The notes under the pieces were generated by a model. The model had not been told where the DNA came from. It did no database searches and worked only from the letters and a program-made list of their open reading frames with translations. The translations under genes were made by a program, and so were the position numbers. A stretch of DNA of 64,000 nt. Origin: Candidatus Sungiibacteriota bacterium. Its GTDB lineage: Bacteria; Patescibacteriota; Minisyncoccia; Sungbacterales; HO2-52-23. Below, piece after piece: positions 1-64,000 of this stretch. The stretch is from NCBI GenBank assembly GCA_016206285.1, contig JACQRW010000007.1, positions 16,455 through 80,454 of the forward strand. The letters run 5' to 3'. Each line of letters begins with the position of its first letter. Positions within the stretch are counted from its first letter, which is position 1.

Positions 1-1103
1 CCAGAGAGGATTTTTGGGCGCTCAGGGATATCAACTTCACCGTTGAACAGGGCGAGGTCATAGGTATCATCGGCAAGAACGGCGCCGGCAAGTCAACGAT
101 GCTTAAAATTCTGACCGGCATCACGCCTCCCACCACAGGCGAGGCGCGCATGCACGGCCATGTTTCTTCTCTTCTGGAAGTCGGCACCGGCTTTCATCCG
201 GAACTTACGGGCCGCGAAAATATTTTTCTCAACGGCGCGATTCTCGGCATGTCCCGCCGCGATATCGTAAAAAACTTTGATGCCATTGTCGCATTTGCCG
301 GCATTGACCAGTTTCTCGACACCCCGGTGAAATATTATTCAAGCGGCATGCATGTGCGGCTTGCATTTTCCGTAGCAGCGCATTTGAAACCCGACATCCT
401 GCTGGTTGATGAAGTGCTCGCAGTCGGCGATGCCGAATTCCAGAAAAAATGCCTGGGCAAGATGGAGGAAGTGACCAAACAAGACGGCAGAACCATTCTT
501 TTCGTGAGCCACAATATGTCTGCAATTCTTAATCTCTGCACGAAAACGATCCTCCTGGATAAGGGAAAAATCGTTGAGATCGGAGAAACGCCAAAAGTAA
601 TCGATCGCTACCTCGGCAATGCGCACATGAATGCGGCAATTGATTTTCCCCAAGACCCCTCAAAGGATATACAAATCTCCCGCATCTCAATACTGAACGA
701 AACAGGAGAACCAAGCGCGCGCATTCCCATCAGCGAGAAAAGTACGATTGAGGTTGAATTCGAGGCACGCACCTCAGTGGAAGGCGCGCTGCTCTCGCTC
801 CTCATATACGCAAACGGCGAAATGCTCCTCTGGTCATCCGAATCGGACAAAAATGCTTCGTTAACCGACTACGCCCCTGGAAAATATAAAACAACAATTG
901 CGCTGCCGGCATTTCTTCTCAACGTCGGAACTTATTTTTTTGACATACGCCTGCACAAGCCATGGGTCGTGCTGCTCGATGAAAGAGCAAACCTTCCCCT
1001 GGAAATTCTTGATGTCAACAATCCCAAATCCCAGATTATGCGGGGGCATCACCCGGGCAGACTTGCAGCAGTCCTGGATTATGCCACAACAAGAACATCA
1101 TGA
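1..1103 (+). CDS. wzt: ABC transporter ATP-binding protein, Wzt/TagH-like polysaccharide exporter, 5'-truncated at window edge; carries a ~130-aa C-terminal extension typical of Wzt glycan-terminus-binding domains
   Basis: Frame of ORF 99..1103 stays open back to position 3. Upstream in-frame codons encode GKNGAGKST (Walker A). LLVDEVLAVGD (Walker B) and SHN (H-loop) are present. The nucleotide-binding domain is followed by an extra C-terminal domain (ISRISILNETGEP...). Confidence 0.85.
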   Translation, partial: REDFWALRDINFTVEQGEVIGIIGKNGAGKSTMLKILTGITPPTTGEARMHGHVSSLLEVGTGFHPELTGRENIFLNGAILGMSRRDIVKNFDAIVAFAGIDQFLDTPVKYYSSGMHVRLAFSVAAHLKPDILLVDEVLAVGDAEFQKKCLGKMEEVTKQDGRTILFVSHNMSAILNLCTKTILLDKGKIVEIGETPKVIDRYLGNAHMNAAIDFPQDPSKDIQISRISILNETGEPSARIPISEKSTIEVEFEARTSVEGALLSLLIYANGEMLLWSSESDKNASLTDYAPGKYKTTIALPAFLLNVGTYFFDIRLHKPWVVLLDERANLPLEILDVNNPKSQIMRGHHPGRLAAVLDYATTRTS

Positions 1104-1828
1104 TGAACTTACGCGCATACCGAAAAAAAATTGCTGCACGCCTTCCTGAACCGCTTCTTGAAGCGTATGTCGGCATAAAGAAAAAACTGCGCCGCATACC
1201 GCCTCATGAGCGCGTGAAATTCAACCCTCGGTCTATCTTTAAAGGCCATTTGCGCGTTACCTACCGGGGAATACCCGCAATCCGCTGTCCATTCGACTAT
1301 GTGCTGTACCAAATGCTCATCTTCGACGTAAAACCCGATCTTATTATAGATATCGGAACCAATATGGGCGGAGGCACGTTATATATGGCAGACCTCCTGA
1401 ATGCCATCGGACACGGCACGATCCATACCATTGATCTTATTGCGCAAGCGGATCCGATTATCAAAAGCCACCCCCGCATTCAGACATTCATCGGCGGGTG
1501 GCAAAATTACGACCTCGCACAAGCCAACGGCTTTAAAAAAATATTGGTGATCGAGGACGGAAGCCATATGTATGAGGACTCGATCGGAGCCTTGCGGAAA
1601 TTCTCGCCATTGGTAAGCATAGGCTCGTATTACATTGTCGAAGACAGCATCGTGTCTGAACTTGCGGATAAAAAAACAGTCATGAGAAACTACCACGGCG
1701 GTCCGCTTCGCGCCATCCGGGAATTCCTTGCATCAACCGACGCATTTGAAATCGATAAGACATACTGCAATATGTTCGGCCTCAACGCAACATTTAATAT
1801 CAACGGATATCTCAAAAAGCTAAAATAG
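1100..1828 (+). CDS. CmcI/cephalosporin-hydroxylase-family class I SAM-dependent O-methyltransferase (rhamnosyl/glycan O-methyltransferase-like)
   Basis: DLIIDIGTNMGGGTLYMA SAM-binding motif and overall CmcI-like layout. ATGA overlap with wzt stop indicates translational coupling. Confidence 0.6.
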   Translation: MMNLRAYRKKIAARLPEPLLEAYVGIKKKLRRIPPHERVKFNPRSIFKGHLRVTYRGIPAIRCPFDYVLYQMLIFDVKPDLIIDIGTNMGGGTLYMADLLNAIGHGTIHTIDLIAQADPIIKSHPRIQTFIGGWQNYDLAQANGFKKILVIEDGSHMYEDSIGALRKFSPLVSIGSYYIVEDSIVSELADKKTVMRNYHGGPLRAIREFLASTDAFEIDKTYCNMFGLNATFNINGYLKKLK

Positions 1829-1832
1829 CCGC

Positions 1833-2831
1833 ATGAAAATCCTTCTTACCGGCGGCGCCGGATTTATCGGCCACCATTTTGTCGAGCATGTGCTCAAGAA
1901 TACCGATTGGGATATTTTTATTCTTGACCGCCTGAACTATGCATCCAACGGCCTTGAGCGGTTGCGGGATATACGCGTGTTCGATGAAAAGCGGGTATTC
2001 GTATTTACCGCCGACTTTACCAAACCGATCGAGGAGGGTTTGCAGCAAGAAATCGGGCAGGTTGATTACCTTATCCATATGGGTGCAGAAACCCATGTGG
2101 ATAATTCGATTTCAGACCCCCGGAAATTCGTGTACGCAAACGTGGTCGGTACGCTTGAAGTTCTCGAGTTTGCCCGCCGCCAGAAAAATTTGAAAAAATT
2201 CATCTATTTTTCAACCGACGAAGTATTCGGACCCGCCCCTGAAGGCGTTGCATACAAAGAGTGGGACAGATACAATTCGGGCAATCCGTATGCCGCCACT
2301 AAAGCCGGCGGCGAAGAGCTGTGCCTCTCGTATGCAAACACCTATAACCTTCCCGTCATCATAACGCACACCATGAACGTGTTCGGCGAACGGCAGCACC
2401 CGGAAAAATTCATTCCCAAAGTCGTCAACCAAGTTCTCGCCGGAAAGACGGTCACTATTCATGCCAACAAAGAAAAAACCAAAGCAGGATCGAGGTTTTG
2501 GATTCACGCGCGCAATGTGGCCGGTGCGCTCCTGTTTTTACTCAGTCACGAAACAAAAAATGGCGACAAATACAATATAGTCGGCGAAAAAGAGGTTGAC
2601 AATCTTGCATTGGCCCAACTGATAGCCGCTGTCTTGAACAAAGAACTGAAATATGAAATGACGGATTTTCACTCATCCCGCCCCGGACATGACCTGCGCT
2701 ATGCTCTTGACGGAAAAAAGATGCGCGATATGGGCTGGACAATACCGCGGTCATTCGAATCGTCTCTTGAAAGCACAATCAGGTGGATGATCCATCCGGA
2801 CAATGCGCGGTGGCTCCGCATGGAAATATAA
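1833..2831 (+). CDS. NAD-dependent NDP-sugar 4,6-dehydratase/epimerase (RfbB-like extended SDR)
   Basis: N-terminal GGAGFIGHHF Rossmann motif, STDEVFG, catalytic YAATK (YxxxK); about 330 aa. Confidence 0.75.
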   Translation: MKILLTGGAGFIGHHFVEHVLKNTDWDIFILDRLNYASNGLERLRDIRVFDEKRVFVFTADFTKPIEEGLQQEIGQVDYLIHMGAETHVDNSISDPRKFVYANVVGTLEVLEFARRQKNLKKFIYFSTDEVFGPAPEGVAYKEWDRYNSGNPYAATKAGGEELCLSYANTYNLPVIITHTMNVFGERQHPEKFIPKVVNQVLAGKTVTIHANKEKTKAGSRFWIHARNVAGALLFLLSHETKNGDKYNIVGEKEVDNLALAQLIAAVLNKELKYEMTDFHSSRPGHDLRYALDGKKMRDMGWTIPRSFESSLESTIRWMIHPDNARWLRMEI

Positions 2832-2832
2832 T

Positions 2833-3753
2833 ATGGCAAAAGTATTTATCGGCATGCCCGCATACAATGGCGAGCGCTTTATCAGGGAGGCGATCGAATC
2901 CATCATCAACCAGAGCTATGCGGACTGGATCTTGTTTATTTCAGACGATGCCTCGACAGACAACACGCCTACCATCTGCAAGGAGTACGCGAAAAAAGAC
3001 AGCCGCATTGTCTATTATCGCCAGGAGAAAAATCTCGGCATATTTCCGAGTTTCAAATTCCTTCTTGACCGCGCCGAGAGTGAATATTTCATGTGGGCGG
3101 CCCATGACGATATCAGGGAAAAAGATTATTTGAAAGTATGCGTAGAGCACATGGAACAAAACACAAAACTTGGTCTTGCGACCACGCGCATGGCGGCGAT
3201 TGATTCGTTCGGCAGAACTCTGGTAGAGGAATTAGCGCTCACCCGCTTGTCCGGCAAACCGGGTTATCTCAATGTTGCACGGTATGTGCTTCAACCCGAG
3301 ATTCTCGGCAAATGCAACTTGATGTACGGCCTTTTCCGGCTTGATGCCGCCCGCGCCACATGGCAGGCCTATCCCCAAAGGCATGTCTGGGGCCAGGATT
3401 ACATGTTCTCGCTCGCATTGATAAGCCGCTATGAAATTTACGTTGACCCGCAAATTCTATTTAAAAAACGCCTGGGCGGAATTTCAAGCCCCCGGGCGCT
3501 TCTTGATGACAAAAAGGACAGCGTGCAGAAACTTGAATTCAAACAGCCAAAAAACCACATGTTTCCATTCGGAAGATTTAAGGGTTATTTTATGGGACAT
3601 ATGGAGGCATTGGCCGGAACCCCCTATCGCCCGCTCGCGGCAGTACTTTTGTTTATACGGCTGCCGCGAGCTTTTATTATCCATGTAAAGGAACGAAGCT
3701 TCAAAAAAGCCTTTAAACGCATCTTCGCTAAAATACTACTACTATGGCAATAA
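2833..3753 (+). CDS. Glycosyltransferase family 2
   Basis: MAKVFIGMPAYNGERFIREAIESIINQSY...FISDDASTDNT GT-A/GT2 N-terminal signature. ATG at 2833 lies 2 nt after the upstream stop; the ORF-track start at 2803 is likely an upstream alternative start. Confidence 0.8.
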   Translation: MAKVFIGMPAYNGERFIREAIESIINQSYADWILFISDDASTDNTPTICKEYAKKDSRIVYYRQEKNLGIFPSFKFLLDRAESEYFMWAAHDDIREKDYLKVCVEHMEQNTKLGLATTRMAAIDSFGRTLVEELALTRLSGKPGYLNVARYVLQPEILGKCNLMYGLFRLDAARATWQAYPQRHVWGQDYMFSLALISRYEIYVDPQILFKKRLGGISSPRALLDDKKDSVQKLEFKQPKNHMFPFGRFKGYFMGHMEALAGTPYRPLAAVLLFIRLPRAFIIHVKERSFKKAFKRIFAKILLLWQ

Positions 3754-4637
3754 TCGTAAAAACAGTCGGCGGATTGGGCAATCAGCTCTTCCAATATGCC
3801 CTTGGTAAGGCGGTTTCTTCGCGGCTCAATACGGAACTGCTGCTTGATATCGACACAAGTGTGATCTGGCAAGGAGTGCGGGTCCATGAATTTTCACTTG
3901 GCAATTTCAATATACCCGTACGAAAAGCGCGCGGGACAGATATGTTCGGTTTCGTAGCCTTGCGCAGGCACAAAAAATTTTTTAATTTTCTGTACCGCCA
4001 TCTGAGATTGAAAAGAAAACTCCTCCCCTTCTACTATCCGGAGCGGACATTTGCGTATGACCCGGATGTATTTTTGCAAAAAAATAATACATACTTTGAC
4101 GGTTTCTGGCAGACGGAAAAATATTTCCATGGCATCGAGAGCGAATTGCGAAAACAAATCACGCTCGCCAAACCGTTTTCGGAATACAGTCAAACAATAA
4201 GCAACGAGATCAAAAAAACCAACGCAGTGTCGCTGCACGTGCGGCGCACCGATTATGTAACGGATCCCAAGTCAAGCGTTTTTCACGGCATATGTTCTAT
4301 GCAGTATTATCAAAAGGCCATCGAATATATCGCGCAGCGGGTCGACTCGCCTCATTTCTTCATTTTTTCAGACGACTACGAGTGGTCGGTCGAGAATTTC
4401 AAATTTTTACAGTTTCCCTATACCTGCATCAGCAACGGCGCCGATAAAAACTATGAGGATATGACGCTGATGTCCCAATGCCAATACCATATCATTGCCA
4501 ACAGCAGTTTCAGCTGGTGGGGCGCGTGGCTGGATCCGCGCAAAGATAAGATAGTCATCGCCCCGAAACAATGGTTTGCCAACGCCCCAAAAAACGATAC
4601 CAAAGACCTACTCCCAGATACATGGATAAAATTATAA
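3744..4637 (+). CDS. Alpha-1,2-fucosyltransferase-like glycosyltransferase family 11
   Basis: GGLGNQLFQYA (GT11 motif I), HVRRTDY and a C-terminal ANSSFSWWGAWL motif, as in FutC/WbsJ-type enzymes. Confidence 0.8.
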   Translation: MAIIVKTVGGLGNQLFQYALGKAVSSRLNTELLLDIDTSVIWQGVRVHEFSLGNFNIPVRKARGTDMFGFVALRRHKKFFNFLYRHLRLKRKLLPFYYPERTFAYDPDVFLQKNNTYFDGFWQTEKYFHGIESELRKQITLAKPFSEYSQTISNEIKKTNAVSLHVRRTDYVTDPKSSVFHGICSMQYYQKAIEYIAQRVDSPHFFIFSDDYEWSVENFKFLQFPYTCISNGADKNYEDMTLMSQCQYHIIANSSFSWWGAWLDPRKDKIVIAPKQWFANAPKNDTKDLLPDTWIKL

Positions 4638-4676
4638 ATGCCCGCATAACCGAAGCTATGCAGGCATACGTGATAC

Positions 4677-5069
4677 TTAAAAATGAAGAGGCGCTGTTAT
4701 GCGTTGAAAAACAAACCATGCATCCGTGCTGAATGCACCGTCAAAATCAGGTAAAATGACTGTGCGCTCCGAAAGTTTCCAAGAGACCCCATAAGCCTTT
4801 CGTGCCTCGGGATCAAGACTAACTATAGCCATGAAATCCATGCCAAGATCACGATAAAGTTCAGGGGCGCACTCGCCTATTTCAAAACAGGCGACAGGCC
4901 CAATGGGACGAAGCTGGTGTTCCCGGCTCCATGCGAGCACAGACGCACTGCCGCTATAACGGTCAGGAAAATTCAGAAAAATAAATTCCCGCGGCATCCC
5001 GTTCATTGGTATTGTCAAAATGCGAATTCTTCCTTCAGCCGGTGCAATGATTGGATTTTGTATGTTCAT
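4677..5069 (-). CDS. Hypothetical protein (130 aa)
   Basis: Open frame directly downstream of, and coupled to, the 5072..5872 gene on the minus strand; no recognisable motif. Confidence 0.4.
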   Translation of the reverse strand: MNIQNPIIAPAEGRIRILTIPMNGMPREFIFLNFPDRYSGSASVLAWSREHQLRPIGPVACFEIGECAPELYRDLGMDFMAIVSLDPEARKAYGVSWKLSERTVILPDFDGAFSTDAWFVFQRITAPLHF

Positions 5070-5071
5070 GA

Positions 5072-5872
5072 CTATCTCCTTTCCGAATTGAGCGCGCCAA
5101 GTTTCCGAAACGCATCACAAAGGGCATCACGCTGCCAGATACGCTTCTGCATCATCTCCTCACTCAACGTGCTTTCCTCTTCGACGCGCTGCATCGGGGG
5201 ATACTGGAAATCCAGTTCCGGCGAAGCAATAACGCGCAGCCCGTCTCGATGTGCCAGGATGGGCGCATAGCCCTGAATATAGGTGTCCTCGACTCCGTAG
5301 TCAGCAGGATTCATGAGAACAAGATACTTCCCGACTGCCTGTATCGAAAATGCAACAGGACCGACCATGACATCGGGCACATTAAGACCCGTGGCCTCCA
5401 TATACACTTTGTTAGCATATGCTTCTGTTTCTTGTTGAAACACCGGATAAGTCTCGCGAGAAGCGGCGCTACGTGTTGCGATAACTACATCTGCTTCGCC
5501 TGAAATAATCGGGGCAGTGATGACTTTAATAAAACGAAGCATGCCGTGCTTTTCCGGCTCCAGCCACTGCACAACCCTACAGTCAGAGTGAGTCTTGCAG
5601 TATTCGAGCGCATAAAAATATGCTTCCCGACGACTCGGACCAATGCCTTTGGTCTGCTGCCGATACACTATCGCTCCATAAGCAGTAAGCTCTTCAGCGA
5701 TCATGGAAACAGGAGAACCGTCCACAATAATTAGCGGATAGCCATGAAGTTGCGCACGCATAGTCATCTCTAAAGCAAGACTGAATCGTGTCTCGTCAAG
5801 GGAACGATAAAAAGTCGTTGTTACCAGAACCACCTGATTTTGAGTTTTCAAGGTACACCTCCTTTTTTTCAA
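5072..5872 (-). CDS. Hypothetical protein (266 aa); possibly a nucleotide-binding alpha/beta-fold enzyme
   Basis: Long ORF with typical codon usage and an ATG start (MKKRR). No confident family assignment from sequence alone. Confidence 0.5.
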   Translation of the reverse strand: MKKRRCTLKTQNQVVLVTTTFYRSLDETRFSLALEMTMRAQLHGYPLIIVDGSPVSMIAEELTAYGAIVYRQQTKGIGPSRREAYFYALEYCKTHSDCRVVQWLEPEKHGMLRFIKVITAPIISGEADVVIATRSAASRETYPVFQQETEAYANKVYMEATGLNVPDVMVGPVAFSIQAVGKYLVLMNPADYGVEDTYIQGYAPILAHRDGLRVIASPELDFQYPPMQRVEEESTLSEEMMQKRIWQRDALCDAFRKLGALNSERR

Positions 5873-5880
5873 AAAGTTCT

Positions 5881-5888
5881 TGTATAAT
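5881..5888 (+). promoter_or_regulatory. Candidate extended -10 element (TGTATAAT) upstream of the asnB-like gene
   Basis: tgtataat lies about 125 nt upstream of the ATG at 6012, in a divergent intergenic region. Confidence 0.3.
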
Positions 5889-6011
5889 CAGTAGCACGCA
5901 AAGAGCAGATGGTCAAGTTACGTGCGGGGCAAGAAAGTATATACTTTACATAATGACAATTCATCATTGCGCAACCAAAGGCATGTCAGAAGCGTTTTAA
6001 AAAGAAATCAT

Positions 6012-7790
6012 ATGTGCGGCATTATTGCTTTAACCGGAAACAAGATACGCGAGATATCGCCTTCGCACATTGATGCGATGCTGGACTTGCTTTCCCACCG
6101 CGGGCCCGATGACCGCGGGCTTTTACCATTTTCCTCGTGCATACTGGGACAGACGCGGCTTTCGATCATTGATCTGTCCGGCGGGCATCAGCCCATGAAA
6201 GATAATCAAAAAAATATTGCGGTTACATTCAATGGGGAAATTTACAACTACCGCGAACTCAAAACCGACCTTGAACAAAAGGGGCATGTTTTCTCAACCA
6301 AGTCAGACACTGAAGTGATCCTGAAAGCATATATTCAATACGGCATTGACTGTCCAAAATATCTTGAAGGCATGTTTGCATTTGCACTCTGGGACGAAGA
6401 AAAAAAGATGCTTTTCGGCGCACGGGATCGTTTTGGTGAAAAACCCTTGTACTATGCAAAAACAAAATCAGGAGACTTTATATTCGCATCCGAGATAAAA
6501 GCGCTGCTCGCCTCGGGCACCATTGAGCCGGTTATCAATAAAGAAGCCCTAGACATCTATTTGAGCCTGGCATATGTACCGCCGCACATGACCGTCTATG
6601 AAAATATTTCCGTAGTGCCGCCGGCTTCATGTTTCGTGCTTAAAAACAGCGAGATCAAGATAGAAACATACTGGGAACTCACAAAAAAAGAGGTGTCCGT
6701 TACCTACGCGGACGCCAAAGAGGAAGTAAGAAGGATGCTCGAACAGTCAGTCAAAAAAATGATGGTCGCGGATGTGGAAGTGGGCGCGCTGCTGTCCGGC
6801 GGGGTGGACTCCACATTGGTCACCTGCTTTAGCCAGCAAACATCAAGTTTTCCGATTAAAACTTTTTCAGTCGGGTACGAACACTATATAAATGAACTGC
6901 CGTTTGCCGAACAGGTGTCGAAGAAATTCCACACCGACCACCATACGCTCCAGGCAACCGGAGAGATGGCGGAAAGTTTGCGTATGGTTTGCGGGTCGCT
7001 GGACGAACCTCACGGGGATCCCTCCAATTTTCCCCAATATCTCGTTTCTCAATTCGCCGCCTCAAAAGTAAAAGTGGCTCTTACCGGCGACGGCGCAGAC
7101 GAATTATTCATGGGATACGGCTGGTACTGGAAACACCTCAATCTCTCATGGAAAGCTGATTTTTGGGAAAAGGCATTTCCGCGGCCGTTCAAAAACTTTA
7201 TCCGAAGTATCGAAATCTTCACCGCAACCCAAAAGCGCGGACTGCTCGCCCACTCCCCCCTTCGCGCCGCTGACTTTATTCCGGAACATATTCTGCATGC
7301 GGCCGGAGACGATATCGAAAAAATAAATCTTTTCGATCTCTCTTTTTATCTGCCCGGCAAGCTTTTGTCAAAAGTAGACCGCACCGCCATGATGAGTTCG
7401 CTGGAAACCAGATGTCCGTTTCTTGACCGCGAACTTGCCGAGTTTGTCTATAACCTGCCGCGAAATTTCAAGACGGACAAAAACAGCGGAAAGATCATCC
7501 TAAAAGACATCTTGTCCGATATCATGCCGCGCGATTTCGTATACCGCAAAAAACAGGGATTCGGAGCGCCGGTCAAAGTCTGGCTTGAAATCGAGACCAT
7601 GAGAAAGCTCGTTGCCGAAACCTTTGACAACAATGCGCCATTCTATGAATACATAGATAAAGAAGAGGTGCAGAAACTGCTTAAAAATTTTTACAGCAAA
7701 ACAGACGAGACGGTATATTATAAGATATGGACACTGCTTTGTCTCGGCCTTTGGTTTCAAACTCATCCTTCGACTAGCTCAGGATTGTAA
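6012..7790 (+). CDS. asnB: Asparagine synthase (glutamine-hydrolysing) family amidotransferase (AsnB/WbpS-like)
   Basis: N-terminal MCGI (class II glutamine amidotransferase Cys nucleophile), SGGVDS PP-loop and the whole AsnB architecture. Start taken at the internal ATG encoding MCGIIAL. Confidence 0.85.
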   Translation: MCGIIALTGNKIREISPSHIDAMLDLLSHRGPDDRGLLPFSSCILGQTRLSIIDLSGGHQPMKDNQKNIAVTFNGEIYNYRELKTDLEQKGHVFSTKSDTEVILKAYIQYGIDCPKYLEGMFAFALWDEEKKMLFGARDRFGEKPLYYAKTKSGDFIFASEIKALLASGTIEPVINKEALDIYLSLAYVPPHMTVYENISVVPPASCFVLKNSEIKIETYWELTKKEVSVTYADAKEEVRRMLEQSVKKMMVADVEVGALLSGGVDSTLVTCFSQQTSSFPIKTFSVGYEHYINELPFAEQVSKKFHTDHHTLQATGEMAESLRMVCGSLDEPHGDPSNFPQYLVSQFAASKVKVALTGDGADELFMGYGWYWKHLNLSWKADFWEKAFPRPFKNFIRSIEIFTATQKRGLLAHSPLRAADFIPEHILHAAGDDIEKINLFDLSFYLPGKLLSKVDRTAMMSSLETRCPFLDRELAEFVYNLPRNFKTDKNSGKIILKDILSDIMPRDFVYRKKQGFGAPVKVWLEIETMRKLVAETFDNNAPFYEYIDKEEVQKLLKNFYSKTDETVYYKIWTLLCLGLWFQTHPSTSSGL

Positions 7791-7793
7791 ATC

Positions 7794-8969
7794 ATGTATA
7801 ATCCATCTGAAATCTTTTGGGCATATCGGAACAAAATCACCAACAAACTGTGGGGCATGGTGCATATGCCCGCCCGCAGCACCATTCGACACGCTCATGG
7901 CAGGCAGAAAGGAATTATTCTCATCTCCTATATCACCGAGCCGTTCACGCTGGCGCCGTGGGAAAAGTTTTCCAATTTTCACACCATGTATTGGGAATGC
8001 CGCGAGATCGCGCGCCTGTTCGCGGAAAAAGGATATGCGTCTGACATTGTGAGCGCGGAAAATCTCTCCTTTGTCCCGACCAAACCCTATGCATTTTGCA
8101 TTGATGTGGAAGACGGCCTGCTGCGCCTTTCAAAACATCTTCCCGCCAACTGCAAAAAAATATTCCGTATTCTCAATCCCCATTGGAAAGCGTACAACGA
8201 TGCAGAACAGTTGCGGCTTGACTGGCTTGAAAAACGGCGGGGAGTACGCTTGCTGCCGCACCGCACAAGGCGACCTTCGCAAAATGCCGAGCTTGCGGAC
8301 TTTCTTGAAGGCTTTGGAAACAAAGCCGTATTCGGCACGTTTCGCCAATTCAACAAACCGATATTTTTCGTGCCGATTTCCGCAGTCATCCATTTTGACT
8401 TTCCGGAGAAGAAAGATTTTGCCGCCGCAGCCGAACACTTTATGTGGATAGGCGGAGGAGGGGCAGTACTGAAAGGCCTTGATCTTTGTTTGGAAGCATT
8501 TGCGAAAACGCCCGATCTGCATCTGCACGTATGCGGGCCGATCTACGGTGAGAAAGATTTTACTGACGAGTATAAAAAAGAACTGGAGCAGACCCCGAAT
8601 ATCCATGTGTACGGCAGAATAGACGTAGGCGGCGAACAATTTGCCAAACTTATCGAAACCTGCGGTGCCGTAATCTATCCATCCGGCGGAGAAGGCACCT
8701 CCGGCGCGATTGTGCAGGCCATGCATGCGGGCTTGGTGCCGATCATCACGCACATTACCGGCATACAGGAAGACGCCGGATACATTCAACTGGATGATAA
8801 CCCGACACCAGAGTCCATGGTGCAGGCCGCGCGCGATTTTTCCAACATGCCGCCTGACGAGATCCGTGATCTCTCCAAAAAAATCTGGGGGTACGCGCGC
8901 AAAACGTATACCCGCGAAGAATTCAGCAAGGCGTACAGGCGTTTCATCGAAGACGTGCTAAAATTATAA
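7794..8969 (+). CDS. Glycosyltransferase, GT-B fold (GT4-like C-terminal domain)
   Basis: C-terminal YPSGGEGTSGAIVQAMHAGLVPII motif, the E-x7-E-like region of retaining GT4 enzymes. Confidence 0.7.
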   Translation: MYNPSEIFWAYRNKITNKLWGMVHMPARSTIRHAHGRQKGIILISYITEPFTLAPWEKFSNFHTMYWECREIARLFAEKGYASDIVSAENLSFVPTKPYAFCIDVEDGLLRLSKHLPANCKKIFRILNPHWKAYNDAEQLRLDWLEKRRGVRLLPHRTRRPSQNAELADFLEGFGNKAVFGTFRQFNKPIFFVPISAVIHFDFPEKKDFAAAAEHFMWIGGGGAVLKGLDLCLEAFAKTPDLHLHVCGPIYGEKDFTDEYKKELEQTPNIHVYGRIDVGGEQFAKLIETCGAVIYPSGGEGTSGAIVQAMHAGLVPIITHITGIQEDAGYIQLDDNPTPESMVQAARDFSNMPPDEIRDLSKKIWGYARKTYTREEFSKAYRRFIEDVLKL

Positions 8970-9005
8970 GTATACAAATTCTCACGATCGTGAGAATTTG
9001 TATAC
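8970..9005. promoter_or_regulatory. 36-bp perfect palindrome GTATACAAATTCTCACGATCGTGAGAATTTGTATAC between two glycosyltransferase genes
   Basis: Begins 1 nt after the stop of the upstream gene and ends 9 nt before the next ATG. A second copy of the same architecture occurs at 29596..29631. Confidence 0.55.
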
Positions 9006-9014
9006 TAACGATAC

Positions 9015-9884
9015 ATGAATAGTCAGAAACAGCTCATCAGCGTTATCATACCGGTCTACAATTGCGAAAAGACGATTGCAATCGCGATTGATTCCATAAT
9101 CAACCAGACATACAAAAATCTGGAGATTATTGTCGTAAATGACGCGAGTACCGATACTACCAAAAGCATTGTGCAAACGATCGCGCAAAAAGATTCCCGC
9201 ATCAAGCTCGTAGATGCCGAAGACGACCCGGATCGCTTTGACGCGAAACTCAACCGCAACGTGAATGCTGGCTGGTCAGCCCGCAATACCGGTTTTCAAC
9301 ATGCACATGGAGAGCTTATCACCTTTCAGGATGCGGACGATGCTTCGCTCCTCAACCGCATTGAAATCCAGTATGATCTGCTGGCAAAATACGGCGCAAC
9401 GCACGTGTGTATTGACTGGATACAGTTTGACGAAAAATATCTTGGCACAAAAATCGACCCGTCCACATACCTTGATGATACCCGGATCATAAAGCCGCAG
9501 GAGATCTACGCCATGTCCCAACGCTCCAAAGGTCTCATCGCCAAAATCTTCCCGTCGCTGAACCGCGCAATACCCTTTCACCTGAAAAGAAAAAGAGTCA
9601 TCAATAAACTATTCTTCGGCTCGCTCGAAAACTACCCGGGCCAGGGCAACTGTCCTCTGTTCAGGCGCGAAGTCCTCGAAAAAGTCCGATTCCGAAAACT
9701 TGCGGACCGCGTCTGGCCGTCATTTATGGGCCGCGGTGCGGACAAAGACTTTAATTTCCAGGTCGCCGAAACATTCCATAACAACTACATATTTTTCATC
9801 CCCCTCTACCTGTGGCGCGTGAAAGACCAAAACCAGCGGTACCCGAACGGCATTGACAATATGGCTATTATGCCCGACAAATAG
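9015..9884 (+). CDS. Glycosyltransferase family 2
   Basis: ISVIIPVYNCEKTIAIAIDSIINQTYKNLEIIVVNDASTD motif. Confidence 0.8.
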   Translation: MNSQKQLISVIIPVYNCEKTIAIAIDSIINQTYKNLEIIVVNDASTDTTKSIVQTIAQKDSRIKLVDAEDDPDRFDAKLNRNVNAGWSARNTGFQHAHGELITFQDADDASLLNRIEIQYDLLAKYGATHVCIDWIQFDEKYLGTKIDPSTYLDDTRIIKPQEIYAMSQRSKGLIAKIFPSLNRAIPFHLKRKRVINKLFFGSLENYPGQGNCPLFRREVLEKVRFRKLADRVWPSFMGRGADKDFNFQVAETFHNNYIFFIPLYLWRVKDQNQRYPNGIDNMAIMPDK

Positions 9885-9928
9885 AAGCAGATATTTAACA
9901 TCAACTGACTCATACAAGGAGAAAAAAG

Positions 9929-10909
9929 ATGCAGACAAAAACACTTGGGAGAACCGGAATCAAGGTCTCTATTATCGGGCTGGGCGGGGCAAATCTTGGC
10001 TTGCCTACGAGCAAGGCTCCATACTACCAGCATGTTGATAATCCGGAACACAATGCATACATGGTTGAATCCCTTGGCATTGCAACCGTTCATGCAGCGC
10101 TTAGAAGAGGGGTCACGCTGATTGATACGGCGCCGAAATATGGATACGGTATGAGCGAACAGATTATTGGAAAAGCTCTCCGGATGCGCCCCAATCTTGC
10201 AAGAAACTGCATGGTTACCACTAAAGTTGGGCTGGTGTATGCGGGAGACGGTTTTGACTACTCGCATGAGACCACTATGGAATGTATGTTCAGCAGTTCC
10301 GTGCGTCTTGGAATGGAACGCTTCTCGATCGTCTACCTTCACGACCCGATGGATTTTCCTATGGATTTCGTGATGAGCGAGAGTGGAGCCATGGGAGCTT
10401 TGCGTGAACTTCAGCGACGCGGGATTGTCCGTTATATTGGCATCGCGGCGGATGAACCGGAGACCGCCGCCGATTATATCGAGACCGGAGAGTTTGATGT
10501 TGCAACCGTTTCCGGCGCATGGAGCTTGATCAACCAAAAGGCGGCTGAACGTATTTTACCGGCCGCCAGAAAGCATAATGTCGGTATTGTGGCAACTACA
10601 GTGATAGAACGGGGTCTGCTCGCAACAGGCAAGCCGATCCCCGGGGTTCGCTATATCCAGCGGGATTTCTCGCCGGAACTTCTGGCGCATGTCGAAACAA
10701 TCGATGCGCTCTGTCACGAATTCGACATTCCGTTACTGGCCGCGGCATTGCAATGGGCAACCCGAGATCCGCAGATCGCAACCGCCATACCAGGCGCACG
10801 CACTCCGGAAGAGGCCCGCGAAAATGCCCTCGCCGGTATGATGTACATTCCCGAAAGTTTCTGGAAAGTGCTGGAATCCCTCATCCGCCATTTTGACACC
10901 CGCGTATAG
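9929..10909 (+). CDS. Aldo/keto reductase family oxidoreductase
   Basis: LGRTGIKVSIIGLGG, IDTAPKYG and overall AKR layout. Strong AGGAG ribosome-binding site upstream. Confidence 0.8.
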   Translation: MQTKTLGRTGIKVSIIGLGGANLGLPTSKAPYYQHVDNPEHNAYMVESLGIATVHAALRRGVTLIDTAPKYGYGMSEQIIGKALRMRPNLARNCMVTTKVGLVYAGDGFDYSHETTMECMFSSSVRLGMERFSIVYLHDPMDFPMDFVMSESGAMGALRELQRRGIVRYIGIAADEPETAADYIETGEFDVATVSGAWSLINQKAAERILPAARKHNVGIVATTVIERGLLATGKPIPGVRYIQRDFSPELLAHVETIDALCHEFDIPLLAAALQWATRDPQIATAIPGARTPEEARENALAGMMYIPESFWKVLESLIRHFDTRV

Positions 10910-10920
10910 TTATATCTACG

Positions 10921-11979
10921 CTAACCTTTTGAGCCCTTGCCGATGCGAGGGCTCGTTTTCATATAATCTTTCTGCCATTCGATAGTGCGTGCCAAGCCTT
11001 TTGAGAATGGAGTGAATCTGAATTTTTTCATTTCGCGTTTTATCTTGGCAAGATTAAGTTTTACAAGTTCCGGATCTTTTCCGATATGCGCGAGACCGGA
11101 AGTTTGAGCCGGAATGGCGTAGTCCGCATGACAGTATTTGGCAATTTTTTTTGCGAGATCAAGAATTGAGAGACTGTCTTTGCCGCCGACATTGTAGACC
11201 ATCTCGCGGCTTTCAAATGCGACAAATAAAATCATGGCAACGATATCGGCAATATATCCATACGTCTTTACCGATGTTCCCTGGTCAAGCAGAGAGATCT
11301 TTTTTTTCGTCAGGGCTTTTTGTATAAATTCGCTCATGACGCGCGTATCATCCGGAGGCAGGCCAGGGCCGTAGACATGCGAGATGCGGACAATTTTCGC
11401 ATTCACTCCCTTATTTTTTTTGTATGCCGCACACAACGCTTCGCCCAGGCGTTTTGATTCGGCATAGACGGATCTCGGCATATGCAACGGACAGTTCCCG
11501 TTAAAATCTTCTCTGACAGGGATAAGGCGGCTTGGAATATTGCCATAAATCTCCGCTGAACTGAAAAATACAAAAGTCGCGGACCGGGACGCTTCCAGAA
11601 GCGAGCGCGTGGCATCAACATTAATTGCGACGGTCGAAGCCGGATCTTGGACGAATTTCGCCGGCTGTGCATAGCCGGCTGCGTGAAAAATATAATCATA
11701 TCCTGCAAGATTGAACGGATGCGACAGATCAACGCGGCGATACGAAATACGCTTGTCATACCGCATCAGCGACTGTATGACCGGCCGGGGCCCGCTTAAA
11801 CTGACTGCATGGATCGTACAGCCAAGCCCAAGCTCGCGATTCGCGAGCGAGAGAACGCTCACGAGATACTGGCCCAGAAACCCGTTGGCCCCGGTAATCA
11901 GTATCTTCTTCCCTTTTGCCTTTCTTATGTTCACGCGGGCAAGAATTTCCCGGCAGTCAGCCTCAATGATATTATTCAT
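10921..11979 (-). CDS. UDP-glucuronate decarboxylase-like extended SDR (UXS/ArnA-decarboxylase-like)
   Basis: KKILITGANGFLGQYLV Rossmann motif; HVYGPGLPPDDTRVMSEFIQKAL resembles UXS YGPRMxxNDGRVVSNFI. Start taken at the internal ATG (MNNIIE), 2 nt after the upstream stop. Confidence 0.65.
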   Translation of the reverse strand: MNNIIEADCREILARVNIRKAKGKKILITGANGFLGQYLVSVLSLANRELGLGCTIHAVSLSGPRPVIQSLMRYDKRISYRRVDLSHPFNLAGYDYIFHAAGYAQPAKFVQDPASTVAINVDATRSLLEASRSATFVFFSSAEIYGNIPSRLIPVREDFNGNCPLHMPRSVYAESKRLGEALCAAYKKNKGVNAKIVRISHVYGPGLPPDDTRVMSEFIQKALTKKKISLLDQGTSVKTYGYIADIVAMILFVAFESREMVYNVGGKDSLSILDLAKKIAKYCHADYAIPAQTSGLAHIGKDPELVKLNLAKIKREMKKFRFTPFSKGLARTIEWQKDYMKTSPRIGKGSKG

Positions 11980-13813
11980 GAGTTTCAGTTTTTTTTCCTT
12001 TGATGCCACCGCCCGGAAGCGGAGGAGTTTCCCATCCCTCGACCGGATCAATGAGCATATTTTTGCGAAACTCGTCACGGGGCAAATAGGGATACATGTC
12101 TTCGATGGGAGTGGCCCATCCGAACACGCGCGGCTCATAAGTATACCAGTTGCCGCAGTCAACATCACAGACAACCGGCCCGTCATAGGCAAGAACTTCT
12201 TGGATCATTTTTTGAGCATCATCATTGTTTACCAGCCGCCGCGCAGGAATACCGTAGGCATCAACAACCTTCACAAAATCCGGAGGCGTGTATCCCTTGG
12301 GGCCGGACGCTTCATAGCGCCCCTCCACATTTGTTTCCTGAAACGCCTTGATGATGCCGTATACATGGTTGTTGATAATGAAAGTTTTTATTTTAATGCC
12401 ATACATGAGCAACGTCTGCAATTCCTGGATATTCATGGTAAATCCCCCGTCTCCGATAATGCAGACGACATTGCCCTTTTTATCGGAGCCAAACCATGCG
12501 CCCATAGCCCCGCAAAAAGAGAACCCCATAGGCGAATTGCCATTATTGGTAAGGTAACGCTGTCCATTTTTGGTCTCAAACGCATGATTACTGGTCACAA
12601 TATTGCCGCCGCAGTCGGCAATCAGAATATCCTGCTCCTTCATCTCCTGCGACAAAATCCTCATAAATGCGTACGGATTCACATATCCCTGCTGCTTGAA
12701 AAATTCAGGACGCACCGGATCATACTTTTCTTTCCATTCTAAAACCTGTTTCGTCCACGCCGATACGTCCGGCAGTGCAGCGCCTGCAAGTTTCTTTTCA
12801 AGCCGCTCCAGAAAAAGTTTTGCATCGCATAAAATACTCACATCAAACGGCACCTGCTGCAATTTTTTCTGCAGAAGCGCCGGATCAACGTCCACCACAT
12901 ATTTTTTCGCCGCACGCGCGAATGTTTTTAGATTTCCGCCGGTAATGCGGCCGGATATCCGGCTTCCCACCGCAAGCAGGAGATCGCTATTTTGAAGCCC
13001 GAAGTTTCGTCCTCTGCCGCCATACGTCCCCACACGCCCGCCATAATACTCATAATCGGAGGGGACGATATCAAGCGCATTCCATGTCGGAAAAACCGGG
13101 ATTTTCAGGATACGCCCTACGCGCTGCAGAAGTGCTTCTGCATGCGCTATCCCAACTCCCCCGCCTGCCAATATGGCAGGACGTTTGGCCTTCCGGAGAT
13201 CTTCCAAAAATCCGTCTATTCTTTTATCAATAACAGCAACATCATACGCAGTACGACTCGCCTCAATATCAAATCCAACCAACTTTTCCGGATCTACCTG
13301 GACTTTTTGAAGATTCTGCGGAATATCCAAAAGCACCGGCCCGGGCCGGCCGTCGGTCGCAAGAAACAATGCTTTCTCAAGCTCATACTTAATATCCTCG
13401 GCCTTGGTAACAAGCTTGGCGTATTTGGCAATGGGAGATACGATCGAAACAATATCCGTTTCCTGAAATCCCACTTGCCGGATAGAGGGATCGGAGCGCA
13501 GAAACTCCGAGTTAATCTGCCCGGTAATGAAAAGTGCCGGAACCGAATCGTAATAACAATTGCCTATGGGAGTGACCAGATTCATGCCGCCAGGACCGCT
13601 GGTGGCGATGGCAACGCCCGGTACACCTTTTATTTTTGCATAACCTTCCGCGGCAAACCCGGCTGCCTGTTCGTGCGCCATTGCCACGTATCCGGTCTTG
13701 TCCGTCCGGGTGAATGCATCAATCAGATAGGCATTTGCGGCGCCCGATACGACAAACATTTTGTCGATCCCCCGGCCGGCAAGATATTGAATGACAAAAT
13801 CTGCAAGTTGCAT
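11972..13813 (-). CDS. Thiamine-pyrophosphate-dependent enzyme, acetolactate-synthase-large-subunit family (YerE-like candidate)
   Basis: 613 aa with N-terminal TPP Pyr domain, a central domain, and a C-terminal TPP-binding GDGGF...N motif (IIGDGGFTMN). Confidence 0.8.
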   Translation of the reverse strand: MQLADFVIQYLAGRGIDKMFVVSGAANAYLIDAFTRTDKTGYVAMAHEQAAGFAAEGYAKIKGVPGVAIATSGPGGMNLVTPIGNCYYDSVPALFITGQINSEFLRSDPSIRQVGFQETDIVSIVSPIAKYAKLVTKAEDIKYELEKALFLATDGRPGPVLLDIPQNLQKVQVDPEKLVGFDIEASRTAYDVAVIDKRIDGFLEDLRKAKRPAILAGGGVGIAHAEALLQRVGRILKIPVFPTWNALDIVPSDYEYYGGRVGTYGGRGRNFGLQNSDLLLAVGSRISGRITGGNLKTFARAAKKYVVDVDPALLQKKLQQVPFDVSILCDAKLFLERLEKKLAGAALPDVSAWTKQVLEWKEKYDPVRPEFFKQQGYVNPYAFMRILSQEMKEQDILIADCGGNIVTSNHAFETKNGQRYLTNNGNSPMGFSFCGAMGAWFGSDKKGNVVCIIGDGGFTMNIQELQTLLMYGIKIKTFIINNHVYGIIKAFQETNVEGRYEASGPKGYTPPDFVKVVDAYGIPARRLVNNDDAQKMIQEVLAYDGPVVCDVDCGNWYTYEPRVFGWATPIEDMYPYLPRDEFRKNMLIDPVEGWETPPLPGGGIKGKKTETHE

Positions 13814-13837
13814 ACAATCGATATTAATTAGTTTACA

Positions 13838-15058
13838 CTATAGCGCTTTTGCCGCAGCCCGTGCAAGTCTCCGGCAGCCTTCCAATAATTTTTGCGAAGT
13901 GTTTGCATAGCATATGCGGATATATTTTTTCCCTCCGGGGCCGAATCCGGAACCGGGACAAACCACCACGCCGTGTTTTTGCATGGCGTATTCGGCAAAT
14001 TGATCTCCGTCCATACCGGTCTTTGAAACATCTATAAAAAGGTAAAAGGCGCCGGATGGTTTTGAAAATTCGAACTTTTCAACTTTACCAAGCTCGCGCA
14101 AAACGATTTGGCGCAAACGCGCATATTCTCTCAAATATCGGGCGGAAAATTCATGGCGGCGCTCAAGCGCGGTCACGCATGCATCCTGCAAAAAAGGCGG
14201 AACGCACGAAACAATCGTCTGGGAAAGCAGAGCTATTTTCTCGATGATCTGCTCCGGCCCTATGGCATACCCAACCCGCCAGCCGGTCATGGCAAACGGC
14301 TTTGAAAAACCGTTGGTCACAATCACTCGCTCGCGGCATGAATCAAGCGTCCCCGGAGAAAAATGCGCCCCCTCATATACCAACCGTGAATAGATTTCAT
14401 CACTCAAGATGAATACGTTATGTTTTTTTGCCAGCGCATAAATTTTTATAATATCGCTTTTCGGATATACGCTGCCGGTAGGATTTGAAGGAGAATTAAT
14501 AACAATAAGGCGCGTTTTTGACGTAATACGCTTCTCAACCTCTGCCGGATCAAAACGAAAATTGTTCGTATGGGTTATTGGCACGCGCACGCCCTTGATC
14601 TTGAGCATATCAAGCACGGCGTTATAGGTAACAAAAGCGGGATCAGTCAGGATCACTTCCTCGCCCGAATTTACCAGCACGGCAAGAACATAATAAATCA
14701 GCGGGTTCGCCCCGGAAGTCACCACGATTTGGGACAAATCCGGCGTAAACTTGAAATCTTCTTTGACCGCCTTCTGAATCGCTACGCGCAATGTGTGTTC
14801 TCCATATGAGCTGCCGTAGTGCGTATGTCCGGCTTTCAACGCCGCAATCGCACTTTTCTTTACCTCCGACGGCATTTCAAGATGCGTATCTCCTATTTCA
14901 AAATGGATAAGGTCTTTACCCTGCCGCTCTAAATCCTGTGCCGCACCCAATATCCGAAACATAGATTGACCCACAATCCGCTTGGCAAAATCCGAAAACA
15001 CCAGACTCGATCGTGCCGCAGATATTTCTTTCCGGGTTTTTCTCTCTGATGTACTCAT
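13838..15058 (-). CDS. Class I/II PLP-dependent aminotransferase (aspartate-aminotransferase family)
   Basis: NGFSKPFAMTGWRVGY PLP-lysine motif and overall AAT layout. Start taken at the internal ATG (MSTSERK), consistent with the upstream gene ending at 15072. Confidence 0.8.
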   Translation of the reverse strand: MSTSERKTRKEISAARSSLVFSDFAKRIVGQSMFRILGAAQDLERQGKDLIHFEIGDTHLEMPSEVKKSAIAALKAGHTHYGSSYGEHTLRVAIQKAVKEDFKFTPDLSQIVVTSGANPLIYYVLAVLVNSGEEVILTDPAFVTYNAVLDMLKIKGVRVPITHTNNFRFDPAEVEKRITSKTRLIVINSPSNPTGSVYPKSDIIKIYALAKKHNVFILSDEIYSRLVYEGAHFSPGTLDSCRERVIVTNGFSKPFAMTGWRVGYAIGPEQIIEKIALLSQTIVSCVPPFLQDACVTALERRHEFSARYLREYARLRQIVLRELGKVEKFEFSKPSGAFYLFIDVSKTGMDGDQFAEYAMQKHGVVVCPGSGFGPGGKKYIRICYANTSQKLLEGCRRLARAAAKAL

Positions 15059-15071
15059 GCGCGATAGACCG

Positions 15072-16040
15072 CTATATCTCTTTCGGGAGAAAAGGTTTTT
15101 TAAGCAGTCTTTTTGTATTCCGCACCACGGAGATTTTGAGCGCCGCCAGCGCCGCACGTCCGGAAACCTGCGGGCGCACCCAGTCGGAAAACCACTCCGG
15201 TAAATGCGGGGATTTCTCTTCAATCTTTTTATGAATCAGGTTTGACTGGTGTACCGCCTCGATCACGGCCATATTTTTCCCCTGCGCCTTATGCCACGCA
15301 AAAAACGCATGCGTATCCTTGGGCAGGCAATGGCCGCCGTATGAGCGCCCGTACCGGAGATAGCCCTTTTCTTCAAAAATAAAATTGAGCATCGCCTCGT
15401 TTCTGCTCACTGCCGCCTCATCGGTCGGAAGCGCTATGGCATTGCCGAATTCGTTGACAAAAGCTACCCGGAGCGAATTCCAGATGTTAGACAAATATTT
15501 GAGGTATGAGGCTTCTTCCGGCGTGCCGTAAAAAGTCTTGACCGCGGCGTTTTCCCAGCGGTCGAAAAAACTCGGCCTTGGCGCGTCTTCTTTAGTGCGC
15601 GAGCCGACAATAAAATAATGCGGCACCATGCACTCCTCCACTGCTTTTTTTTCATGGAGAAATTCCGGCACATAGTAATCAAACTCAAGCGTCTTCAGGT
15701 GCCCCGGCAATACGGTCGAACGAAGGATCACGCCGCCCTTTGCCTCTTTAAGCGGCTCCAGCGCTTTGCGGATCGCGGAAATATCCTGCTCGCCGTCCGG
15801 CATGACCCGGTCGCCCACGCACACCATATACCACGTATCCGGCCCATCCTTCTCAAGCACCCGGGACAAGGGTTTTATCCTGTCATAGGTCTTTTGGTGC
15901 GTATCCGCATAACGGAGCACCGGCGTCTGCACGTCGTAATAAAAGACATCGTAACCCGCATGTGAGAGCGCCAGGGCATTGGCCTGCCCGACCCAGCCGA
16001 ACCCCACGATAACCACCTTCTCTTGTGATGATGAACTCAT
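15072..16040 (-). CDS. Nucleotide-sugar dehydrogenase family protein (UDP-glucose/GDP-mannose 6-dehydrogenase-like), unusually short
   Basis: VVIVGFGWVG (Rossmann), VPEFLHEKKAVEE and GGHCLPKD catalytic-Cys motif. Only 322 aa, so the C-terminal domain is reduced. Confidence 0.65.
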   Translation of the reverse strand: MSSSSQEKVVIVGFGWVGQANALALSHAGYDVFYYDVQTPVLRYADTHQKTYDRIKPLSRVLEKDGPDTWYMVCVGDRVMPDGEQDISAIRKALEPLKEAKGGVILRSTVLPGHLKTLEFDYYVPEFLHEKKAVEECMVPHYFIVGSRTKEDAPRPSFFDRWENAAVKTFYGTPEEASYLKYLSNIWNSLRVAFVNEFGNAIALPTDEAAVSRNEAMLNFIFEEKGYLRYGRSYGGHCLPKDTHAFFAWHKAQGKNMAVIEAVHQSNLIHKKIEEKSPHLPEWFSDWVRPQVSGRAALAALKISVVRNTKRLLKKPFLPKEI

Positions 16041-16184
16041 AAGATATTTACTTCAGTTCTACGATAATGTAATGTATAGTATAATCGCTTTTTGAGAGAT
16101 ACGCAAGCCATGCCTACCGGCAGACAGGCCAAGTTTATAGATAGCAGTATAACGAGAAAACGATATAAAAAGTTTCCACACAGT

Positions 16185-16727
16185 ATGAATAAAAAAATAA
16201 AAACCGTAGTACCGCAGTCTCGATGGATCCCGGACGAGCTTTTTCAGGCAATCCAGAAAAACATGCCGGTTGCGTGCGTTGATTTGATCGTACTCCGCCG
16301 CAGACAAAAGGGTATGCTCGAAACGCTCCTCATCAAAAGGAAAATTTATCCGGAACAGAGAAAATGGTGCCTGATCGGCGGGCGCATACTCAAAAACGAA
16401 TACACCAAAGACACCATCAAGCGGCAGGCCAAAGAAGAACTCGGCGTATCGGTTAAAATCCTGCCGCCGTGGAATGAAACGAATCCTTTTGCGGTTTTCA
16501 ATGATCCGATTTCCGACAAACAAAAACATTTTGTTGCGCTCGCCTATCCGGTCGTGATCACTAAAGGCGCACTGAATGCCACCGGCCCGGAATTCAGCGA
16601 AGCACGCTGGTTCCCACTTGATAAACTTCCCGCACGAATCGGCTTCTACCACCCAAAAGTGCTCGCAATGTTTTCCCGCGCTATGAAAAAAGGCCAGCAA
16701 AAGCCGACCGTTAATCTGTCTCAATAA
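16185..16727 (+). CDS. Nudix hydrolase (NDP-sugar hydrolase candidate)
   Basis: Nudix box GGRILKNEYTKDTIKRQAKEELGV. Start taken at the internal ATG (MNKKIK). Confidence 0.75.
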   Translation: MNKKIKTVVPQSRWIPDELFQAIQKNMPVACVDLIVLRRRQKGMLETLLIKRKIYPEQRKWCLIGGRILKNEYTKDTIKRQAKEELGVSVKILPPWNETNPFAVFNDPISDKQKHFVALAYPVVITKGALNATGPEFSEARWFPLDKLPARIGFYHPKVLAMFSRAMKKGQQKPTVNLSQ

Positions 16728-16739
16728 GAGGATAAGCGA

Positions 16740-17315
16740 CTAGTCGAGGAGATAGTCCAAGGCAAGCGTAAGCGCCACCCATGACATAGCAATTTCCAAA
16801 TGCATGTCATCAAGACGACCTCGCAGAAGATTTCTGGCGCGTTTCGGATCGATAAGCACGACTTCGCTCTCCGGCATCTTCACCAGATACGCCCCCGTAG
16901 CAAGAAAAAAGTAATGTTCGCCACCGTCAATTTTGTCGGAAAAGTCAACCATTGGATCCTCCCGAAGTATGATCCAGTTTGTCGCTCCATAACCGGTTTC
17001 CTCAGTAAATTCACGTTTGGCGGCATCTAAAGGTGTCTCATCTTTTTTCACTCCGCCGGTAGCTGCCGTGAGCATGCGCTTCATCTGACCATACTTTGGC
17101 TCGCGTACCAAGATAATGTTGCCCGCATTGGTATGACCAATGACAACAGAAAAAGACCTTCCTTGCCGGTCCCACAGAAATTGCGGTTCGCGAATTATTC
17201 CACCTGAAGTTTCCACTATACGGCGGGTAACTTTGAAAAATGGGTTATCGTAGGCGATTGATTCTGAAACAATTTTGCCGACTTCCGTAGTATCATTTGG
17301 TTGTCGTTGACTCAC
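16740..17315 (-). CDS. Nudix hydrolase
   Basis: Nudix box GGVKKDETPLDAAKREFTEETGY. Confidence 0.75.
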   Translation of the reverse strand: MSQRQPNDTTEVGKIVSESIAYDNPFFKVTRRIVETSGGIIREPQFLWDRQGRSFSVVIGHTNAGNIILVREPKYGQMKRMLTAATGGVKKDETPLDAAKREFTEETGYGATNWIILREDPMVDFSDKIDGGEHYFFLATGAYLVKMPESEVVLIDPKRARNLLRGRLDDMHLEIAMSWVALTLALDYLLD

Positions 17316-17395
17316 TTGTATTTCTCCTCTTTCTTTATTATTATGATGTGAAAGATCAATTCAAGTAGGATAGTATCTTTAGTAAAAAAGTCAAT

Positions 17396-18385
17396 ATGTC
17401 AAAAATACTTATCACCGGCGGAACCGGATTTATCGGATATCATCTGGCAAAACGCTTGGTCGGCCAGGAGCACGAAGTCGTGCTCGCGGATAATTTTTTC
17501 CGCAGCGAGCGCGATGCCGATCTTATAGCGCTTCTTGAACAGCCCAATATCAAACTCATCGAAGCAGATCTGACTGATCCGGCATTATGGGACGCGCTTG
17601 GCACCGGATATGATTATGTGTACCACCTGGTGGGCATTAACGGGACAAAGCTCTTTTACGAAATCCCCCACGAAGTGCTGCGCATCGGAGTCACTACTAC
17701 GCTCAATGCGCTTGACTGGTTCAGAACCAAAAACAATCAGCCAAACGCGAAGATACTTTATACCTCCTCCAACGAGGCATATGCCGGAGCGCTTGATGCA
17801 TTCGGCAAGCTCTTGATCCCCACGCCGGAAAACGTACCGCTGGTGATCGCCGACCCCTACAACCCGCGGTGGTCGTACGCCGGACAAAAACTCATCGGAG
17901 AGCTTTTGTTCATCCACTATGCAAAAGCATACGGTTTTCGCATGTCCATAGTACGACCGCATAATTTTTACGGCCCGCGCGAGGGATATTTGCACGTGAT
18001 ACCGGAGATTATCGAGCGCATCCACGAGCAGCCCGATCCGTTTCCCATTTTTGGAGCCGATACTACGCGCTCTTTCTGCTATATTGATGACGCAGTGGAA
18101 GCGATCCAGACCGTCATGGAATCGGACAAGACGGATAACGGCACCTACCATATAGGCACGCACGAGGAGACGCTGATTAAAAACCTGATCGAAAATCTGT
18201 TCACGCTCATGAACTGGCATCCGAAAGAATTGGATATTCAAAACTCGCCCGAAGGCAGCGTAAAGCGCCGCCTGGCTGACGTCTCCAAAATCAAGGCCGA
18301 CATTGGATGGGAAGCAAAAATCGGATTGGAAGAAGGTCTGCGAAAAACTATTGAATGGTATACGGCGCATCCGCATAAAAAATAG
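17396..18385 (+). CDS. NAD-dependent epimerase/dehydratase (extended SDR), tandem paralog A
   Basis: ILITGGTGFIGYHL Rossmann motif and catalytic SYAGQK (YxxxK). Confidence 0.8.
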   Translation: MSKILITGGTGFIGYHLAKRLVGQEHEVVLADNFFRSERDADLIALLEQPNIKLIEADLTDPALWDALGTGYDYVYHLVGINGTKLFYEIPHEVLRIGVTTTLNALDWFRTKNNQPNAKILYTSSNEAYAGALDAFGKLLIPTPENVPLVIADPYNPRWSYAGQKLIGELLFIHYAKAYGFRMSIVRPHNFYGPREGYLHVIPEIIERIHEQPDPFPIFGADTTRSFCYIDDAVEAIQTVMESDKTDNGTYHIGTHEETLIKNLIENLFTLMNWHPKELDIQNSPEGSVKRRLADVSKIKADIGWEAKIGLEEGLRKTIEWYTAHPHKK

Positions 18386-19399
18386 ATGTCAAAAATACTT
18401 ATAACCGGCGGGGCCGGTTTTGTCGGATACCATCTGGCAAAACGGCTGGCGGATCAGGAACACGAAATAGTACTCGTTGATAATTTTTCGCGCAACGGAC
18501 GCGATGCCGATTTACTGACCCTGCTTCAACGGCCGAACACCAAGCTTATCGAAGGAGACCTTACCGATCCGGCATCATATGAGAAATTTGGCACCGGATA
18601 TGATTATGTATACCACCTCGCAGGCATCAACGGATTCCGGCAGTTCATGGACATGCCGCATGAAGTGCTGCGAGTCGGCGCTGCCACGGCTTTAAATATC
18701 CTTGACTGGTTCCGGACAAAAAACAATCCGCCGGCAGGCGGACAAGGCGCAAAAATTCTTTTTACCTCAAGCAACGAAGTATTCACCGGAGCACACGAGG
18801 CATTTGGTGCACTGCCCGTTCCCACGCCGGAAAATGTGCCATTGGTGATCGCCGACCCCTACAACCCGCGGTGGTCGTATGCCGGTTCAAAGATCATCAG
18901 CGAATTGTTGTTCATCCACTATGCCAAAGTGTATAACCTGCGCATGGTGATTGTGCGGCTCCACAATCTTTACGGCCCCGGTGCCGGATATGATGCCATG
19001 ATCCCAAAATTCATTGGACGCACTCATAATCGCCTTGACCCGTTCCCCATGTTCGGTCCGGACGATCTCCGCGCATCATGCTATATCGCAGACGCGGTCG
19101 AGGCTATGCAGACAGCCATCGAATCTTCCGCCACTGACGGACAAACATACCATATCGGCGACTCCCGCGAGGCCACGATAAAAACCATTTTGGAAACCAT
19201 GTTTGAGATCATGCAGTGGCATCCGAAAGAATTTGACATCAAACCGTCTCCGAATGGTCCGCCAACTGGCGGATCAACCCGAGATATACTCGACGTCTCC
19301 AAAATCAAGACCGACATTGGATGGGAAGCAAAAACCTCGCTTGAGCAGGGATTACGAAAAACCATCGAGTGGTACCTGGCGCATCCGGCCCAATCCTAA
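18386..19399 (+). CDS. NAD-dependent epimerase/dehydratase (extended SDR), tandem paralog B
   Basis: ILITGGAGFVGYHL and SYAGSK; about 60-65% identical to paralog A over the full length. Confidence 0.8.
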   Translation: MSKILITGGAGFVGYHLAKRLADQEHEIVLVDNFSRNGRDADLLTLLQRPNTKLIEGDLTDPASYEKFGTGYDYVYHLAGINGFRQFMDMPHEVLRVGAATALNILDWFRTKNNPPAGGQGAKILFTSSNEVFTGAHEAFGALPVPTPENVPLVIADPYNPRWSYAGSKIISELLFIHYAKVYNLRMVIVRLHNLYGPGAGYDAMIPKFIGRTHNRLDPFPMFGPDDLRASCYIADAVEAMQTAIESSATDGQTYHIGDSREATIKTILETMFEIMQWHPKEFDIKPSPNGPPTGGSTRDILDVSKIKTDIGWEAKTSLEQGLRKTIEWYLAHPAQS

Positions 19400-19477
19400 T
19401 TATCAAAAATCAGTATAATCATCTAAACAATTACTCGACGATCGTCAGAAGATTGTTAAGATGATTAACAACAAAAA

Positions 19478-19514
19478 AGCGCGGGCTGAACTTCAGCGCC
19501 GCGCTCGTTTTTTT
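19478..19514. terminator. Bidirectional rho-independent terminator between convergent genes
   Basis: AAAAAA-AGCGCGGGCTGAACTTCAGCGCCGCGCT-CGTTTTTTT: a GC-rich hairpin with an A-run upstream and a T-run downstream. Confidence 0.65.
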
Positions 19515-19596
19515 ACTAAAATAGACAATAATCGTCTTGCGTTTTAGTATGAAAAAAACAATCCACGAGAATCAAAATATCTATAAATTTTTACAT

Positions 19597-20847
19597 TCAG
19601 AAAATCTCCGGCTTGGGAAGCGGCATGATGAATTTGCCTTTGTAGCCGGCGGCGCGAAGTTTATCCATGAGCTCGTGGCCAATGTGCCAGGAAAGCATGA
19701 GTGCGAATTCGGGCTGATCCTCGAAGAGTTGTTTTTCATCAAGCACCGGAATATGCGTGCCGGGAGTGAACATGCCGATCTTTGGCGAGCCGGCGCGCTC
19801 TACGGCGTAGTCGAGCAATTGCTCGTCTATCTTGGCAAATCCGAGCAGCGTATTCGATCGACACGGGCTGCCGATACCCACAATGCGGCCGCCCGTCTGC
19901 TTGCACTCGATCAGCACGCGCAGCAATTCGTGTTTTGCGCCAACCGCATCAGCCGCAAACTCGCGGAGTTTCTTAATATCGTATAGCCCGGCTTCTTTTT
20001 CTTTTTTCATGAGTTCTTTGACCCGTACAGATGGAGCGTGCTTTCCCTTCATGGCATACACGCGAATGGAACCTCCGGCAGCGGTAATGCGCTCCGCATC
20101 CACAATACTCATGCCATACTGGCTAAAAAGATATTGCAAAGGTTTCAATCCATAAAACCGCAAGTGCTCGTGATACACCGTATCAAACTCAAGCTTTTCG
20201 ATAATGTCCATCAGGTATTGCGATTCGGAAACAAACACGCCGTCTTTATCCAAAACGGTTTTGATGCTTGCCATAAGCTCCGGCATGTTGATGATATGGG
20301 CAAACACATTAGTCGCGGTCACAAAACGCGCCTTGCCGTATTTTTTGACAACTGCGCGTGCAGTTTTCAAATCAAGAAACGCCTGAATCGTCGGGATCTT
20401 GTTTTTGTTCGCCACCTTTGCCGCGTCAGTCGGCTCAATGCCCAGCACCCGCAGCCCCCTTTCTTTGAATTGCGCGAGCAACGAGCCGTCGTTGGAGCCG
20501 ATGTCTATAATCAGATCTTTGGGCTTGAAATGGTATTGCTCATCCATAGTCTCGGCAAGCTGGCGGAAATTGCGGATAAGCATGTTGGTCATGCCGGTGC
20601 GGTACGGATAGTTTTTCGGAAACACGATCTCCGGATCAATGATATAGTCCACCTGGGTCAGCCCGCACTTGGTGCAAAATTGCAGATTGAGCGGATAGGT
20701 CATCTCATGCACTAATCTGTCAGTAAGATACTCCTGCGGAATGGGCTGATGCCCCAAAGAGAGCACCGGCTGCAATTTCGTATTCCCGCACACCTGGCAT
20801 TTGATAACCGGCCCGATATGGCGCGATGTGGTTTTTTTTGTAGGCAT
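19597..20847 (-). CDS. NDP-hexose C-methyltransferase family (zinc-ribbon + class I SAM MTase + C-methyltransferase C-terminal domain; TylCIII/TcaB9-like)
   Basis: N-terminal CQVCGNTKL...HQPI zinc ribbon, IIDIGSNDGSLL SAM motif, about 416 aa, typical of sugar C3/C5-methyltransferases. Confidence 0.75.
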   Translation of the reverse strand: MPTKKTTSRHIGPVIKCQVCGNTKLQPVLSLGHQPIPQEYLTDRLVHEMTYPLNLQFCTKCGLTQVDYIIDPEIVFPKNYPYRTGMTNMLIRNFRQLAETMDEQYHFKPKDLIIDIGSNDGSLLAQFKERGLRVLGIEPTDAAKVANKNKIPTIQAFLDLKTARAVVKKYGKARFVTATNVFAHIINMPELMASIKTVLDKDGVFVSESQYLMDIIEKLEFDTVYHEHLRFYGLKPLQYLFSQYGMSIVDAERITAAGGSIRVYAMKGKHAPSVRVKELMKKEKEAGLYDIKKLREFAADAVGAKHELLRVLIECKQTGGRIVGIGSPCRSNTLLGFAKIDEQLLDYAVERAGSPKIGMFTPGTHIPVLDEKQLFEDQPEFALMLSWHIGHELMDKLRAAGYKGKFIMPLPKPEIF

Positions 20848-20995
20848 AGATTTTGTTGTGTTATGAAATTTGAAACGAAAAAAAACACGTTATGGTAACG
20901 TGAATATAGCATCTTGAAACCGGAAGCGCAAGTAAAAAATTTTGGTAGGGTGCGCACAAGTTTCCTCATACGCACCCCGATGACTGACGAGACGA

Positions 20996-21823
20996 CTACT
21001 CGATGCCGAAAAGCAGCATCAAAGTCGCCGCCCCCGTCGGGAGGAACTTCTCGGTATCGAGCATCCTCCGGACTTCGGACTCGGAGAACGCTCCAACCTT
21101 CCCCTCCCACGAATCTTTCGCCGTTGTTGCCCGCGCGAGAACTTCTTTCGCGGACAGGTTAACTTCGGCATAAAAGCAAACTTCCTCCGCCGCACTGTCC
21201 CGAGGCAACTGCAGTGCCAACCCGAGCTGTTTGACGAACCGAACGTCACAACTCAAGACGTTCAGTTCCTCTTGCAATTCCACCAAACATTGCAGGAGCG
21301 GGGTACGGGTCTCCATCGCCAAGTTCAGGTCACAGTATCCGGCGGCGCTCGTGTGGAGCATACCGCCGAAATGCGATTGACCTTTCGACCGGGACGCCAG
21401 TACCAGCAGGTCATCCGACGTCCGCACCAGACAATTTACAGTGAGCACATTGAAGTGCTCTTCCAGCGGGAGTGCCTCCCGCACATCTCCCCGCGACATG
21501 AGCACGTACTGCGCCCATGTCACCGGGAAGCAACAGATCACACCACGCTCTGATTCTGAAAATGAACCGAGTCTTGTTGGATAAAAAGAGGAAATCCCCA
21601 CGCGATGGGGCAGCATATCCCTTTTGGGAAATGGTTGCCCTTTCGCGTCCCGCCATGCCGCAACTCGCGCATCAAGCGTAGGCGTGGGGACATTCTCGTC
21701 AAAAGCCAGACGGTACGGAACCGTGCTGGCATCCAACAACTTGACCTCGTGCTTCTGCCACAAGTTCATGGCAGACCCCCCTTCTTCTTGTAAAGTTACG
21801 CTCTCCGGCAGGCGTTTGGACAA
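20996..21823 (-). CDS. Hypothetical protein encoded in a locally GC-rich segment
   Basis: 275-aa ORF with visibly higher GC and GC3 than its flanks. A hairpin (GGGTGCG...CGCACCC) plus T-run lies just downstream at about 20948..20977. Confidence 0.5.
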   Translation of the reverse strand: MSKRLPESVTLQEEGGSAMNLWQKHEVKLLDASTVPYRLAFDENVPTPTLDARVAAWRDAKGQPFPKRDMLPHRVGISSFYPTRLGSFSESERGVICCFPVTWAQYVLMSRGDVREALPLEEHFNVLTVNCLVRTSDDLLVLASRSKGQSHFGGMLHTSAAGYCDLNLAMETRTPLLQCLVELQEELNVLSCDVRFVKQLGLALQLPRDSAAEEVCFYAEVNLSAKEVLARATTAKDSWEGKVGAFSESEVRRMLDTEKFLPTGAATLMLLFGIE

Positions 21824-22005
21824 CCATTGCCCAACCTGCCGAATATGGCACTATATTACCACGTCCCGATACAAAAGTCAAATCTAATCTGGGTGGAAGG
21901 AAAGACAAAAACCGCAGAGCGGATCATGTGGTTTGGCTACAGTCAAATCAAAAACTTTGACGAGACCAAAAGAAAACGCTACACTTGCAGCATAATAAAG
22001 CCCCT

Positions 22006-22914
22006 ATGCCCCCCACCCTTTCCTACATCACCGCAACTAAAAATAAGCTGCCCTATTTTAAACAAGGAATAGAGAGATTGATCGCCCACAAAAAACCGGA
22101 CGAGGAGATTTTGGTTGCTGACGGGGCAAGCACGGACGGAACTCCGGAGTATCTGGCGGAGCTGAAAGCTGCGGGAAAGATTGACTGGTTCGTGTCTGAA
22201 CCGGACTTTGCGGAGTCGCATGCCTTGAACAAGCTTTTCCTGGCGGCACGGGGAGAAGTGATCAAGATCATCAATGACGATGATGCATATTATTTTCCGA
22301 CGATCGAGGCATGCAAGAAATTCATGCTGGAGCATCCGGAGATAGACTTTATGGGTACGGAAGGCGGGTCGTTCAAACATGAAACGCCGGAAAGGCAGGT
22401 GATCCGAAAAGTCGCTGGGTATGAGCAAAATTTCCGGAAGTGGAAGAGCGATCATACGCCGTTCGAGTTTGCGGTATTGGGGCTTATGTTTCGCCGGTCT
22501 TCCCTGCCCGTTTTGGGATTTTGGGATCTCTCGTTCAAAAATGCCGATGCGGAGTATACGTTTCGTTCCACCGCAGGCCCGGCAAAGCTTGCGTGGTGCC
22601 TGAATCCATCGTTTGTATTCATCCGCACCAAAGAAGGCGTGACCATGAACAATCTGAAGCGGATGCGTGAAGAGGCGCTGCGCTTGCGCAAATTTTATCT
22701 AGGCGAAAACCCGCCATCTCCTCTCTTGATCGCGGTCAAACGCCCGTTTCGGAACATGCGCGAGATGATGAGCGCACGAAAAAGCGAAGTGCTGAGAAAA
22801 GCGCCGGGTTCCGCATCTGATACACGCGGAGAATCATGGGCTGAACTGTATCAAGAAGGAGAGCAGTGGCTGATCGAGCAAAACCGCGGAAAAGAATTTG
22901 AATTTCTTTCGTAG
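22006..22914 (+). CDS. Glycosyltransferase family 2-like, tandem paralog A
   Basis: LSYITATKNKLPYFKQGIERLIAHKKPDEEILVADGASTDGT GT2 N-terminal signature. Start taken at the ATG for MPPTLSY, by alignment with paralog B. Confidence 0.65.
   Translation: MPPTLSYITATKNKLPYFKQGIERLIAHKKPDEEILVADGASTDGTPEYLAELKAAGKIDWFVSEPDFAESHALNKLFLAARGEVIKIINDDDAYYFPTIEACKKFMLEHPEIDFMGTEGGSFKHETPERQVIRKVAGYEQNFRKWKSDHTPFEFAVLGLMFRRSSLPVLGFWDLSFKNADAEYTFRSTAGPAKLAWCLNPSFVFIRTKEGVTMNNLKRMREEALRLRKFYLGENPPSPLLIAVKRPFRNMREMMSARKSEVLRKAPGSASDTRGESWAELYQEGEQWLIEQNRGKEFEFLS
22081..22180. repeat. About 100-nt tract nearly identical (4 mismatches) to 22990..23089 in the tandem GT2 paralog
   Basis: Direct comparison: atcgcccacaaaaaaccgga..ggagattttggttgc.gacggggcaagcacggacggaactccggagtatctggcggagctgaaagc.gcgggaaa.at. 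Confidence 0.8.
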
Positions 22915-22917
22915 AAT

Positions 22918-23823
22918 ATGACAACCCTTTCCTATATCATCGCCACGCGCAACAAGCTCCCCTATCTCAAAGCGGGGCTTGAAAAACTCATCGCCCACAA
23001 AAAACCGGATGAGGAGATTTTGGTTGCGGACGGGGCAAGCACGGACGGAACTCCGGAGTATCTGGCGGAGCTGAAAGCAGCGGGAAAAATCGAGTATTTT
23101 GTATCGGAGAAAGATTTCGGGCTTGCGCATGCGCTGAATAAATTGGTGCTGGTTTCAAACGGTACGCTTCTGAAATATCTGACCGATGACGACGCCTTTG
23201 ATTATGGAGTAATTCAAAAATGCAGAACGTTCATGCTTGAGCACCCGGAAGTTGATCTCGTGAACACCGAGGGCGGATCGCTCAACGATCCATCCCGCAT
23301 GGCTGCATACCAAGACCCGCTGCAGGTAGTGCGGGCGCTGAACTATGAAGAGCCGTACAAACAATGGCAACAAGACCACACGCCTTTTTATTTTTGCGAT
23401 CTGGGTATCATATTCCGGCGCTCGTCGCTGCCGGTGACGGGTTTTTGGAATGTGCTGTTCCCCGGACCCGACATTGAACTCTCCCTCCGGACAAGCAAAG
23501 GACGGGTAAATATCGCATGGTACACCGGCTACTCGTACGTCAATATCAGCAACCCCCAGAGCGTGAGCGTGGTATTCATGCAAAAAACGAAAAGACTGAC
23601 GGAGCGGCTGGACAAGCTCTATTTTGATAAAAATCCGGACTCTCTCATTGTGCGGAAGCTGAAAGTGCTGCGCAATAAACTGCGGAGCGGCTTGATGCCT
23701 AAAACCTCCGGCACATCAATACCCTTTCAGGAACAATGGCCGGAGCTTATCAAGACATCGGAAAAATGGCTTGAGCTTAAAAATCTGCAAAAAGAACCTG
23801 AGTTCCTCGTAAAGCCCCTATGA
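22918..23823 (+). CDS. Glycosyltransferase family 2-like, tandem paralog B
   Basis: LSYIIATRNKLPYLKAGLEKLIAHKKPDEEILVADGASTDGT; shares a ~100-nt near-identical tract with paralog A. Confidence 0.65.
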   Translation: MTTLSYIIATRNKLPYLKAGLEKLIAHKKPDEEILVADGASTDGTPEYLAELKAAGKIEYFVSEKDFGLAHALNKLVLVSNGTLLKYLTDDDAFDYGVIQKCRTFMLEHPEVDLVNTEGGSLNDPSRMAAYQDPLQVVRALNYEEPYKQWQQDHTPFYFCDLGIIFRRSSLPVTGFWNVLFPGPDIELSLRTSKGRVNIAWYTGYSYVNISNPQSVSVVFMQKTKRLTERLDKLYFDKNPDSLIVRKLKVLRNKLRSGLMPKTSGTSIPFQEQWPELIKTSEKWLELKNLQKEPEFLVKPL

Positions 23824-24893
23824 ATCTTCTTGAGTATCAGGGCAAAGAACTGTTGAAAAAATATGCGATCCCGGTACCGGATTCTTTTTTGATGTATCCG
23901 GAAAGCTTTCTTCCCGATCTTTCGATTCCATTTTTTCTCAAATCCCAGGTTGCGGCCGGAGACAGAAATAAATATGGGGGCATCGTGCAGGTCGAATCGG
24001 CGGCTGATTTTATATCCGCAAAAGAAAAACTTTTCAAAACTCCGATTGCGGGTCTCAAACCGGACGTACTTTTGGCCGAAAAGAAAATCGGGTATACGGG
24101 GGAGCTCTATCTCTCATTCAGCTATGATACCCGCACGCGTGCTCCCGCTCTGTCGCTCGCGCGCCAAGGAGGCAGCGGCGTAGCCGAGGCATGCGTGTTT
24201 CCGATTGACATTGTTACGGGACTTCAAGATTTTTTTATCCGAGATGCCCTGCTTTCTGCAGGGCTTCCGCTCCATGCGGAATTGAAAGGGATCATACAAA
24301 AACTCTGGCGCCTGTTCGAATCAGAACACGCTCTTGTTGCCGAGATCAATCCCCTTTTTGCCACAGGAGAAACGGGCTACATTGCGGGTGATGCAAAAAT
24401 AATCCTGGACGACTACCATGCAAATCCCGAATACCGTCCGTTTATTGATCTTCCGGGCGACATCGCCATTATCGCATCGGGCGGGGGCGCGTCCATGCTC
24501 AATATTGACGCGCTTATGCATGCCGGAGGCAAACCCGCCAATTATGCGGAATACTCCGGCAATCCGCCGGCAAGCGTGGTGGAAGAACTTACAGTCCGCA
24601 TTTTGACCAAACCGGGCTTAAAAGGCTGCTGGGTGATCGGCGGCACGGCAAATTTTACCGATATCTATGAAACCATGCTCGGCTTTGTCGCCGGACTCCG
24701 CAAGATCAGCCCCAAGCCGGATTTTCCCATTGTGATCCGCCGCGACGGCCCGCGACGTGAAGAGGCATTTCAAATGCTTCAGGAAGTTGCTTCGCGCGAG
24801 GGATATACCTTCTCGCTTTTCGGCCCTGAAGTTCCTATGGCATACACGGCAGAATATCTTGTGAAAAAAATATATGAGCATTCTGATAGATAA
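23820..24893 (+). CDS. Succinyl-CoA-synthetase beta-subunit-like ATP-grasp protein (citryl-CoA synthetase/ACL small-subunit-like)
   Basis: MNLLEYQGKELLKKYAIPVP N-terminus typical of SucC/ACL ATP-grasp; about 357 aa. Overlaps the next gene (coupled). Confidence 0.7.
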   Translation: MNLLEYQGKELLKKYAIPVPDSFLMYPESFLPDLSIPFFLKSQVAAGDRNKYGGIVQVESAADFISAKEKLFKTPIAGLKPDVLLAEKKIGYTGELYLSFSYDTRTRAPALSLARQGGSGVAEACVFPIDIVTGLQDFFIRDALLSAGLPLHAELKGIIQKLWRLFESEHALVAEINPLFATGETGYIAGDAKIILDDYHANPEYRPFIDLPGDIAIIASGGGASMLNIDALMHAGGKPANYAEYSGNPPASVVEELTVRILTKPGLKGCWVIGGTANFTDIYETMLGFVAGLRKISPKPDFPIVIRRDGPRREEAFQMLQEVASREGYTFSLFGPEVPMAYTAEYLVKKIYEHSDR

Positions 24894-25785
24894 AAATACC
24901 AAGGTGCTGGTGCAGGGCATTACCGGAAAAGAGGGGGGACGCGCGGCTGAAGATATGCTCGCCTACGGTACGGCTGTCATAGGGGGCACGTCTCCGGGAA
25001 AAGGCGGCGCGCGCGAAAAAAATAATCTGCCTGTTTTCAACAGCGTGGCTGAGGCAATGGCCGCATACCCGGATATCGGCGCGTCCATGATCGCGGTTCC
25101 GGCTCCGTTTGTGTTCGATGCGGCTATGGAGGCGATCGCATCGCGAATCCCCCTTATCGTGATCTTGTCGGAAAAAGTCCCGGTCAGCCACGTTGCCAAG
25201 ATAATCGCGCACGCAAAATTGAATGGCGTGCGGATCGTGGGGCCAAGCTCCATCGGGATCATCTCGCCGGGACGCGCAAAGATCGGCAGCGTGGGCGCGG
25301 CGGGCATCGCTGACCGGATATTTTCACCGGGCACGGTGGGCGTGATCTCAAAAAGCGGAGGCATGACGGCAGAACTGTCGCGCATACTTACCGATGCGGG
25401 CATTGGCCAGAGCACGGCAATCGGCATAGGCGGAGATCTGCTGATCGGCACCGATTTTGTTGACGCCGCACTTTTATTCGAGCAAGATAAAGACACCAAA
25501 GCTTTGGCTATCTTCGGAGAAATCGGCGGCACCTATGAAGAACAGCTTGCGGACGCGATCCGGCAAAAGAAGATCACCAAACCGGTTGTCGCGCTTATCG
25601 CCGGGCAATTTTCCGAACAGCTTGCTACAGGAGCAGTATTGGGCCATGCCGGAGCGATCGTGATGAAAGGAGCGGGGTCGTTTACGTCCAAAATCAAAGC
25701 GCTGCGCGAGGCCGGAGCGATCGTAGCCGAGACTCCCGAAGATATTCCGGTACACCTTCAGCAACTTTTAGGTAAAACCATATGA
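24874..25785 (+). CDS. Succinyl-CoA-synthetase alpha-subunit-like CoA-binding/ligase protein with phosphohistidine loop
   Basis: VLVQGITGKEGG CoA-binding motif and GAVLGHAGAIV (GHAGA catalytic His loop). Confidence 0.8.
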   Translation: MSILIDKNTKVLVQGITGKEGGRAAEDMLAYGTAVIGGTSPGKGGAREKNNLPVFNSVAEAMAAYPDIGASMIAVPAPFVFDAAMEAIASRIPLIVILSEKVPVSHVAKIIAHAKLNGVRIVGPSSIGIISPGRAKIGSVGAAGIADRIFSPGTVGVISKSGGMTAELSRILTDAGIGQSTAIGIGGDLLIGTDFVDAALLFEQDKDTKALAIFGEIGGTYEEQLADAIRQKKITKPVVALIAGQFSEQLATGAVLGHAGAIVMKGAGSFTSKIKALREAGAIVAETPEDIPVHLQQLLGKTI

Positions 25786-26486
25786 AAATAAAAACAGAGA
25801 TCAGCGCTTCGCAAGATCACGAACATAATATCCGCGGGAAACCGCTTGGCGATCTTATCCGGAATCATTCGTTTGTCGAAACTCTTTTTTTGCTTTTTCG
25901 CGGCAACATGCCAAACAAAGCTGAAGAGGATCTCCTGAATGCCCTGCTGGTCAGCGCAGCAGAACATGATATTGAGGCACCTTCTCTCTTCGTACCCAGG
26001 ATAAGCACATCTGTCGGCAATCCGCCGCAGGCCGCACTCGCCGCTGGCATCTTGTCCATCGGTCCCAGCCATGGAGGCGCGGGATGGGAGGCGGCCCGGC
26101 TCCTTGCAGGCCCGGAAACGCCGCAAGAGATCGTAACAAGATTTTTAAAAGAACATGCGCCGATACCCGGTTACGGGCACAGGATATATAAAGATGCAGA
26201 CCCGAGAGTTTCCGTCATCGAAGAAAAGATCCGCGTATCCGGCGTTTCGGGGACGCATTTTGACCGCGCCCGGGCGATTGAAAAAGAACTTGCAACGCAA
26301 AAAGGAAAACATATTCCCTTGAACATAGACGGCGCTTTTGCCGCATGCGTTCTTGACCTTGGTTTTGCGCCGGAAACCGCCCTGGAACTTTTCATTCTTG
26401 CCCGCATCGCAGGCATGTCGGCGCATATCAACGAAGAACGGCAACAGCATAATCCGTACTATCGGCTTGAAAATGGTTCATTATGA
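25782..26486 (+). CDS. Citrate-synthase-fold protein (citryl-CoA-lyase / ATP-citrate-lyase C-terminal-domain-like)
   Basis: PGYGHRIYKDADPRV matches the citrate-synthase active-site signature. 234 aa, the size of Ccl-type citryl-CoA lyases. Confidence 0.7.
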   Translation: MKIKTEISASQDHEHNIRGKPLGDLIRNHSFVETLFLLFRGNMPNKAEEDLLNALLVSAAEHDIEAPSLFVPRISTSVGNPPQAALAAGILSIGPSHGGAGWEAARLLAGPETPQEIVTRFLKEHAPIPGYGHRIYKDADPRVSVIEEKIRVSGVSGTHFDRARAIEKELATQKGKHIPLNIDGAFAACVLDLGFAPETALELFILARIAGMSAHINEERQQHNPYYRLENGSL

Positions 26487-27199
26487 AAAAGATTATCCGA
26501 AAATTCATGCCGGAGCTCGTTCTTTTTTTGCGCGTGCAGTATCTCAAAGCAAAGCAAAACAGGCATGAGCTGCAAAAATACGCAAGCCTTCAGGCTGCAG
26601 ACTCTGTGTCCGTATCCGGAACATGCGCATTCGGCGATCACACCAAGGCCGGAGAACGCACCCGCCTGTTTGACGTTTCGCTCGGGAACCATTCGTATTT
26701 TATGGAGGATTGCTTTGCCAGAAATTGCACGATCGGCGCGTACTGTTCCATTGCTCCTCATGCGGTCATCGGTCTGGGGCAGCACCCTGTGAACTTCGTC
26801 TCAACCCATCCTGCATTTTATTTCGATACAAAACAAAAAATGTTTACCTACGCGGACGAAAAATACGTCCAAGAATTTCCGCAAAGCGCGCATATCATGA
26901 TCGGCAATGATGTATGGATCGGACAGGGAGCGCTGGTAAGAGACGGCGTTGCCATAGGCAACGGCGCGATTATCGGCGCCGGAGCCGTAGTCGTAAAAGA
27001 TGTCGAGCCGTACAGTATTGTGGGCGGGGTTCCGGCGCGTCTGATCCGCTATCGTTTTGAACCCGAAGAAATAGCATTTTTGCAAAAATTCAAATGGTGG
27101 GAAAAAAACGAAGCATGGCTGAAAGAGAATTGGAAGTACTTTTCGGACATCAAAAAATTGATGGCGAAATACGCAAAAACCGGCATGCCTGATGCCTAA
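26483..27199 (+). CDS. Hexapeptide-repeat (left-handed beta-helix) acetyltransferase, xenobiotic/Vat/CatB-like
   Basis: Repeated [LIV]GxxxxIG hexapeptides (IGNDVWIGQGALV, IGNGAIIGAGAVV); ATGA overlap with the upstream gene. Confidence 0.8.
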   Translation: MKKIIRKFMPELVLFLRVQYLKAKQNRHELQKYASLQAADSVSVSGTCAFGDHTKAGERTRLFDVSLGNHSYFMEDCFARNCTIGAYCSIAPHAVIGLGQHPVNFVSTHPAFYFDTKQKMFTYADEKYVQEFPQSAHIMIGNDVWIGQGALVRDGVAIGNGAIIGAGAVVVKDVEPYSIVGGVPARLIRYRFEPEEIAFLQKFKWWEKNEAWLKENWKYFSDIKKLMAKYAKTGMPDA

Positions 27200-27247
27200 C
27201 GCCCGTTTGATAAAAAAGACGATCCATACTATACTGGGAAACAGAAT

Positions 27248-28039
27248 ATGTTTTATACATTACGGGTGCGGGCGCGCAATAATTCATTTCTCAAACGCGC
27301 CGTGCGCAAAACAAAAAAAATAATCGGGGTTAAAGACGCATCAAGCGATTTTTTTGATAATGCCGCGCTGGTAAAGAAATACACACCGGGAAAATCATTT
27401 GCCGATATAGGCTGCATGTGGGGCGTAGACGGATTTTTTTCTTTTCTGGCGGAAGAAAACGGAGCCGCCAAAGTAATGTCGGTTGATATATATCCGGAAA
27501 GCGCGAAGTTTTCAGAAGAAAAAGAACGCCGCAATTCCAAGATACAATTTGTGCAGGGAGATATTAATCTGCCGGACGTAACTGATACCATAGGCATATG
27601 CGACGTGGTATTTTGCTCCGGAGTGCTGTATCATACCCCGGACCCGGTCCATATGCTGACCCGCCTGCGCGTGATTTGCGGCGAAACGCTTATCCTGAAT
27701 ACCGCATCAATCCCGGAAATGCCCGGCATAAGAAACGCGGCTGTCTTTTATCCGTTTCTAAACGCCAAGCAGCGGAAAATCTGGAACCGGCATATCGGCA
27801 GCCAAAAAGGTATCACTGGACCATACGAGCCCGAAAGCGGTTATGGAAATTGGATGTGGGGCATGACTCCAAGCGCAATCGAATCCATGCTTCAATGCGC
27901 AGGATTTAAAGTGCAAGAGCGTTATATTTCACCGTTTCGCTCCGTATTCGTATGCAAAACAATTCCCATCCAATTCGTTGCCGAATCCGGCGAGTGGACC
28001 ACGCCCAAAAGCGGCGACTCTCTCAAATTTAGAAAATAG
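27248..28039 (+). CDS. Class I SAM-dependent methyltransferase
   Basis: DIGCMWGVDG SAM motif I; acidic residue after beta-2 (SVDIY); about 263 aa. Confidence 0.65.
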   Translation: MFYTLRVRARNNSFLKRAVRKTKKIIGVKDASSDFFDNAALVKKYTPGKSFADIGCMWGVDGFFSFLAEENGAAKVMSVDIYPESAKFSEEKERRNSKIQFVQGDINLPDVTDTIGICDVVFCSGVLYHTPDPVHMLTRLRVICGETLILNTASIPEMPGIRNAAVFYPFLNAKQRKIWNRHIGSQKGITGPYEPESGYGNWMWGMTPSAIESMLQCAGFKVQERYISPFRSVFVCKTIPIQFVAESGEWTTPKSGDSLKFRK

Positions 28040-28047
28040 AAGCACCT

Positions 28048-28824
28048 ATGCATATGAGCATCCGCGACCGGCTTAAGCGCATTACTCTTTTAAAAATTTT
28101 GGTTGTTATCTGGCGGGTATTCCGCAATAGGCACGGTTTTTTTGCCAAGATACGGGCGCTTGGTTCTTTCTTTGAATCATGGTCGGCATTCCGGCATATG
28201 CCCCGCAACAGTGCTTTCTTATTGAAAACGCATGACCTCTATCCCCGTTTGTTCGATAATACGCATGGAACCCCTATTGATCCGGTATATTTTTATCAAG
28301 ATACATGGTGCGCCGGAAAAATTTTCAGCCAGAAGCCGGAGCATCACTATGACATTGCGTCGGAAGCTGAATTTATCGGTATCATTTCGCAATTTGTGCC
28401 AACCACTATGGTGGACATCCGGCCGTTGCCGGTTACGCTGCCCAATCTTTCATTTATGCAGGGAGACACCACGCGGCTTCCATTTGACGACAGCAGCATC
28501 GCGTCATTGAGTTCCATTTGCGTGATCGAACACATCGGTCTTGGACGGTACGGAGATCCGCTTGATCCCTTCGGCTCTGAAAAAGCTCTTGCAGAAATGA
28601 TCCGCGTACTGGCGCCGGGCGGATCGCTTTATATTTCGGTGCCGATTGATGCGGAAAATAAGGTTTACTTCAACGCGCATCGCGCATTTTCCCCAAACTA
28701 CATTTTCAAACTCTGCATGCCTCTTACGCTCATTGAAGAGCGCTATGTATACGGCAACCGCATGGAACAAACATATGACCCCAAAAAGGGATTCGGCACC
28801 GGCCTTTATCATTTTAAAAAATGA
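28048..28824 (+). CDS. SAM-dependent methyltransferase-like protein (DUF268/Methyltransf_11-like)
   Basis: MVDIRPLPV..LSFMQGD..LPFDDSSI..ICVIEHIG..LAPGGSLYISVP pattern. Confidence 0.5.
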   Translation: MHMSIRDRLKRITLLKILVVIWRVFRNRHGFFAKIRALGSFFESWSAFRHMPRNSAFLLKTHDLYPRLFDNTHGTPIDPVYFYQDTWCAGKIFSQKPEHHYDIASEAEFIGIISQFVPTTMVDIRPLPVTLPNLSFMQGDTTRLPFDDSSIASLSSICVIEHIGLGRYGDPLDPFGSEKALAEMIRVLAPGGSLYISVPIDAENKVYFNAHRAFSPNYIFKLCMPLTLIEERYVYGNRMEQTYDPKKGFGTGLYHFKK

Positions 28825-29576
28825 AAAAACGTATGCATATAAAGCTCTCCTCGCATCGTACCGTCAAATTCATTCTTTTTCAGCGCTCGCAATATTTGCT
28901 TTGGCGCCGCAATAAAACTATACAGCGATTTGCTCGCGCGTTGCCCAGACGGCTTGCGTTCAGCCTTGAGGCGCTGGCAAGCAACTTCAATGCAACCGTA
29001 TCTCTGGAGGCGCTATTTACGAGAAAAAGCGTAGAAAAACTTTTCAGTGAAGAGATGACGCTGGAATACAACCAAATGAAACCCTATCTGCCGGCGCACG
29101 CCCGCACGATTCTTGATATCGGAGCAGGCGTAGGCGGCATTGACATACTGCTTGGCAAGCACTATGAGCAGGACAAGCCTATGATCTATCTGCTCGATAA
29201 GACAGAAATGCCTGCCAAGGTGTATTATAGCTTGCGGGAAAAAGGATGTTTTTATAACTCGCTGGAGCTTGGCCGGGATATGCTGGTTGAAAACGGCATC
29301 AAACCCGAACAAATTTTTTTGCAAGAGGCAACCGATGACAACCGCATTATCTCCGACACGAAATTCGATCTGATTGTCTCCCTTATCTCATGGGGATTCC
29401 ACTATCCCATCGCAACTTACCTTGACCAGGTATATGACAAGCTGGCCGAAGGCGGGGCGGTGATCACGGATGTGCGGAGACACGGCAACGGCATTGAGCT
29501 GCTGCAAAAAAAGTTTCCGAAAACCAAGATTATTTTTGAAGCGCAAAAACATGTTCGCATCGTTGCGTGGAAATAA
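28821..29576 (+). CDS. Class I SAM-dependent methyltransferase, paralog A
   Basis: ILDIGAGVGGIDILL motif I; LAEGGAVI. Confidence 0.6.
   Translation: MKKRMHIKLSSHRTVKFILFQRSQYLLWRRNKTIQRFARALPRRLAFSLEALASNFNATVSLEALFTRKSVEKLFSEEMTLEYNQMKPYLPAHARTILDIGAGVGGIDILLGKHYEQDKPMIYLLDKTEMPAKVYYSLREKGCFYNSLELGRDMLVENGIKPEQIFLQEATDDNRIISDTKFDLIVSLISWGFHYPIATYLDQVYDKLAEGGAVITDVRRHGNGIELLQKKFPKTKIIFEAQKHVRIVAWK
29082..29212. repeat. 131-nt tract 100% identical to 30867..30997 in the methyltransferase paralog
   Basis: ccctatctgccggcgcacgcccgcacgattcttgatatcggagcaggcgtaggcggcattgacatactgcttggcaagcactatgagcaggacaagcctatgatctatctgctcgataagacagaaatgcc occurs in both copies. Confidence 0.85.
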
Positions 29577-29595
29577 CAAAAGTAATTATCAGTCA

Positions 29596-29631
29596 GTATA
29601 CAAATTAAAACGATCGTCGAAATTTGTATAC
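29596..29631. promoter_or_regulatory. Second copy of the 36-bp GTATACAAATT-N14(CGATCG core)-AATTTGTATAC dyad element
   Basis: GTATACAAATTAAAACGATCGTCGAAATTTGTATAC has the same 11-bp arms and CGATCG centre as 8970..9005, and the same position between a stop codon and the next start (ATG at 29649). Confidence 0.55.
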
Positions 29632-29648
29632 TAAGAGAGAACCATAAT

Positions 29649-30620
29649 ATGAAGAAACATCTGATCATCCTCCGCCATAACAGCGGCAAGGGCGGCCACG
29701 GGCGGCTCGCAAACCAGCTTTGGAATTTTATGAGCATCTATGCGTATGCGCTTGAACGCGGATACGATCTTGAAAATTATTCGTTCTTTGAATACCATGA
29801 TTGCTTTCAGATTCCTCCGGTGCGAAATTTTCCGGTGCGGTGCCTTTTTTTCTCGCCATTTCCTTTTCTTGCAAAAAAGTTCGGGCAAACGCGTGCAGCA
29901 ATTTTTACCCGCAAAGTCTACAAGCTGTATGTAATGGCGGTCAGACTAAGACATGGCAAAACTTTGTTGAATTCCTACAACTCTCCCGATATTGCGGGAA
30001 TCTTTTATCTTCCGCCCTCCGAACCGGCCAGACCCGCGCTTCAGAAACTCGAGGACAACCCGCGCATCAAAAACATATACTTTGACGGCTGGCTTTTCCG
30101 AAACCCGGCCGGTGTAATGAAATATCACTCCGAAATTCTTGAATACTTCAAGCCAAAAGACGAGACGCGCAAAACGATAGCAGCATTTATGGAACCGCTG
30201 AAAACACAGTACGACAACCTGGTTGGCGTTCATATCCGGCAGGATGATTATAAAACGTTCAAAGGAGGCCGGTACTTTGTGGAGCAGGCGCGTATTCGGG
30301 AGATCCTTGACGAATATCTGCGGGAATTCAAAAAAGATCCGGAGCATACCTGTTTTATCATTACCTCGAACGGTCCCATTAAACGCGAGATATTTCAGGG
30401 ATTACATTTTGAAATAAGCAATCTCGGATTCATTGAAGATTTGTTCTTGCTTGCCTCATGCACTGCCATAATCGGCTCCGATTCAAGCTTTGGCAATTTC
30501 GCAGCCTACTACGGCAACACGCCGCATATTGTCTTTCAAAAAGAACCCATGGACTGGGAATACTACGCCGGAAAAACAAAATATTTCTGGAACAAGTATT
30601 GCACACTCGTGCATTTTTAA
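29649..30620 (+). CDS. Putative glycosyltransferase with GT11-like motifs (divergent)
   Basis: GKGGHGRLANQLWNFMSIYAYA resembles GT11 motif I (GGLGNQ.FQYA). C-terminal IIGSDSSFGNFAAYYG resembles the GT11 SSFSWWGAWL motif. Weak assignment. Confidence 0.4.
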   Translation: MKKHLIILRHNSGKGGHGRLANQLWNFMSIYAYALERGYDLENYSFFEYHDCFQIPPVRNFPVRCLFFSPFPFLAKKFGQTRAAIFTRKVYKLYVMAVRLRHGKTLLNSYNSPDIAGIFYLPPSEPARPALQKLEDNPRIKNIYFDGWLFRNPAGVMKYHSEILEYFKPKDETRKTIAAFMEPLKTQYDNLVGVHIRQDDYKTFKGGRYFVEQARIREILDEYLREFKKDPEHTCFIITSNGPIKREIFQGLHFEISNLGFIEDLFLLASCTAIIGSDSSFGNFAAYYGNTPHIVFQKEPMDWEYYAGKTKYFWNKYCTLVHF

Positions 30621-30650
30621 TTGCCATGCAAGCCCTTTTTTAGTACACTT

Positions 30651-31355
30651 ATGACTATGATTATCCCGAATAAAGCAATTAAATACATACTATTCCAGCG
30701 GACGGAATATCTGCTCTCCATGAAAAGTCCGTTATTAAACCGTTTCGTGGTACGCGTACCATCGCGCATGTACAATCTGGCAGTTACACTGGAGGCTCTC
30801 CTGACCAAACCGCGGGTCAAGCGTCTGTTTCAAGAAGACATGGAGCGCGAGTATGCCATTTTGAAGCCCTATCTGCCGGCGCACGCCCGCACGATTCTTG
30901 ATATCGGAGCAGGCGTAGGCGGCATTGACATACTGCTTGGCAAGCACTATGAGCAGGACAAGCCTATGATCTATCTGCTCGATAAGACAGAAATGCCCAA
31001 AAAAGTCTACTACGGCCTGGAACAAAAGGGCTGTTATTACAACTCGCTTTCTTTGGCAAAAGATATGCTCGTTCAAAATGGCCTTACTGCCGGCCATATT
31101 ATCACTCAAGAAGCAGACAATGATTACCGAATCAATTTTGATGCAAAATTCGATCTGGTGATCTCGCTGATTTCATGGGGATTTCACTATCCTATTGCGA
31201 CCTATCTTGATCAGGTTTACGCGCTGCTGGCACCTGGCGGCATACTTATCCTTGACGTGCGCAAGGGCACAGAAGAAGAGATAATGAAAAAATTCGGTAA
31301 CGCAACAAAAATTTTTGAAGCGCGGAAATATTTCAGAGTCATGGCGCGAAAATAG
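30651..31355 (+). CDS. Class I SAM-dependent methyltransferase, paralog B
   Basis: ILDIGAGVGGIDILL; contains a 131-nt tract 100% identical to paralog A. Start taken at the first ATG (MTMIIP); the ORF-track start at 30621 is a TTG. Confidence 0.6.
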   Translation: MTMIIPNKAIKYILFQRTEYLLSMKSPLLNRFVVRVPSRMYNLAVTLEALLTKPRVKRLFQEDMEREYAILKPYLPAHARTILDIGAGVGGIDILLGKHYEQDKPMIYLLDKTEMPKKVYYGLEQKGCYYNSLSLAKDMLVQNGLTAGHIITQEADNDYRINFDAKFDLVISLISWGFHYPIATYLDQVYALLAPGGILILDVRKGTEEEIMKKFGNATKIFEARKYFRVMARK

Positions 31356-31380
31356 ACTTTAAACTTTTTTATATCGCCTT

Positions 31381-32544
31381 GTGCGGCTCATCTACCTCAC
31401 CTCAAAAAGTTATCCGGCAAGCACTGCAGACCATATCTATATCCTCCAGCTCGCGCGAGGTTTTTTTCACGTACTCAGAGAAGATTTTTTGCTCGTAGTG
31501 GCCGGCAACCGATCTGAACCGGTCCGATCAAGCCATCAAGACGGACAGACGTCTGATCACACAACTGCATCGGATGATTTCCGGAATCTGCCGGTATACA
31601 GAGTCGGCTGGCGCTATGGAAGATTCCGAACGATTTTCTATTTTTTTTGGCTTCCCTATTTTATTATTTCACATAAGCATGCCGGGCACAGCACTGTCTT
31701 TTTTTCAAACGATCCGAATCTGCTGCTGGTGCTTATCTTCTGGCGGATAGTCTTTTACTATCGCATCGTATCTGACTGGCATATGCTTTTTAACGACTGG
31801 CGGGACCGCTTCATCATGCAAAAAAGCGACCAGCTTATCACTACCTCGCAGAAATTGAAAAACGCGATGATACAAACCTCCGGCATCCGGGAAGAGACGA
31901 CCTGCGTTGCATACGGAGGCATTAATCTTGCGCTCTATCAACCTCTTGACCAAAGTGCGGCGCGCACATTACTGCGCCTCCCGCAAGATAAATATATTGT
32001 GGCATATATCGGTTTTTTTAAAACGCTTGGTATGGAAAAAGGAGTGGGTACTATGATCGAGGCTCTGCCGCTCCTGCCGGAGAATATTCTTATGCTTTTT
32101 GTCGGGGGTAGCGACCGCGAGATAACGGAATATCAGAAGTTTGCGGATGCACGGCATGTCGGCAACCGGTGCATATTTATAGGCAAGAAAAAACCAACGG
32201 AACTTCCGCCATATGAACAGGCGGCCGATCTCCTCTCCATCCCCTATCCGGATTTGCCGCATTTCAGGGATTACGGCTTCCCCATGAAAGTATACGAGTA
32301 CATGGCGAGCAGACGGCCGATTGTCTACTCAAAACTTGAGCTTGTCGAAGAAGTGATCGGCGACTGCGCATTTGGTTTTATCCCAGGCAGTATGCAGGAT
32401 TTTGCCCGGGCAGTGCAGGAAGCTGCTTCCCACCCGGATCAAGCAAAAGCATACGCAGAATCGGCGTATGCTAAAGTGCAGAATTATACATGGAATAGAA
32501 AGGCGGAGCAGATTGCGGACTTCATCACTTCTTCTTCCCGATGA
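31381..32544 (+). CDS. Glycosyltransferase family 4-like (GT-B)
   Basis: C-terminal FPMKVYEYMASRRPIV motif (EX7E-type). Confidence 0.7.
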   Translation: MRLIYLTSKSYPASTADHIYILQLARGFFHVLREDFLLVVAGNRSEPVRSSHQDGQTSDHTTASDDFRNLPVYRVGWRYGRFRTIFYFFWLPYFIISHKHAGHSTVFFSNDPNLLLVLIFWRIVFYYRIVSDWHMLFNDWRDRFIMQKSDQLITTSQKLKNAMIQTSGIREETTCVAYGGINLALYQPLDQSAARTLLRLPQDKYIVAYIGFFKTLGMEKGVGTMIEALPLLPENILMLFVGGSDREITEYQKFADARHVGNRCIFIGKKKPTELPPYEQAADLLSIPYPDLPHFRDYGFPMKVYEYMASRRPIVYSKLELVEEVIGDCAFGFIPGSMQDFARAVQEAASHPDQAKAYAESAYAKVQNYTWNRKAEQIADFITSSSR

Positions 32545-34162
32545 TATAGAGATGCGCCGCCACGGCATCGGCTCCGGGCATGCTCATGAACAGGAGGTCG
32601 AGGTACTTGAGGGGGCCGAGTACAAGCATGAAAACGTGCGCCAAAACAGGCGCTATTTTTTTTGATCCGAACGCGAAAATCACGCCAAGCCAGTATGCAA
32701 GAAACATAAGAAACGCGCTCCATGGTCCGGATCGCACGCCGCTCTCAATAATCTCAAGATCAGGAAAAAGCTGTTTGAGCCCGCTGACGGTCCAGCGGTT
32801 AAAATCGTCCGGAGAGGCGTGATACGGGTGCACAAACGGCGCACTCACATAGAGAAGACCGCCGGGTTTGAGCACGCGCGACATCTCGGCCGCAACTTTC
32901 ACCGGATCTGCTACATGCTCCAAGAGAGACTCGCTCACCACGCCGTCCGCCGTACCGGCAGGAAACGGAAGAGCCGAGGCATCGGCCACCACGTCAACCT
33001 GCGGAAACGGGTACACGTCAATGTTGATGAATTCCTCACCGAGCCGTTCGGGCCCGGATCCAACATCAAGAAGGATCGGGCCATCGGGAAGCATGGGAAG
33101 AATTTTTCGGGGACCGTTGCGTATCATAAGCACCGGACAAAAAAGATGCCAGATGCCATAATACAGTTTCGGAAATTGCTTGAGAAATGACTTGAGCCAA
33201 TTCACCCCGGATACATGCTCTTCGGTGTTTAATGCAAGCGCATCTTGGCTGATCAGCAAGGGTCTGCCTGCAGAATCAACGGCAAAACTACCGTGTTCGG
33301 CACAAACATAACCGGAGTCCCACGCCGATTGCGGAAGAAAATTCACAGATACGAGCATTGGTACGGGCGCGCCTGCATAAGGTACGGAAGATGAAGACTG
33401 TAACATCTTGCCGCAAAACGGACAACAAAGAAGCTTTGAGACATCTTTGGGAACATAGGCAATCGGTTTCCGGAGATATAAAAGCCGGTCTCCGGCCAAA
33501 GCAAGTACGGCATGAATTCCATCGCGATATGTTATCTTTTTGCCTTGAGCAACCGGCCGCGGATTGTGCGATATCGGCACCTCGCCGATAGACAATCCCC
33601 TGCGCGCGAGTGCCGCAGTAAAGAGCAACTCGGATTCGAAACCTCCGGCTCGGAAATCGCGTGCGGCCGATGCGGGAAAAAGTTTGTAGCACGTCCATGC
33701 ATCGGTCAGAGAAAGTCCGTACGACAGATTGAGAAGCCGGGTAATAGCCCATACGCCGGCACGGGGTATCAAGAAACCCTCGCGCTTTTTTTTACTCAAA
33801 TTGCGCGAACCGTAAATCACATTTCCCTTGCCTTCTTCAAGCCCCCGGATGAGACTTGGAATTTCGTTCGGATCATATTCAAGATCGGCATCCTGGATAA
33901 GCGCGTATTGCCCGGTCGCCTCTTGAAGCCCTTGGCGAACCGCTGAACCTTTTCCCCCATTCTTTTCCTGCAGGATCACCTTGATGTGGTCTTGGTATGC
34001 GGCCAAGATATCTCTGGTGCCATCGTGCGATCCGTCATCAACCACAATGATTTCTTTTTCCCATGATCCGGGCAATTGCACCTGCTCCACCCGGTGAAGC
34101 AGTTCGCGGATCGTTTCCCGCTCGTTGTAGCAGGGAATAATAATCGAAAGTTTTTTAGTCAT
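32525..34162 (-). CDS. Fusion protein: GT2 (Dpm1/polyprenyl-phosphate sugar synthase-like) + Trm112-like zinc ribbon + class I SAM methyltransferase + C-terminal TM helix
   Basis: LSIIIPCYNERETI...VVDDGSHDGT (GT2), CPFCGKML (zinc ribbon), LLDVGSGPERLG...LKPGGLLYVSAP (MTase), hydrophobic C-terminus. Start taken at the ATG for MTKKLSIII. Confidence 0.75.
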   Translation of the reverse strand: MTKKLSIIIPCYNERETIRELLHRVEQVQLPGSWEKEIIVVDDGSHDGTRDILAAYQDHIKVILQEKNGGKGSAVRQGLQEATGQYALIQDADLEYDPNEIPSLIRGLEEGKGNVIYGSRNLSKKKREGFLIPRAGVWAITRLLNLSYGLSLTDAWTCYKLFPASAARDFRAGGFESELLFTAALARRGLSIGEVPISHNPRPVAQGKKITYRDGIHAVLALAGDRLLYLRKPIAYVPKDVSKLLCCPFCGKMLQSSSSVPYAGAPVPMLVSVNFLPQSAWDSGYVCAEHGSFAVDSAGRPLLISQDALALNTEEHVSGVNWLKSFLKQFPKLYYGIWHLFCPVLMIRNGPRKILPMLPDGPILLDVGSGPERLGEEFINIDVYPFPQVDVVADASALPFPAGTADGVVSESLLEHVADPVKVAAEMSRVLKPGGLLYVSAPFVHPYHASPDDFNRWTVSGLKQLFPDLEIIESGVRSGPWSAFLMFLAYWLGVIFAFGSKKIAPVLAHVFMLVLGPLKYLDLLFMSMPGADAVAAHLYIIGKKK

Positions 34163-35582
34163 AAATTGGAAATACTCTCCTGAGTAGTCGGCTGCCAAGC
34201 AGTGTAAACCCATAGACGGCAAACGTCAAAATAAGCGCATTGACCGGGATACGGAAACGCGCATTAACACCGAGCCCGTTTATGGCCGTAGTAAGCGCAA
34301 AGTATGCGATCAGAAACAGTGCAATTGTTCCGGGCAAATGAAAACGGCGGTCCCGGAAAAACAGCACAATCCCGCATAAAAACAAGAGCGTACCCAGAAT
34401 CCAAATCATGCGGGCACACATAACGATAATTGCCGGAGAAAACAGCATGTCTTTGAGGAGAGGCATCGCGCGAATCGGATTTTGCAGTGCAAGGATGAAC
34501 GACGGCCGGCTGCCCGCCATCGGCAGACTGATGCCCGCATGCTGCAACACCACGAGCATGCCGTCATGCGTGAAAAATGTAGTTAGCGTAACGCCTATAG
34601 ATTTGATAATTCCTGCCGGATGTTTTTTTAGCTCTGCGACCGCCCGATCCTGATAGGTCTTGGATGTGGCAAGCGTAATATCCCGCCAATCAAGATTTTG
34701 TTCCCGAAACCATCGGTCATACTCTGTTTGAAAACCGGTTCCATTTTCAAGTGCCCGCACCGAAGGAACCAGATAGACCATAAGATTGAAGCTCGGCTGT
34801 GCGCTCATGCCAAGCACGCCGAATTCATGTCTATTGCGCAGAAGCCACGGAGCGATAATTGCAAGAAATACCATAAAAAATAATGCGAATTGCCCGAGCA
34901 ATTTTTTTGACCAACGGTCGCGCCGTTCGACTGAGCTCACGGTCGAAGTCCAATACCATGCCAGCCCCGCCGGCAACAAAATCGGAAGGTATTGCACGGT
35001 GGGTTTGACCAGTGTTGCCAGACCGAGAAACAAGCCGGCCATCGCGCTCGAGCGCAATGATGGCATTTCCGTATAACGGAACAGGTATAGAAGAAAGAGA
35101 AGAAACAGCGCCGTAAAAAGCGTTTCTGTGTAAAAAATAAAAGAAAGCAGAATCGAATACGGTTCAAACGCAAGCAGCCACCCAACCCACCAACTCATGC
35201 TCCGCGATCCGGTGATCTGTCGGCTGACCAGCATGCCCAGCAGCGGGATCAGACTTCCGACAAGCATCTGACACAAAGCAACGACCCAATAGCTTCCGGT
35301 CAGGTATAAAGGAATGGCAAGAAAAAGAGGATACACCGGGGGGCGCAAAGGATTTGGCAGATAGGGCGCATGATCCTCCCAACTTATTCCGTGCCCTTGG
35401 ACCAGATTCCTGCTCAACTCAAAATAACCGTCGTCCCCATGGATGGTATTGATGAGATTCCCCTGCTCCGCATGCAGATTGATGCTGAACAAAACAATCC
35501 GCGCCAGCAGTGCTACGCAAAAAAGAAGAATTTCAACTTTATACTTTTTTACCCACGAGGTAATTCGCAGATTAAACGCCAT
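34155..35582 (-). CDS. GT-C fold membrane glycosyltransferase (PMT_2/ArnT/GT39-GT83-like)
   Basis: Multi-TM protein with the GDDGYFELSRNLVQGHGIS...PLRPPVYPLFLA N-terminal region typical of dolichyl/undecaprenyl-phosphate-sugar-dependent transferases. Confidence 0.7.
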   Translation of the reverse strand: MAFNLRITSWVKKYKVEILLFCVALLARIVLFSINLHAEQGNLINTIHGDDGYFELSRNLVQGHGISWEDHAPYLPNPLRPPVYPLFLAIPLYLTGSYWVVALCQMLVGSLIPLLGMLVSRQITGSRSMSWWVGWLLAFEPYSILLSFIFYTETLFTALFLLFLLYLFRYTEMPSLRSSAMAGLFLGLATLVKPTVQYLPILLPAGLAWYWTSTVSSVERRDRWSKKLLGQFALFFMVFLAIIAPWLLRNRHEFGVLGMSAQPSFNLMVYLVPSVRALENGTGFQTEYDRWFREQNLDWRDITLATSKTYQDRAVAELKKHPAGIIKSIGVTLTTFFTHDGMLVVLQHAGISLPMAGSRPSFILALQNPIRAMPLLKDMLFSPAIIVMCARMIWILGTLLFLCGIVLFFRDRRFHLPGTIALFLIAYFALTTAINGLGVNARFRIPVNALILTFAVYGFTLLGSRLLRRVFPIYD

Positions 35583-35587
35583 GTCAG

Positions 35588-36418
35588 CTATAAAGACTGG
35601 ATAAGCTTGGTAAGAGCTTTCTGATCGTTGACTGCAAGCCAGCACTGCCCAGGAATCCCAAACGAGTAGAGTTTCCGCTCTTCAACCAGCAAGGGAAACA
35701 AAACACTCTCAAAATCAATTTTTTTATTGAGATCAAACAGCCGCGGAAAGTACTCGTACGCCGCGGGAGAAAACAGAGTTACGCCGATATGCGCCGGAAC
35801 CGGAATATGCGGGTACATCTCGGTTTGTACAACCACCCCATCTTTGATCTTCATGCCGGTAAACGCATACGGAGAGCCATCCGCGACCACTGAGGTTGCG
35901 ATCATACCCCGCCGGGTACCGGCAAGATGCGCGGCAACAGCATCCCGGACAAAATCTCCATCATAGTTGATGATTTGATCGTCGGGATTATGCACGATAC
36001 AACTCCGATCCAGAGCGATTGATCCGTTTTCAAGCGCATGACGCATCGCACCTCCTTTGCCAACAGGCTGTTTAGGATCGCGGCTGTATGTTATGCTGAT
36101 TCCGAGTCGGCTGCCATCACCCAGTAAATTTATAATAGAGTCGGCATTATGAAAAACGAGTGCGGCGAAGTTTTTAAACCCGGCATCGCGGTACATGCGG
36201 ATTGTCCGCTCAATCATGGTGTCGCCATTGGGAAGCGTCACCGAATTTTTCTGAACATGGTGGGAATCGGAAATTGTTTTGAAGCGCGAACCTTCCCCGC
36301 CCGCCATAAGCGCCACCACACAGTTTTGTGTGAACGCGCTCCATGCGGCATCGTCGAGTTGTTCCCGGCTTCCCTGGCTGTATATTTCCTGCTGCAGTTT
36401 TTTGAGCGCATCTTTCAT
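35588..36418 (-). CDS. Sugar-phosphate nucleotidyltransferase-like protein
   Basis: VVALMAGGEGSRF resembles the (L)xGGxGTRL NTP-transferase motif. Start taken at the internal ATG (MKDALKK), just downstream of the preceding gene's stop. Confidence 0.65.
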   Translation of the reverse strand: MKDALKKLQQEIYSQGSREQLDDAAWSAFTQNCVVALMAGGEGSRFKTISDSHHVQKNSVTLPNGDTMIERTIRMYRDAGFKNFAALVFHNADSIINLLGDGSRLGISITYSRDPKQPVGKGGAMRHALENGSIALDRSCIVHNPDDQIINYDGDFVRDAVAAHLAGTRRGMIATSVVADGSPYAFTGMKIKDGVVVQTEMYPHIPVPAHIGVTLFSPAAYEYFPRLFDLNKKIDFESVLFPLLVEERKLYSFGIPGQCWLAVNDQKALTKLIQSL

Positions 36419-36426
36419 AAAATGAA

Positions 36427-37584
36427 TTATCGCGGACGTTCCATAAAACCCAAGATTGCCCGTGCACGATTTTCCCATGTGTACTGCTGCACTTTGACAA
36501 ATGCAGCCGGGACAAGCGCCTCGGCGATTTCCGGATGCTCCATTGCCTTTTGTATGCCCGCGGCAAGTTCCAGCGGATCATCCGGCACCACAAGAATCGC
36601 GCTTGCATCATCCACAATCTCGGTGATTGAAGGGATGCGGGATGCTACAATCGGCCGCTTGCTCGCCATATATTCAAACAGCTTCATCGGCGAGGTATAG
36701 TATTTTGAAATATCCTCTTTTGCGGTATTAGGCAGCACCAGGACATCGCCAGCTTTTTGCCATAGCGGCATTTCCTGATGAGAACGATAACCCTCGATCC
36801 GTATCTTTGGGTTGCTGCCGTACGCTTGACGAAAACGCATAATATCGTCTCCCGAACCTCCTATAAATACCACCAGAAAGCCGTCCGGAAGGTAATTGGC
36901 GGCCTCGGCCAGCGTATCCACACCCTTCCAGACAAACAAACTTCCCGTATAGATAACCATATATCGCTTATGCTCCAGATGCAAGAGGCGCCGCGCTTCT
37001 TCCTTGGTTGCCGTAATGTCAAAAAGCCCTATGTCCACGGCATTAGGCTGGTACAAAACCTTAGGCGCACTTTCGGGAAAGAGCTCCTGAAATTTCTTTG
37101 CTTTCCATTTGTTGTGGATCAAAATCCAGCGCATACTGCGGCAAAAGCGGGCAAAGAGAAACAGCTTGCTTTCCGGAAAGTCATGCATCTCATAAAACGT
37201 ATTGCAAAAAGAAAAAGAACACAGCCATAGCGGCAAGATCTCATTCGAGTAGACGATATCCGTTTTTACCGCACATCGCAGAAGATATCGCCAAGAGCTT
37301 AGCGCAAAAGATAAAGAGATCAGAAAAAAATTAACCGCATCAGGGATCCCCCATCGATAGCCATCCATTATAGGAAGGAAGATAACGGAAAAGTTTTTAC
37401 GGATGCCGTAATGCGTAAACGGATCCGCTACCAGACGTCCGATACGCCGAGGCACCAACAGCGTCACGTCCACTCCCTCTGCCGCAAACACTTCGCAGCT
37501 TTTCGCGGCAAAAAGCGCCGCCGCCTTCTCGCTCGGAAATCTGCCCCCATACATGACAAACATGCGCCGTCTTTGTTTTTGCAT
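36427..37584 (-). CDS. Glycosyltransferase family 4
   Basis: SPMKLFEYMASKRPIVAS EX7E motif. Confidence 0.75.
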   Translation of the reverse strand: MQKQRRRMFVMYGGRFPSEKAAALFAAKSCEVFAAEGVDVTLLVPRRIGRLVADPFTHYGIRKNFSVIFLPIMDGYRWGIPDAVNFFLISLSFALSSWRYLLRCAVKTDIVYSNEILPLWLCSFSFCNTFYEMHDFPESKLFLFARFCRSMRWILIHNKWKAKKFQELFPESAPKVLYQPNAVDIGLFDITATKEEARRLLHLEHKRYMVIYTGSLFVWKGVDTLAEAANYLPDGFLVVFIGGSGDDIMRFRQAYGSNPKIRIEGYRSHQEMPLWQKAGDVLVLPNTAKEDISKYYTSPMKLFEYMASKRPIVASRIPSITEIVDDASAILVVPDDPLELAAGIQKAMEHPEIAEALVPAAFVKVQQYTWENRARAILGFMERPR

Positions 37585-37606
37585 AATCTATCGTTTTACG
37601 ATGTCC

Positions 37607-38662
37607 TTATATTTTTAGTTCCATTATGCACATGATTTTCTCGATCAACCCTTCGACGCGATGATGTTCAACCACAATAGCACGCATTGAGTGCCTAAGA
37701 TCGTCACGAGCAAGAATATCCATGTGCATGAGCACCATGAGCTTTTTTGCAAGCTCAACAGAGTTCTTTTTTTCAAACATGAGCAGGTCGCAATGTTTTC
37801 CAAGTACGTCCATATACGCCTCGTTGCACGTCAACACAGGGAGTCCGGTTGCCATGGCCTCGAGCCCGGCTTTGTCGAGACTGCCGGTAAGTCCGGTGTT
37901 CACGAAAATATCGGCACTTTGAAGATACACCAAAATATCTTTATGCGGCACTCCGCCAATAAACCGGATATGCGGTCCCATTTTTTTTTCTTTAACCGCA
38001 CGATACAGTTCCTCGGCATAGGACTCCTGCCCCCCACGACCCGCACTGCCGATAATATCCGCCTCAAACCGCTCGCCAGCCTCCGCAAGCAATACAAGCG
38101 CTTGTATCAGCGTCTGCTGATCTTTTGCCGGGGAAAGTCTGCCAATCATGATAATCTTTGGCACTACATTTTCTTGCCGCACGATAGGAGCAAAGTGATC
38201 CGTATCAATCCCCTGGCCGACAATACGCACCTTCTTACTTGGCAGTCTGAAGCCGCTTGCTGTCGAGGTAAATATGACATCAGCCATTTTCTCCCCGGCG
38301 CGCAAAGACATACTTATTGCCCCATGCGCATACCAAAGTGATATTTTTTTCCGAAGCAGCCGCCACTCCAACCATCCCAATATGACATAAATCTGATTCA
38401 TATGCACAAACACCGCATCATATGCATTTCGCTCGCGCCAGATTAAATACCAGAAACGCAGCGCGTATCGTAAGCGGGATGACCCGCGCTCTTTTCCCAG
38501 AGAAAAAACTTTCACGTTCTGCGGCAAATGATGCGTTCCTTCTTCAAGACAAATCACCGCCAGCGCCTCGCACCGTTTGGCGAATTCCTCGATCCACCGG
38601 TGCATAAATCCAAGCACCTGGTCCCGCTCGTCAACTTTTTGCGTGATAATCAGTAATTTCAT
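37607..38662 (-). CDS. Glycosyltransferase family 4
   Basis: GLEAMATGLPVL and overall GT-B layout. Confidence 0.75.
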   Translation of the reverse strand: MKLLIITQKVDERDQVLGFMHRWIEEFAKRCEALAVICLEEGTHHLPQNVKVFSLGKERGSSRLRYALRFWYLIWRERNAYDAVFVHMNQIYVILGWLEWRLLRKKISLWYAHGAISMSLRAGEKMADVIFTSTASGFRLPSKKVRIVGQGIDTDHFAPIVRQENVVPKIIMIGRLSPAKDQQTLIQALVLLAEAGERFEADIIGSAGRGGQESYAEELYRAVKEKKMGPHIRFIGGVPHKDILVYLQSADIFVNTGLTGSLDKAGLEAMATGLPVLTCNEAYMDVLGKHCDLLMFEKKNSVELAKKLMVLMHMDILARDDLRHSMRAIVVEHHRVEGLIEKIMCIMELKI

Positions 38663-38681
38663 AACAGATAAGACTGCTATC

Positions 38682-39863
38682 CTACTCCTTCCTCTTGCGT
38701 GTCTGTATATAGACTATTTCGTCTTTACTAATTTGAAACGCACTAGAGCTATCTCCATCTTTCCCAACGACGAAGACAAATTGACTAGATTCTCCAATCA
38801 AGAATAAATGCCGCTCCTTAGAAAGAGGAAGTTCTTGCTTCATTTTAACCTCGACTTCTCTAGGCTCACCACCACCAATAGAGAAAGGGATCCTTGGAAA
38901 AATGATTTGCCCAAACAAAATAAGAGCGCCGATAATTGGAATAAAGATGTGCTGAAATGTTAGTTGCAAGCTGTTAAGTGAGTTCACACTGCCGAAACTT
39001 TTGAATATATCCAACGATAATCCATCTTTAGGAAGATAGAAGTTCAGAAAAAAGTAAGTGGTGAGAATAGTGACATAGAACCATGCGAAAACTAAATTAG
39101 GAGTTAATGTTTGATGACTATTAAAAGAATTAAAATCAAATAGGCTGACTTTAAGTTTCAGATAGGAGTAATAAGCGATACTTGCTAAGACGCAGAGAAT
39201 GAGAGTCTCTATAGAACACCTTAAGAGATATAACGGGGTTAAGAGCTTTTTTTCCGCTTTGGGATTTTCTTGAATCTCTTCTTTTTTTACTTCATCGGCA
39301 CTAAGGGGTTCTTTTTTTCTTCTTGGAACATTGTCTTGGATAATAAAAATGAGGACTAAAACCAGAAATGCGATGAGGGAGTACGAAAATGCGTATATGG
39401 CAAATTTAATAATAAAATTAGAACCACCGCCTAGTTTCAAGTTAAATCCATCGATAAAATAACCAATAAAATCATAATTTCCAAACCATGGTTTAAAAGT
39501 AAGACTCTCTTCCTTTGCTGGAGAGATGTACTTTCCTAGATCAAAGAATAAAGAGAGGGCATAGCTAGCACCCCATATTAGTGACCAAAACGTAAAGTAA
39601 GATTGAAAGCGATCAGACCAGCCCTCTACATCATAAATTTTTTTCAGAGAAACATCCTTGTATAACCGCCACACGATTAATAGGACAAGAGTAATTGCAA
39701 GAAAAGAGAAAAAGCCAGCAATAATAAATCGGGAATTAACTACATCGAAACTTACAATGCCAAAACGGGCAAAATATGAAGTTAGCGAGATAAAGCCAAA
39801 AAGATAAAGTACAACTCCGCAGGCAACAAATAATTTTGATATCTCTTTCACTTTCTCAAACAT
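38682..39863 (-). CDS. Polytopic integral membrane protein, low GC (candidate Wzy-like polymerase/ligase or other glycan-processing membrane protein)
   Basis: 393 aa with about 10 hydrophobic segments; markedly AT-rich relative to neighbours. Confidence 0.5.
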   Translation of the reverse strand: MFEKVKEISKLFVACGVVLYLFGFISLTSYFARFGIVSFDVVNSRFIIAGFFSFLAITLVLLIVWRLYKDVSLKKIYDVEGWSDRFQSYFTFWSLIWGASYALSLFFDLGKYISPAKEESLTFKPWFGNYDFIGYFIDGFNLKLGGGSNFIIKFAIYAFSYSLIAFLVLVLIFIIQDNVPRRKKEPLSADEVKKEEIQENPKAEKKLLTPLYLLRCSIETLILCVLASIAYYSYLKLKVSLFDFNSFNSHQTLTPNLVFAWFYVTILTTYFFLNFYLPKDGLSLDIFKSFGSVNSLNSLQLTFQHIFIPIIGALILFGQIIFPRIPFSIGGGEPREVEVKMKQELPLSKERHLFLIGESSQFVFVVGKDGDSSSAFQISKDEIVYIQTRKRKE

Positions 39864-39888
39864 ATAGATAATTTAAAAAGATTACCAA

Positions 39889-41016
39889 CTATACTGTACA
39901 TATCTCAAAACTCTTCCGGTACAATTCAAGATATTCGGCTTCGCTGTGGGGTTTTATTTCGGCAACCGTACGGCGGGCAGCATCTACAAATGCGCGCCGC
40001 TTTTCCGGATGGCGATAGAGATCAAGGACCGCATCCAGAAACGCCGGAGCGTCTCCAACCGGCACTACTCGGCCATTCACGCCGTCTTTGACCACCTCTC
40101 CGGCCAACCCTACATCCGTCATCACCAGCGACACTCCGGCCGCCATTGCTTCTATCGCAACCAATCCCCACCCTTCGTAGTTTGACGAAACCAACACAAT
40201 ATCGAAACATTTATAAAACGATGCAAGATCGTTGCGCCACGGTTCAATGAGAACATTTTTCTCCAATTGATAATTGATAATTGATAATTGATAATTTTTC
40301 CTGTCCGGTCCATCGCCGACCAGCACGAGTACCGTGCGAGGTTCTTGCTTCACCAACTCAGCCATCATCTCGATCAACATGCTGAAATTCTTTTCCTTGT
40401 CTACAAAACGCCCGACTGCGATCATACGAAAGGCATATTCTTTGAGACGGGACAGATCCTCAGCCTTGGGAGATGAATAAGAGAACGACGCAAGATCTGT
40501 ATATATCGGCAATACGGAAATTTTCGATTTCGGGATACGCAACCCGGCAAGCAATGAACGCTTGATGCGCTCGCTCACTACGCGTACGCAATCAGCCCGC
40601 GGGAGCAGAAATCGAGCCAGTAGAACACGAAAATATTCCTTCAGGGATGCCCGCCGGTACAGCGGATTCAAGACATCGGTATGCACTTGCAGCTGCAGTT
40701 TAATGCCAAAACGCCGGGAAATATGAAAAGCAATCAATCCGACTTCGTCAGGCCCTTGTGTGCTAACCACGTCAAAATGAACGGAGCGAGCAAGCGAACG
40801 CGCAATCGTACGCATGCGCCAGCGGCCCATAAATGGATTTTTAGCCGATGCCGGATACAGAAAAAGTTTCCCGCTTTGCTGATTTTCAGACTCGGGCCCT
40901 GCCAATACTACGACATGCAACTCATCAAAAAGCTCCGCATAGCGCTCTATGCGTTTTCGCGCGTTGCTTCCGGCAACGCAGATATTCGGGTCTTCTGAAA
41001 GCATTAAAATCTTCAT
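39889..41016 (-). CDS. Glycosyltransferase family 4 (contains an internal 7-nt x4 tandem repeat)
   Basis: GLVAIEAMAAGVSLV GT4 C-terminal motif. AATTGAT x4 at 40264..40296 encodes NYQLSIINYQL. Confidence 0.75.
   Translation of the reverse strand: MKILMLSEDPNICVAGSNARKRIERYAELFDELHVVVLAGPESENQQSGKLFLYPASAKNPFMGRWRMRTIARSLARSVHFDVVSTQGPDEVGLIAFHISRRFGIKLQLQVHTDVLNPLYRRASLKEYFRVLLARFLLPRADCVRVVSERIKRSLLAGLRIPKSKISVLPIYTDLASFSYSSPKAEDLSRLKEYAFRMIAVGRFVDKEKNFSMLIEMMAELVKQEPRTVLVLVGDGPDRKNYQLSIINYQLEKNVLIEPWRNDLASFYKCFDIVLVSSNYEGWGLVAIEAMAAGVSLVMTDVGLAGEVVKDGVNGRVVPVGDAPAFLDAVLDLYRHPEKRRAFVDAARRTVAEIKPHSEAEYLELYRKSFEICTV
40264..40296. repeat. Tandem heptanucleotide repeat (AATTGAT)x4 plus partial, inside a GT4 coding sequence
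   Basis: Direct reading of the sequence: aattgataattgataattgataattgataatt. Confidence 0.8.
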
Positions 41017-43250
41017 ATGTTTTTAAGCAGTGTTGAAATCTCGTTCAGCATTCGCGCAGTGGAAAATGATTCAGCTTTTTTCCGTGCACGCTCAGACAAC
41101 CTACCGGCGAAATGATGATCATTCAGAATTCGCATAACCGCAGCCTGCATTTGGCCAATATCGTTCCAATCGAAAAATAATCCAGTTTCTCCGTCCTGAA
41201 TGAGTTCAATATTTCCTCCGGCCCTGGTTGTGCAGATCGGAATACCGACTGCCATTGCCTCAAGCAGCGTGTGGGAAAACCCCTCGTAGGCAGTATTGAG
41301 TATAAAAATATCTCCCGCAACAAACGCCGCAAGCACATCCTCATGGGATAGATTGCCGGCAAGCGAAACAATTGCCTCTGTATGATACTCGTGAATCTTT
41401 TGAGCGAGAGATTCGCGCTCCGGACCACTGCCGATAATCACAATATGAATATCGGGAATATCCTTTTGTAGTTCTCTACCAAGCTCGATAAGGGCGTTAA
41501 AGCCCTTCCATGGCACAAGCCGGCCCACAGAAACGAGAACAGTCCCTACAAGACCAAGCTTTTTTCGCGCCTCATCTTTGGAAAGCGTACGCGCCGGAAG
41601 ATCAAACGCGTTATAAATCACCGTAATCCGTTCCGGTTCAATGCCCCATTGTGTTATAACATCCCGCAAATATTCGCTGGGTACCACAATCGCATCAGCA
41701 CGATTGGCGCTCCACTTTTGCAATCGGCGAAACAACTCCACTTTCCATCCGTATTTTTTCTTCAAAAATTGATCCAGCCGGTCAGATATGCCGAACCGCT
41801 GGCTGCCCTGCTCCCATGCGTAATCACCCACGATTTTAAGCACGAATTTCTTGCGAAGCAGTATTGCAGCCACGGCCACAGGAATCCCGACCGAAACCGG
41901 ATCTTGGGCAAAAATAACATCAGCATGAATGCTCTTTAAAAATACTTTCCAGAAATATGCGACATGACGGACCAGCTTCGGCATATGCCGCACGGTACGA
42001 AACGGCAACACCGTCACCGCAAGCCCGGCTTTTGGCAATTCCTCCTGCAGCAGCTTACTGTACGTCGCCGGCCCGCCGATTTCAGGCGGGAAAATTCCAG
42101 TGGCAATCAGAATATGCCTGCGAGCCGCCAACACCCGACCAAAGACCTCTTCATACTGTTTGGCAATCGAATCCCAAAGGAAGCGCTCTCGTACCATCTT
42201 ATTTCCGTTCTCAATAATTGATGTGCGTAACTGCGGATCATGCAGCAGGAGCATTATCTTTTCCGCGGCATCTTGCGAATCGTCCACATGCGCAAATAAT
42301 CCAGTTTTCCCATCGGCAATAATATCCGTGATCCCGCCCACCGGAGTACCGATGATAGGGAGACCCGCGGCAAGCGCCTCTACAAAAGAAACCCCCATGC
42401 CTTCGGACCGGGACAAACGCACAAAAATATCAGCCCGGGCAAGATGCGATGGCACGTCCGCAAAAGGAATGCTGCCTAAAAATTTGACCTCGTTTTCAAC
42501 TCCGAAATCCCGTGCAAGACGCTCAAGCGCCATCCTATCCGGCCCGTCTCCAAGAATATGGCACTGGATGAGTTTGACAGTCTTTTTTAACAGAGCAATT
42601 GCGTGAATAAGCGTATCAACGCCGTTTTTTTCCACTAAGCGCGAGGTAGTGATGATAACAGGCGCAGTGATTGAAGTCTCACTTCGATCAAATTTCGGGG
42701 TAAATTTTTCAATGGTGACACCGTTATGGATGGTATCAATCACGCCTTCATAGCCATAGGCACGGGCGACATTTCCCAGATATGAAGAAATAACAGTGAC
42801 TCCGTCCGCGTGATTTAGCATCTGCCGAAGTGCCGCGCCGATCATGCCAAGTCTGCCCGACGCAAGCCGGCTATCGCCGTACCCGTATTGGATATTAAGA
42901 ACAAACGGGCATCGGGGCAGCAGTATTTTACAAAACAAAGCGGCAACGGAACCTTGTGAAATATCTACTCCCAATAATACGGCCTTCTCTCCTTTGCCGA
43001 TATTCCGCCAAGCAACAATACAACCCAAAAATGGCAGGAGCCACTTATCCAGTCCGGAGCCAAAGCCCACCCTGATCACATTTCCTTCGGCACGAGCCTC
43101 GCGCTTTGGGAGAGCGCGGGAAAACCTGGCCGTCACAATAGAAACATCAAATGTATCCTGAAGTCTTAAGCTTATTTCCTTGATTGCCGTCTCAACCCCT
43201 CCGACAAAGGGATAATATGCGGTCGTGAAAATAATAAGTTTTCTTTTCAT
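41013..43250 (-). CDS. Bidomain glycosyltransferase (two GT4/GT-B modules fused, 745 aa)
   Basis: Two separate GT4 C-terminal motif regions (RSEGMGVSFVEALAAGLPII and YEGFSHTLLEAMAVGIPI). Confidence 0.75.
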   Translation of the reverse strand: MKRKLIIFTTAYYPFVGGVETAIKEISLRLQDTFDVSIVTARFSRALPKREARAEGNVIRVGFGSGLDKWLLPFLGCIVAWRNIGKGEKAVLLGVDISQGSVAALFCKILLPRCPFVLNIQYGYGDSRLASGRLGMIGAALRQMLNHADGVTVISSYLGNVARAYGYEGVIDTIHNGVTIEKFTPKFDRSETSITAPVIITTSRLVEKNGVDTLIHAIALLKKTVKLIQCHILGDGPDRMALERLARDFGVENEVKFLGSIPFADVPSHLARADIFVRLSRSEGMGVSFVEALAAGLPIIGTPVGGITDIIADGKTGLFAHVDDSQDAAEKIMLLLHDPQLRTSIIENGNKMVRERFLWDSIAKQYEEVFGRVLAARRHILIATGIFPPEIGGPATYSKLLQEELPKAGLAVTVLPFRTVRHMPKLVRHVAYFWKVFLKSIHADVIFAQDPVSVGIPVAVAAILLRKKFVLKIVGDYAWEQGSQRFGISDRLDQFLKKKYGWKVELFRRLQKWSANRADAIVVPSEYLRDVITQWGIEPERITVIYNAFDLPARTLSKDEARKKLGLVGTVLVSVGRLVPWKGFNALIELGRELQKDIPDIHIVIIGSGPERESLAQKIHEYHTEAIVSLAGNLSHEDVLAAFVAGDIFILNTAYEGFSHTLLEAMAVGIPICTTRAGGNIELIQDGETGLFFDWNDIGQMQAAVMRILNDHHFAGRLSERARKKAESFSTARMLNEISTLLKNI

Positions 43251-44659
43251 GAGATGAGAAAATGCTTCACGAAGAAAAACCCGATTGCGCCAAGCGCGCT
43301 TAGTCCGATTGCTCCGGCAAACATCATCCGGGATGAAACGGAAAACCCTGCCGCAATTGCCGCGGGATTGTGAGACTCATTGTGTATATTCTGTGAAGCG
43401 GCGCTTTCATCAGGCGCAAAATCCATGGGATGCGATGCTTCTTGAGACTGCGGTACGGCGCTTTTCGGTGAGGAAGCGCCCGCCGTAAGATTTGCCGCTG
43501 ACGCGTTTTGAATCTTTGCCGGCTGGGAGGATGTTGCTATGGATCCGGCAGGACTGTTTGGAGTCTCCGGCTCAATATACGAAAGGGCGATCGTGCCATT
43601 CGGATACTGAATCGTAAGCGAATTCCGCACTCCGGCCATAAGAAGTCCGGTCACCGCATTGGAGAGCGACAGATCTCCCCCGGCCGCAATTTTGGTCTTT
43701 GGGGGAATAAAAAACTCCTTATGTGACCCGTCTTCGATGATCCAATCGCCAATATCTACTTCTGTTTTAAGCGGATTAACAAGCTGTATATATCCCTCTC
43801 CTCCGGATACAACGCGGCCAACACGCATTTGGTTCTCAAGCACCCGGACTGTCGCATAGTCAGAAGACGAGTATTCACCCGAAGAAACATGCAGTCCCAC
43901 AATATACGTGCCGGGAATGCGAAAAATATGCTCGATAACTTTCCCCTCCTGCGTCTCACCATCGCCGAAATTCCACCAGAAACGCGCAGGAGCCAGGGGC
44001 TCTTTTTTAAGCCCCAGCGCAATGCCCCTGAACTCAACCAGCGAACCTGCGGTTGACGTCTGATCCGAGCCTGCATCAACGCTGATCTGTGCGTTGGAAG
44101 AAATTGCCGGAGCAGATGCAGAAGGCGGTGGCGCAGCTCCGACGCTTCCGGTCGGAGCCCCGACCCCCTGCCCCGACGGTACCGTCGGGGTGAAGGGCGT
44201 CGGGGGAGTAAGAACACTGCTCGACCCGTCATTGGATACGGTAATCGCCTGACTGGTTGTCCATGATGTTCCCGATTCCTTGCCGCGTGCTTTTACCGTA
44301 AGCATATAAAGCCCCGGAGTGGAATCTCTGTAATAGAACGAGCGGTTTGCAGTTCCTTTGCTCATCACCCACGCACTCACGGGACTTGAACTTGCGTTCA
44401 CAAACTCTCCAGTTGAAGACGTCGAAGAAAATTCCAGATAAATAGTCTCTATGCTTTTGATTTCCTTGTCGTTCACATCCTGTGCCTGAATGGTCAGAGC
44501 GCCTGAACGTTTTGCCGGCTGTACGGTTTGCGGCTCTGTGGTAAATATGAAATGCGTAATTTCAGAAGCGGCAAAGACGCTTCCGGCAAAAGATACTATA
44601 TACACAAAAAGGAAAACAGCCAGAAGCTGTTTTCCTAAATTGCGCGCTCCTATTCCCAT
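43247..44659 (-). CDS. Surface-anchored protein with PKD-like domain, N-terminal signal/TM and C-terminal TM anchor
   Basis: WWNFGDGETQEG...GTYIVGLHV (PKD signature), hydrophobic N- and C-termini, Ser/Thr/Pro-rich linkers. Confidence 0.6.
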   Translation of the reverse strand: MGIGARNLGKQLLAVFLFVYIVSFAGSVFAASEITHFIFTTEPQTVQPAKRSGALTIQAQDVNDKEIKSIETIYLEFSSTSSTGEFVNASSSPVSAWVMSKGTANRSFYYRDSTPGLYMLTVKARGKESGTSWTTSQAITVSNDGSSSVLTPPTPFTPTVPSGQGVGAPTGSVGAAPPPSASAPAISSNAQISVDAGSDQTSTAGSLVEFRGIALGLKKEPLAPARFWWNFGDGETQEGKVIEHIFRIPGTYIVGLHVSSGEYSSSDYATVRVLENQMRVGRVVSGGEGYIQLVNPLKTEVDIGDWIIEDGSHKEFFIPPKTKIAAGGDLSLSNAVTGLLMAGVRNSLTIQYPNGTIALSYIEPETPNSPAGSIATSSQPAKIQNASAANLTAGASSPKSAVPQSQEASHPMDFAPDESAASQNIHNESHNPAAIAAGFSVSSRMMFAGAIGLSALGAIGFFFVKHFLIS

Positions 44660-44675
44660 ATCGAAGACCCGGAGA

Positions 44676-45428
44676 TTATTTCGCCTCGCGCTCATGCAGA
44701 CGCACAAGCGCTTTTTGCAAATTGGCATCATCAGGATTTGCCGCAATCCCCTGTTTCAAAACCTGCTCTGCCTGTGCCGCCTTTTCTTTGTAGAAAAAGA
44801 TATACAGATCGGAGAGTCCAAGATATCCCATGACATTTTTTGGTTCGGCCTTGATGGCGCCCTGATAGTTTTTTTCGGCCTTAGGATAGTCTTTCAGATA
44901 ATTCGTATACAGATCGCCCAAGTTCAGAAATGCGGTTGCTTCGCGCGGACGCGCGATGGTCACATAAATCCAGATATCCCGTGCGCCTTCATAGTCTTCA
45001 ATGGTTTTTTTAAGAATGGCTGTCTGAAGCCATGCCGCTATATATTCAGGACTTTCTTTGGCCATCTTGGCATACTTTCGGATATTTGCCGAGATATCAT
45101 CCCTATGCGCGACGCTCATGGATTGGAGTGCGGCCTGTCCGAATCTCACTTCGTCAAGAGGCCGACCGCGATATGCGACAACGGATTGGGTATGAGGGGT
45201 TCCGGAAGCGCCAGGAACACCCTGATCTGGCATATTACCGGACGAAGAAGTGGCAGTCTGGTCGCTGGAAATTTTTGATTGATCTGTTGATGGTGTTGAG
45301 GTTGATTCTATACCCTTATTTTCTTCCTGAACTTTCAAGGCGGAAGGAAAAATACTTGCGCGAAAGATAAACCCCGCGCCAACCAGCAACGCAATGACAA
45401 TTCCAATAATAATTTCTTTATATTGCAT
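44676..45428 (-). CDS. TPR-repeat protein with N-terminal TM helix
   Basis: N-terminal IIIGIVIALLVGAGFIF; TPR-like repeats (AEKNYQGAIKAEPKNVMGYLGLSDLYIFF...). Confidence 0.65.
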   Translation of the reverse strand: MQYKEIIIGIVIALLVGAGFIFRASIFPSALKVQEENKGIESTSTPSTDQSKISSDQTATSSSGNMPDQGVPGASGTPHTQSVVAYRGRPLDEVRFGQAALQSMSVAHRDDISANIRKYAKMAKESPEYIAAWLQTAILKKTIEDYEGARDIWIYVTIARPREATAFLNLGDLYTNYLKDYPKAEKNYQGAIKAEPKNVMGYLGLSDLYIFFYKEKAAQAEQVLKQGIAANPDDANLQKALVRLHEREAK

Positions 45429-45518
45429 ACAATCATGCTACCATAGCCGGCCAACAATGGTCAAACAAAAATCCCCCCGAAGGGGGATTTTGCACTCACA
45501 CACAAGGATTGTGAGATT

Positions 45519-48500
45519 TTACTGAGACTGCAAGCTCTCCTGTGTCGTACCGATTGCAGGCAGACCCTTGACCTGATATCCGTTGGTGAAATCAAGATCC
45601 TGGATCGTATTCTGCGTGGTGGTTGACACTGGCGACCAGATGAACGCATTGTTTGTGTCTGCATCCACCGAGCTGGTCACTGCCGTGCTGCCCTGGCTTC
45701 CTGCTTTCGACATGAGCGTTGCCGTGTTTACCGGATACGCCGAGTCACCTCTCAAGTTAACCGTAATGGTGTCCTTGCTGTTGGTGTTTGTCGAAACATT
45801 TGCCGCGGTTGCACGAAGCTGGAAGTAGCGTGTCGAACCATTCGGGACGATATAAGTCGTCGTTGCGCTGCTGTTGCAGCTTGTCTTGTCAGGATAGATC
45901 GAGATCGTTCTCGGACCCGCTGCGGTTGAAGACAACCCGTTGAAGCAGGTACCTGCGTTGACCAAACCGGTTGCGGAGAATGTCGAGTCAATCGTCGAGA
46001 ATCCTGAGTCAGTGTACGCATATACTGCATACGCGGAGGTCGTCGCCATGAGCGATGAGGAACCGATAGCAAACGAGAACTTATACAGTGCTACGTCGCC
46101 ATTCTGAGCTTTTACGCTGAACTTGTAGAGAATGTTGTCTGCTTTGCTGCTGACAATCTTCTCTGCGGAGCTCAATGCAATATAGCTTACGATCGGATAT
46201 GACCTCATGATCCGTACTCCGGCTGATGCCGAATCCGCGCTGGTCGGGGTAATGGTAGCTCCTGATGCAACACCGGTTCCGTAGTTACCGTTTACGCCGT
46301 TGTTTCCTCCGTCGTAATCAACAATCAACAGATCTCCGGATGCGGTCAGGTTTGCGCTCGGACCGATTGCCGAGATATCACCCTTGATGACCAAAGTCTT
46401 AGATCCGCCTTTTGGAATACGGAATGCTCCTGCCGTGATCAAGCTTGATGTCGCGTTGTCTCCTGATCCGAATGATGCGGTTCCGACAAGCGCCATGGTG
46501 TCTGCATCGTACAGAGACACTTTGTTGTCGGCCAAATCGTTCGGGGTGTTTGAAGCAACACCGGTCAATTGCAGCGCAATCTGCTTGACATCGACATCTT
46601 CATTCACTGCGCTGTACTTGATGCGCGCGAGTTCAACTCCGGTTGTGCCTCCCGTGACAATCGCGTAGCCCGGGCTGTTGGTGTCAAGTACTGTCGAGAG
46701 AGTTCCGCCCGATGATGCCGTCATTTGCTGGCCTGCCGCATCGGTGAATGTCTCGGCAATAGTTTGTCCGCTGCCCAAGCCAGTCACTCCGGTAAAGGAT
46801 GCGTTCTGTCCCGCATCAATACCCCACTGGTACACTCCGGTTGATCCGCTGCGGACATCACACTTCATGGAGAGCGTCTTTGAGTTCCCCTTGGCCAAGA
46901 CCAAGCCAGTTCCGTCAAAGGTAATGCTCGTGGAAGATGCAGTGTCGGTTGATACCGGATTCTTCTTATTGCTGCTGTTTACTGAAGTGGTTCCGTCATA
47001 GAGCTGACAATTGGTCAGATCGTTGCGGTTTCCTGAAACTGCGTTGAAGTAAAGCGGGATTGATACCACGCGCACATCTTCTCCGGATGCTGTCGTGTCA
47101 AAGATGTAGCGTGCGAATTCAAACTGCAAGGATCCTGCGATCACGGTCTGCGCAACCGGTACGGTTGCGACGTTTACCGTCAAGGCGCCGGTCTTTACCG
47201 TCATGGTGTTCATGGCGATTGCCGCTGCCGGTGACGGGGTGATCGAGTTGCCGCTGTTCTGACCTTTTGCCGAAGCAAAGTCAGTGCTTGGGGTGGTTGA
47301 TGCCTGGATCGTGACGTTGTTGGTTATGTCAGATCCCACCTTACCTTTGAGGGTATAGGTGTGAAGACCAACCGGGAAGGTAATGCTCGTTGAGAATACC
47401 AACACACCGTCAGCAGAACCGCCTGTATCAGTCGTGTCAGATGCGTTTCCGTCAACCGGACCGCCAATGACACTGCCGTTTTCGTCAACCAATGAAACGT
47501 TGGTCAGATCATCTACATCCATCGTAGCAACTGTCTCATCAACAAGCGTTACGTTGAATGCCACTTTGGTTACCGTGATCGGCTCACCCTTTACATCCGT
47601 AGTAAATGCTCCCAATGGAACATTGTTTACGTTTACGGCAATGTTTTGGGCAGCTACCGCGTTTGAAGTGCTGACGCTGATCGTACCTGCGGATACGGTT
47701 ACCGTACCGCCGGCATACCATGGATCCTCACTCGAAGTGAAGTTCGGGCTGGTGTGATCAGCAGCTGCCGTGCCGGTCTGCGGAGGCATAATGCCGAATC
47801 CGTAGGTCTGGCCGTTCAAGCCGATGTCAACACGTTTTGCGATATCGAAGATAATGGTGCGTCCGGATCCTCCGATAATGTCACCCTTGATCGAAAGTTC
47901 CTTTGAAAATCCCTTGTCGATCAAAAGTCCCTGACCGCTGTTGTCGGTAAATGTCGTTGTATAGTACTTGCCATCCGAGCTGACCACCGCGTCATATGCG
48001 ACGCCGTCTACATAGGTCTTGACGTTAGCAAGATCTCCTGATGCAACCGATCCAGTCTGGTTCCAGCGGATGTACTTGAGATATACCTTTTCCGCAGATC
48101 CTGCAGTTACGCGGACTGCTGAAAATGTGTATGCAAGCTCACCGATGTTTTTCGTGATCGCCGCACCCGGATCAGTTGATCCGCGCTGCATGCTAACCGT
48201 TCCGATTGAGACCGTACTGTTGTAGGTCTGGCCATTGCCGACAATCGGTGCTGTTGCGGAAACACCGTTTACTGCGGTTGTTCCTGCGTTTACTCCAACC
48301 AAAGCAATCTGAATCACCTGGCCGTTGTATGAGCTGTTTGCCGCAACCATGTTACCTGCAAGGGTAAGTGTTCGCGTGCTGCCAGCTTTTACTACTACCG
48401 GTTCATTCAATAATGCCTGATGAAGCGAGTTCAAAGTCTTGGAAAGGCCGAGCTGCGCTCCGTTCTCATCCAGCAATACTACGCTATCAAGCGCCGCATC

Positions 48501-49238
48501 GTTGGAAGGTCCTTTGCGCTCTACGGTGAGACCGGTAATGGTTACATCACCGTCTGCAGAAGCCATAAATTTGACTCGGGTAAACGGTACGCGTGCCGCT
48601 CCGCCCGGAGCAAGGTTTGCAACCGGCTGGTTTGCGTCAAGCATGACGCTCAATCCCGTTGCTACCGGTGTTACCGGCGTTGCAGGCGTTCCCGGGACAC
48701 CCGGGACACCTGGAACTCCTGGAATACCCGGTGTTGCCGGTGTCGGCGGAGTTGGTACCTGTGCTACCTGCGCATTGTATGCTGCGCGCGATATCGGTCC
48801 GAAGTATCCGGCTGCCGGAGAAACTCCTGCCGCTACCTGCCATTTAGCTACTGCGGCTCTGGTCAGGACACCAAAGTATCCGGTTGCCGCCACATTCAGA
48901 TACCCTCCTGCAATCAAGGTGTTTTGAAGGCAAGTGACATCATCTCCCCGAGATCCGACTGTCAGACTCCGGGTGAAGGTGCACTTTGCCCCGGTCATTG
49001 CGCCAGTTCCCGTACCCTGCTGCAATGCCGCGATCTGTGCTTGGAGCGCCGCGATCTGTGCCATCAGCGATTCGATGGTAACAGTCTGTGCGACTGCAGC
49101 CAACGGCATGATGATCGCCGCTCCTGAAATCGTGATGGCCGTTGCCAATGCCGCAACTTTCTTAAGTCCGCGGCTGCCACCACTAAAGGATAATATATTC
49201 ATAATGTTCGTATATTTTGCCATCCGCTGGCAGAACAA
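45519..49238 (-). CDS. Very large (1239 aa) secreted cell-surface protein: signal/TM, coiled-coil, peptidoglycan-binding domain, Pro/Thr linker, Thr/Ser/Gly/Val-rich beta-rich body (S-layer-like)
   Basis: LAAVAQT signal; IAALQAQIAALQQG coiled-coil; GSRGDDVTCLQNTLIAGGYL...GYFGVLTRAAVAKWQ PG_binding_1-like domain; PTPPTPATPGIPGVPGVPGVPGTPATPVTPV linker. Confidence 0.7.
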   Translation of the reverse strand: MFCQRMAKYTNIMNILSFSGGSRGLKKVAALATAITISGAAIIMPLAAVAQTVTIESLMAQIAALQAQIAALQQGTGTGAMTGAKCTFTRSLTVGSRGDDVTCLQNTLIAGGYLNVAATGYFGVLTRAAVAKWQVAAGVSPAAGYFGPISRAAYNAQVAQVPTPPTPATPGIPGVPGVPGVPGTPATPVTPVATGLSVMLDANQPVANLAPGGAARVPFTRVKFMASADGDVTITGLTVERKGPSNDAALDSVVLLDENGAQLGLSKTLNSLHQALLNEPVVVKAGSTRTLTLAGNMVAANSSYNGQVIQIALVGVNAGTTAVNGVSATAPIVGNGQTYNSTVSIGTVSMQRGSTDPGAAITKNIGELAYTFSAVRVTAGSAEKVYLKYIRWNQTGSVASGDLANVKTYVDGVAYDAVVSSDGKYYTTTFTDNSGQGLLIDKGFSKELSIKGDIIGGSGRTIIFDIAKRVDIGLNGQTYGFGIMPPQTGTAAADHTSPNFTSSEDPWYAGGTVTVSAGTISVSTSNAVAAQNIAVNVNNVPLGAFTTDVKGEPITVTKVAFNVTLVDETVATMDVDDLTNVSLVDENGSVIGGPVDGNASDTTDTGGSADGVLVFSTSITFPVGLHTYTLKGKVGSDITNNVTIQASTTPSTDFASAKGQNSGNSITPSPAAAIAMNTMTVKTGALTVNVATVPVAQTVIAGSLQFEFARYIFDTTASGEDVRVVSIPLYFNAVSGNRNDLTNCQLYDGTTSVNSSNKKNPVSTDTASSTSITFDGTGLVLAKGNSKTLSMKCDVRSGSTGVYQWGIDAGQNASFTGVTGLGSGQTIAETFTDAAGQQMTASSGGTLSTVLDTNSPGYAIVTGGTTGVELARIKYSAVNEDVDVKQIALQLTGVASNTPNDLADNKVSLYDADTMALVGTASFGSGDNATSSLITAGAFRIPKGGSKTLVIKGDISAIGPSANLTASGDLLIVDYDGGNNGVNGNYGTGVASGATITPTSADSASAGVRIMRSYPIVSYIALSSAEKIVSSKADNILYKFSVKAQNGDVALYKFSFAIGSSSLMATTSAYAVYAYTDSGFSTIDSTFSATGLVNAGTCFNGLSSTAAGPRTISIYPDKTSCNSSATTTYIVPNGSTRYFQLRATAANVSTNTNSKDTITVNLRGDSAYPVNTATLMSKAGSQGSTAVTSSVDADTNNAFIWSPVSTTTQNTIQDLDFTNGYQVKGLPAIGTTQESLQSQ

Positions 49239-49982
49239 AAGATTATTAAAGATTTTTGCTTTGCCCCGGACAACGTTACTAACAGAAACTTTTTTCTGTC
49301 TCTTCCTGTTTCAGTAAAGACAGAAAAAGCTTCGTGCCTCTGAACGCTTCACTTCTTATCCTTGTCGACGAACTGGATTTGAGATGAAGCGTATTTTGAT
49401 TTGAATAATGAAGAAGAAAAACTTTGGAGCCAAGTTCCCCTCATCCAGCCCCTATTTTCAACAGCAAGCTCAACATCACCAAACCTTGCGGCTGAAAATA
49501 GGAGCTGGACTTAAGGAGATCGACCGAATCTTGAAGCCCCAAGTAAGGAAACCTCCAACTGCGTTCGATATCTCAATTCCTTGTTTTCTCAATTGTCAAT
49601 GTTCTCTCCGATCAGCCAGTGACTTCCATGCATCCCATATAATAAGAAACGTTCCAAAATTGTAACCTTTCTTATTATATGAGTGCGGGACTTTTTCTGA
49701 TATACGTAAACCAAACCAAAAATGGCTTTCTTAAAAATTAGATGTAATCAGGCGTTCCACATACTTATATCATAAGTATACTGTTCTCACAAGCATGCGC
49801 AAGTGCACTTATCCACAAAAAGTATTTCCCTTAGATATCATGCAAATTGCGCTTATTTTCGAACTCTCTCCAGTATAGAGCCAGCTGCCTTGTTCGACAA
49901 GCCCTGGCCCTGTGGATAACATATATCATGCTTGCATATACACTCATTTGCGCCCATTTATAGAGCCTCTTAAGAGAGTATC

Positions 49983-50855
49983 TTATATATCAAGTTTTTT
50001 CAAGTACTGTCTGAACTGCTTGCCAATCTCCGGATGTTTAAGCCCGACCTGCACCATTGCCTTAGCAAATCCAAGTTTTTCTCCGCAATCCAGCAATATC
50101 CCCTCGTATTCATAGCCATACATCTCTCCCCCTTTTTTTAGATAGAGTTGGAATGCACCTGTTTGATATAATTCCCCTCCGGGACCAGGCTTCATGACTG
50201 CCAAAAGATCCAGGAGCTCGGGCGTATAGATATATTTGCCGCGTGACACAAGATTGGAAGGCGCCTCTTCAATCTTCGGCTTCTCAATCATATCGGTCAC
50301 TCTGAATGTCCGATTGGAAATCTTTTTTACGCCGACAATACCATATCTTGAAACCATTTTTTTAGGAACACGATCAAGTGCAAGTACTGGCTTATGATAT
50401 AAGTCAAAGACATCCATAAGCTGTTTCAAGCATGGCACTTTTGCGTCAACAACATCGTCTTCATAGAGAACAGCGACAGGCTCATCATGTCCGATAAGAT
50501 GTCTAGCTTGCAATACTGCGTGTCCGGGTCCCAACGGTTCGCTTTCACGGACATAAGTAAATTTTGCCAGAGACGATATTGCGTGAATGCGATCCGCAAG
50601 TTCGGTCTTCCCGCGATTACGGAGAAAATACTCAAGTTCCAGAGAATAGTCAAAGTGATCCTCTATAGCTCTCTTACCCCGACCGGTTACAAAGATAATA
50701 TCAGTAATGCCGGATGCAACTGCTTCCTCAACCAAAAACTGTATGACCGGCTTGTCGATCAAGGGCAGCATTGCCTTGGGTTGTGCTTTGGTTGCAGGAA
50801 GAAACCTGGTTCCAAGACCAGCAACTGGAATAATGACTTTAGTCAAAGGTCTCAT
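49983..50855 (-). CDS. galU: UTP--glucose-1-phosphate uridylyltransferase
   Basis: KVIIPVAGLGTRFLPATKAQPKAMLPLIDKPVIQF and VTGRGKRAIEDHFD motifs. Confidence 0.85.
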   Translation of the reverse strand: MRPLTKVIIPVAGLGTRFLPATKAQPKAMLPLIDKPVIQFLVEEAVASGITDIIFVTGRGKRAIEDHFDYSLELEYFLRNRGKTELADRIHAISSLAKFTYVRESEPLGPGHAVLQARHLIGHDEPVAVLYEDDVVDAKVPCLKQLMDVFDLYHKPVLALDRVPKKMVSRYGIVGVKKISNRTFRVTDMIEKPKIEEAPSNLVSRGKYIYTPELLDLLAVMKPGPGGELYQTGAFQLYLKKGGEMYGYEYEGILLDCGEKLGFAKAMVQVGLKHPEIGKQFRQYLKKLDI

Positions 50856-50942
50856 ATAGTTTGTCCCTTATATATGAAAAATGTCCTATATTCTATAAGA
50901 CATTTCCCATATATAAGATGTGTTATCCCCATAAATGAGAAA

Positions 50943-51779
50943 TTACTTGAGAGAATAGATCGTCCAACGTTTTTCGCCTTCTTTTTTAAGGACATCTTTT
51001 TGCACCAGATCGTGCAGATCGCGTTGGATAGTTTTAGCGCTTACATCAGCAAGCAGGGTCTGGAAATCACTTATTTTTGCCTGGGACACCTTTTCTACAA
51101 AGCTAAGTATATCTTTTTGGCGACCGGTTATACTGGCATTTTGACCGGAGTGGCGTAGCAAAGGTTTTTGAGAAACTTGCTTCTCACTGTCTTTGGCGGG
51201 GCCGTCAGAATCAATACGCCTGTTGGGCATGGACATTTCCGGACCGCTTTGTCTTGTCGCCTTCTGATTATGCCCGGTATATTCTGCGTTCGTTCGGTCA
51301 GGCGAAGCGTGCTGCTTCCCATGACTCTCACTCACTTGATTATACTCTGTATATTCGGCGTTCGCTCGGCCTCGAGAAATGGGTTTCTCGCGGCTCTCAC
51401 TCACTTGATTATAACCCGCTGCATCGGGGTTCCAGTCACGATTTTGGGAAATATTGTTCACGGCAAGTTCCTGCCTGAAAAAATGTTCAAGCGCTTCATA
51501 CTCGCGTTCAAGGATAGTCAGGTTGATCGGCCGGACCAGCCGCATGGCACGGCTCACGCGCAAATACCCTTTTATGGTTTCAACCCTGGCAAGCACACTA
51601 AGAGCCTCCGCTTCATGACTGCCGGCATAATCGTATTCGGTGACATTTCCAAAAATTTCGTTTGCCTTTTCCCGAAGCTGCCGCTTGAGCGCCTCCCCCT
51701 GCGGAAAAAAATCCGTTACGCGGTAGAGCGCCAGGGTGAGTTCAAACGCTTTGCGATGCAATTCTTGCGAAGTGTTCAT
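50943..51779 (-). CDS. Four-helix-bundle (23S-rRNA-IVS/Avd-family-like) domain fused to an internal 25-aa tandem repeat and a C-terminal winged-helix DNA-binding domain
   Basis: N-terminal LHRKAFELTLALYRVTDFFPQGE resembles the TIGR02436 family. YNQVSES...NAEYT is repeated twice (~75-nt DNA repeat at about 51290..51440). C-terminal ILSFVEKVSQAKISDFQTLLADVSAKTIQRDLHDLVQKDVL is a DeoR-like HTH. Confidence 0.5.
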   Translation of the reverse strand: MNTSQELHRKAFELTLALYRVTDFFPQGEALKRQLREKANEIFGNVTEYDYAGSHEAEALSVLARVETIKGYLRVSRAMRLVRPINLTILEREYEALEHFFRQELAVNNISQNRDWNPDAAGYNQVSESREKPISRGRANAEYTEYNQVSESHGKQHASPDRTNAEYTGHNQKATRQSGPEMSMPNRRIDSDGPAKDSEKQVSQKPLLRHSGQNASITGRQKDILSFVEKVSQAKISDFQTLLADVSAKTIQRDLHDLVQKDVLKKEGEKRWTIYSLK

Positions 51780-51855
51780 ACTATACTACTTTCATAACAA
51801 TAACTCCCCTTGCTGTCAATTTGGTGCACTCCCAAATGTTTGATAAAATGACTAA

Positions 51856-52557
51856 ATGAAAAAAGAAACATTTTCACAAAAGCAGGACCGGACGGACAAA
51901 ATTTTCTCACTGCTGAAAAAAACTTACCCGGACGCAGGCATGATCCTCCGGTTTTCCAACCCGTGGGAACTGCTGGTCGCAGTCATTCTCTCCGCACAGT
52001 GCACCGACAAAAAAGTAAACGAGGTAACTGAAAAACTTTTCCAAAAATATCGAACGCTCGATGCCTACGTCCGGGCAGGCACGAGCACGGCCGGAAGAAA
52101 AGAATTTGAACATATGATCCACTCCACCGGCTTCTATCGTGCAAAAGCAAAACATATTCTTGCAACAGCAAAACTTGTCAAAGAAAATTTCAACGGAAAA
52201 ATTCCGAAGACAATGGAAGAGTTGCTCACGCTCCGCGGCGTGGCGCGCAAAACCGCAAACGTAGTTCTGGGAAATGCGTACGGAGTTGTCGAGGGCATTG
52301 CCGTGGACACGCACGTCGCCCGCCTCTCGCAACGCCTCGAACTTTCCGCAGCGCATGATCCAAAAAAAATTGAACGCGATCTCATGGAGCTGCTCCCAAA
52401 AAAAAATTGGTTCCGCTCCACGTATCTGCTCATCGACCACGGCAGAAAAATCTGCACCGCAAAAGACCCGCGATGCGATCTGTGTCCATTGCAAAAAATT
52501 TGTCCGTCAGCATTCCAGTTTCCAAGATTTGAAAAGAACGTAAAACATAACACATAA
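51856..52557 (+). CDS. nth: Endonuclease III (DNA-(apurinic or apyrimidinic site) lyase)
   Basis: HhH motif LRGVARKTANVVL and 4Fe-4S cluster loop CTAKDPRCDLCPLQKIC. Confidence 0.85.
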   Translation: MKKETFSQKQDRTDKIFSLLKKTYPDAGMILRFSNPWELLVAVILSAQCTDKKVNEVTEKLFQKYRTLDAYVRAGTSTAGRKEFEHMIHSTGFYRAKAKHILATAKLVKENFNGKIPKTMEELLTLRGVARKTANVVLGNAYGVVEGIAVDTHVARLSQRLELSAAHDPKKIERDLMELLPKKNWFRSTYLLIDHGRKICTAKDPRCDLCPLQKICPSAFQFPRFEKNVKHNT

Positions 52558-52568
52558 CACGAAACACT

Positions 52569-52928
52569 ATGGAGCGGAAATTCCACGCTATCCTGAGAGA
52601 AAGAATGGATGACTTTGTACATTTGGTATACAAAGTTACAAAACAATTTCCAAGAGAAGAATTGTATGGATCAACTTCACAACTGAGGCGAGCATCGCTT
52701 TCAATCATCTTAAACTATATTGAGGGATACGCCCGCAAGAGAACACTTGTGAAAATCAATTTCTTTGAAACATCATTCGGCTCGCTTCAGGAAAGCAGAT
52801 ATCTCTTGGAATTTGCGAGAAAAGAAAACTGGCTTACCGAAACTGAATATGCTACCACATCACGCATAGCAGAAGAAATTGCCGCAATGCTTTGGAAGAC
52901 GATAGAGCATCTTCATCGTGATATGTGA
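52569..52928 (+). CDS. Four-helix-bundle protein (23S rRNA intervening-sequence protein / Avd-like family)
   Basis: KVTKQFPREELYGSTSQLRRASLSIILNYIEGYAR is a close match to the TIGR02436 consensus. Confidence 0.7.
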   Translation: MERKFHAILRERMDDFVHLVYKVTKQFPREELYGSTSQLRRASLSIILNYIEGYARKRTLVKINFFETSFGSLQESRYLLEFARKENWLTETEYATTSRIAEEIAAMLWKTIEHLHRDM

Positions 52929-53250
52929 TACGTTTTACGTGTATCGTTTCTCTTGTGGATAACTTTTCTTGACGTATTTTTATATATCTGGGATAATAAG
53001 AATCAGAAATTAGATGAATGATACATTTTCTGATTTCTCGCTTTGCAAAGCCAATATATTCGTTCTTTTTCAGAAATTTTTATTCAGATGATTTCTTTCA
53101 TCTCATTTCCGTTCTTTCAAAAAAACTCGCTGTATGCACAGCATATAAGCGAAAGTTATCTCTCTTTTCTATCGGTATCATTGCCGCAAAACAGGTCCGT
53201 AATCAAAACCTGATTTGCAAAATACGAATTTGTTTCGCGGTAATGATACC

Positions 53251-53283
53251 AAAAAAGTTTGGGCCACCTCTCGGTGGCCCTCT
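53251..53283. terminator. Rho-independent terminator downstream of clpB
   Basis: AAAAAAGTTT-GGGCCACC-TCTC-GGTGGCCC-TCTTT: an 8-bp GC stem flanked by A- and T-runs, immediately after the clpB stop (minus strand). Confidence 0.55.
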
Positions 53284-53287
53284 TTAA

Positions 53288-56011
53288 TTATCTTTTTGTC
53301 ATGGCGTGAGTCCGCGGCTTCACCTGTTTTACTGCAAGTTTTTTTGCATGCGGCGAGATGGTAATCTTGCCGTCTTTGACGCCGATCAAAATCGAGTCTC
53401 CGGAAACTATTTTCCCGGAAATAATTTCATGCGCAAGCGGATCGAGAATCATGCTCTGGATCGCGCGCTTGAGCGGACGTGCACCATAGTTTGCATCATA
53501 TCCTTTTTCCGCGATCACGCTCTTCACCTCGTCCGCAAACGCAATCGCGATCTCGCGGCCCTCCATGCGTTTGGCTACGCGATCCAGCTGTATCTCGACA
53601 ATCTTTTGAATCGTCGCCGGATTTAATGAGGAGAAGAAAATAATCTCATCAAGACGGTTGAGAAACTCGGGGCGGAAGTTGCGCTCCAACGCCCGACGGA
53701 TCCGTCCTTTCATGTCGGACTCTTTGCGCTCGCGCGTGTCTTCGTCTATTGTCATGAATCCGATCTGACCCATCTCGTGTACAAATTCGCTGCCTACGTT
53801 GGATGTCATCACAATGATCGTATTTTTAAAATTCACGGTGCGACCCTTGGCATCCGTCAGGCGGCCGTTGTCGAGAATCTGCAAAAGAATATTAAATACT
53901 TCCGGATGCGCTTTTTCAATTTCGTCAAAGAGTATGACCGAATACGGGCGATGCTTTACGAGCTCGGTGAGCTGCCCGCCCTCTTCATAACCGACGTATC
54001 CCGGAGGCGAGCCGATGAATTTTGCCGCAGTGTGACGCTCCATATATTCGGACATATCAATCCGGATGAGCGCCTTTTCATCGCTGAACAAAAATTCCGC
54101 GAGCGCTTTGGCAAGTTCTGTTTTGCCAACGCCTGTCTGCCCCAAAAACATGAAGGAGCCGATGGGGCGGTTCTCTTCGCCGATGCCCGCGCGGGAGCGC
54201 CGCACCGCGGATGCGATCCGTTCGATTGCTTCGTCTTGGCCGATCACGCGCTTCTTGAGTTCATCTTCCATCTTGATCAGGCGCGATGCCTCGGTTTCGA
54301 TAATTTTGGTCACGGGAATGCCGGTCCAGCGCGCAATCGCGGCTGCGATATCTTCTTCCGTAACTTCGCCGCGCAATAAATTCCGTGAATTCTGCAAGCT
54401 CACCAAACGCTTTTCCGCATCTTCCAGCTGTGTTTCAAGCTGCGGAATTTTCCCGTACCGCAATTCGGCAACCTTGCCAAACTCACCGCTGCGCTCCGCA
54501 ATATCCGACTCCTGGCGTGATTCGTCAAGATTTTTTTTGAATGCGCGTACTTCCTGAATCGTCTCTTTCTCTTTTGCCCATGTTTGCTCAAGCCCGCGGA
54601 TGCTTTCCTGCAGATCCGAGATTTCCTTTTCGATTTTCTTGAGGCGCTCTTTTTGCTTGCGGTCGGATTCTTTTTTGTCCGCCTGCGAAGATTCACTTAC
54701 CAAACCCGCACGCTCGATTTCAAGCCGCATGATTTTTCTCCGCGTCTCGTCCAGTTCTTTTGGCAGACTGTCCATCTCAAGCCGGAGCGAAGATGCAGCC
54801 TCATCCATCAGGTCAACTGCCTTATCCGGCAGGAATCGGTCCGTAATATACCGCGAAGACAACTGCGCCGCGGAAACCAAGGCCGCATCGGTAATTTTTA
54901 CGCCATGATGCGCCTCATACTTGCGCTTCAGCCCGCGCAAAATTGCAATCGTGTCTTCAACTGAAGGCTCATCCACATACACCGCCTGGAAACGCCGGGC
55001 AAGAGCCGGGTCCCGTTCAATATAGCGCTGATATTCGCGCAATGTGGTGGCACCGATTGCATGCAGCTCTCCGCGCGCAAGCGCAGGTTTCAACATGTTA
55101 GACGCATCAATGGCGCCTTCAGCGGCACCCGCACCAACAAGGGTATGCAGCTCATCAATAAAAATAATATATTTGCCGCCTCCGCGCTCGATTTCGCGCA
55201 CCACCGCTTTTAGGCGGTCTTCAAACTCTCCCCGGTATTTGGTACCCGCCACAATAGCTGCAATATCAATCGCGATTACTTCTTTTTCCTTCAGCGTCTC
55301 CGGCACATCACCCGCCACAATTCGCTCCGCAAGGCCTTCAGCAATCGCGGTCTTGCCTACCCCGGCCTCGCCGATCAGCACCGGATTGTTTTTAGTCCGG
55401 CGCGAGAGCACCTGCATTACGCGGCGGATTTCGTCGTCCCGGCCGATTACCGGATCAAGCTTTTCGGCACGCGCAAGGCGGGTCAGATTGCGCGCATATT
55501 TTTCCAGTACGTTATATTTTGTCTCCGGCTCCTGATCCGTAATGCGCTGGCCTCCGCGAAGCTCCGCGAGCGAGCGCAAAATAACTTCTTTTTGCAGGCC
55601 CTCGCGCGTCAGTATGTCTTTTGCCCGGGACTGCACATCCATAAGAGCCAGAAATAAATGCTCGGTCGAGATAAACTCATCTTTGAGCTGGCTGGCCTCC
55701 CGATGCGCCTGTTCGATCACCTTTGCAAGATCTTGGGTCAGGTAGACCTGCCCCAACGGAGTTGAGACCACGCTTCCACGCGGCATCGCGTCAAGCGCCT
55801 CGAACATACGATCCGCAAATGCCGATATGTCAATCTCCAATTTTTCTAAAATAGCATCAACGGTGCCCTCCTCCTGCAGCACCAGAGCCGCAAGCAAATG
55901 CAGCGCATCAATCTGCTGATGCGAACGTTCCAAAGCAAGGTCATGCGCCCGCTTAAGGGCTTCCTGCGCTTTAACCGTAAATTGTTGAAATGGCGGAAAT
56001 GATGGTGGCAT
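53288..56011 (-). CDS. clpB: ATP-dependent chaperone ClpB
   Basis: N-domain, two AAA+ modules (GEAGVGKT and GQTGVGKT Walker A motifs) and a long coiled-coil middle domain; 907 aa. Confidence 0.9.
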
Positions 56012-56179
56012 AAAGATAAAAAAGTTAAAATTGCTTATATTCTTGACTTAGAACACGAAAAGAATTCGTTTCGTCACATATTTCTACCGCAACTATATCA
56101 GAAAAATTTCAAAAAATCAAGTCCCCACTGGTTTCAGCGGGGTGTATAATCGGTATGCACTTCCTCGCTTAGCACAATA

Positions 56180-56911
56180 TCAAAACGTCAATCGGCGGAA
56201 TGTTTCCACGTACTTTATGCGTTTTTTCTTTCCGGCCTGCCTGCCGGTAGGCACGGCATCGCGAGCGCGATCGCGCATTCGTTTTTCCATTGCTTTGACA
56301 TCCTTGATCTGGCTTTCGTGAGCCCGAAGAGCTTGTATTTTTTTGTCCATGGTCTTTGACACGTCAACCCACAGATTCGGCTTGTCCGTACCCCAAAACC
56401 AGACTTCTTCAATCTGATGGGGCATGATATTGGCTTTGGCAAGCTCCGGGAAAAAACCAAGTGAACCTGCTGCGGGATAAATTGAATCAAACACCGCTTC
56501 AGCAGTTATCCGATGATCACGATGAAACCTGCCAAAGAGATCAAAGGCATGGTTTCCCGGGTCGTACGCAAGCACAATATCAGGGCGCGCTTCGCGTATC
56601 ACGCGCGTAAGCATTTTGCGCAATGCGAGCGTATTTTCAAGAGACCCGTCAGTCTGGCGAAGAAAAATAACCTCATCCACACCGGCTATTTTTGCCGCAG
56701 TGCGTTGTTCGGCCTCGCGCATGAGCGTCATTGCACGTTTTGACTGGCGCACGTTATGCACCCCCTTCTCACCATTCGTGATAATGCAATAGACTACTTC
56801 GTTACCTTCGCTGGTCAGCCGCGCAACAGTAGCGGAGCATCCGAAGTCAACATCATCGGGATGCGCGGAAAAAACCAGAAATTTTTTCTTTGATCCGACC
56901 AGCGATTTCAT
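56180..56911 (-). CDS. PIG-L/LmbE-family N-acetylglucosaminyl deacetylase
   Basis: VFSAHPDDVDFGCSATVARL (HPDDE-like motif) and overall LmbE layout. Confidence 0.75.
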   Translation of the reverse strand: MKSLVGSKKKFLVFSAHPDDVDFGCSATVARLTSEGNEVVYCIITNGEKGVHNVRQSKRAMTLMREAEQRTAAKIAGVDEVIFLRQTDGSLENTLALRKMLTRVIREARPDIVLAYDPGNHAFDLFGRFHRDHRITAEAVFDSIYPAAGSLGFFPELAKANIMPHQIEEVWFWGTDKPNLWVDVSKTMDKKIQALRAHESQIKDVKAMEKRMRDRARDAVPTGRQAGKKKRIKYVETFRRLTF

Positions 56912-58188
56912 TTCCGTTCCTCAAGTTTTACTTTCACGTCAAATTCCTTGTCATCTCGAAATATGCGCAACGTCACCGTTTCTCCGACTTTGTGCTTCTG
57001 GATCAACGCAGACAAGGGATGATCTATATCAATCCGTTCGCCGTCAAAGAACAAAATAATATCGCCTTCTTTGAGACCGGCAACCGATGCAGGACTTCCG
57101 GTCGCGACTCCTCCTTCGTTCTCGCCTTTTGCGACCAGCGCTCCATAATCGCGCTTCAACCCTTGTTTTGCAGCCAACTCTTTAGAGACAATCACATAAC
57201 GCACCCCAAGAAACGGATAAATAAAACGACCGTATGCTTTTATATTCTCCAGATCGCGCTTTGCCTTGTTAATCGGCAAGGCAAACCCAATACCCTGCGC
57301 GCCGCTTGCAACCGCCGTATTGATCCCAATCACCTCGCCGCGAATATTGAGCAAGGGCCCGCCGGAATTGCCAGGGTTAATCGCAGCATCAGTCTGGATC
57401 AACTCCTGCAAAGCTTCCGGTCCCGAAGCTCCGCCCTGCGCCACTATGGAGCGCTGCAAGCCGGAGATTACGCCAACCGAAACCGTATTGCGGAACTCGC
57501 CAAGCGCGTTGCCGATTGCGATCACCGTCTGGCCGATTTTCACCTGGCTTGAGTCGCCCGGACGCAGCGACGGAAAGTTCGATCCGACCACTTGAAGCAC
57601 GGCCAGGTCCTGGATCGGGTCGCGCGCCAGTACTTTTGCCGGCAGCTTTTTGCCGTCATTCATGAGTACCGTATAGCTCGCTTCTTTGTCCGCAACCACA
57701 TGCTTATTGGTAATGATCAATCCATCAGACGAGACAAAAAAACCTGTTCCCGCGGACACATCCTGTTTCCGAGTTCCTTTTTGGCGCAGCTGCGGAATCT
57801 GAATACTTGGTCCGTTATCTCCAAAAAATTGTTTGAACAAGGGATCATCTCCAAACGGGTCAACATAATATTGCTCCACAATCGGCACATCTTTGCTGGC
57901 AACCACGCTTACCACTGCCGGAGATGCCGATGCAACCACCTTTTCAACCGTGTCCTCCGGACGCACCGGAACCACAACATCATCTTTTATTTTTTCCGGA
58001 GTGGTCTGCGTTATTTTTTCAAGAAATGACGGCCTATGGTATACGATAGTTCCACCGCTTCCCGCCTCCGGCCCGGCAATAAGCGGCCCAAATACACTCA
58101 ATGAAAGAATTGTCCCGATAATCGAAACCACAAAACTTAAAACCACGCTGAATAAAATTAACTGCCGCGTTGTTGGTTGGTGTTCCAT
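56908..58188 (-). CDS. htrA: HtrA/DegP-family serine protease with N-terminal TM helix and C-terminal PDZ domain
   Basis: Catalytic GNSGGPLLN (Ser), His and Asp regions; PDZ-like C-terminus (GDIILFFDGERI). Confidence 0.85.
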   Translation of the reverse strand: MEHQPTTRQLILFSVVLSFVVSIIGTILSLSVFGPLIAGPEAGSGGTIVYHRPSFLEKITQTTPEKIKDDVVVPVRPEDTVEKVVASASPAVVSVVASKDVPIVEQYYVDPFGDDPLFKQFFGDNGPSIQIPQLRQKGTRKQDVSAGTGFFVSSDGLIITNKHVVADKEASYTVLMNDGKKLPAKVLARDPIQDLAVLQVVGSNFPSLRPGDSSQVKIGQTVIAIGNALGEFRNTVSVGVISGLQRSIVAQGGASGPEALQELIQTDAAINPGNSGGPLLNIRGEVIGINTAVASGAQGIGFALPINKAKRDLENIKAYGRFIYPFLGVRYVIVSKELAAKQGLKRDYGALVAKGENEGGVATGSPASVAGLKEGDIILFFDGERIDIDHPLSALIQKHKVGETVTLRIFRDDKEFDVKVKLEERK

Positions 58189-58190
58189 AT

Positions 58191-58424
58191 TTATATCGCC
58201 TCTACTCCGATAATCCCAGGCACCCGCATTTTAAGCAGCTCTTCAACGCCTCCTTTTAGAGTAAGCACGCTCAAGGGGCACCCATCGCACATGCCAAGCA
58301 TTTTAACATAAACTATCCCGTTTTCAAGCCTGACAAACTCAATATCCCCGAGATGCTGCGCCAGCATCGGCCGTATCTCTTCAAGCGCTTCTTTGACTTT
58401 TTTGAACATCATCGGCTGTTCCAT
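58191..58424 (-). CDS. nfuA: NifU C-terminal-domain (Nfu-type) Fe-S cluster carrier protein
   Basis: GIVYVKMLGMCDGCPLSVLTLKGGVEELL (CxxC motif of the Nfu domain). Start site uncertain (M23/M27). Confidence 0.6.
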   Translation of the reverse strand: MEQPMMFKKVKEALEEIRPMLAQHLGDIEFVRLENGIVYVKMLGMCDGCPLSVLTLKGGVEELLKMRVPGIIGVEAI

Positions 58425-58774
58425 CCTATTATTTTTCCTAAAATGTGCTGTTTGTTTATGACTCCGAAATTCCTGCTCGATGCCCCCCACAAAACCACAC
58501 TTCCAACATCATATCCGTCTACCCGCACACCAAGAACCTTTTTTACCAAAATCTGTCCGGAACCATTCGGGTTGCCAAACACGAGAAAATCCCCCGCTCC
58601 TATAGACCCCCATCCGCTTGCCCAATACAACTTGCCCTGCACTAAACTGGGCCAGCAGCTTTCACCGCTCACCCGCACCCGAAATAATATTTTCTTAATA
58701 GAGCTTATCGGTAATAGCCTGATATGCTTCATACCGTTCCGGAACTTTTTTTGCCTCGTAAAATATTTTTGCAA
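58409..58774 (-). CDS. Signal-peptidase-I (S26)-like small peptidase, candidate NiSOD maturation protease (SodX-like)
   Basis: SGESCWPSL (box B-like, Ser nucleophile), GDFLVF (box C), ILVKKVLGV (box D Lys) and GASSRNFG (box E-like). Lies immediately downstream of sodN. Start codon uncertain; overlaps sodN 3' end. Confidence 0.45.
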   Translation of the reverse strand: MQKYFTRQKKFRNGMKHIRLLPISSIKKILFRVRVSGESCWPSLVQGKLYWASGWGSIGAGDFLVFGNPNGSGQILVKKVLGVRVDGYDVGSVVLWGASSRNFGVINKQHILGKIIGWNSR

Positions 58775-59153
58775 TCCCGTCTACCGCCTCAACTAATTTT
58801 TGCGCCGCATCCGCGTTGACCTCCTGCTTATTTTTTGAACACAGCTTTACGGCATCCCAGAACAAAACATGCAGATTCGGAAACTGTTCCAGATGCTCCG
58901 ATTTAAAAAAATCCGTCCAGAGAATCAACAATTCTTTCTTACAAAGCTCGGCGTGCTGTTCTTTTACCGCGATACGCCGGCTGATCATGTTGGCGTGATT
59001 TGCAATCGAATGGCTGTCCGTGCTTTGGGGCGGCTGTATTTCATCCAATTGCTGTACCATCCGCGCCACAGTCTTTGCTGCGATCTTTGCCGGAGTCGGA
59101 TCATACACACCGCATGGAATGTCACAGTGGGCATCTGCAGTAATTGTAGGCAT
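58695..59153 (-). CDS. sodN: Nickel-containing superoxide dismutase precursor
   Basis: HCDIPCGVYDP Ni-hook motif preceded by a short leader (MPTITADA). Start taken at the ATG with a GGAA ribosome-binding site; upstream in-frame extension to 59309 is unlikely because it spans the dyad-repeat array. Confidence 0.75.
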   Translation of the reverse strand: MPTITADAHCDIPCGVYDPTPAKIAAKTVARMVQQLDEIQPPQSTDSHSIANHANMISRRIAVKEQHAELCKKELLILWTDFFKSEHLEQFPNLHVLFWDAVKLCSKNKQEVNADAAQKLVEAVDGIAKIFYEAKKVPERYEAYQAITDKLY

Positions 59154-59211
59154 AATTTCCGATAGATATTTTACAATTTGCATAGAAGTGATATTAATTT
59201 TTAATTTCCAG

Positions 59212-59311
59212 TTTTGAATTTTGAATGAAATTTGAATGACTGAATGAGGACTCGAAGCGCCGTTTCTTAATTCGCTCATTCTTACATTCATTCGAAATTC
59301 AGAATTCAAAA
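59212..59311. promoter_or_regulatory. Dyad-symmetric array of GAATG/TGAAT pentamers (left) and CATTC/ATTCA (right) flanking a 26-nt centre, upstream of sodN and downstream of the ferredoxin gene
   Basis: ttttgaattttgaatgaaatttgaatgactgaatgag ... ctcattcttacattcattcgaaattcagaattcaaaa: imperfect 37-nt inverted arms built from about 4 pentamer repeats each. Confidence 0.5.
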
Positions 59312-59324
59312 TTAGAAATGAACA

Positions 59325-59588
59325 TTACGGGTATATCTGATTTCCTTCTTCGTCAAAAATAAGTATGGCTTGGGTTGGACATGATTGAGCGGCCAGCAAG
59401 ATTGTTTCGGCATCCGCCCCCTTGTCGTTGTAGACTATCGCTTTATTTTCCGAATCAAGCTCAAACACTCCCGGCGCTACTGCAATGCACGACGCGGCCC
59501 CAATACACAAATTCCGATCGACAATAATCTTGCCGATCTTGAGCGTTTTTTTGGGAGGCAGCTGATTGTCTTCTTGTACAGGTTCCAT
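59325..59588 (-). CDS. fdx: Single-cluster 4Fe-4S ferredoxin
   Basis: CIGAASCIAVAP...C...SCP cysteine pattern; 87 aa. Confidence 0.75.
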   Translation of the reverse strand: MEPVQEDNQLPPKKTLKIGKIIVDRNLCIGAASCIAVAPGVFELDSENKAIVYNDKGADAETILLAAQSCPTQAILIFDEEGNQIYP

Positions 59589-59598
59589 CTCTTATACT

Positions 59599-59958
59599 CT
59601 ACACCATTCTTTGAATCGCCTCAAGAGCGGCCAAAGCACACTTCATCCGTGCCGGCATAACAGTAATACCCAGAAGTCCCTCTATATGCATATATGTCAT
59701 CTCTCGTATCTCTTGTTTCGTTTTACCTTGTATATCCTCAAATAGAAGTGATGCCGCAGCCCGGCTGATCACGCATCCTTCATGCTCAAAACATACCCCC
59801 GCAATCTGCTCACCGATAAAACGCATACGTACCGTAATCACGTCTCCGCACAAGGGATTTGAGTACCGTTGCTCCGCGCTAAACTCCGGCCATAGCCCGT
59901 AGTTGCGGGGGCGATAGTAATGCGACATGATTTTTTCGGAGTAAAGAGAATCGGACAT
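59599..59958 (-). CDS. sufU: SUF-system Fe-S cluster assembly scaffold/sulfur-transfer protein (SufU/IscU-like)
   Basis: NPLCGD, EHEGCVIS and RMKCA conserved Cys motifs. Confidence 0.8.
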   Translation of the reverse strand: MSDSLYSEKIMSHYYRPRNYGLWPEFSAEQRYSNPLCGDVITVRMRFIGEQIAGVCFEHEGCVISRAAASLLFEDIQGKTKQEIREMTYMHIEGLLGITVMPARMKCALAALEAIQRMV

Positions 59959-60049
59959 AAATTAAACGCGCGAGTTGATAGATAGATAAACTTGTGCTAC
60001 TCATTTATTATTATAGGGTTCGATCATTCACACAGAAAGGAACAAGAAC

Positions 60050-60469
60050 ATGCGTGACTATATAAAGCGATTTGGCTACTCTCCGGTAGAAAGGGCAATC
60101 GCCCGCATTATTATGGCTACAGAAATTTACCGGGATTGCCGCGATCTACGAGCGCGCGCAGAAAAGATAAGGAAATTTCAACATGATCCTGATAGATTTT
60201 CAACTGTTGCCGATAGTATAGCGCGAATAAGAGAACAATACGATAAGATATTTGCGCTTGTGGGCACCCCGGACGAATGGGGAAACTCGTGCAAAAATCC
60301 CCAAGCCGTTATTGCAGAGGCGATCATTGCAGTCGTAGAGACATATGGAAGCGCATATGGTGATCTTCTTTTCAGGATCAGAGATGCGAAATCTCTTGTC
60401 AATCTATGTACGCATGGTCTCACAGATCAACAACGTAAAATTTTTGCCGACTGGCACAATTATTTATAA
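60050..60469 (+). CDS. Hypothetical protein (139 aa) on opposite strand within the suf cluster
   Basis: ORF with AGGAA ribosome-binding site about 8 nt upstream; no recognisable motif. Confidence 0.45.
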   Translation: MRDYIKRFGYSPVERAIARIIMATEIYRDCRDLRARAEKIRKFQHDPDRFSTVADSIARIREQYDKIFALVGTPDEWGNSCKNPQAVIAEAIIAVVETYGSAYGDLLFRIRDAKSLVNLCTHGLTDQQRKIFADWHNYL

Positions 60470-60579
60470 CACCCCCAATATATTATGTATTGGGGAATTT
60501 TATTTCTCCTACCACTAAAGTAATATCCGATCGGTCATTACTGTAGTGGCAATATGCGCGGGCTTTTGGAAATTCATGG

Positions 60580-61803
60580 CTATCTGATCGCTAACAGAGC
60601 CGAAGCCTTTTCAATCCCCTCTGTCAGACGCTCAACATCTTCTTTCGTATTATACACCCAAAAACTTGCGCGCGAAGTTGCCGGTACGCCAAGGTGCCGC
60701 ATGAGCGGCTGCGCGCAGTGGTGGCCGGCGCGGATGCAGATGTTATCGCGATCGAGGATCGTAGCAAGATCGTGCGGATGAATACCTTTGAGCATAAAAC
60801 TTGCCACGCCGCCACGGTCTTTCGCATCAGACGGACCAAATATTTTCATGCCCTTTATGCCGCCGAGTCGGGAAAATAATTCGGTTGTCAATTCCTCGTC
60901 GATTTTTCTGATCTCGTCAAATCCAATTTTTTGAATATATGTGATTGCTGCAGCAAGCCCGACTGCCCCGCTCACATTCGGCGTACCCGCTTCAAACTTT
61001 GCCGGCAATAAGGCAAATTCCGTATGTTCAAAAGAGACCTCGTTAATCATGCCCCCGCCGCGCAAAAACGGCGGCATATCTGCCAGTAATTCTTCACGGC
61101 CATACAGTACGCCAATACCGGTCGGCCCTCCCATTTTATGTCCGGAAAATACCAGAAAGTCACAGCCGATGTCTTGCACGTCTGTCGCCAGATGGCCGAT
61201 GCTTTGAGCAGCATCCACCAAAAATAAAATATTGCGCTCGCGAAAAAGTTTTCCCATCTCCGCAACCGGATTGATCGTACCCAGCACGTGCGATACATGC
61301 GAAAACGCCGCAAGTTTCGTCCGTGGATGCAGCATGTTAAACACCGAGTGTTTAACATCGATCAGCCCGTCCTTATCTGCATCAACGACATCCAGTACTA
61401 TTCCTTTTTCTTCCGCCAGCATCTGCCACGGCAGCATATTGGAGTGATGCTCCGCACGAGAAATCAAAACATGATCGCCTTCAACGAGTATGCTCTTCCC
61501 AAGCGCGTACGCAACCAGATTAATACCTTCGGTCGTGTTGCGCGTAAAAATAATCTCATTCACCGACCGGGCATTTATAAATGCCCGCACCGTTTCCCGC
61601 GCAGCCTCGTATTTTTCCGTTGCCAATTCCGACAGCGCATAAATTCCCCGGTGCACATTTGCATGCGCTTCCTCATCATGTTGCCGAACCGCATCAATCG
61701 CCTGCTGCGGCATCTGGGCCATAGCCGCAGAATCCAAATAGACCAAGGACTTGTCCTGTTTTTTGTAACGGTTAAAGATGGGAAAATCACTTTTATAGTT
61801 CAT
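60580..61803 (-). CDS. sufS: Cysteine desulfurase SufS (class V aminotransferase)
   Basis: FSGHKMGGPTGIGVL (PLP Lys) and RAGHHCAQPL (catalytic Cys loop). Start taken at the ATG for MNYKSDFPIF. Confidence 0.85.
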   Translation of the reverse strand: MNYKSDFPIFNRYKKQDKSLVYLDSAAMAQMPQQAIDAVRQHDEEAHANVHRGIYALSELATEKYEAARETVRAFINARSVNEIIFTRNTTEGINLVAYALGKSILVEGDHVLISRAEHHSNMLPWQMLAEEKGIVLDVVDADKDGLIDVKHSVFNMLHPRTKLAAFSHVSHVLGTINPVAEMGKLFRERNILFLVDAAQSIGHLATDVQDIGCDFLVFSGHKMGGPTGIGVLYGREELLADMPPFLRGGGMINEVSFEHTEFALLPAKFEAGTPNVSGAVGLAAAITYIQKIGFDEIRKIDEELTTELFSRLGGIKGMKIFGPSDAKDRGGVASFMLKGIHPHDLATILDRDNICIRAGHHCAQPLMRHLGVPATSRASFWVYNTKEDVERLTEGIEKASALLAIR

Positions 61804-61892
61804 GCAAGATCTTGAAAAAAATATGCAGTAGTATATCTTAGACAAAATGTACCTTCAAAAACTGGCTATATAAAAATAAGGAGCTACGTGCA

Positions 61893-62336
61893 ATGGCGAC
61901 TATTATCTACGCTCATCCGATTTTGACCGTGATTATAATTCTTTATATCCCCTTCTTAGTATACTCCCTCTGCCTATATTATCAGCGGTGCATAAAACCG
62001 GAATTGGGTCGATCAACGCCTCTGGGTCTATTTCTTCTTTTCGTAAATGGCGTAACCGCGGTATGTCTTACTCCATGGATTATGGCGCTCAACTCTCTGT
62101 TTTTCAGATTGCCTTATTATATAACCCGCATGGGCGTACAACAAAAGATCGCAAATATCATTGTTCACTCTCCGCTCTTTGCTGTTATTACGTATATCTT
62201 ATGGATCATCATAAACTTTTTAACCGAATACACTCCGATTCAGTTCGAGAGAGCAGCACTATGGACTGTCTCTTTCATCTGCAGCATATGGTTCAATATC
62301 ATCTTTGAGATAATATGGCCACACTACGAAAAATAA
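61893..62336 (+). CDS. Small hydrophobic membrane protein (147 aa, about 4 TM), AT-rich
   Basis: Strongly hydrophobic ORF on the opposite strand between sufS and sufD; no motif. Confidence 0.4.
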   Translation: MATIIYAHPILTVIIILYIPFLVYSLCLYYQRCIKPELGRSTPLGLFLLFVNGVTAVCLTPWIMALNSLFFRLPYYITRMGVQQKIANIIVHSPLFAVITYILWIIINFLTEYTPIQFERAALWTVSFICSIWFNIIFEIIWPHYEK

Positions 62337-62346
62337 AGGCCACGGT

Positions 62347-62934
62347 TTACGCTATAGAACTTTGAAAAAATTTTCTCCGATCTTCGTCTGCCAAACTCTT
62401 CACCGCATCCCGGAAAAATTCCGCGAGGAGCAAGCGCTTTCCCTCCTCCTCCGCAATACCGCGGCTTTGCAGATAAAACAATTGCCGCTCGTCAATCCTG
62501 CCGATGCTCGTGCCATGCGACGCCTTTACCTCGTCAGTCAAAATTTCAAGATACGGACACACCTCCGCTCGGGCCTTTGGCGAGACCAGCAGCGCTTTTG
62601 CAAGCAGATACGAATCCGCCCCCTTCGCTCCTTCCCGTATATCAAGCATCCCCTTTACCGTCAGCCGCGACTCATCAAACAGCGCGGCTTTTATAATCGC
62701 CCGGCCGTACGTCTCCGGCGCTTCATGTACAATCGCAATATTCATTTCAGTCTCATCCTTATTTCTGCCAATGTAAAGCATCGTTACTTCCGCCCTGCTT
62801 GCCCGTCCCGCCAACCGGATATTCAGATCAACCGTCTTCGGCAAGTCATCAACAAAAAGAAAAACCTTAACAAAAGCTTCCCGATCTTCCGAAAGAACGA
62901 TTTCTTTTTTTAAAATTCTTGATTCATCGTTCAT
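62347..62934 (-). CDS. sufD: Fe-S cluster assembly protein SufD (short form)
   Basis: C-terminal SHGTSIGRIDERQLFYLQSRGI motif typical of the SufB/SufD C-terminal helix region. Confidence 0.7.
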   Translation of the reverse strand: MNDESRILKKEIVLSEDREAFVKVFLFVDDLPKTVDLNIRLAGRASRAEVTMLYIGRNKDETEMNIAIVHEAPETYGRAIIKAALFDESRLTVKGMLDIREGAKGADSYLLAKALLVSPKARAEVCPYLEILTDEVKASHGTSIGRIDERQLFYLQSRGIAEEEGKRLLLAEFFRDAVKSLADEDRRKFFQSSIA

Positions 62935-62944
62935 AAGCAGTTCT

Positions 62945-64000
62945 TTACCCCACCGCGCCTTCCATTTCCAGTTTTATCAAGCGATTCATCTCAACTGCAT
63001 AATCAACCGGCAGGTATTTCATGAGCGGCTCGAAGAAGCCGGTTACGATGAGGGAAGATGCCTCCACTTCGGACAGGCCGCGCGAGCGGAGATAAAACAA
63101 TTCTTTCTCGCCGATCTTCGATACTTTTGCCTCATGCTCCACGCGCACGTCCTCTTCATCTATCTTTAAAGTGGGGTAGGTATCGGAGCGGGACTGCGGA
63201 TCAAGAATGAGGGCATCGCACCGCACCGTGATGCGCGAGTTTTTTGCTCCCCGAACCGCACGGCTCAAACCCCGATATGAAGTTCTGCCGCCGCCGAACG
63301 AAACCGATTTTGAAATTACATTTGATCTCGTATCCGGCGCCATATGTATCATCTTTGCTCCGGCATCCTGATGCTGGCCCGGACCTGCCATGGCGATCGA
63401 GAGCGTATCCGCGCTCGCTCCCCTGCCCGAGAGAAAAACAGACGGATACTTCATGGTTACTTTTGATCCAAGGTTGCAATCAATCCATTCCACAAATGCG
63501 CCCTCTTCAGCACGCGCACGCTTGGTCACCAGATTGTATACGTTGTTCGACCAGTTTTGCACGGTCATGTACCGCACCCGGCTGTGCGGCTTTGCAATAA
63601 TCTCCACCACTGCGGCATGCAGCGAATCAGTGGCGTAGACAGGAGCGGTGCATCCCTCCAGATACTGCACCTCGCTTCCCTCGTCCGCGATAATAAGCGT
63701 ACGCTCGAACTGGCCGAAATTTTGCGCATTGATGCGGAAATACGCCTGCAGCGGCATCTCCACCTTCACGCCCGGCGGCACATAAATAAAACTACCGCCC
63801 GACCACGCCGCGGAGTTGAGTGCGGCAAATTTATTATCTCCCATGGGAATCACCGTACCGAAATATTGTTTGACCAGATCGGGATATTCCCGCACCGCCG
63901 TATCCATATCCACGAATATCACTCCCTTGCGCAGCAGGTTTTTGCGCAACGCATGGTAGATCACGTCCGAATCATACTGCGCTGCGGCACCGGCAAAAAA
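62945..64000 (-). CDS. sufB: Fe-S cluster assembly protein SufB, N-terminus beyond window end
   Basis: [25 protein letters not shown] and the beta-helix core ([24 protein letters not shown]). Frame is open to the window edge. Confidence 0.85.

Follow-up and report, generated by a model that had tools for sequence, protein, structure and literature searches.

A citryl-CoA synthetase and lyase-like module in a Sungbacteria glycan locus and its candidate role in supplying acetyl-CoA for sugar acetylation

Why would a tiny symbiotic bacterium carry genes resembling those for citrate cleavage in the midst of its glycan genes? The question is raised by a Candidatus Sungbacteria MAG (CPR/Patescibacteria), of which one 64-kb stretch of DNA, here called the window, was analysed. 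A glycan locus of about 45 kb surrounds the module, with neighbouring glycosyltransferases and methyltransferases as described in an earlier, sequence-only reading, and there are no TCA or other central-carbon genes within the 64-kb window. That reading proposed that a three-gene module of split ATP-citrate lyase (ACL) or citryl-CoA synthetase (CCS) plus citryl-CoA lyase (CCL) architecture generates an acyl-CoA for an adjoining acyltransferase. The relevant features are as follows.

21957..21985, + strand: sigma-70-like promoter match before the first GT2 gene (TTGACG-17-TACACT, 9/12)
21985..22914, + strand: GT2 glycosyltransferase, first of the co-directional block (Glycos_transf_2, E 2e-15)
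22918..23823, + strand: GT2 glycosyltransferase (Glycos_transf_2, E 1.5e-18)
23820..24893, + strand: citryl-CoA-synthetase-like large (beta) subunit, compact, 357 aa (ATP-grasp and citrate-binding domains)
24874..25785, + strand: citryl-CoA-synthetase-like small (alpha) subunit, 303 aa (CoA-binding and ligase-CoA domains)
25782..26486, + strand: citryl-CoA lyase, a short citrate-synthase-fold protein, 234 aa (NF004869, 6HXP, intact triad)
26483..27199, + strand: hexapeptide-repeat (LbH) acetyltransferase of CatB/Vat type, 238 aa (Hexapep)
27207..27235, + strand: promoter-like match, the region's best, in the 48-nt gap behind the acetyltransferase gene (TTGATA-17-TATACT, 10/12)

The four overlapping genes claimed for 23820-27199 (+) are all present at exactly these coordinates, and their overlaps can be read directly in the sequence. 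The beta and alpha genes share 20 nt (24874/24893), whereas ATGA overlaps join the alpha gene to the lyase gene (25782/25785) and the lyase gene to the acetyltransferase gene (26483/26486). A further ATGA at 23820-23823, a coupling absent from the earlier list, combines the stop codon of the second GT2 gene with the start codon of the ATP-grasp gene. The first GT2 gene ends 3 nt before this downstream paralogue, to which it is 48% identical. For the acetyltransferase, the public gene caller begins at a second ATG at 26507 (230 aa). The ATGA start is kept in an 81%-identical relative and thus either start (26483 or 26507) is possible; the gene begins no more than 21 nt from the CCL stop. This relative also has the same order of module and acetyltransferase (79% identity), as well as a DUF268 gene, as in the window. 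The site at 21957..21985 could tentatively be taken as the start of a six-gene transcription unit, and the one at 27207..27235 as that of a separate methyltransferase unit. Promoter-like sites are not in excess in the region (19, versus 13.1 +/- 3.5 in shuffles), and therefore the match at 21957 is only suggestive.

The protein identities proposed from sequence (SucC-like, SucD-like with GHAGA, a 234-aa citrate-synthase fold and a hexapeptide acetyltransferase) hold in Pfam, NCBIfam and PDB matches, with Pfam domain E-values far below chance level. The beta subunit matches ATP-grasp_2 (E 6e-20) and Citrate_bind PF16114 (E 3e-20), and in the Pfam search its C-terminal domain shows no match to Ligase_CoA. 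Its best PDB match is 6HXQ_B, the citryl-CoA synthetase large subunit (CcsA) of Hydrogenobacter, at 148 bits versus 113 for the beta subunit of succinyl-CoA synthetase (SCS) and 84 for AclB. The same chain is the top Foldseek match to its predicted structure (AF2 pLDDT 88.9). Where SCS carries a GGI(T/V)R loop, this protein has ANFTD, and the motifs EYSGNP, ANFTD and RR-GP align with human ACLY residues G309, N346-T348 and R379. The equivalent positions G247, N278-F279-T280 and R308 (ACLY G309, N346-F347-T348 and R379) are kept in 73-76 of 76 family members. Sun and colleagues reportedly described citrate-binding roles for these ACLY residues in 2010.

The alpha subunit has CoA_binding, Ligase_CoA and Succ_CoA_lig domains and scores 287 bits against TIGR01019 (cut-off 353). 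Its best PDB match is the SCS alpha subunit of A. pernix, 2YV2 (274 bits), with CcsB (181) and AclA (143) scoring lower. The alpha subunit is thus nearer to SCS and the ATP-grasp half of the beta subunit is equally close to SCS-beta and CcsA, so the substrate assignment rests on the C-terminal motifs of the beta subunit and on the co-inherited lyase.

The lyase carries the active-site signature GYGHRIYKDADPR and matches only the C-terminal part of Pfam Citrate_synt (E 3e-37). It aligns over residues 4-228 with Hydrogenobacter CCL (6HXP, E 9e-45), whereas citrate synthases reach about 80 bits, and it scores 199 bits against the NCBIfam citryl-CoA lyase model NF004869 (cut-off 212). The full-length match to CCL, together with a family length of 226-282 aa across 65 genomes, indicates that this protein is not a fragment of citrate synthase. 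The NCBI annotation names exactly this protein citryl-CoA lyase. Whether the active sites are intact, a point raised by the sequence-only reading, is answered by the family alignments: G257-H258-A259-G260, containing the phosphohistidine His258 of the GHAGA loop, is present in 75/75 alpha subunits, and the triad His97, His133 and Asp183 is intact, with H97, H133, D183, D140 and R142 found in 65/65 lyases.

For the beta subunit and the lyase, the best solved-structure matches are therefore Hydrogenobacter CCS and CCL (6HXQ_B and 6HXP), not SCS, citrate synthase or fused ACL, in agreement with the architecture first proposed. The same reading had named housekeeping succinyl-CoA synthetase and citrate synthase fragments as the finding that would speak against it. 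Homologues do carry the names succinyl-CoA synthetase beta subunit and citrate synthase in JGI pipelines, and SCS-alpha is the nearest match of the alpha subunit. What was found is a Citrate_bind-type domain with the ANFTD loop, a beta subunit at 124 bits against SucC models (cut-off 370), a full-length CCL with catalytic residues kept, and co-inheritance of all three genes, which makes the housekeeping assignment highly improbable.

The other possibility raised at the outset is that a different carboxylate, such as 2-methylcitrate or another hydroxy-tricarboxylate, is processed to an acyl-CoA like propionyl-CoA, or that the ligase alone supplies an unusual acyl-CoA donor with which the glycan is acylated. 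All four proteins fall under NCBIfam equivalog cut-offs, members of their clade share 29-45% identity with characterised enzymes, and citrate-synthase-fold enzymes include the 2-methylcitrate synthases, which are among the weaker matches of the lyase. Nevertheless, the lyase is much nearer to CCL than to methylcitrate synthases (199 versus 91 bits for models, 156 versus 82 for structures). The invariance of the ACLY citrate-loop equivalents and of the citrate-synthase triad favours conversion of citrate to acetyl-CoA. Furthermore, in a DPANN archaeon the module follows genes for PEP carboxylase, aconitase and isocitrate dehydrogenase and is operon-linked to the last two, which ties the family to citrate. 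The best-characterised neighbours elsewhere carry GlmU acetyltransferase domains, which are acetyl-CoA-specific. Thus, we regard a different carboxylate as improbable.

There are 81 module loci in the comparative set, of which 49 are complete and were used for neighbour statistics with ad hoc gene calls and acyltransferase HMMs. The gene order GRASP-SucD-CCL is kept in 63 of the 81, each from another species-level genome, with median gaps of -4 nt (GRASP to SucD) and +3 nt (SucD to CCL); the remaining 18 are mostly truncated contigs, and in a few of them one module gene went undetected. A GNAT or LbH acyltransferase lies within 1.5 kb of the module in 30/49 complete loci (28 on the same strand) and within 100 nt in 16/49. 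Such genes are found within 6 kb in 34/49 loci and in that range are absent from 15/49, and there are seven of the 49 in which neither an amino-sugar gene nor an acyltransferase was found. GNAT and LbH acyltransferases account for 15% of the genes found within 1 kb versus 1.6% at 3-6 kb, an enrichment of approximately 10-fold (odds ratio 10.4, p 7.5e-9, a statistic that takes loci as independent despite their shared ancestry).

Neighbours in relatives include bona fide GlmS (803 bits), archaeal-type bifunctional GlmU (254-270 bits), the UDP-GlcNAc-binding protein YvcK (278 bits, over its cut-off), GNATs and DegT/epimerase glycan genes, as well as stand-alone GlcN-1-P N-acetyltransferase domains whose genes overlap or abut the module in two loci (L084 and L015). 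The acyltransferases belong to several unrelated types and folds that have acetyl-CoA as their common donor, and different clades show at least four distinct arrangements in which they or hexosamine genes accompany the module. These neighbours, recurrently operon-linked to the module across the 81 loci, strongly support the proposal of an acyl-CoA generator that feeds acyltransferases. The setting, which had been called unusual, is so by the standard of textbook metabolism, but it is the norm within the lineage, where the GlmS/GlmU (UDP-GlcNAc) operon is commonest.

The proposed dedication to the adjacent acetyltransferase fares less well. A single beta-subunit copy from this MAG is among the matches, and the module therefore probably serves the whole cell. 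In addition, L086, a relative with 63% identity, keeps its module in a glycan locus of similar kind where no acyltransferase follows over the next 10 kb, and in the window's closest clade the module occupies a housekeeping block, LeuRS-GlmS-module-YvcK-GlmU-Sua5-SHMT-FolD. These observations could suggest a general, citrate-cleaving source that meets every acetyl-CoA need without functional coupling to the XAT-type acetyltransferase or the glycan. We consider such an uncoupled source unlikely, given the ATGA overlaps that couple GT2, module and acetyltransferase and are kept in the 81%-identical relative. Moreover, glycan-type contexts (DegT, epimerase, LbH or GNAT) recur independently, and a second Sungbacteria genome has the order Gmd-DegT-Wzx-module-LbH acetyltransferase. 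A general source differs from the explanation we prefer, acetyl-CoA supply for sugar acetylation, only in degree.

The direction of the reaction must also be considered. The ACL/CCS-CCL reaction is near equilibrium, so sequence leaves its direction unfixed. Perhaps the module runs in reverse as an ATP-conserving citrate synthase, joining acetyl-CoA and oxaloacetate to citryl-CoA and releasing citrate and CoA while ADP is phosphorylated, thereby providing an entry to citrate and 2-oxoglutarate that conserves energy or serves biosynthesis, with acetyltransferase neighbours being incidental. The layout of the DPANN locus (L073) fits such an oxidative branch to 2-oxoglutarate, wherein the module replaces citrate synthase. 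However, the neighbours in Patescibacteria are consumers of acetyl-CoA (GlmU-type, GNAT and LbH) and hexosamine genes rather than aconitase, isocitrate dehydrogenase or oxaloacetate-forming enzymes, and the window has no citrate-using genes downstream. A full TCA cycle and phospholipid synthesis are generally missing from Patescibacteria, which nevertheless make peptidoglycan (PMC9530719). We therefore judge reverse operation to be distinctly unlikely. Near the module, neither a citrate transporter nor an oxaloacetate-consuming enzyme was seen. Some Parcubacteria are reported to turn pyruvate into acetate, which implies other routes to acetyl-CoA.

The fourth gene product is presumed to be an acetyl-CoA consumer. 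It scores 161 bits against TIGR03308, 117 against CatB and 115 against Vat, all under the cut-offs, and its best PDB match is CatB 6MFK (108 bits), in an alignment that covers the catalytic-His region. O-acetylation would be typical of the CatB/Vat-type family.

On balance, we think it probable that a CCS/CCL-type citrate cleavage generates acetyl-CoA for amino-sugar and surface-glycan acetylation in Patescibacteria, rather than serving a reductive TCA cycle or lipid synthesis. The alpha/beta synthetase would spend ATP to phosphorylate His258, and citrate held in the ACL-type pocket of the beta subunit would be activated to citryl-CoA, which the separate short lyase would split into acetyl-CoA and oxaloacetate. 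In most relatives the module is part of a UDP-GlcNAc operon (GlmS, module, GNAT or YvcK, GlmU). Its place in the present Sungbacteria lineage is instead the large glycan locus, into which it has probably moved from such an operon, and where it is translationally coupled to two GT2 genes upstream and the CatB/Vat-type acetyltransferase gene downstream. This acetyltransferase could then take up the acetyl-CoA and acetylate a sugar of the glycan. What the sequence shows directly is the order of the genes, their overlaps and domains, the conservation of residues in the catalytic sites and the citrate loop, and the repeated linkage to enzymes that depend on acetyl-CoA; from this we infer that citrate is the substrate, that the reaction runs towards cleavage, that the adjacent transferase receives the acetyl-CoA and that a sugar is its acceptor. 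Across the relatives the module lies beside genes for N-acetylated sugars of the cell wall, and if the reading is correct, citrate would be an under-recognised acetyl source for the cell envelope of these relatives. CCS/CCL homologues in CPR have been mentioned in one preprint, and the enzymes are named in NCBI annotation; our literature search found no paper linking a citrate-cleaving module of CPR to hexosamine or glycan acetylation.

Among known systems, SucCD belongs to the same superfamily and shares the two-subunit ligase architecture, with a very similar alpha subunit. In contrast, the module's beta subunit has a citrate-type C-terminal domain, both subunits are under SucC/SucD cut-offs, the ligase always precedes a CCL gene and a TCA context is absent. 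The fourth protein aligns with the xenobiotic acetyltransferases CatB and Vat over the LbH core and catalytic-His region and, like these and LbH sugar O-acetyltransferases, would use acetyl-CoA as donor. It differs by about 80 additional aa at the N-terminus and scores far under the equivalog cut-offs (117 versus 350 for CatB, 115 versus 300 for Vat). Its location within a glycan operon makes a sugar acceptor more likely than an antibiotic.

The CcsA/CcsB and Ccl proteins of Hydrogenobacter thermophilus (Aquificae; 6HXQ, 6HXP) are likewise three separate polypeptides of matching domain types. They give the best PDB matches for beta subunit and lyase, with citrate-loop motif and triad kept, but identity is only about 29-45% and the Sungbacteria subunits are shorter (beta 357 versus 429 aa; alpha 303 versus 353 aa and nearer SCS-alpha). 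Furthermore, the Hydrogenobacter enzymes operate in the reductive TCA cycle of an autotroph, whereas the setting here is hexosamine/glycan biosynthesis in TCA-less ultra-small bacteria.

ACL (AclA/AclB in bacteria and archaea; ACLY in eukaryotes) converts citrate, ATP and CoA to acetyl-CoA and oxaloacetate, and shares PF16114 and the GHAGA loop with the module, for which this reaction is proposed from sequence. Eukaryotic ACLY supplies cytosolic acetyl-CoA for acetylation, including the hexosamine pathway, and would thus be a functional analogue. However, ACL carries its lyase (CSH) module as a fusion with the alpha subunit, and this module makes up the tetrameric core, while the Sungbacteria lyase is a separate gene product, and ACL chains score under CCS/CCL chains against the module proteins. 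Finally, Sieber et al. (2019, PMC6851277) reported a two-subunit archaeal-like ACL, described as rarely detected in CPR, in a Gracilibacterium, a CPR bacterium predicted to use external citrate as a source of acetyl-CoA and oxaloacetate. The module described here differs in being of the three-gene CCS/CCL type, in its wide occurrence among Parcubacteria and Microgenomates and in its linkage to genes for sugar acetylation.

Four overlapping genes are encoded on one strand of the window:

23820-24893, + strand: gene 1, beta subunit, 357 aa, with ATP-grasp_2 and the ACL-specific Citrate_bind domain (Pfam)
24874-25785, + strand: gene 2, alpha subunit, 303 aa, with CoA_binding and Ligase_CoA domains and the GHAGA loop present
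25782-26486, + strand: gene 3, citryl-CoA lyase, 234 aa, matching the C-terminal part only of the citrate synthase profile
26483-27199, + strand: gene 4, hexapeptide-repeat transferase, 238 aa, with a Hexapep match

All four reading frames coincide exactly in position and strand with those called by eye in the sequence-only reading, and its domain assignments are confirmed by Pfam and NCBIfam for every gene. Its gene overlaps are likewise borne out by direct reading of the junctions. The stop codon of an upstream GT2 glycosyltransferase gene overlaps the start of gene 1 in an ATGA at 23820, genes 1 and 2 share 20 nt, and an ATGA is common to the gene pairs 2/3 and 3/4. Public gene callers choose an alternative start for gene 4 at 26507, and the overlapping ATG is kept in an 81%-identical relative. 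The beta subunit is 100% identical to a public protein of a Candidatus Sungbacteria MAG (CPR/Patescibacteria; locus tag HY617_01075). NCBI already names the 234-aa protein citryl-CoA lyase, and public annotations include both this name and 'ATP citrate lyase citrate-binding domain-containing protein'.

Among solved structures, the lyase matches the citryl-CoA lyase of Hydrogenobacter thermophilus (6HXP; E 9e-45, 156 bits, residues 4-228) far better than it matches citrate or methylcitrate synthases (about 80 bits) or the lyase module of ATP-citrate lyase (ACL; about 74 bits). Its four best NCBIfam matches are all citryl-CoA lyase models, the top one scoring 199 bits against a cut-off of 212. 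The beta subunit is closest to the large subunit of H. thermophilus citryl-CoA synthetase (6HXQ_B, 148 bits), followed by the beta subunit of succinyl-CoA synthetase (SCS-beta, 113 bits) and AclB (84 bits). Its C-terminal domain alone scores about 78 bits against both AclB and CcsA and is only weakly similar to SCS-beta (40 bits). The alpha subunit is nearest to SCS-alpha of Aeropyrum (2YV2, 274 bits); CcsB (181) and AclA (143) score lower. An AlphaFold2 model of beta (pLDDT 88.9) was compared by Foldseek, with 6HXQ_B as the top match and SCS-beta almost tied; thus, the predicted fold confirms the architecture and does not settle the substrate.

These proteins display the structural features that define the pairing of citryl-CoA synthetase with citryl-CoA lyase (CCS/CCL). 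There is a large subunit that begins with an ATP-grasp domain and ends in a citrate-binding domain of the ACL/CCS type, a small subunit that combines a CoA-binding domain with the phosphohistidine loop GHAGA, though one nearer to SCS-alpha than to CcsB, and a separate short lyase of citrate synthase (CS) fold (about 230-270 aa, here 234 aa) with catalytic His/His/Asp. The sequence-only reading had proposed either a split ACL or CCS plus CCL. Because the three proteins are separate polypeptides, their organization is of the CCS/CCL type, in agreement with the solved-structure matches of beta and the lyase. Judged by these comparisons, the module is a compact, rather SCS-like version of this type. 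In Aquificae and Leptospirillum, the physiological role of CCS/CCL is in the reductive TCA cycle; no such role, which is not a structural feature, is indicated for the module, since the 64-kb window lacks TCA genes and the neighbours of the module across 81 loci are hexosamine, glycan and acetyltransferase genes, with aconitase and isocitrate dehydrogenase beside it only in a DPANN archaeon.

Membership in three better-known families was considered and rejected. The module does not belong with ACL (AclAB/ACLY), as alpha is complete at 303 aa and the lyase has an ORF and a start codon of its own, a separation from alpha that is seen in all 63 complete modules. Assignment to SucCD fails since beta scores 124.7 bits against the NF001913 cut-off of 370 and matches over residues 1-198 only. 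Alpha is also below the SucD family score, the Pfam scan detected no Ligase_CoA domain on beta, and the sequence ANFTD in beta replaces the SCS loop. Finally, gene 3 is not a citrate synthase, for it covers only positions 162-355 of the 357-position Pfam profile, and NCBIfam citrate synthase models give at most 91 bits against cut-offs above 330. A full-length citrate synthase has about 370-430 aa, including the N-terminal part of the large domain. The possibility that these genes are an ordinary SCS and a fragment of CS, which the sequence-only reading had recognized as fatal to its proposal, is therefore rejected as extremely improbable.

Alignments of homologues collected from 81 loci (see below) reveal no apparent degradation of catalytic features in the module proteins, and the loss of catalytic residues in the CS-fold protein that the sequence-only reading had flagged as a concern is not observed. 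The phosphohistidine loop G-H258-A-G of alpha is present in 75 of 75 sequences. All 65 lyase sequences keep H97 (xHGGA), H133 (GxGH) and D183 (NxD), which align with the citrate synthase triad, and all 65 also have D140 and R142 from the DPR motif. A 24-sequence alignment of beta shows no variation in the ATP-grasp motifs K41, E95, E175-x-N177-P178 and D191-x-K193. The beta stretches EYSG, ANFT and RR-GP align with G309, N346-F347-T348 and R379 of human ACLY and are kept in 73 to 76 of 76 sequences. We take ACLY residues G309, N346, T348 and R379 to be those that contact citrate, roles that were reportedly described by Sun et al. in 2010. The corresponding loop of SCS-beta differs from the citrate loop of beta and is three residues shorter in the alignment. 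Perhaps the module acts on a different carboxylate, but we find this very unlikely given that the citrate-loop residues are invariant, that the lyase fits CCL much better than methylcitrate synthase, and that the genomic neighbours discussed below are acetyl-specific.

The module resides in one large glycan locus that spans positions 1 to about 44,700 of the window and includes the following genes:

Wzt-type ABC ATPase
rhamnosyl O-methyltransferase
three epimerase/dehydratases
NDP-hexose C-methyltransferase
acetolactate-synthase-like TPP enzyme
class I/II aminotransferase
NUDIX protein
UDP-glucose-dehydrogenase-like protein
NTP-transferase
GT2, GT4, GT11 and PMT_2 glycosyltransferases
at least five methyltransferases

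The setting described in the sequence-only reading thus holds: glycosyltransferases and methyltransferases surround the module, and there are no TCA or other central-carbon genes in the 64-kb window. The remainder of the window is devoted to housekeeping genes (ClpB, HtrA, SufS/SufBD, Ni-SOD), and scans of the window for tRNAs and Rfam families returned no match. Promoter and terminator scans yielded counts not above those of shuffles, and therefore the borders of transcription units are only suggestive.

Several other features of the window merit mention. Three sets of paralogues in the glycan locus, comprising tandem epimerase/dehydratases at 17396-19399 (65% aa identity), tandem GT2 genes at 21985-23823 (48% identity), and methyltransferases at 28821-29576 and 30621-31355 that are located 1 kb apart (59% aa identity, and 80% nt identity over 357 nt), suggest that genes here were duplicated locally and recently. 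The TPP enzyme, aminotransferase, NUDIX and NDP-hexose C-methyltransferase set, all on the - strand (11972-13813, 13838-15223, 16740-17315 and 19597-20847), hints at a branched-chain or otherwise unusual sugar. A similar TPP enzyme in a relative (locus L034, 6196-8004) overlaps the start of the ATP-grasp subunit, and an epimerase and a NUDIX protein are located downstream. A GT2 glycosyltransferase and, C-terminal to it, a class I methyltransferase domain are fused in one 565-aa protein (32525-34222, - strand), whose gene is convergent with the + strand block, the two meeting at a hairpin that resembles a bidirectional terminator (32638-32653). Two possible surface or attachment proteins are encoded where the glycan locus ends, namely a 499-aa PKD/LTD-domain protein (43247-44746, - strand) and a 1239-aa protein whose sole Pfam match is a peptidoglycan-binding domain (45519-49238, - strand). 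A PIG-L family GlcNAc de-N-acetylase (56180-56911, - strand) adjoins the HtrA-like protease and would free acetate from N-acetyl sugars, which is the reverse of the acetylation theme developed here. The nickel superoxide dismutase gene (Sod_Ni, E 1e-43; 58695-59309, - strand) in this CPR genome is relevant to reports of CPR oxygen tolerance.

The best PDB match of gene 4 is CatB 6MFK (108 bits), followed by Vat and ApmA, and its LbH core and catalytic-His loop align with those of CatB. The NCBIfam scores are well below the cut-offs for CatB (117 versus 350) and Vat (115 versus 300). Thus, the protein fits the xenobiotic acetyltransferase branch of LbH enzymes and is apparently not a resistance equivalog. 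Acetyl-CoA is the donor for the characterized enzymes of this branch, and hydroxyl groups are their usual targets. Given the glycan operon, it is reasonable to infer that the acceptor is a sugar.

A scan of one genome per GTDB species yielded 80 loci, or 81 with the window. All but one of the 80 are from Patescibacteria, and the exception is from a DPANN archaeon. The organism labels of some assemblies are unreliable (e.g. binchicken MAGs given as uncultured Candidatus Saccharibacteria or Gammaproteobacteria). Carriers in Parcubacteria include Sung-, Wildermuth-, Andersen-, Yanofsky-, Kaiser-, Nomura-, Colwell- and Adlerbacteria, and those in Microgenomates include, for example, Daviesbacteria. 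The gene order GRASP (beta)-SucD (alpha)-CCL is kept in 63 of the 81 loci; the others are mostly truncated contigs, with a few in which a module gene went undetected. Median intergenic distances are -4 nt (GRASP-SucD) and +3 nt (SucD-CCL). Some relatives carry genes inserted inside the module, including a group II intron-type reverse transcriptase (L076, 3946-4866), a PhoU-like protein and a PHO4 phosphate transporter between SucD and CCL (L079, 10076-11854), a NUDIX hydrolase (L018, 10016-10492), and 220-350-aa ORFs with no Pfam match (L008, 9998-11050; L020, 9183-9962; L049, 10105-11440).

We clustered 780 neighbour proteins and annotated the cluster representatives. The commonest neighbours include a bona fide GlmS (803 bits), in most cases immediately upstream and co-directional, an archaeal-type bifunctional GlmU (sugar-1-P nucleotidylyltransferase/acetyltransferase; 254-270 bits), the UDP-GlcNAc-binding regulator YvcK (278 bits, above the cut-off), small GNATs that start 0-10 nt 3′ of the lyase, DegT aminotransferases and epimerase/dehydratases. 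One relative (L084) encodes a bacterial GlmU acetyltransferase domain as a stand-alone protein (246 bits, profile positions 238-441), in a gene overlapping the module start, and in another (L015) an archaeal-type counterpart is located directly 3′ of the lyase. A search for the acceptors of the GNATs found 3′ of the lyase in relatives gave weak, mixed matches (GNA1 at 23 bits, RimI-like below the cut-off, and diamine acetyltransferases).

Acyltransferases of the GNAT and LbH classes were counted in the 49 loci that have a complete module and at least 3 kb of sequence on both sides. Such a gene is located within 100 nt of the module in 16 loci, within 1.5 kb in 30 (28 on the same strand), and within 6 kb in 34. 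They make up 32 of the 217 genes within 1 kb and 5 of the 305 genes at 3-6 kb (odds ratio 10.4, p 7.5e-9 by a Fisher test that ignores shared ancestry). Because gene calls in the loci are simple longest ORFs and the acyltransferase HMMs were built ad hoc, these counts are lower bounds and may contain errors. MBOAT genes were first counted and then excluded from this tally, since they are DltB-like and do not use acetyl-CoA. They abut the module in a few Parcubacteria (L024, 6487-7977; L052 and L060, immediately 3′ of CCL), a linkage that consequently falls outside the idea of acetyl-CoA supply.

In a tree of beta subunits, the association of the module with acetylation recurs in different forms in different clades. 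A GlmU-like gene is directly upstream of the module in Microgenomates, other clades have the arrangements GlmS-module-GNAT(-YvcK) or GlmS-module-YvcK-GlmU, and scattered glycan loci combine the module with DegT and epimerase genes and with LbH or GNAT genes. LeuRS, TrpRS, Sua5 and SHMT are module neighbours only within single clades. In about 10 Daviesbacteria/Microgenomates loci (e.g. L077, 5113-6480), the GlmU-like gene and the module are closely preceded by a conserved gene for an Nramp-family metal transporter. The beta subunit of the window nests among sequences that have GlmS directly upstream of the module, and its position in a glycan locus therefore looks like a relocation out of a UDP-GlcNAc operon.

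Individual loci illustrate these arrangements. In another Sungbacteria genome (L022), genes for a GT4, an RmlD-like protein, GDP-mannose 4,6-dehydratase, a DegT aminotransferase and a Wzx flippase are followed by the module and then an LbH acetyltransferase, an arrangement that corresponds to a pathway making an N-acetylated 6-deoxy-amino sugar. A further locus (L005) carries NeuB, aminotransferases, the module, a GNAT, an epimerase and Wzy. In the locus whose lyase is 81% identical (L087), the module is accompanied by a hexapeptide acetyltransferase and a DUF268 methyltransferase, as in the window. At 63% identity (L086), the module is found in a very similar glycan locus, of which the upstream side is cut off and in which no acyltransferase occurs in the 10 kb downstream of the module. 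This locus, together with the single beta copy from the present MAG among the homologue matches, could indicate that the module is a cell-wide source of acetyl-CoA with no special tie to the adjacent glycan. This explanation differs only in degree from the one we favour, and the ATGA coupling and its conservation cause us to consider it unlikely.

The DPANN locus (L073, Candidatus Iainarchaeum, 3142-12114) is the only one in which aconitase and isocitrate dehydrogenase are located beside the module. Here, genes for PEP carboxylase, aconitase and isocitrate dehydrogenase precede the module, whose start overlaps the stop codon of the last of these, and a malic enzyme gene is on the opposite strand. 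These neighbours tie the family to citrate and oxaloacetate metabolism. This is a compact citrate/2-oxoglutarate cluster in which the module may replace citrate synthase. Operation in reverse, as an ATP-conserving citrate synthase, is plausible for this archaeon; however, it is a poor fit to CPR neighbourhoods because the neighbours there consume rather than produce acetyl-CoA, and as a general explanation it is quite unlikely.

What the sequences show directly is the set of components, their intact active sites, their translational coupling and a repeated linkage to enzymes that use acetyl-CoA. We consider it fairly likely that the module is a citrate-cleaving generator of acetyl-CoA that feeds neighbouring sugar acetylation, a proposal whose substrate, reaction direction, acetyl-CoA hand-over and acceptor we infer. 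ATP would phosphorylate His258 of alpha, the phosphoryl group would activate citrate held by the citrate loop of beta, and attack by CoA would form citryl-CoA. The free lyase, using its His/His/Asp triad, would then cleave this intermediate to acetyl-CoA and oxaloacetate, and the co-encoded GlmU-type, GNAT or LbH transferases would consume the acetyl-CoA. In the window, the consumer would be the XAT-type enzyme encoded by gene 4, acting on a sugar of the glycan made by the locus, which predicts that this glycan is acetylated. Citryl-CoA itself was rejected as the acyl donor because an intact lyase is always co-encoded.

A more speculative extension, which we regard as possible though rather doubtful, is that this compact SCS-like CCS/CCL provides the main or only route to acetyl-CoA, chiefly for acetylating peptidoglycan and surface-glycan hexosamines, in many Patescibacteria and some DPANN. 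Moreover, the combination of SCS-like alpha and ATP-grasp parts with an ACL-like citrate domain and a free lyase suggests that the clade may be an early intermediate in the evolution of SCS and CS into CCS/CCL and ACL. If this extension is true, envelope synthesis in these symbionts would require external or host citrate as its obligatory donor of acetyl groups, a dependency that is concrete, testable and could guide cultivation.

Even if only the favoured reading is true, it would explain the source of acetyl groups for peptidoglycan and surface glycans and would identify citrate as a likely host- or community-derived nutrient and a candidate for cultivation. It would also correct widespread mis-annotation (as hypothetical protein, succinyl-CoA synthetase or citrate synthase) that makes CPR genomes appear to hold TCA fragments. 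In a 2022 preprint, sequences from CPR and DPANN that had been mis-annotated as SCS or CS were noted to cluster with CCS/CCL (bioRxiv 10.1101/2022.10.25.513756), a 2025 paper found aclAB enriched in Saccharimonadia (PMC12577380), and a two-subunit ACL is described in one Gracilibacterium (PMC6851277). Our literature search recovered no paper coupling the module to GlmS, GlmU, YvcK, GNATs or glycan acetyltransferases, and no proposal that citrate supplies the acetyl groups of envelope sugars in Patescibacteria, an absence that is not proof. Thus, the chemistry is known, and the proposed physiological role and the genomic wiring appear to be new.

In ACL, the lyase is fused to the C-terminus of the CoA-binding subunit, whereas in the module described here it is free. 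Among prokaryotes, ACL or CCS/CCL is known for cleaving citrate in the signature step of the reductive TCA cycle, and in eukaryotes citrate cleavage supplies cytosolic acetyl-CoA. Here, the same chemistry would be found in ultra-small bacteria that lack both the TCA cycle and lipid synthesis, wired to genes for N-acetylated sugars (GlmS, GlmU, YvcK, GNATs and glycan acetyltransferases). Under this reading, these bacteria would offer a prokaryotic parallel to the ACLY-fed synthesis of hexosamines in eukaryotes.

Follow-up and report, generated by a model that had tools for sequence, protein, structure and literature searches.

Evidence for recent gene conversion between two diverged methyltransferase paralogs in a surface-glycan locus of a Patescibacteria genome

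How do two methyltransferase genes that have diverged along most of their length come to share one stretch of perfectly identical DNA, and does this stretch have consequences for the glycan genes that it surrounds? The genes in question, MT-A and MT-B, lie in the window (the whole 64-kb stretch of DNA analyzed here), and their NCBI records place them in a MAG labeled 'Candidatus Sungbacteria bacterium', on a contig of 104,717 bp. The preliminary description of this DNA attributed the identity to very recent gene conversion and suggested that the two copies, as direct repeats, could mediate deletion or duplication of the genes between them. We compared the pair with orthologous loci, with contigs assembled from sequencing reads and with a second pair of paralogs in the same locus.

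The shared tract and the genes that carry it

Comparison of the window with itself shows that the two tract copies (Table 1) are equal at 131 of 131 nt and that neither end can be extended by even 1 base. The perfect A/B identity reported earlier is therefore correct base for base, and the peptide quoted for the tract is right as well. The copies are direct repeats on one strand, spaced 1785 nt from start to start, and both are in frame 0 of intact ORFs. The K and the final P of the tract peptide, just outside or at the tract edge, are written with different codons in A and B. Within the window, the tract is by far the longest exact repeat (the runner-up has 50 nt), and its GC content is 54%, versus 44% for the rest of MT-B.

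Outside the tract the genes are indeed diverged, as had been claimed. In a codon alignment MT-A and MT-B are 65% identical in nucleotides overall, 57.1% identical when the tract is left out, and 37% identical at third positions without the tract; MT-A also has 10 residues, specific to A, inserted in its N-terminal helical region. Such a run of matches is not expected by chance. Permutation of the 245 sites that differ between A and B, repeated 100,000 times, gave no identical run above 40 nt, and 131 consecutive matches at a local identity of 85% have a probability of ∼6e–10. Protein constraint does not explain the tract either, because the best-conserved A/B protein block elsewhere, SLISWGFHYPIATYLDQVY, is the same in protein in both genes and yet diverged in DNA (64–84% identity in 45-nt windows).

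Table 1. Positions of the genes, repeat copies and other elements in the window, and of the read-derived contigs aligned to it
Feature	Position	Strand	Description
MT-A	28821..29576	+	ORF, 251 aa; class I SAM-dependent methyltransferase paralog; MBI4224907.1 / HY617_01105; identical to P0011
MT-B	30651..31355	+	ORF, 234 aa; paralogous methyltransferase; MBI4224909.1; identical to P0001
Tract copy 1 (donor)	29082..29212	+	within MT-A, codons 88-131; encodes (K)PYLPAHARTILDIGAGVGGIDILLGKHYEQDKPMIYLLDKTEM(P)
Tract copy 2 (recipient)	30867..30997	+	within MT-B, codons 73-116; A-type sequence in place of ancestral B-type
Inter-copy segment	29213..30866	+	A 3' part, spacer with dyad, GT11, B 5' part
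GT11-like glycosyltransferase	29649..30620	+	between tract copies; Pfam Glyco_transf_11, E=3.7e-10
Palindromic dyad	29595..29632	.	A–GT11 spacer; AGTATACAAATT-N14-AATTTGTATACT; outside conversion tract
Conversion block in GT2a	22081..22170	+	partner 22990-23079 in GT2b; second, older
Contig L081 (SRR12113385)	23049-29111		99.98% identical, one 1-nt gap
Contig L082 (SRR12113383)	25047-29111		exact over aligned part
Contig L080 (SRR12113385)	29183-30896		exact; 30 nt of tract on each end
Contig L084 (SRR12113385)	30968-38544		exact

MT-A and MT-B belong to a family that spans many bacterial phyla (336 homologs found). Pfam matches to Methyltransf_23 and MTS are weak and do not reach the gathering score, and none of MT-A, MT-B and the GT11-like gene has an NCBIfam family. 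Both genes nonetheless carry the marks of a class I SAM-dependent methyltransferase with a Rossmann-like fold, namely a GxGxG motif I and, downstream of it, an acidic residue that closes strand 2 (ILDIGAGVGG…LLD). Motif I, ILDIGAGVGG, aligns to LLDIGCGWG of 5z9o and has a profile match to motif I of 3g5l as well; no other stretch of the family is detectably similar in sequence to methyltransferases of known structure. On this alignment, the tract encodes the SAM-binding core, which extends from the GxGxG of motif I through the acidic strand LLD. A Foldseek search with the AlphaFold model returned RsmC, TehB and O-methyltransferases at a TM of ∼0.35; the model (pLDDT 70.6, poor in the tract) is good for the general fold only and at that level supports a predicted class I Rossmann methyltransferase fold for MT-B.

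The surrounding surface-glycan locus covers ∼45 kb. It comprises a Wzt-type ABC ATPase, a rhamnosyl O-methyltransferase/CmcI-like gene, GDP-sugar dehydratase/epimerase pairs, a C-methyltransferase, GT2, GT4, GT11 and PMT_2 genes, and four consecutive methyltransferases. From this genomic context (GT11, GT2, GT4, GDP-sugar dehydratase/epimerases, Wzt and other methyltransferases), MT-A and MT-B are putative sugar methyltransferases. A poly-A run of 8 or 9 at 27313-27320 is polymorphic, a real heterogeneity of the population within the glycan locus.

The two tract copies do flank the dyad element and the GT11-like gene, as first described, but the size then given, a '1-kb cassette', does not hold. 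The segment between the copies measures 1654 nt (364 of the A 3' part, a spacer of 72, 972 of GT11, a spacer of 30 and 216 of the B 5' part) and, with one tract copy added, comes to 1785 bp, the length of DNA that would be lost or doubled if the repeats recombined. The dyad has an RNA fold z of –3.8 and a perfect 38-nt copy at 8969-9006. Among the related loci, L001 has the dyad too; in L004, L078 and L079 the A stop abuts the GT11 start, with no dyad between them.

Orthologous loci reveal copying from A into B

Four other related genomes were recovered, represented by loci L001/L005 (GCA_964371935.1), L004, L078 and L079. Loci L001, L004, L078 and L079 are ∼75–80% identical in DNA to the window and among themselves, and the four relatives are therefore separate species-level lineages. 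The A–GT11(–B) order is kept in all four, with GT11 in the same position. Both A and B are found in L001 and L004; L078 and L079, which come from different genomes, hold one full gene of the pair each. The orthologs of MT-A are P0012, P0014, P0015, P0019, P0020 and P0021.

This comparison with orthologous loci, which the preliminary description had proposed as a check, supports the gene conversion reading. L001 and L004 have the A–GT11–B arrangement and no shared A/B tract, the longest exact run between their A and B genes being 13 nt, and in A/B pairs from unconverted orthologs the identity across the first 90 tract nucleotides is 63–67%. A protein-guided scan of GTDB species genomes returned 73 loci from many phyla, of which only the one in the L001 genome has A–GT11–B, and found no other long exact run between A and B.

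MT-B of the window is a mosaic. Its 5' part is 72–80% identical to B orthologs versus 49–55% to A orthologs, and its 3' part 68–76% versus 61–66%. In the first 90 columns of the tract, the same gene is 100% identical to window A, 72–77% to other A genes and 64–69% to B orthologs. Window A, in turn, is 72–77% identical to A orthologs over these columns, and because this is similar to the remainder of the gene, the tract in window A is native A sequence. The motif residues agree with these identities: GCGVAG…DVLL is found in nine of nine B orthologs and GAGVGG or GAGMGG…D(I/V) in six of six A orthologs, while window B has GAGVGG…DILL. At 41 of the 44 columns that are strictly diagnostic for A or B, window B is B-type, and essentially all of these columns lie outside the tract. 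One of the three exceptional columns is the sole diagnostic column within the tract, and there window B is A-type. Relative to the nearest B ortholog (P0002 of L078, 82% amino acid identity overall), the tract differs at 36 of 131 nt and 10 of 45 amino acids.

A quartet site-pattern test compared window A and B with L001 and with L004 and took the L001/L004 pair as its control. It gave 100 orthology-pattern sites and 21 concerted-pattern sites in total, with orthology ahead almost everywhere. The two bins wholly within the tract had 0 orthology-pattern sites, versus 5–9 per 60 columns in the L001/L004 control at the same place. No B-type tract was found anywhere in the window, and a search of both strands placed the first 30 nt of the tract at the two known positions only.

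The pair thus displays a mosaic structure, a phylogenetic conflict between tract and flanks, and non-reciprocity, with the donor unchanged and the original sequence of the recipient lost; together these define gene conversion. The direction was from A into B, without exchange in return. Conversion is specific to the window lineage and took place after its split from the nearest B ortholog, P0002/L078. Given 0 differences in 131 nt, the pairwise divergence of the two copies is below ∼2.3% at 95%; beside the ∼25% by which the nearest related genomes differ in DNA, the event is young. The claim of a recent conversion is in this way upheld by the identity matrices, the motif residues and the quartet test, with 'recent' to be read relative to paralog and species divergence. 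The state of window B before conversion is inferred from orthologs that are only ∼75–80% identical in DNA; a sister strain with unconverted B was not among the genomes recovered.

Two further observations concern the same gene pair. Window B and L001 A share an exact run of 41 nt, which was considered as the trace of another exchange and set aside: it falls within the invariant WGFHYPIATYLDQV motif, where many cross-pairs share runs of 20–32 nt, and we treat it as the result of constraint and chance. A 'QDKP' is common to window A and the B genes of the W/L078/P0003 clade, and all of them are without the 2-codon insertion seen in other B genes, which may hint at an earlier exchange at the same site.

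The repeat in the reads and the fate of the intervening cassette

Independent Logan assemblies (k=31) of two runs, SRR12113383 and SRR12113385, contain the same population. The four contigs listed in Table 1 break exactly 30 nt (k–1) within the tract copies. De Bruijn contigs end k–1 nt inside the copies of a true exact repeat, and the repeat is therefore real in the reads. In the graph, the 5' flanks of A and of B enter one tract start, and the tract end exits to the 3' flanks of A and of B. The exact repeat is truly present in the raw-read k-mer graph. An assembly artefact, the possibility against which the preliminary description had warned, was thus checked in contigs of two runs and not borne out. 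The contigs probably derive from the MAG's own reads and so exclude an assembler artefact rather than provide an independent sample, and they pin down the branch points but not the sequence inside the tract.

Real repeats could still be more than a scar. Recombination between them might delete or amplify the GT11 cassette and fuse or duplicate the methyltransferases, and the repeat would then be a functional device that generates on/off or copy-number variants of the glycan. The arrangement has the geometry for this, since 131-bp direct repeats flank the cassette 1785 bp apart and are long enough for RecA-type exchange. Both recombinant ORFs would also remain in frame: deletion is predicted to leave a hybrid of 249 aa with the N-terminus of A and the C-terminus of B, with loss of the GT11 gene, and duplication to create a B/A hybrid of 236 aa. 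The k-mer graph, X-T-(Y-T)n-Z, is the same for any cassette copy number and fits any n, a minority with n=0 included, so that minority deletions are invisible in it; and the population is truly heterogeneous at the poly-A run elsewhere in the locus. If the repeat caused cassette loss, surface-glycan variation within the population would follow.

Against such a role, the analysis turned up neither a variant junction nor a hybrid protein nor a deleted contig. The predicted hybrids are absent from a collection of 15 billion proteins, a search of low power, and from the 120 listed of the 336 homologs found. The repeat is an accident of one lineage, absent from the L001 and L004 loci that hold both genes, and so lacks the conservation expected of a device. 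The A–GT11(–B) order is kept in every related genome recovered, which is little informative, as these genomes do not have the repeat. A deletion would moreover be irreversible and, as is expected of repeat-mediated deletion in bacteria, rare, which does not make a switch. Deletion or duplication of the cassette via the repeats is mechanically possible, nothing indicates that it is used or selected, and we regard a variation device as improbable.

Less probable still, and in our judgment very unlikely, is that the true MT-B has a B-type tract and that the A tract was threaded into it by a chimeric path or by mis-mapped polishing. The source is a MAG, the tract is near short-read length, and spanning evidence is limited. 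A search of the contig index for exact copies of A, B and P0001 gave no second full-length assembly, although neighboring genes did match, and an exact scan for the tract in genome_contigs and metagenome_contigs gave no match in either collection, neither to the window itself nor to a near relative with the tract. What speaks against a threaded tract is the set of branch points at all four tract edges in the k=31 assembly of two runs, with the A-5', cassette and B-3' contigs each carrying 30 nt of tract. In addition, a chimeric path needs shared k-mers at both edges, and the A-type and B-type tracts of the orthologs share at most 13 nt; a collapsed repeat, for its part, gives one copy and not two copies in frame. 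The artefact reading is largely refuted.

Selection on the nucleotides themselves (an embedded RNA or DNA element), or A and B as young duplicates with fast-diverging flanks, can practically be dismissed and is refuted by the ortholog comparison: the nucleotides of the tract are not conserved across genomes, since A orthologs are only 72–77% identical to it and B orthologs differ, some with a 2-codon insertion. Rfam has zero family matches in the window, and the A and B lineages had already parted before the five species-level genomes, and also more distant members of the family, split from one another.

Short-patch conversion, its possible mechanism and known systems

Overall, we consider it highly probable that the tract arose by short-patch, non-reciprocal ectopic gene conversion, in which a piece of MT-A measuring between ∼100 and 131 nt was copied over the homologous stretch of MT-B. 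Its left edge lies in the codons of KP(Y/H)LP and its right edge in those of (I/L)LLDKTEMP, both conserved in both paralog lineages; the end points fall in the only strings of codons conserved in the vicinity, which are visible as microhomologies. For the route of copying we conjecture that the tandem genes underwent a double template switch or a patch repair bounded by microhomology. Either would be more likely than classical long-homology exchange because the paralogs are too diverged for ordinary homology-driven exchange (runs of at most 13 nt, ∼40% diverged). In B. subtilis, homology-directed integration drops log-linearly up to 15% divergence, and sequences more diverged than this integrate only as short, micro-homologous segments (bioRxiv 10.1101/2020.05.13.090589). 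RecA-mediated conversion with so little homology in the flanks would be unusual, and the mechanism proposed here is therefore a conjecture.

The patch may have been tolerated if the swapped SAM-binding module does an equal job in both enzymes and the substrate-facing N- and C-terminal parts remain B-type. Ten simultaneous amino acid changes could plausibly be accepted because the patch covers a function common to both enzymes, SAM binding. As a by-product, the conversion would have left a 131-bp direct repeat around the segment formed by the A 3' part, GT11 and the B 5' part, and rare deletion or tandem duplication of the RecA type might follow from it.

A second, older patch is found in a pair of adjacent paralogs of the same locus. 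The tandem GT2 genes at 21985-22914 and 22918-23823 are 57% identical in DNA overall and share a block of ∼90 nt that is 96.7% identical and holds a 50-nt exact run (22120 versus 23029). Compared with the L001 orthologs, the block has 10 concerted-pattern and 0 orthology-pattern sites, while 14 nt upstream the pattern is purely that of orthology. It encodes the DGxSTDGT nucleotide-sugar-binding region. These site patterns show concerted evolution of the GT2 pair in two genomes. With the methyltransferase patch and the GT2 patch together, short-patch conversion therefore recurs in the glycan locus, in two pairs of paralogs and each time within a module that binds a cofactor or nucleotide.

A wider generalization is tempting and should be taken as speculative: microhomology-bounded short-patch conversion might be recurrent in the glycan loci of Patescibacteria and homogenize only the cofactor- or nucleotide-binding modules (the SAM motif and the DGxSTDGT of GT2) of tandem paralogs that are ∼40% diverged, beyond the canonical range of RecA. 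If this is true, reduced genomes would use a relaxed or different recombination route, and the direct repeats seeded in this way would make glycan cassettes structurally unstable. The case at hand is a well-resolved natural gene conversion in an uncultivated CPR bacterium, with donor, recipient, ends and protein module identified. It shows that functional modules can be exchanged between paralogs with almost no long homology, in two neighboring pairs of one glycan locus. Such tracts also break short-read assemblies (all k=31 contigs stop there) and mask copy-number and deletion variants.

Interlocus gene conversion between bacterial paralogs is known for tufA/tufB in Salmonella and for rRNA operons. 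For the PE/PPE and PE_PGRS genes of M. tuberculosis, gene conversion has been defined operationally as a mosaic target with an exact match in a source paralog (PMC12046097). The methyltransferase tract resembles interlocus conversion in its non-reciprocal copying, mosaic target, exact source match and conflict between tract and flanks, and the GT2 pair adds concerted evolution. It differs in that classical partners are near-identical or repeat-rich, whereas the methyltransferase pair is 57% identical outside the tract, with runs of at most 13 nt in unconverted pairs. The patch is also short and matches one cofactor-binding module, and the host is a member of the Patescibacteria (CPR). We know of no description of such a conversion in Patescibacteria (CPR) genomes.

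The micro-homologous integration described for B. subtilis (bioRxiv 10.1101/2020.05.13.090589) is similar in that the partners are too diverged for log-linear homology-directed recombination and that the ends lie in short conserved strings. In that system, however, the DNA is exogenous and single-stranded and the micro-segments are <10 nt, whereas the methyltransferase patch of ∼100–131 nt is intrachromosomal and lies between tandem paralogs. Capsule genes provide the nearest parallel for the repeat itself: capsule phase variation occurs by duplication in Streptococcus pneumoniae, and the cap locus is amplified in Haemophilus influenzae. There, as here, direct repeats surround glycan genes, and recombinants would alter the glycan. 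Unlike in these systems, the methyltransferase repeat is the by-product of a single conversion, with no variants observed, a deletion that would be irreversible and no recombinase or IS element involved. The tract is thus a clean new example of a well-known process, ectopic gene conversion, and not a new kind of switch.

A conversion tract and a possible further one in tandem paralogs

The tandem GT2 paralogs (see the table below) share 57% identity overall, yet are 96.7% identical across a 90-nt block (window 22081-22170 versus 22990-23079), within which the longest exact run is 50 nt. We compared this block with the orthologues in L001, the locus of a related genome (GCA_964371935.1), and found 10 sites at which the paralogs are alike within each genome and 0 at which the orthologues are alike between genomes. 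The block is a second gene-conversion tract of the window, homogenised in both the window genome and L001. The two GDP-mannose-dehydratase/epimerase-family genes also have a 37-nt exact run in common (17841 versus 18843), and the L001 pair has a 26-nt exact run at the equivalent position (LVIADPYNPR). These runs may represent another small conversion tract or mere constraint.

Features of the window and their counterparts in related loci and in L081, a k=31 Logan contig of run SRR12113385
Feature	Window	Counterparts	Context
Wzt-type ABC ATPase with Wzt_C carbohydrate-binding domain, then rhamnosyl O-methyltransferase/CmcI-like gene	99-1828
Perfect 38-nt palindrome, AGTATACAAATTCTCACGATCGTGAGAATTTGTATACT	8969-9006		9 nt upstream of GT2 gene
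GDP-mannose-dehydratase/epimerase-family paralogs, tandem	17396-18385 and 18386-19399		69% DNA identity
GT2 paralogs, tandem	21985-22914 and 22918-23823	L001 4774-5700 and 5697-6608
Citryl-CoA synthetase-like subunits, citryl-CoA lyase, hexapeptide acetyltransferase	23820-27199	L079 103-2416; L081 772-4151
Poly-A tract	27313-27320	L081 about 4266-4274	in methyltransferase gene 27248-28039
Imperfect palindrome copy	29595-29632	L001 8962-8997	17 nt upstream of GT11-like gene
AATTGAT × 3.5	40265-40289		GT4 ORF 39889-41016, minus strand
~48-nt unit, three diverged copies	51244-51432		ORF 50943-51779, minus strand

Length polymorphism, repeats and a palindrome

The sole actual heterogeneity observed in the glycan locus is the length of a poly-A tract, which differs between runs of one population: it is A8 in the MAG and in SRR12113383, and A9 in the SRR12113385 contig, where the reading frame from ATG-27248 stops after 28 codons. 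This difference makes the glycan methyltransferase a candidate for on/off variation by strand slippage. Of the related loci, L001 shares the imperfect palindrome copy that precedes the GT11-like gene; the other three (L004, L078 and L079) lack it, and in them the genes on either side abut. The palindrome may be an operator-like or a small inserted element. Elsewhere, the heptamer tandem repeat sits where the window is richest in AT (38-40 kb, GC 41%). The three ~48-nt copies, with a 69-72-nt period, probably encode an internal protein repeat in an ORF that has no Pfam match.

Predicted glycan modification and export

One of the citryl-CoA synthetase-like subunits located within the glycan cluster combines ATP-grasp and citrate-binding domains, and the other is a CoA-ligase alpha subunit. 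The citryl-CoA and acetyltransferase genes are conserved in L079 and absent from L001. They appear to form a supply route from citrate to acetyl-CoA, dedicated to the O-acetylation of sugars, in a CPR genome of reduced metabolism. Since the rhamnosyl O-methyltransferase/CmcI-like gene adjoins the Wzt-type ATPase, an ABC-transporter-dependent glycan with a methylated chain end is suggested, and such predicted methylation agrees with the abundance of methyltransferases in the glycan locus.

What the first reader, a model, noticed from the sequence alone, without database searches (positions are those of the whole stretch)
45519..49238. 1239-aa S-layer-like surface protein immediately downstream of the glycan locus
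The protein has a signal/TM segment, a short coiled-coil (IAALQAQIAALQQG), a peptidoglycan-binding-domain-like module and a PGIPGVPGVPGVPGTP linker. The remaining ~1000 residues are dominated by T, S, G, V, A and N and are predicted to be beta-rich. It lacks obvious enzymatic motifs. It is followed on the same strand by a TPR membrane protein and a PKD-domain anchored protein, then by the glycosyltransferase genes. This is the classic layout of S-layer glycosylation (slg) loci. A 740-bp non-coding leader upstream (49239..49982) fits a strongly expressed structural gene.
Basis: partly seen in the sequence, partly recalled or inferred. Interest (0 to 1): 0.55.

Follow-up and report, generated by a model that had tools for sequence, protein, structure and literature searches.

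The report
Cell-wall-anchored S-layer protein of Parcubacteria
This gene most likely encodes the main surface-coat (S-layer) protein of an ultra-small Candidatus Sungbacteria bacterium; the protein family had already been predicted to form S-layers, but its conserved promoter, which carries a DnaA box, appears to be unreported.

Summary
The ORF at 45519-49238 (-) is real, but the conserved start is the ATG at 49202, giving 1227 aa, identical to a GenBank "peptidoglycan-binding protein" of Ca. Sungbacteria.

The family is full-length collinear, about 45-58% identical across Parcubacteria, and found in at least 447 GTDB species.

A 2024 preprint predicts hexagonal S-layer lattices for ~1130-1270-aa Patescibacterial proteins with six Ig-like domains. 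Homologues are among the five most expressed secreted genes in two cultured relatives. I could not check identity to those accessions directly.

The "classic slg locus" reading is only partly right. Glycosylation genes lie within 4 kb in 21/77 loci, and no WsaB-type transferase was found.

The constant neighbours are a membrane TPR protein (60/78 loci) and a winged-helix protein (57/70).

Apparently unreported: a promoter with an AGTTATCCACA (DnaA-box) element, a ~400-nt 5'UTR and a strong terminator. The same promoter type precedes dnaA, lexA, rpoB and pilin genes.

The parts
45519..49202 (-). S-layer protein gene (1227 aa plus stop); corrected start at ATG 49202
   Evidence: ORF. The start is conserved in relatives and equals the public 1227-aa protein at 100% identity.
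49089..49202 (-). Sec signal peptide (residues 1-38; predicted cleavage AVA|QT)
   Evidence: Read from the sequence: charged n-region (R, KK), hydrophobic core, AXA site. All family members start with the same kind of segment (consensus; N-termini).
49014..49076 (-). Short heptad-repeat helix (coiled coil), mature residues about 5-25
   Evidence: Helix 6-23 in the AlphaFold model at low-to-moderate confidence. The family consensus AQIxxLLAQIxALQAQL is conserved.
48759..48983 (-). Peptidoglycan-binding domain (PG_binding_1) with a conserved Cys pair
48654..48758 (-). Disordered Pro/Thr-rich linker (includes PGIPGVPGVPGVPGTP)
   Evidence: pLDDT about 35. It is the least conserved segment, 0.30 mean column conservation.
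45789..48653 (-). Six diverged beta-sandwich modules, period about 165 aa. Cores at mature residues 165-247, 320-404, 490-584, 654-745, 817-905 and 985-1095.
   Evidence: All-beta, pLDDT mostly above 85. hhalign between module profiles: D1-D5 95.6%, D2-D4 97.4%, D2-D5 94.9%, D4-D5 97.3%, D3-D4 75%, D6 weak. Fold hits are only generic Ig-like or cohesin-like.
45522..45788 (-). C-terminal tail with the invariant motif W-SP-STT...D-TNGY-V-GLP
   Evidence: Invariant columns W1151, P1153, S1155, T1156, D1166 and N1169 in 60 sequences. Conservation of the last 45 residues is 0.64.
45473..45487 (-). Intrinsic terminator directly after the stop codon (TCCCCCTTCGGGGGG followed by a T-run)
   Evidence: A terminator-like hairpin lies within 150 nt of the stop in 74/77 homologous loci, against 8% of control segments.
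49872..49919 (-). Promoter P1: GTTATCCACA (DnaA-box consensus) followed by TTGTCG, 17 nt, TATACT
   Evidence: The box-plus-promoter arrangement is conserved in 50/73 loci (59/73 allowing one mismatch), with a fixed spacing of 29-33 nt from the box to the -10.
49775..49817 (-). Promoter P2: inverted box (TGTGGATAA) followed by CTTGCG, 17 nt, TATACT
   Evidence: The block is nearly invariant in three Sungbacteria loci. Box location; sequence read.
49203..49865 (-). Long 5' untranslated leader (about 565-660 nt, depending on the promoter used)
   Evidence: No conserved ORF. Long invariant blocks are shared with relatives. The family-wide predicted 5'UTR has a median of 400 nt, IQR 355-556.
49344..49509 (-). 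Conserved structured part of the leader: long hairpin 49444-49509 and hairpin 49344-49392, flanked by invariant sequence
   Evidence: Inverted repeats I1 and I3. RNAalifold on four Sungbacteria leaders gives 13 pairs kept through changes on both sides. No Rfam family matches.
44676..45428 (-). Conserved partner gene: single-pass membrane protein with an S/T-rich linker and a C-terminal TPR domain
   Evidence: Pfam TPR_19 and related families; sequence. A homologue lies directly downstream in 60/78 loci and in L001-L006 and L087.
50943..51779 (-). Conserved upstream gene: helical N-terminal domain, low-complexity region and a DeoR-like winged helix (putative regulator)
   Evidence: Weak HTH_DeoR hit; sequence. 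A homologue lies upstream on the same strand in 57/70 loci.
43247..44695 (-). PKD + lamin-tail-domain surface protein with a C-terminal membrane anchor. Clade-specific neighbour; likely start at ATG 44695.
   Evidence: Pfam PKD_4, PKD and LTD; sequence. Found only in Sungbacteria relatives and in 7 of 86 loci.
99..43250 (.). Large glycan-synthesis locus. It holds a Wzt ABC ATPase with a Wzt_C domain, a rhamnosyl O-methyltransferase, GT2/GT4/GT11 transferases, sugar epimerases/dehydratases, nucleotidyltransferases, and a PMT_2 GT-C enzyme at 34155-35645.
   Evidence: Pfam scans. No Wzy_C/O-antigen-ligase-type enzyme was found.

Best explanation
The gene encodes the principal S-layer (surface lattice) protein of a Candidatus Sungbacteria (Parcubacteria/Paceibacteria) cell.

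Proposed mechanism, with shown and inferred steps marked:
1. Transcription (sequence features shown, activity inferred). The gene is transcribed as a monocistronic unit. It starts from sigma-70-type promoters that carry a DnaA-box-like element just upstream of the -35. The transcript has a long structured 5'UTR that probably stabilises the mRNA, and it ends at a strong intrinsic terminator.
2. Export (inferred from the sequence). The protein is exported by Sec and its signal peptide is cleaved at AVA|QT.
3. Anchoring (domain shown, binding inferred). The N-terminal PG_binding_1 domain, preceded by a short coiled coil, binds the cell's own peptidoglycan non-covalently. A flexible Pro/Thr linker spans the wall.
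4. Assembly (inferred). The six beta-sandwich modules and the conserved C-terminal tail self-assemble into a hexagonal lattice outside the wall. This rests on multimer predictions published for homologues, not on anything tested here.
5. Partners and glycosylation (weakly inferred). The downstream membrane-anchored TPR protein is a conserved partner, perhaps an assembly or anchoring factor. The T/S-rich surface may be O-glycosylated by products of the adjacent glycan locus, with PMT_2 as the candidate transferase.
For: Architecture:
- Signal peptide, coiled coil, PGBD, linker and about 1045 aa of confident all-beta structure made of six related modules.
- Composition typical of S-layer proteins: pI 4.8, 6 Cys, T+S 23%.
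- No enzymatic domain.

Family:
- 936 and 1395 hits in two searches.
- 535 cluster representatives at E <= 1e-30, collinear over the full length.
- At least 447 GTDB species across Sung-, Giovannoni-, Yanofsky-, Harrison-, Niyogi-, Campbell-, Lloyd-, Buchanan- and Kuenenbacteria.

Prior work:
- bioRxiv 10.1101/2024.05.28.596244 identifies a Patescibacterial SLP of 1131-1274 aa with six Ig-like domains. It predicts p6 'hexagonal spiral pyramid' lattices and says homologues are numerous across Patescibacterial classes.
- Homologues are among the five most expressed signal-peptide genes in two cultured Paceibacteria. Those genes are the PGBD proteins of Kuroda et al. 2024. PMX_810_sub_00350 is 2079 nt, which gives 692 aa, and the preprint's Yanofskybacteria entry is 692 aa.
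- Cryo-EM shows S-layers on CPR cells.

Expression signals:
- Consensus promoter conserved in 50-59 of 73 loci.
- Median 400-nt 5'UTR, with compensatory changes in a leader hairpin.
- Terminator in 74/77 loci.

Against a host-binding role for the PGBD: the hosts of the cultured relatives are methanogenic archaea. These lack murein (established knowledge), so the PGBD fits self-anchoring better.
Against: - No experiment shows a lattice made of this protein or of any homologue.
- I could not run multimer or lattice predictions.
- Identity with the preprint's accessions (A0A1G2EN61, A0A1F5NRV7, A0A0G1WWP5, A0A1F4NSF7, GMX59286.1) rests on matching architecture, length range, taxonomy and the Kuroda cross-reference. 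It is not a direct sequence comparison: afdb50 was unavailable and cluster look-ups gave no matching accession.
- The lattice constant predicted for the six-domain form (18.5 nm) differs from the 13 nm measured on unidentified Patescibacteria.
- About 50% identity across class-level lineages is unusually high for S-layer proteins.
- Fold searches return no solved S-layer protein near the top.
- Kuroda et al. interpret the PGBD proteins as host-attachment factors.
Confidence: 0.75

Rival explanations
1. It is a host-attachment adhesin. The PGBD or the Ig-like modules would bind the surface of the host cell at the episymbiotic contact site, and no cell-wide lattice would form.
For: Kuroda et al. 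2024 propose this role for the highly expressed PGBD proteins. The top Foldseek matches include Ig-like domains of adhesins such as PrgB and antigen I/II C123. Tandem Ig-like surface proteins are often adhesins (general knowledge).
Against: - The similarity to adhesins is generic: TM <= 0.2 and 8-10% identity.
- The protein is about 45-58% identical over its full length across lineages that should have different hosts. Host-binding adhesins usually diversify.
- The hosts in the Kuroda cultures are archaea without murein, so the PGBD cannot be the host-binding part there.
- The gene has the expression signals of a bulk structural protein.
Confidence: 0.12
2. It is a wall-bound structural protein that does not form a 2D crystal, for example a fibrillar coat, a spacer, or a scaffold that carries glycans or other proteins. 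The true S-layer subunit would be another protein.
For: The measured 13-nm lattice fits the shorter three-domain PGBD protein better than the six-domain form. Other abundant signal-peptide surface proteins share the same promoter type. The pTM of 0.46 shows flexible arrangement between domains.
Against: The three-domain protein is described as replacing the six-domain one in a genome that lacks it. The six-domain family is the most widespread. No alternative large secreted protein is conserved in the neighbourhood.
Confidence: 0.08
3. This rival concerns the slg reading only. The 43-kb glycan locus would make a wall-linked or membrane-linked polysaccharide unrelated to this protein, and its adjacency in this genome would be incidental.
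For: - Only 21/77 homologous loci have a PMT-like or GT4 gene within 4 kb.
- In L002, L003 and L087 the gene sits among housekeeping genes.
- No WsaB/Wzy_C-type O-oligosaccharyltransferase is in the window.
- Wzt with a Wzt_C domain plus a terminal methyltransferase is equally typical of O-antigen-like polymers (general knowledge).
Against: - PMT-family GT-C genes lie immediately downstream of the gene in L001 and L004, and GT4 clusters follow in L001 and L004-L006.
- The protein is 23% Ser+Thr.
- The conserved TPR partner recalls TPR-bearing GT-C O-mannosyltransferases that act on beta-sandwich domains. That comparison comes from my own knowledge and was not tested.
Confidence: 0.5

Closest known systems
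Patescibacterial six-Ig-domain S-layer protein family predicted with SymProFold (bioRxiv 10.1101/2024.05.28.596244). Examples: Nealsonbacteria A0A1G2EN61, Doudnabacteria A0A1F5NRV7, Kaiserbacteria A0A0G1WWP5, Kazan A0A1F4NSF7, Parcubacteria GMX59286.1.
   Same: - Same phylum.
- Same length range (1131-1274 aa against 1227 aa).
- Six beta-sandwich modules.
- Widespread across classes.
- The members that were expressed in culture are PGBD proteins.
- The window protein is almost certainly a Sungbacteria orthologue.
   Different: - Not compared residue by residue, because the sequences could not be fetched here.
- As far as I could read, the preprint does not describe the promoter, the 5'UTR, the TPR and winged-helix partners, or the link to glycan loci.
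- The assignment there is also purely computational.
Highly expressed PGBD proteins of Ca. Yanofskyibacterium, Microsyncoccus and Minisyncoccus (Kuroda et al. 2024, mBio, PMC10936435)
   Same: Signal peptide plus PG_binding_1 plus Ig-like domains, in Paceibacteria. These provide the only expression data for the family.
   Different: The authors interpret them as extracellular host-attachment proteins. The Yanofskyibacterium protein is a short form of 692 aa with three domains.
Haloferax volcanii S-layer glycoprotein csg
   Same: Six Ig-like domains in a row, an acidic Thr-rich glycoprotein, and a hexagonal lattice. This is the analogy drawn in the preprint.
   Different: - Archaeal and lipid-anchored at the C-terminus rather than PGBD-anchored at the N-terminus.
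- No detectable sequence similarity, and it does not appear among the top fold matches.
- The predicted orientation is reversed, with the C-terminus at the pyramid tip.
Gram-positive S-layer glycoproteins and their slg clusters (Geobacillus stearothermophilus SgsE/SbsC, Paenibacillus alvei SpaA)
   Same: - Secreted, acidic, multi-domain 'beads on a string' protein with a dedicated N-terminal wall anchor.
- Strong promoter, long leader and terminator.
- In this genome the gene sits next to a glycan locus with Wzt, a methyltransferase cap enzyme and many glycosyltransferases.
   Different: - The anchor is PG_binding_1, not SLH domains that bind pyruvylated wall polymer.
- No WsaB-type (Wzy_C) transferase; the candidate here is a PMT_2 GT-C enzyme.
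- The link to the glycan locus is not conserved across the family.
DnaA-box-regulated promoters (the dnaA autoregulation paradigm in E. coli and B. subtilis)
   Same: A perfect TTATCCACA consensus lies next to the core promoter. The same composite precedes dnaA itself in metagenomic contigs.
   Different: The main target is a surface-layer gene, together with pilin genes, rpoB and lexA. The box sits at a fixed position of about -51 to -43. No binding or regulation has been shown.

Membership tests
Patescibacterial six-domain SLP family (SymProFold preprint) | Length of about 1130-1275 aa with six consecutive Ig-like/beta-sandwich assembly domains | tested here: met
   1227 aa. Six modules of about 165 aa are related by profile-profile comparison, and the model is all-beta at pLDDT 85.5.
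Patescibacterial six-domain SLP family (SymProFold preprint) | Homologues numerous across Patescibacterial classes | tested here: met
   At least 447 GTDB species, 535 cluster representatives at E <= 1e-30, and many candidate phyla named.
Patescibacterial six-domain SLP family (SymProFold preprint) | Direct sequence homology to the listed accessions (A0A1G2EN61 and others) | not testable with these tools
   afdb50 was unavailable and cluster look-ups returned no matching accession. There is an indirect link through Kuroda's PGBD proteins, where 2079 nt gives 692 aa, the length of the preprint's GMX57981.1.
Patescibacterial six-domain SLP family (SymProFold preprint) | Predicted C6 plus C3/C2 interfaces that give a p6 lattice | not testable with these tools
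   Only monomer prediction is offered. The monomer pTM of 0.46 is compatible with flexible beads on a string.
S-layer proteins (functional class) | Secreted, with a dedicated cell-envelope anchoring module | tested here: met
   Signal peptide. PG_binding_1 confirmed by sequence and by fold.
S-layer proteins (functional class) | Self-assembly into a 2D paracrystalline lattice that covers the cell | not testable with these tools
   Needs microscopy or in vitro assembly. Only published predictions for homologues exist.
S-layer proteins (functional class) | Very high abundance or expression | tested here: inconclusive
   There are no expression data for this organism. Homologues are among the top five secreted transcripts in relatives. 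A consensus promoter, long leader and strong terminator are conserved.
S-layer proteins (functional class) | Typical composition: acidic pI, few Cys and Met, rich in hydroxy and small residues | tested here: met
   pI 4.84, 6 Cys, T 12.4%, S 11.0%, A 10.7%, G 10.4%.
SLH-anchored Gram-positive S-layer proteins | Three SLH motifs that bind secondary cell-wall polymer | tested here: not met
   No SLH hit in Pfam or NCBIfam at E <= 1. The anchor is PG_binding_1.
S-layer glycosylation (slg) gene cluster | Structural gene next to glycosyltransferases, nucleotide-sugar genes and a Wzm/Wzt exporter | tested here: met
   In the window: GT4, GT2 and GT11 genes, NTP transferases, epimerases, Wzt with Wzt_C, and a rhamnosyl O-methyltransferase. 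Across the family only 21/77 loci have such genes within 4 kb.
S-layer glycosylation (slg) gene cluster | WsaB-type O-oligosaccharyl:protein transferase (Wzy_C/O-antigen-ligase family) | tested here: not met
   No such domain in any ORF of the locus scanned at E <= 0.01-0.05. A PMT_2 GT-C enzyme (34155-35645) is the only candidate protein glycosyltransferase.
S-layer glycosylation (slg) gene cluster | The S-layer protein is actually glycosylated by the locus | not testable with these tools
   Needs glycoproteomics.
PG_binding_1 (PF01471) domain proteins | Three-helix PGBD fold with a match above the Pfam gathering score | tested here: met
DnaA-box-controlled promoters | Consensus 9-mer TTATCCACA at a conserved position relative to the core promoter | tested here: met
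   50/73 loci have an exact box and 59/73 have at most one mismatch. The box-to--10 spacing is 29-33 nt, against 1.4% of random positions. The window has 4 boxes against 0.36 expected.
DnaA-box-controlled promoters | DnaA binds the box and changes transcription | not testable with these tools
   Only circumstantial: the same composite precedes dnaA genes (L115, L206).

The most novel reading that the evidence does not exclude
In Parcubacteria the S-layer gene is the main target of a distinct promoter class. In this class a perfect DnaA box (AGTTATCCACA) sits at about -51 to -43 of a consensus sigma-70 promoter. The same class drives dnaA itself, lexA, rpoB, type IV pilin genes and other surface-protein genes. 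If DnaA is the factor that binds, these ultra-small cells with few regulators would use the replication initiator as a global growth-coupled regulator. It would tie synthesis of the cell envelope (S-layer and pili) and of RNA polymerase to the replication cycle. The 300-650-nt structured 5'UTR would add a second, post-transcriptional layer of control.
Probability: 0.3. Interest if true: 0.7.

Novelty: new member of a known kind. Interest (0 to 1): 0.45.

Why it matters
CPR/Patescibacteria make up a large share of bacterial diversity. Their envelope is what meets the host and the environment, yet no S-layer protein of the group has been identified by experiment (a 2026 review only notes that S-layers were seen).

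This locus gives a well-defined candidate:
- an exact start codon, a domain map and a high-confidence monomer model;
- two conserved partner genes, a membrane TPR protein and a winged-helix protein;
- a conserved transcription unit.

That is enough to design antibodies, heterologous assembly tests, and fits to in situ maps.

The regulatory side-finding matters more if it holds. It would be the first promoter class defined for Parcubacteria, and it points to DnaA as a global regulator of surface-structure genes. Public metatranscriptomes could test this directly.

Tried and rejected
1. Enzyme or known surface-family assignment. Pfam, NCBIfam and PDB sequence searches found only the PGBD.
2. A specific structural relative.
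   - Foldseek against PDB gave only generic tandem Ig/MG-domain matches with TM <= 0.2.
   - No solved S-layer protein stood out.
   - The afdb50 library, which would have shown UniProt relatives, was not available.
3. Internal repeats by BLAST self-comparison: none. Profile-profile comparison was needed to see the six modules.
4. The profile search of the 1.84-billion-protein library failed because the profile had more than 1200 positions. It was rerun with the beta region as a single sequence.
5. A direct link to the preprint's accessions. I tried cluster look-ups, a second homologue search from a distant member, a contig look-up of a 1185-aa NCBI member and the Kuroda supplements. Only the 692-aa cross-match was obtained.
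6. A known RNA family in the leader. Rfam gave nothing at gathering scores and only chance-level miRNA-like hits at E <= 1.
7. Leader homology across the family. nhmmer finds only close Sungbacteria relatives. Other clades have their own leader motifs, and 5'-proximal hairpins are frequent but not statistically uniform (median z -1.1).
8. The idea that the local winged-helix protein binds the TTATCCACA box. I rejected this as the main explanation because the same box-promoter occurs at rpoB, dnaA, lexA and pilin genes elsewhere.
9. A replication origin as the reason for the boxes. This is unlikely: there are only two boxes here, each paired with a promoter, and GC skew shows no switch across the window.
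10. The PKD/LTD protein as a conserved partner. Rejected: it is found in 7 of 86 loci.

Full report
**1. The observation**

An ORF of 1239 codons from a TTG runs at 45519..49238 on the minus strand. Two close relatives (L005, L006) align with the upstream DNA only as far as ATG AAT ATA TTA TCC. The identical public protein P0001 ("peptidoglycan-binding protein", Candidatus Sungbacteria) has 1227 residues and starts MNILSF. The real start is therefore the ATG at 49202.

- The N-terminal segment has the form of a Sec signal peptide, with predicted cleavage at AVA|QT.
- The heptad stretch IAALQAQIAALQQG is modelled as a helix.
- The PGIPGVPGVPGVPGTP stretch is a disordered linker.
- The remaining ~1045 residues are confidently all-beta (mean pLDDT 85.5, pTM 0.46).
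- The beta-rich part (from residue 201) is 12.4% T, 11.0% S, 10.7% A and 10.4% G.
- The mature protein has pI 4.8, and the whole protein has 6 Cys.
- No enzymatic family matches.

**2. Anatomy of the beta region**

BLAST self-comparison shows no repeats. Profile-profile comparison of alignment slices shows six related modules with a period of about 165 residues. Their cores lie at mature residues 165-247, 320-404, 490-584, 654-745, 817-905 and 985-1095.

| Module pair | hhalign probability |
|---|---|
| D1-D5 | 95.6% |
| D2-D4 | 97.4% |
| D2-D5 | 94.9% |
| D4-D5 | 97.3% |
| D3-D4 | 75% |
| D6 with any other | weak |

Module 2 is the most conserved part and the linker the least. The C-terminal tail carries an invariant W-SP-STT...D-TNGY...GLP motif.

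**3. The family**

- The protein has 936 hits in the 5.8-billion-protein collection. The best 120 are 45-100% identical over more than 93% of the length. They are named Sung-, Giovannoni-, Yanofsky-, Harrison-, Niyogi- and Kerfeldbacteria, Paceibacterota and Parcubacteria.
- A search with the beta region alone against 1.84 billion cluster representatives gives 1577 hits, 535 of them at E <= 1e-30. They are collinear, and each has an N-terminal extension of about 150-260 residues.
- A search from a distant member reaches Buchanan- and Kuenenbacteria. There the PGBD is replaced by another N-terminal domain of about 130 aa that has no Pfam family. The assembly part is therefore conserved while the anchor is exchangeable.

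**4. What is already known**

The supplement of bioRxiv 10.1101/2024.05.28.596244 reports a putative S-layer protein found by scanning a Nealsonbacteria genome. Its points are:
- The protein has six Ig-like domains in a left-handed spiral.
[quoted passage not shown] - Examples of 1131-1274 aa are listed.
- Homologues are among the five most expressed signal-peptide genes in two of the three Paceibacteria studied by Kuroda et al. 2024.
- The third species has a three-domain version of 692 aa.

Kuroda et al. describe exactly such highly expressed proteins as PGBD-containing and read them as host-attachment factors. Their gene PMX_810_sub_00350 is 2079 nt, which gives 692 aa. That ties the two papers together.

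The window protein has the same architecture, size, anchor and taxonomic spread. I therefore regard it as a Sungbacteria member of that family. I could not compare it directly with the listed accessions.

A 2026 review of the phylum says only that S-layers have been seen in some species. A 2025 S-layer review does not mention the phylum. The assignment is thus still purely computational.

**5. Gene neighbourhood**

In the window the gene is followed on the same strand by:
- a single-pass membrane protein with a TPR domain;
- a PKD + lamin-tail protein with a C-terminal anchor;
- four GT4 genes and an unknown multi-pass membrane protein;
- a nucleotidyltransferase;
- a PMT_2 GT-C enzyme;
- a GT2-methyltransferase fusion.

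Further along there are more glycosyltransferases, methyltransferases, sugar-modifying enzymes, a Wzt ABC ATPase with a Wzt_C domain and a rhamnosyl O-methyltransferase. This amounts to a ~43-kb ABC-transporter-type glycan locus. No Wzy_C/WsaB-type transferase was found.

Across 86 homologous loci the conservation is as follows.

| Neighbour | Loci with it |
|---|---|
| TPR protein directly downstream | 60/78 |
| DeoR-like winged-helix protein upstream, same strand | 57/70 |
| PMT-like gene within 4 kb | 14/77 |
| GT4 gene within 4 kb | 10/77 |
| PMT-like or GT4 within 4 kb | 21/77 |
| PKD protein | 7/86 |

In L001 and L004 a PMT-family gene directly follows the S-layer gene. In L002, L003 and L087 the neighbours are housekeeping genes. 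The slg-like layout is therefore recurrent but not a defining trait. Glycosylation of this protein remains a hypothesis.

**6. The transcription unit**

*Terminator.* The stop codon is followed by a strong intrinsic terminator at 45487-45473. The same holds in 74 of 77 loci, against 8% of control segments.

*Leader.* The 780 nt upstream contain no conserved ORF. They share long invariant blocks with two Sungbacteria relatives whose proteins are 80-89% identical.

*The box.* Across 75 loci the most widely shared upstream 9-mer is TTATCCACA, the DnaA-box consensus. It is present in 51 loci, in the sense orientation, and peaks 400-600 nt before the start codon.

*Its position in the promoter.* The box is followed at a fixed distance by a sigma-70-type promoter, (A)GTTATCCACA-N7-10-TTGnnn-N16-19-TATAAT, with 29-33 nt from the box to the -10. 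This arrangement is found in 50/73 loci with an exact box and 59/73 allowing one mismatch, against 1.4% of random positions.

*In the window.* There are two such promoters:
- P1 at 49919-49872.
- P2 at 49817-49775, with the box inverted.

The 64-kb window holds four boxes where 0.36 are expected.

*5'UTR.* The predicted 5'UTR is about 565-660 nt here and has a median of 400 nt in the family. In the Sungbacteria clade it contains a long hairpin in which 13 pairs are kept through changes on both sides, flanked by invariant sequence. No Rfam family matches.

Strong, sometimes multiple promoters, long stabilising leaders and strong terminators are classic for S-layer genes. That comparison is from my own knowledge.

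**7. The box-promoter is a class, not a local oddity**

Within the homologous loci it also precedes rpoB (5 of 6 cases), second copies of the S-layer gene, and small signal-anchored T/S/G-rich surface proteins.

I also scanned the metagenome collection for AGTTATCCACA-N6-10-TTGC-N17-21-TATAAT, without reference to gene content. Of 104 with a downstream ORF:
- 37 are detectable relatives of this S-layer protein.
- The rest include dnaA (two cases, Pfam-confirmed) and lexA or LexA-methylase fusions (about ten).
- They also include type IV pilins (about seven), LTD and other surface proteins, a 701-aa PGBD protein, mraZ and mscL.

Finding the composite in front of dnaA is the signature of DnaA autoregulation. 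It makes DnaA the most economical candidate for the binding factor, but nothing here shows binding. I found no paper that links this motif to CPR bacteria or to S-layer genes.

**8. Verdict**

The finding is real and its main interpretation is supported. The gene most likely encodes the peptidoglycan-anchored S-layer protein of a Sungbacteria cell (confidence about 0.75).

Rivals:
- A host adhesin (about 0.12). This is disfavoured by the high conservation across lineages and by the murein-free hosts of cultured relatives.
- A wall protein that does not form a lattice (about 0.08).

As an S-layer candidate it is a new member of a family already predicted in a preprint, which makes it moderately interesting.

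The conserved TPR and winged-helix partners add new material. So do the near-universal terminator and the long leader. The DnaA-box promoter class, shared with dnaA, lexA, rpoB and pilin genes, adds the most.

Noticed in passing
window 49775-49919 (-); homologous loci L001-L087; metagenome loci L088-L207: A perfect DnaA-box consensus (AGTTATCCACA) sits 29-33 nt before the -10 of a consensus promoter. It is found upstream of the S-layer gene in 50-59 of 73 Parcubacteria loci. The same composite precedes rpoB, dnaA, lexA, type IV pilin and other surface-protein genes. In a metagenome scan made without reference to gene content, 37 of 104 hits with a downstream ORF lie upstream of relatives of this protein.
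   Followed up: partly
window 49203-49865 (-), especially 49344-49509: The 5'UTR is long (about 565-660 nt here, family median 400 nt). In Sungbacteria relatives it has invariant blocks and a hairpin kept by compensatory changes. No Rfam match. Other clades have their own leader motifs, for example GATTCAGAGTGAGGCTGAATC just after the predicted transcription start in L001, L004, L044, L062 and L068.
   Followed up: partly
window 49636-49681: A near-perfect 22+22-nt AT-rich palindrome lies in the leader. It is absent from the two aligned Sungbacteria relatives and looks like a small insertion.
   Followed up: no
window 44676-45428 (-): A membrane-anchored protein with an S/T-rich linker and a TPR domain lies directly downstream of the S-layer gene in 60/78 loci. 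Its function is unknown; it may be an assembly factor or a cofactor for glycosylation.
   Followed up: partly
window 50943-51779 (-): A protein with a helical N-terminal domain, a low-complexity middle and a DeoR-like winged helix lies upstream on the same strand in 57/70 loci. In Sungbacteria a nucleotidyltransferase gene (49983-50855) is inserted between it and the S-layer gene.
   Followed up: partly
window 23820-26486 (+): Three genes resembling citryl-CoA synthetase and lyase parts sit inside the glycan locus, next to a hexapeptide acyltransferase. Their domains are ATP-grasp_2+Citrate_bind, CoA_binding+Ligase_CoA, and a citrate-synthase C-terminal domain alone. This is odd for a CPR genome; they might supply an acyl donor for sugar modification.
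   Followed up: no
window 99-1828 (+): A Wzt ABC ATPase with a Wzt_C carbohydrate-binding domain is followed directly by a CmcI-type rhamnosyl O-methyltransferase. This pairing is typical of chain-length control by a terminal methyl cap in ABC-transporter-dependent glycan export.
   Followed up: no
P0245, P0312, P0331, P0394 (homologues from Buchanan-, Kuenenbacteria and others): In sister clades the PGBD is replaced by another conserved N-terminal domain of about 130 aa (GDLIK..AVYYLG.DGKRYVFPNEKTY.TW..DF..V...YRPG...DPKVY..). It has no Pfam family and no solved relative. It is a candidate new wall-anchoring module.
   Followed up: partly
L017, L023, L027, L038, L040, L060, L068, L031, L045: Some genomes carry two tandem or nearby paralogues of the S-layer gene, each with its own box-promoter where this could be checked.
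   Followed up: no
L010, L011, L040, L046, L055, L065, L155: A family of small (200-390 aa), signal-anchored, T/S/G-rich proteins (..WATSVG.SV.VT..L.V.GA.TL..) lies near the S-layer gene and uses the same box-promoter. It may be a second abundant surface component.
   Followed up: no
L105, L114, L091, L142, L153, L162, L190: ORFs of 395-508 aa begin with a LexA DNA-binding domain. The one scanned (L105) also has a Peptidase_S24 domain and an N6/N4 DNA-methylase domain. All are preceded by the box-promoter with a short leader of about 80 nt.
   Followed up: partly
window 52954-52962 (-): A further exact TTATCCACA box lies downstream of clpB. No clear -35/-10 follows it, and its target is unknown.
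   Followed up: no
window 38682-39863 (-): A 393-aa multi-pass membrane protein with no family match is embedded between the GT4 genes. It is a candidate polymerase, ligase or flippase of the glycan pathway.
   Followed up: no
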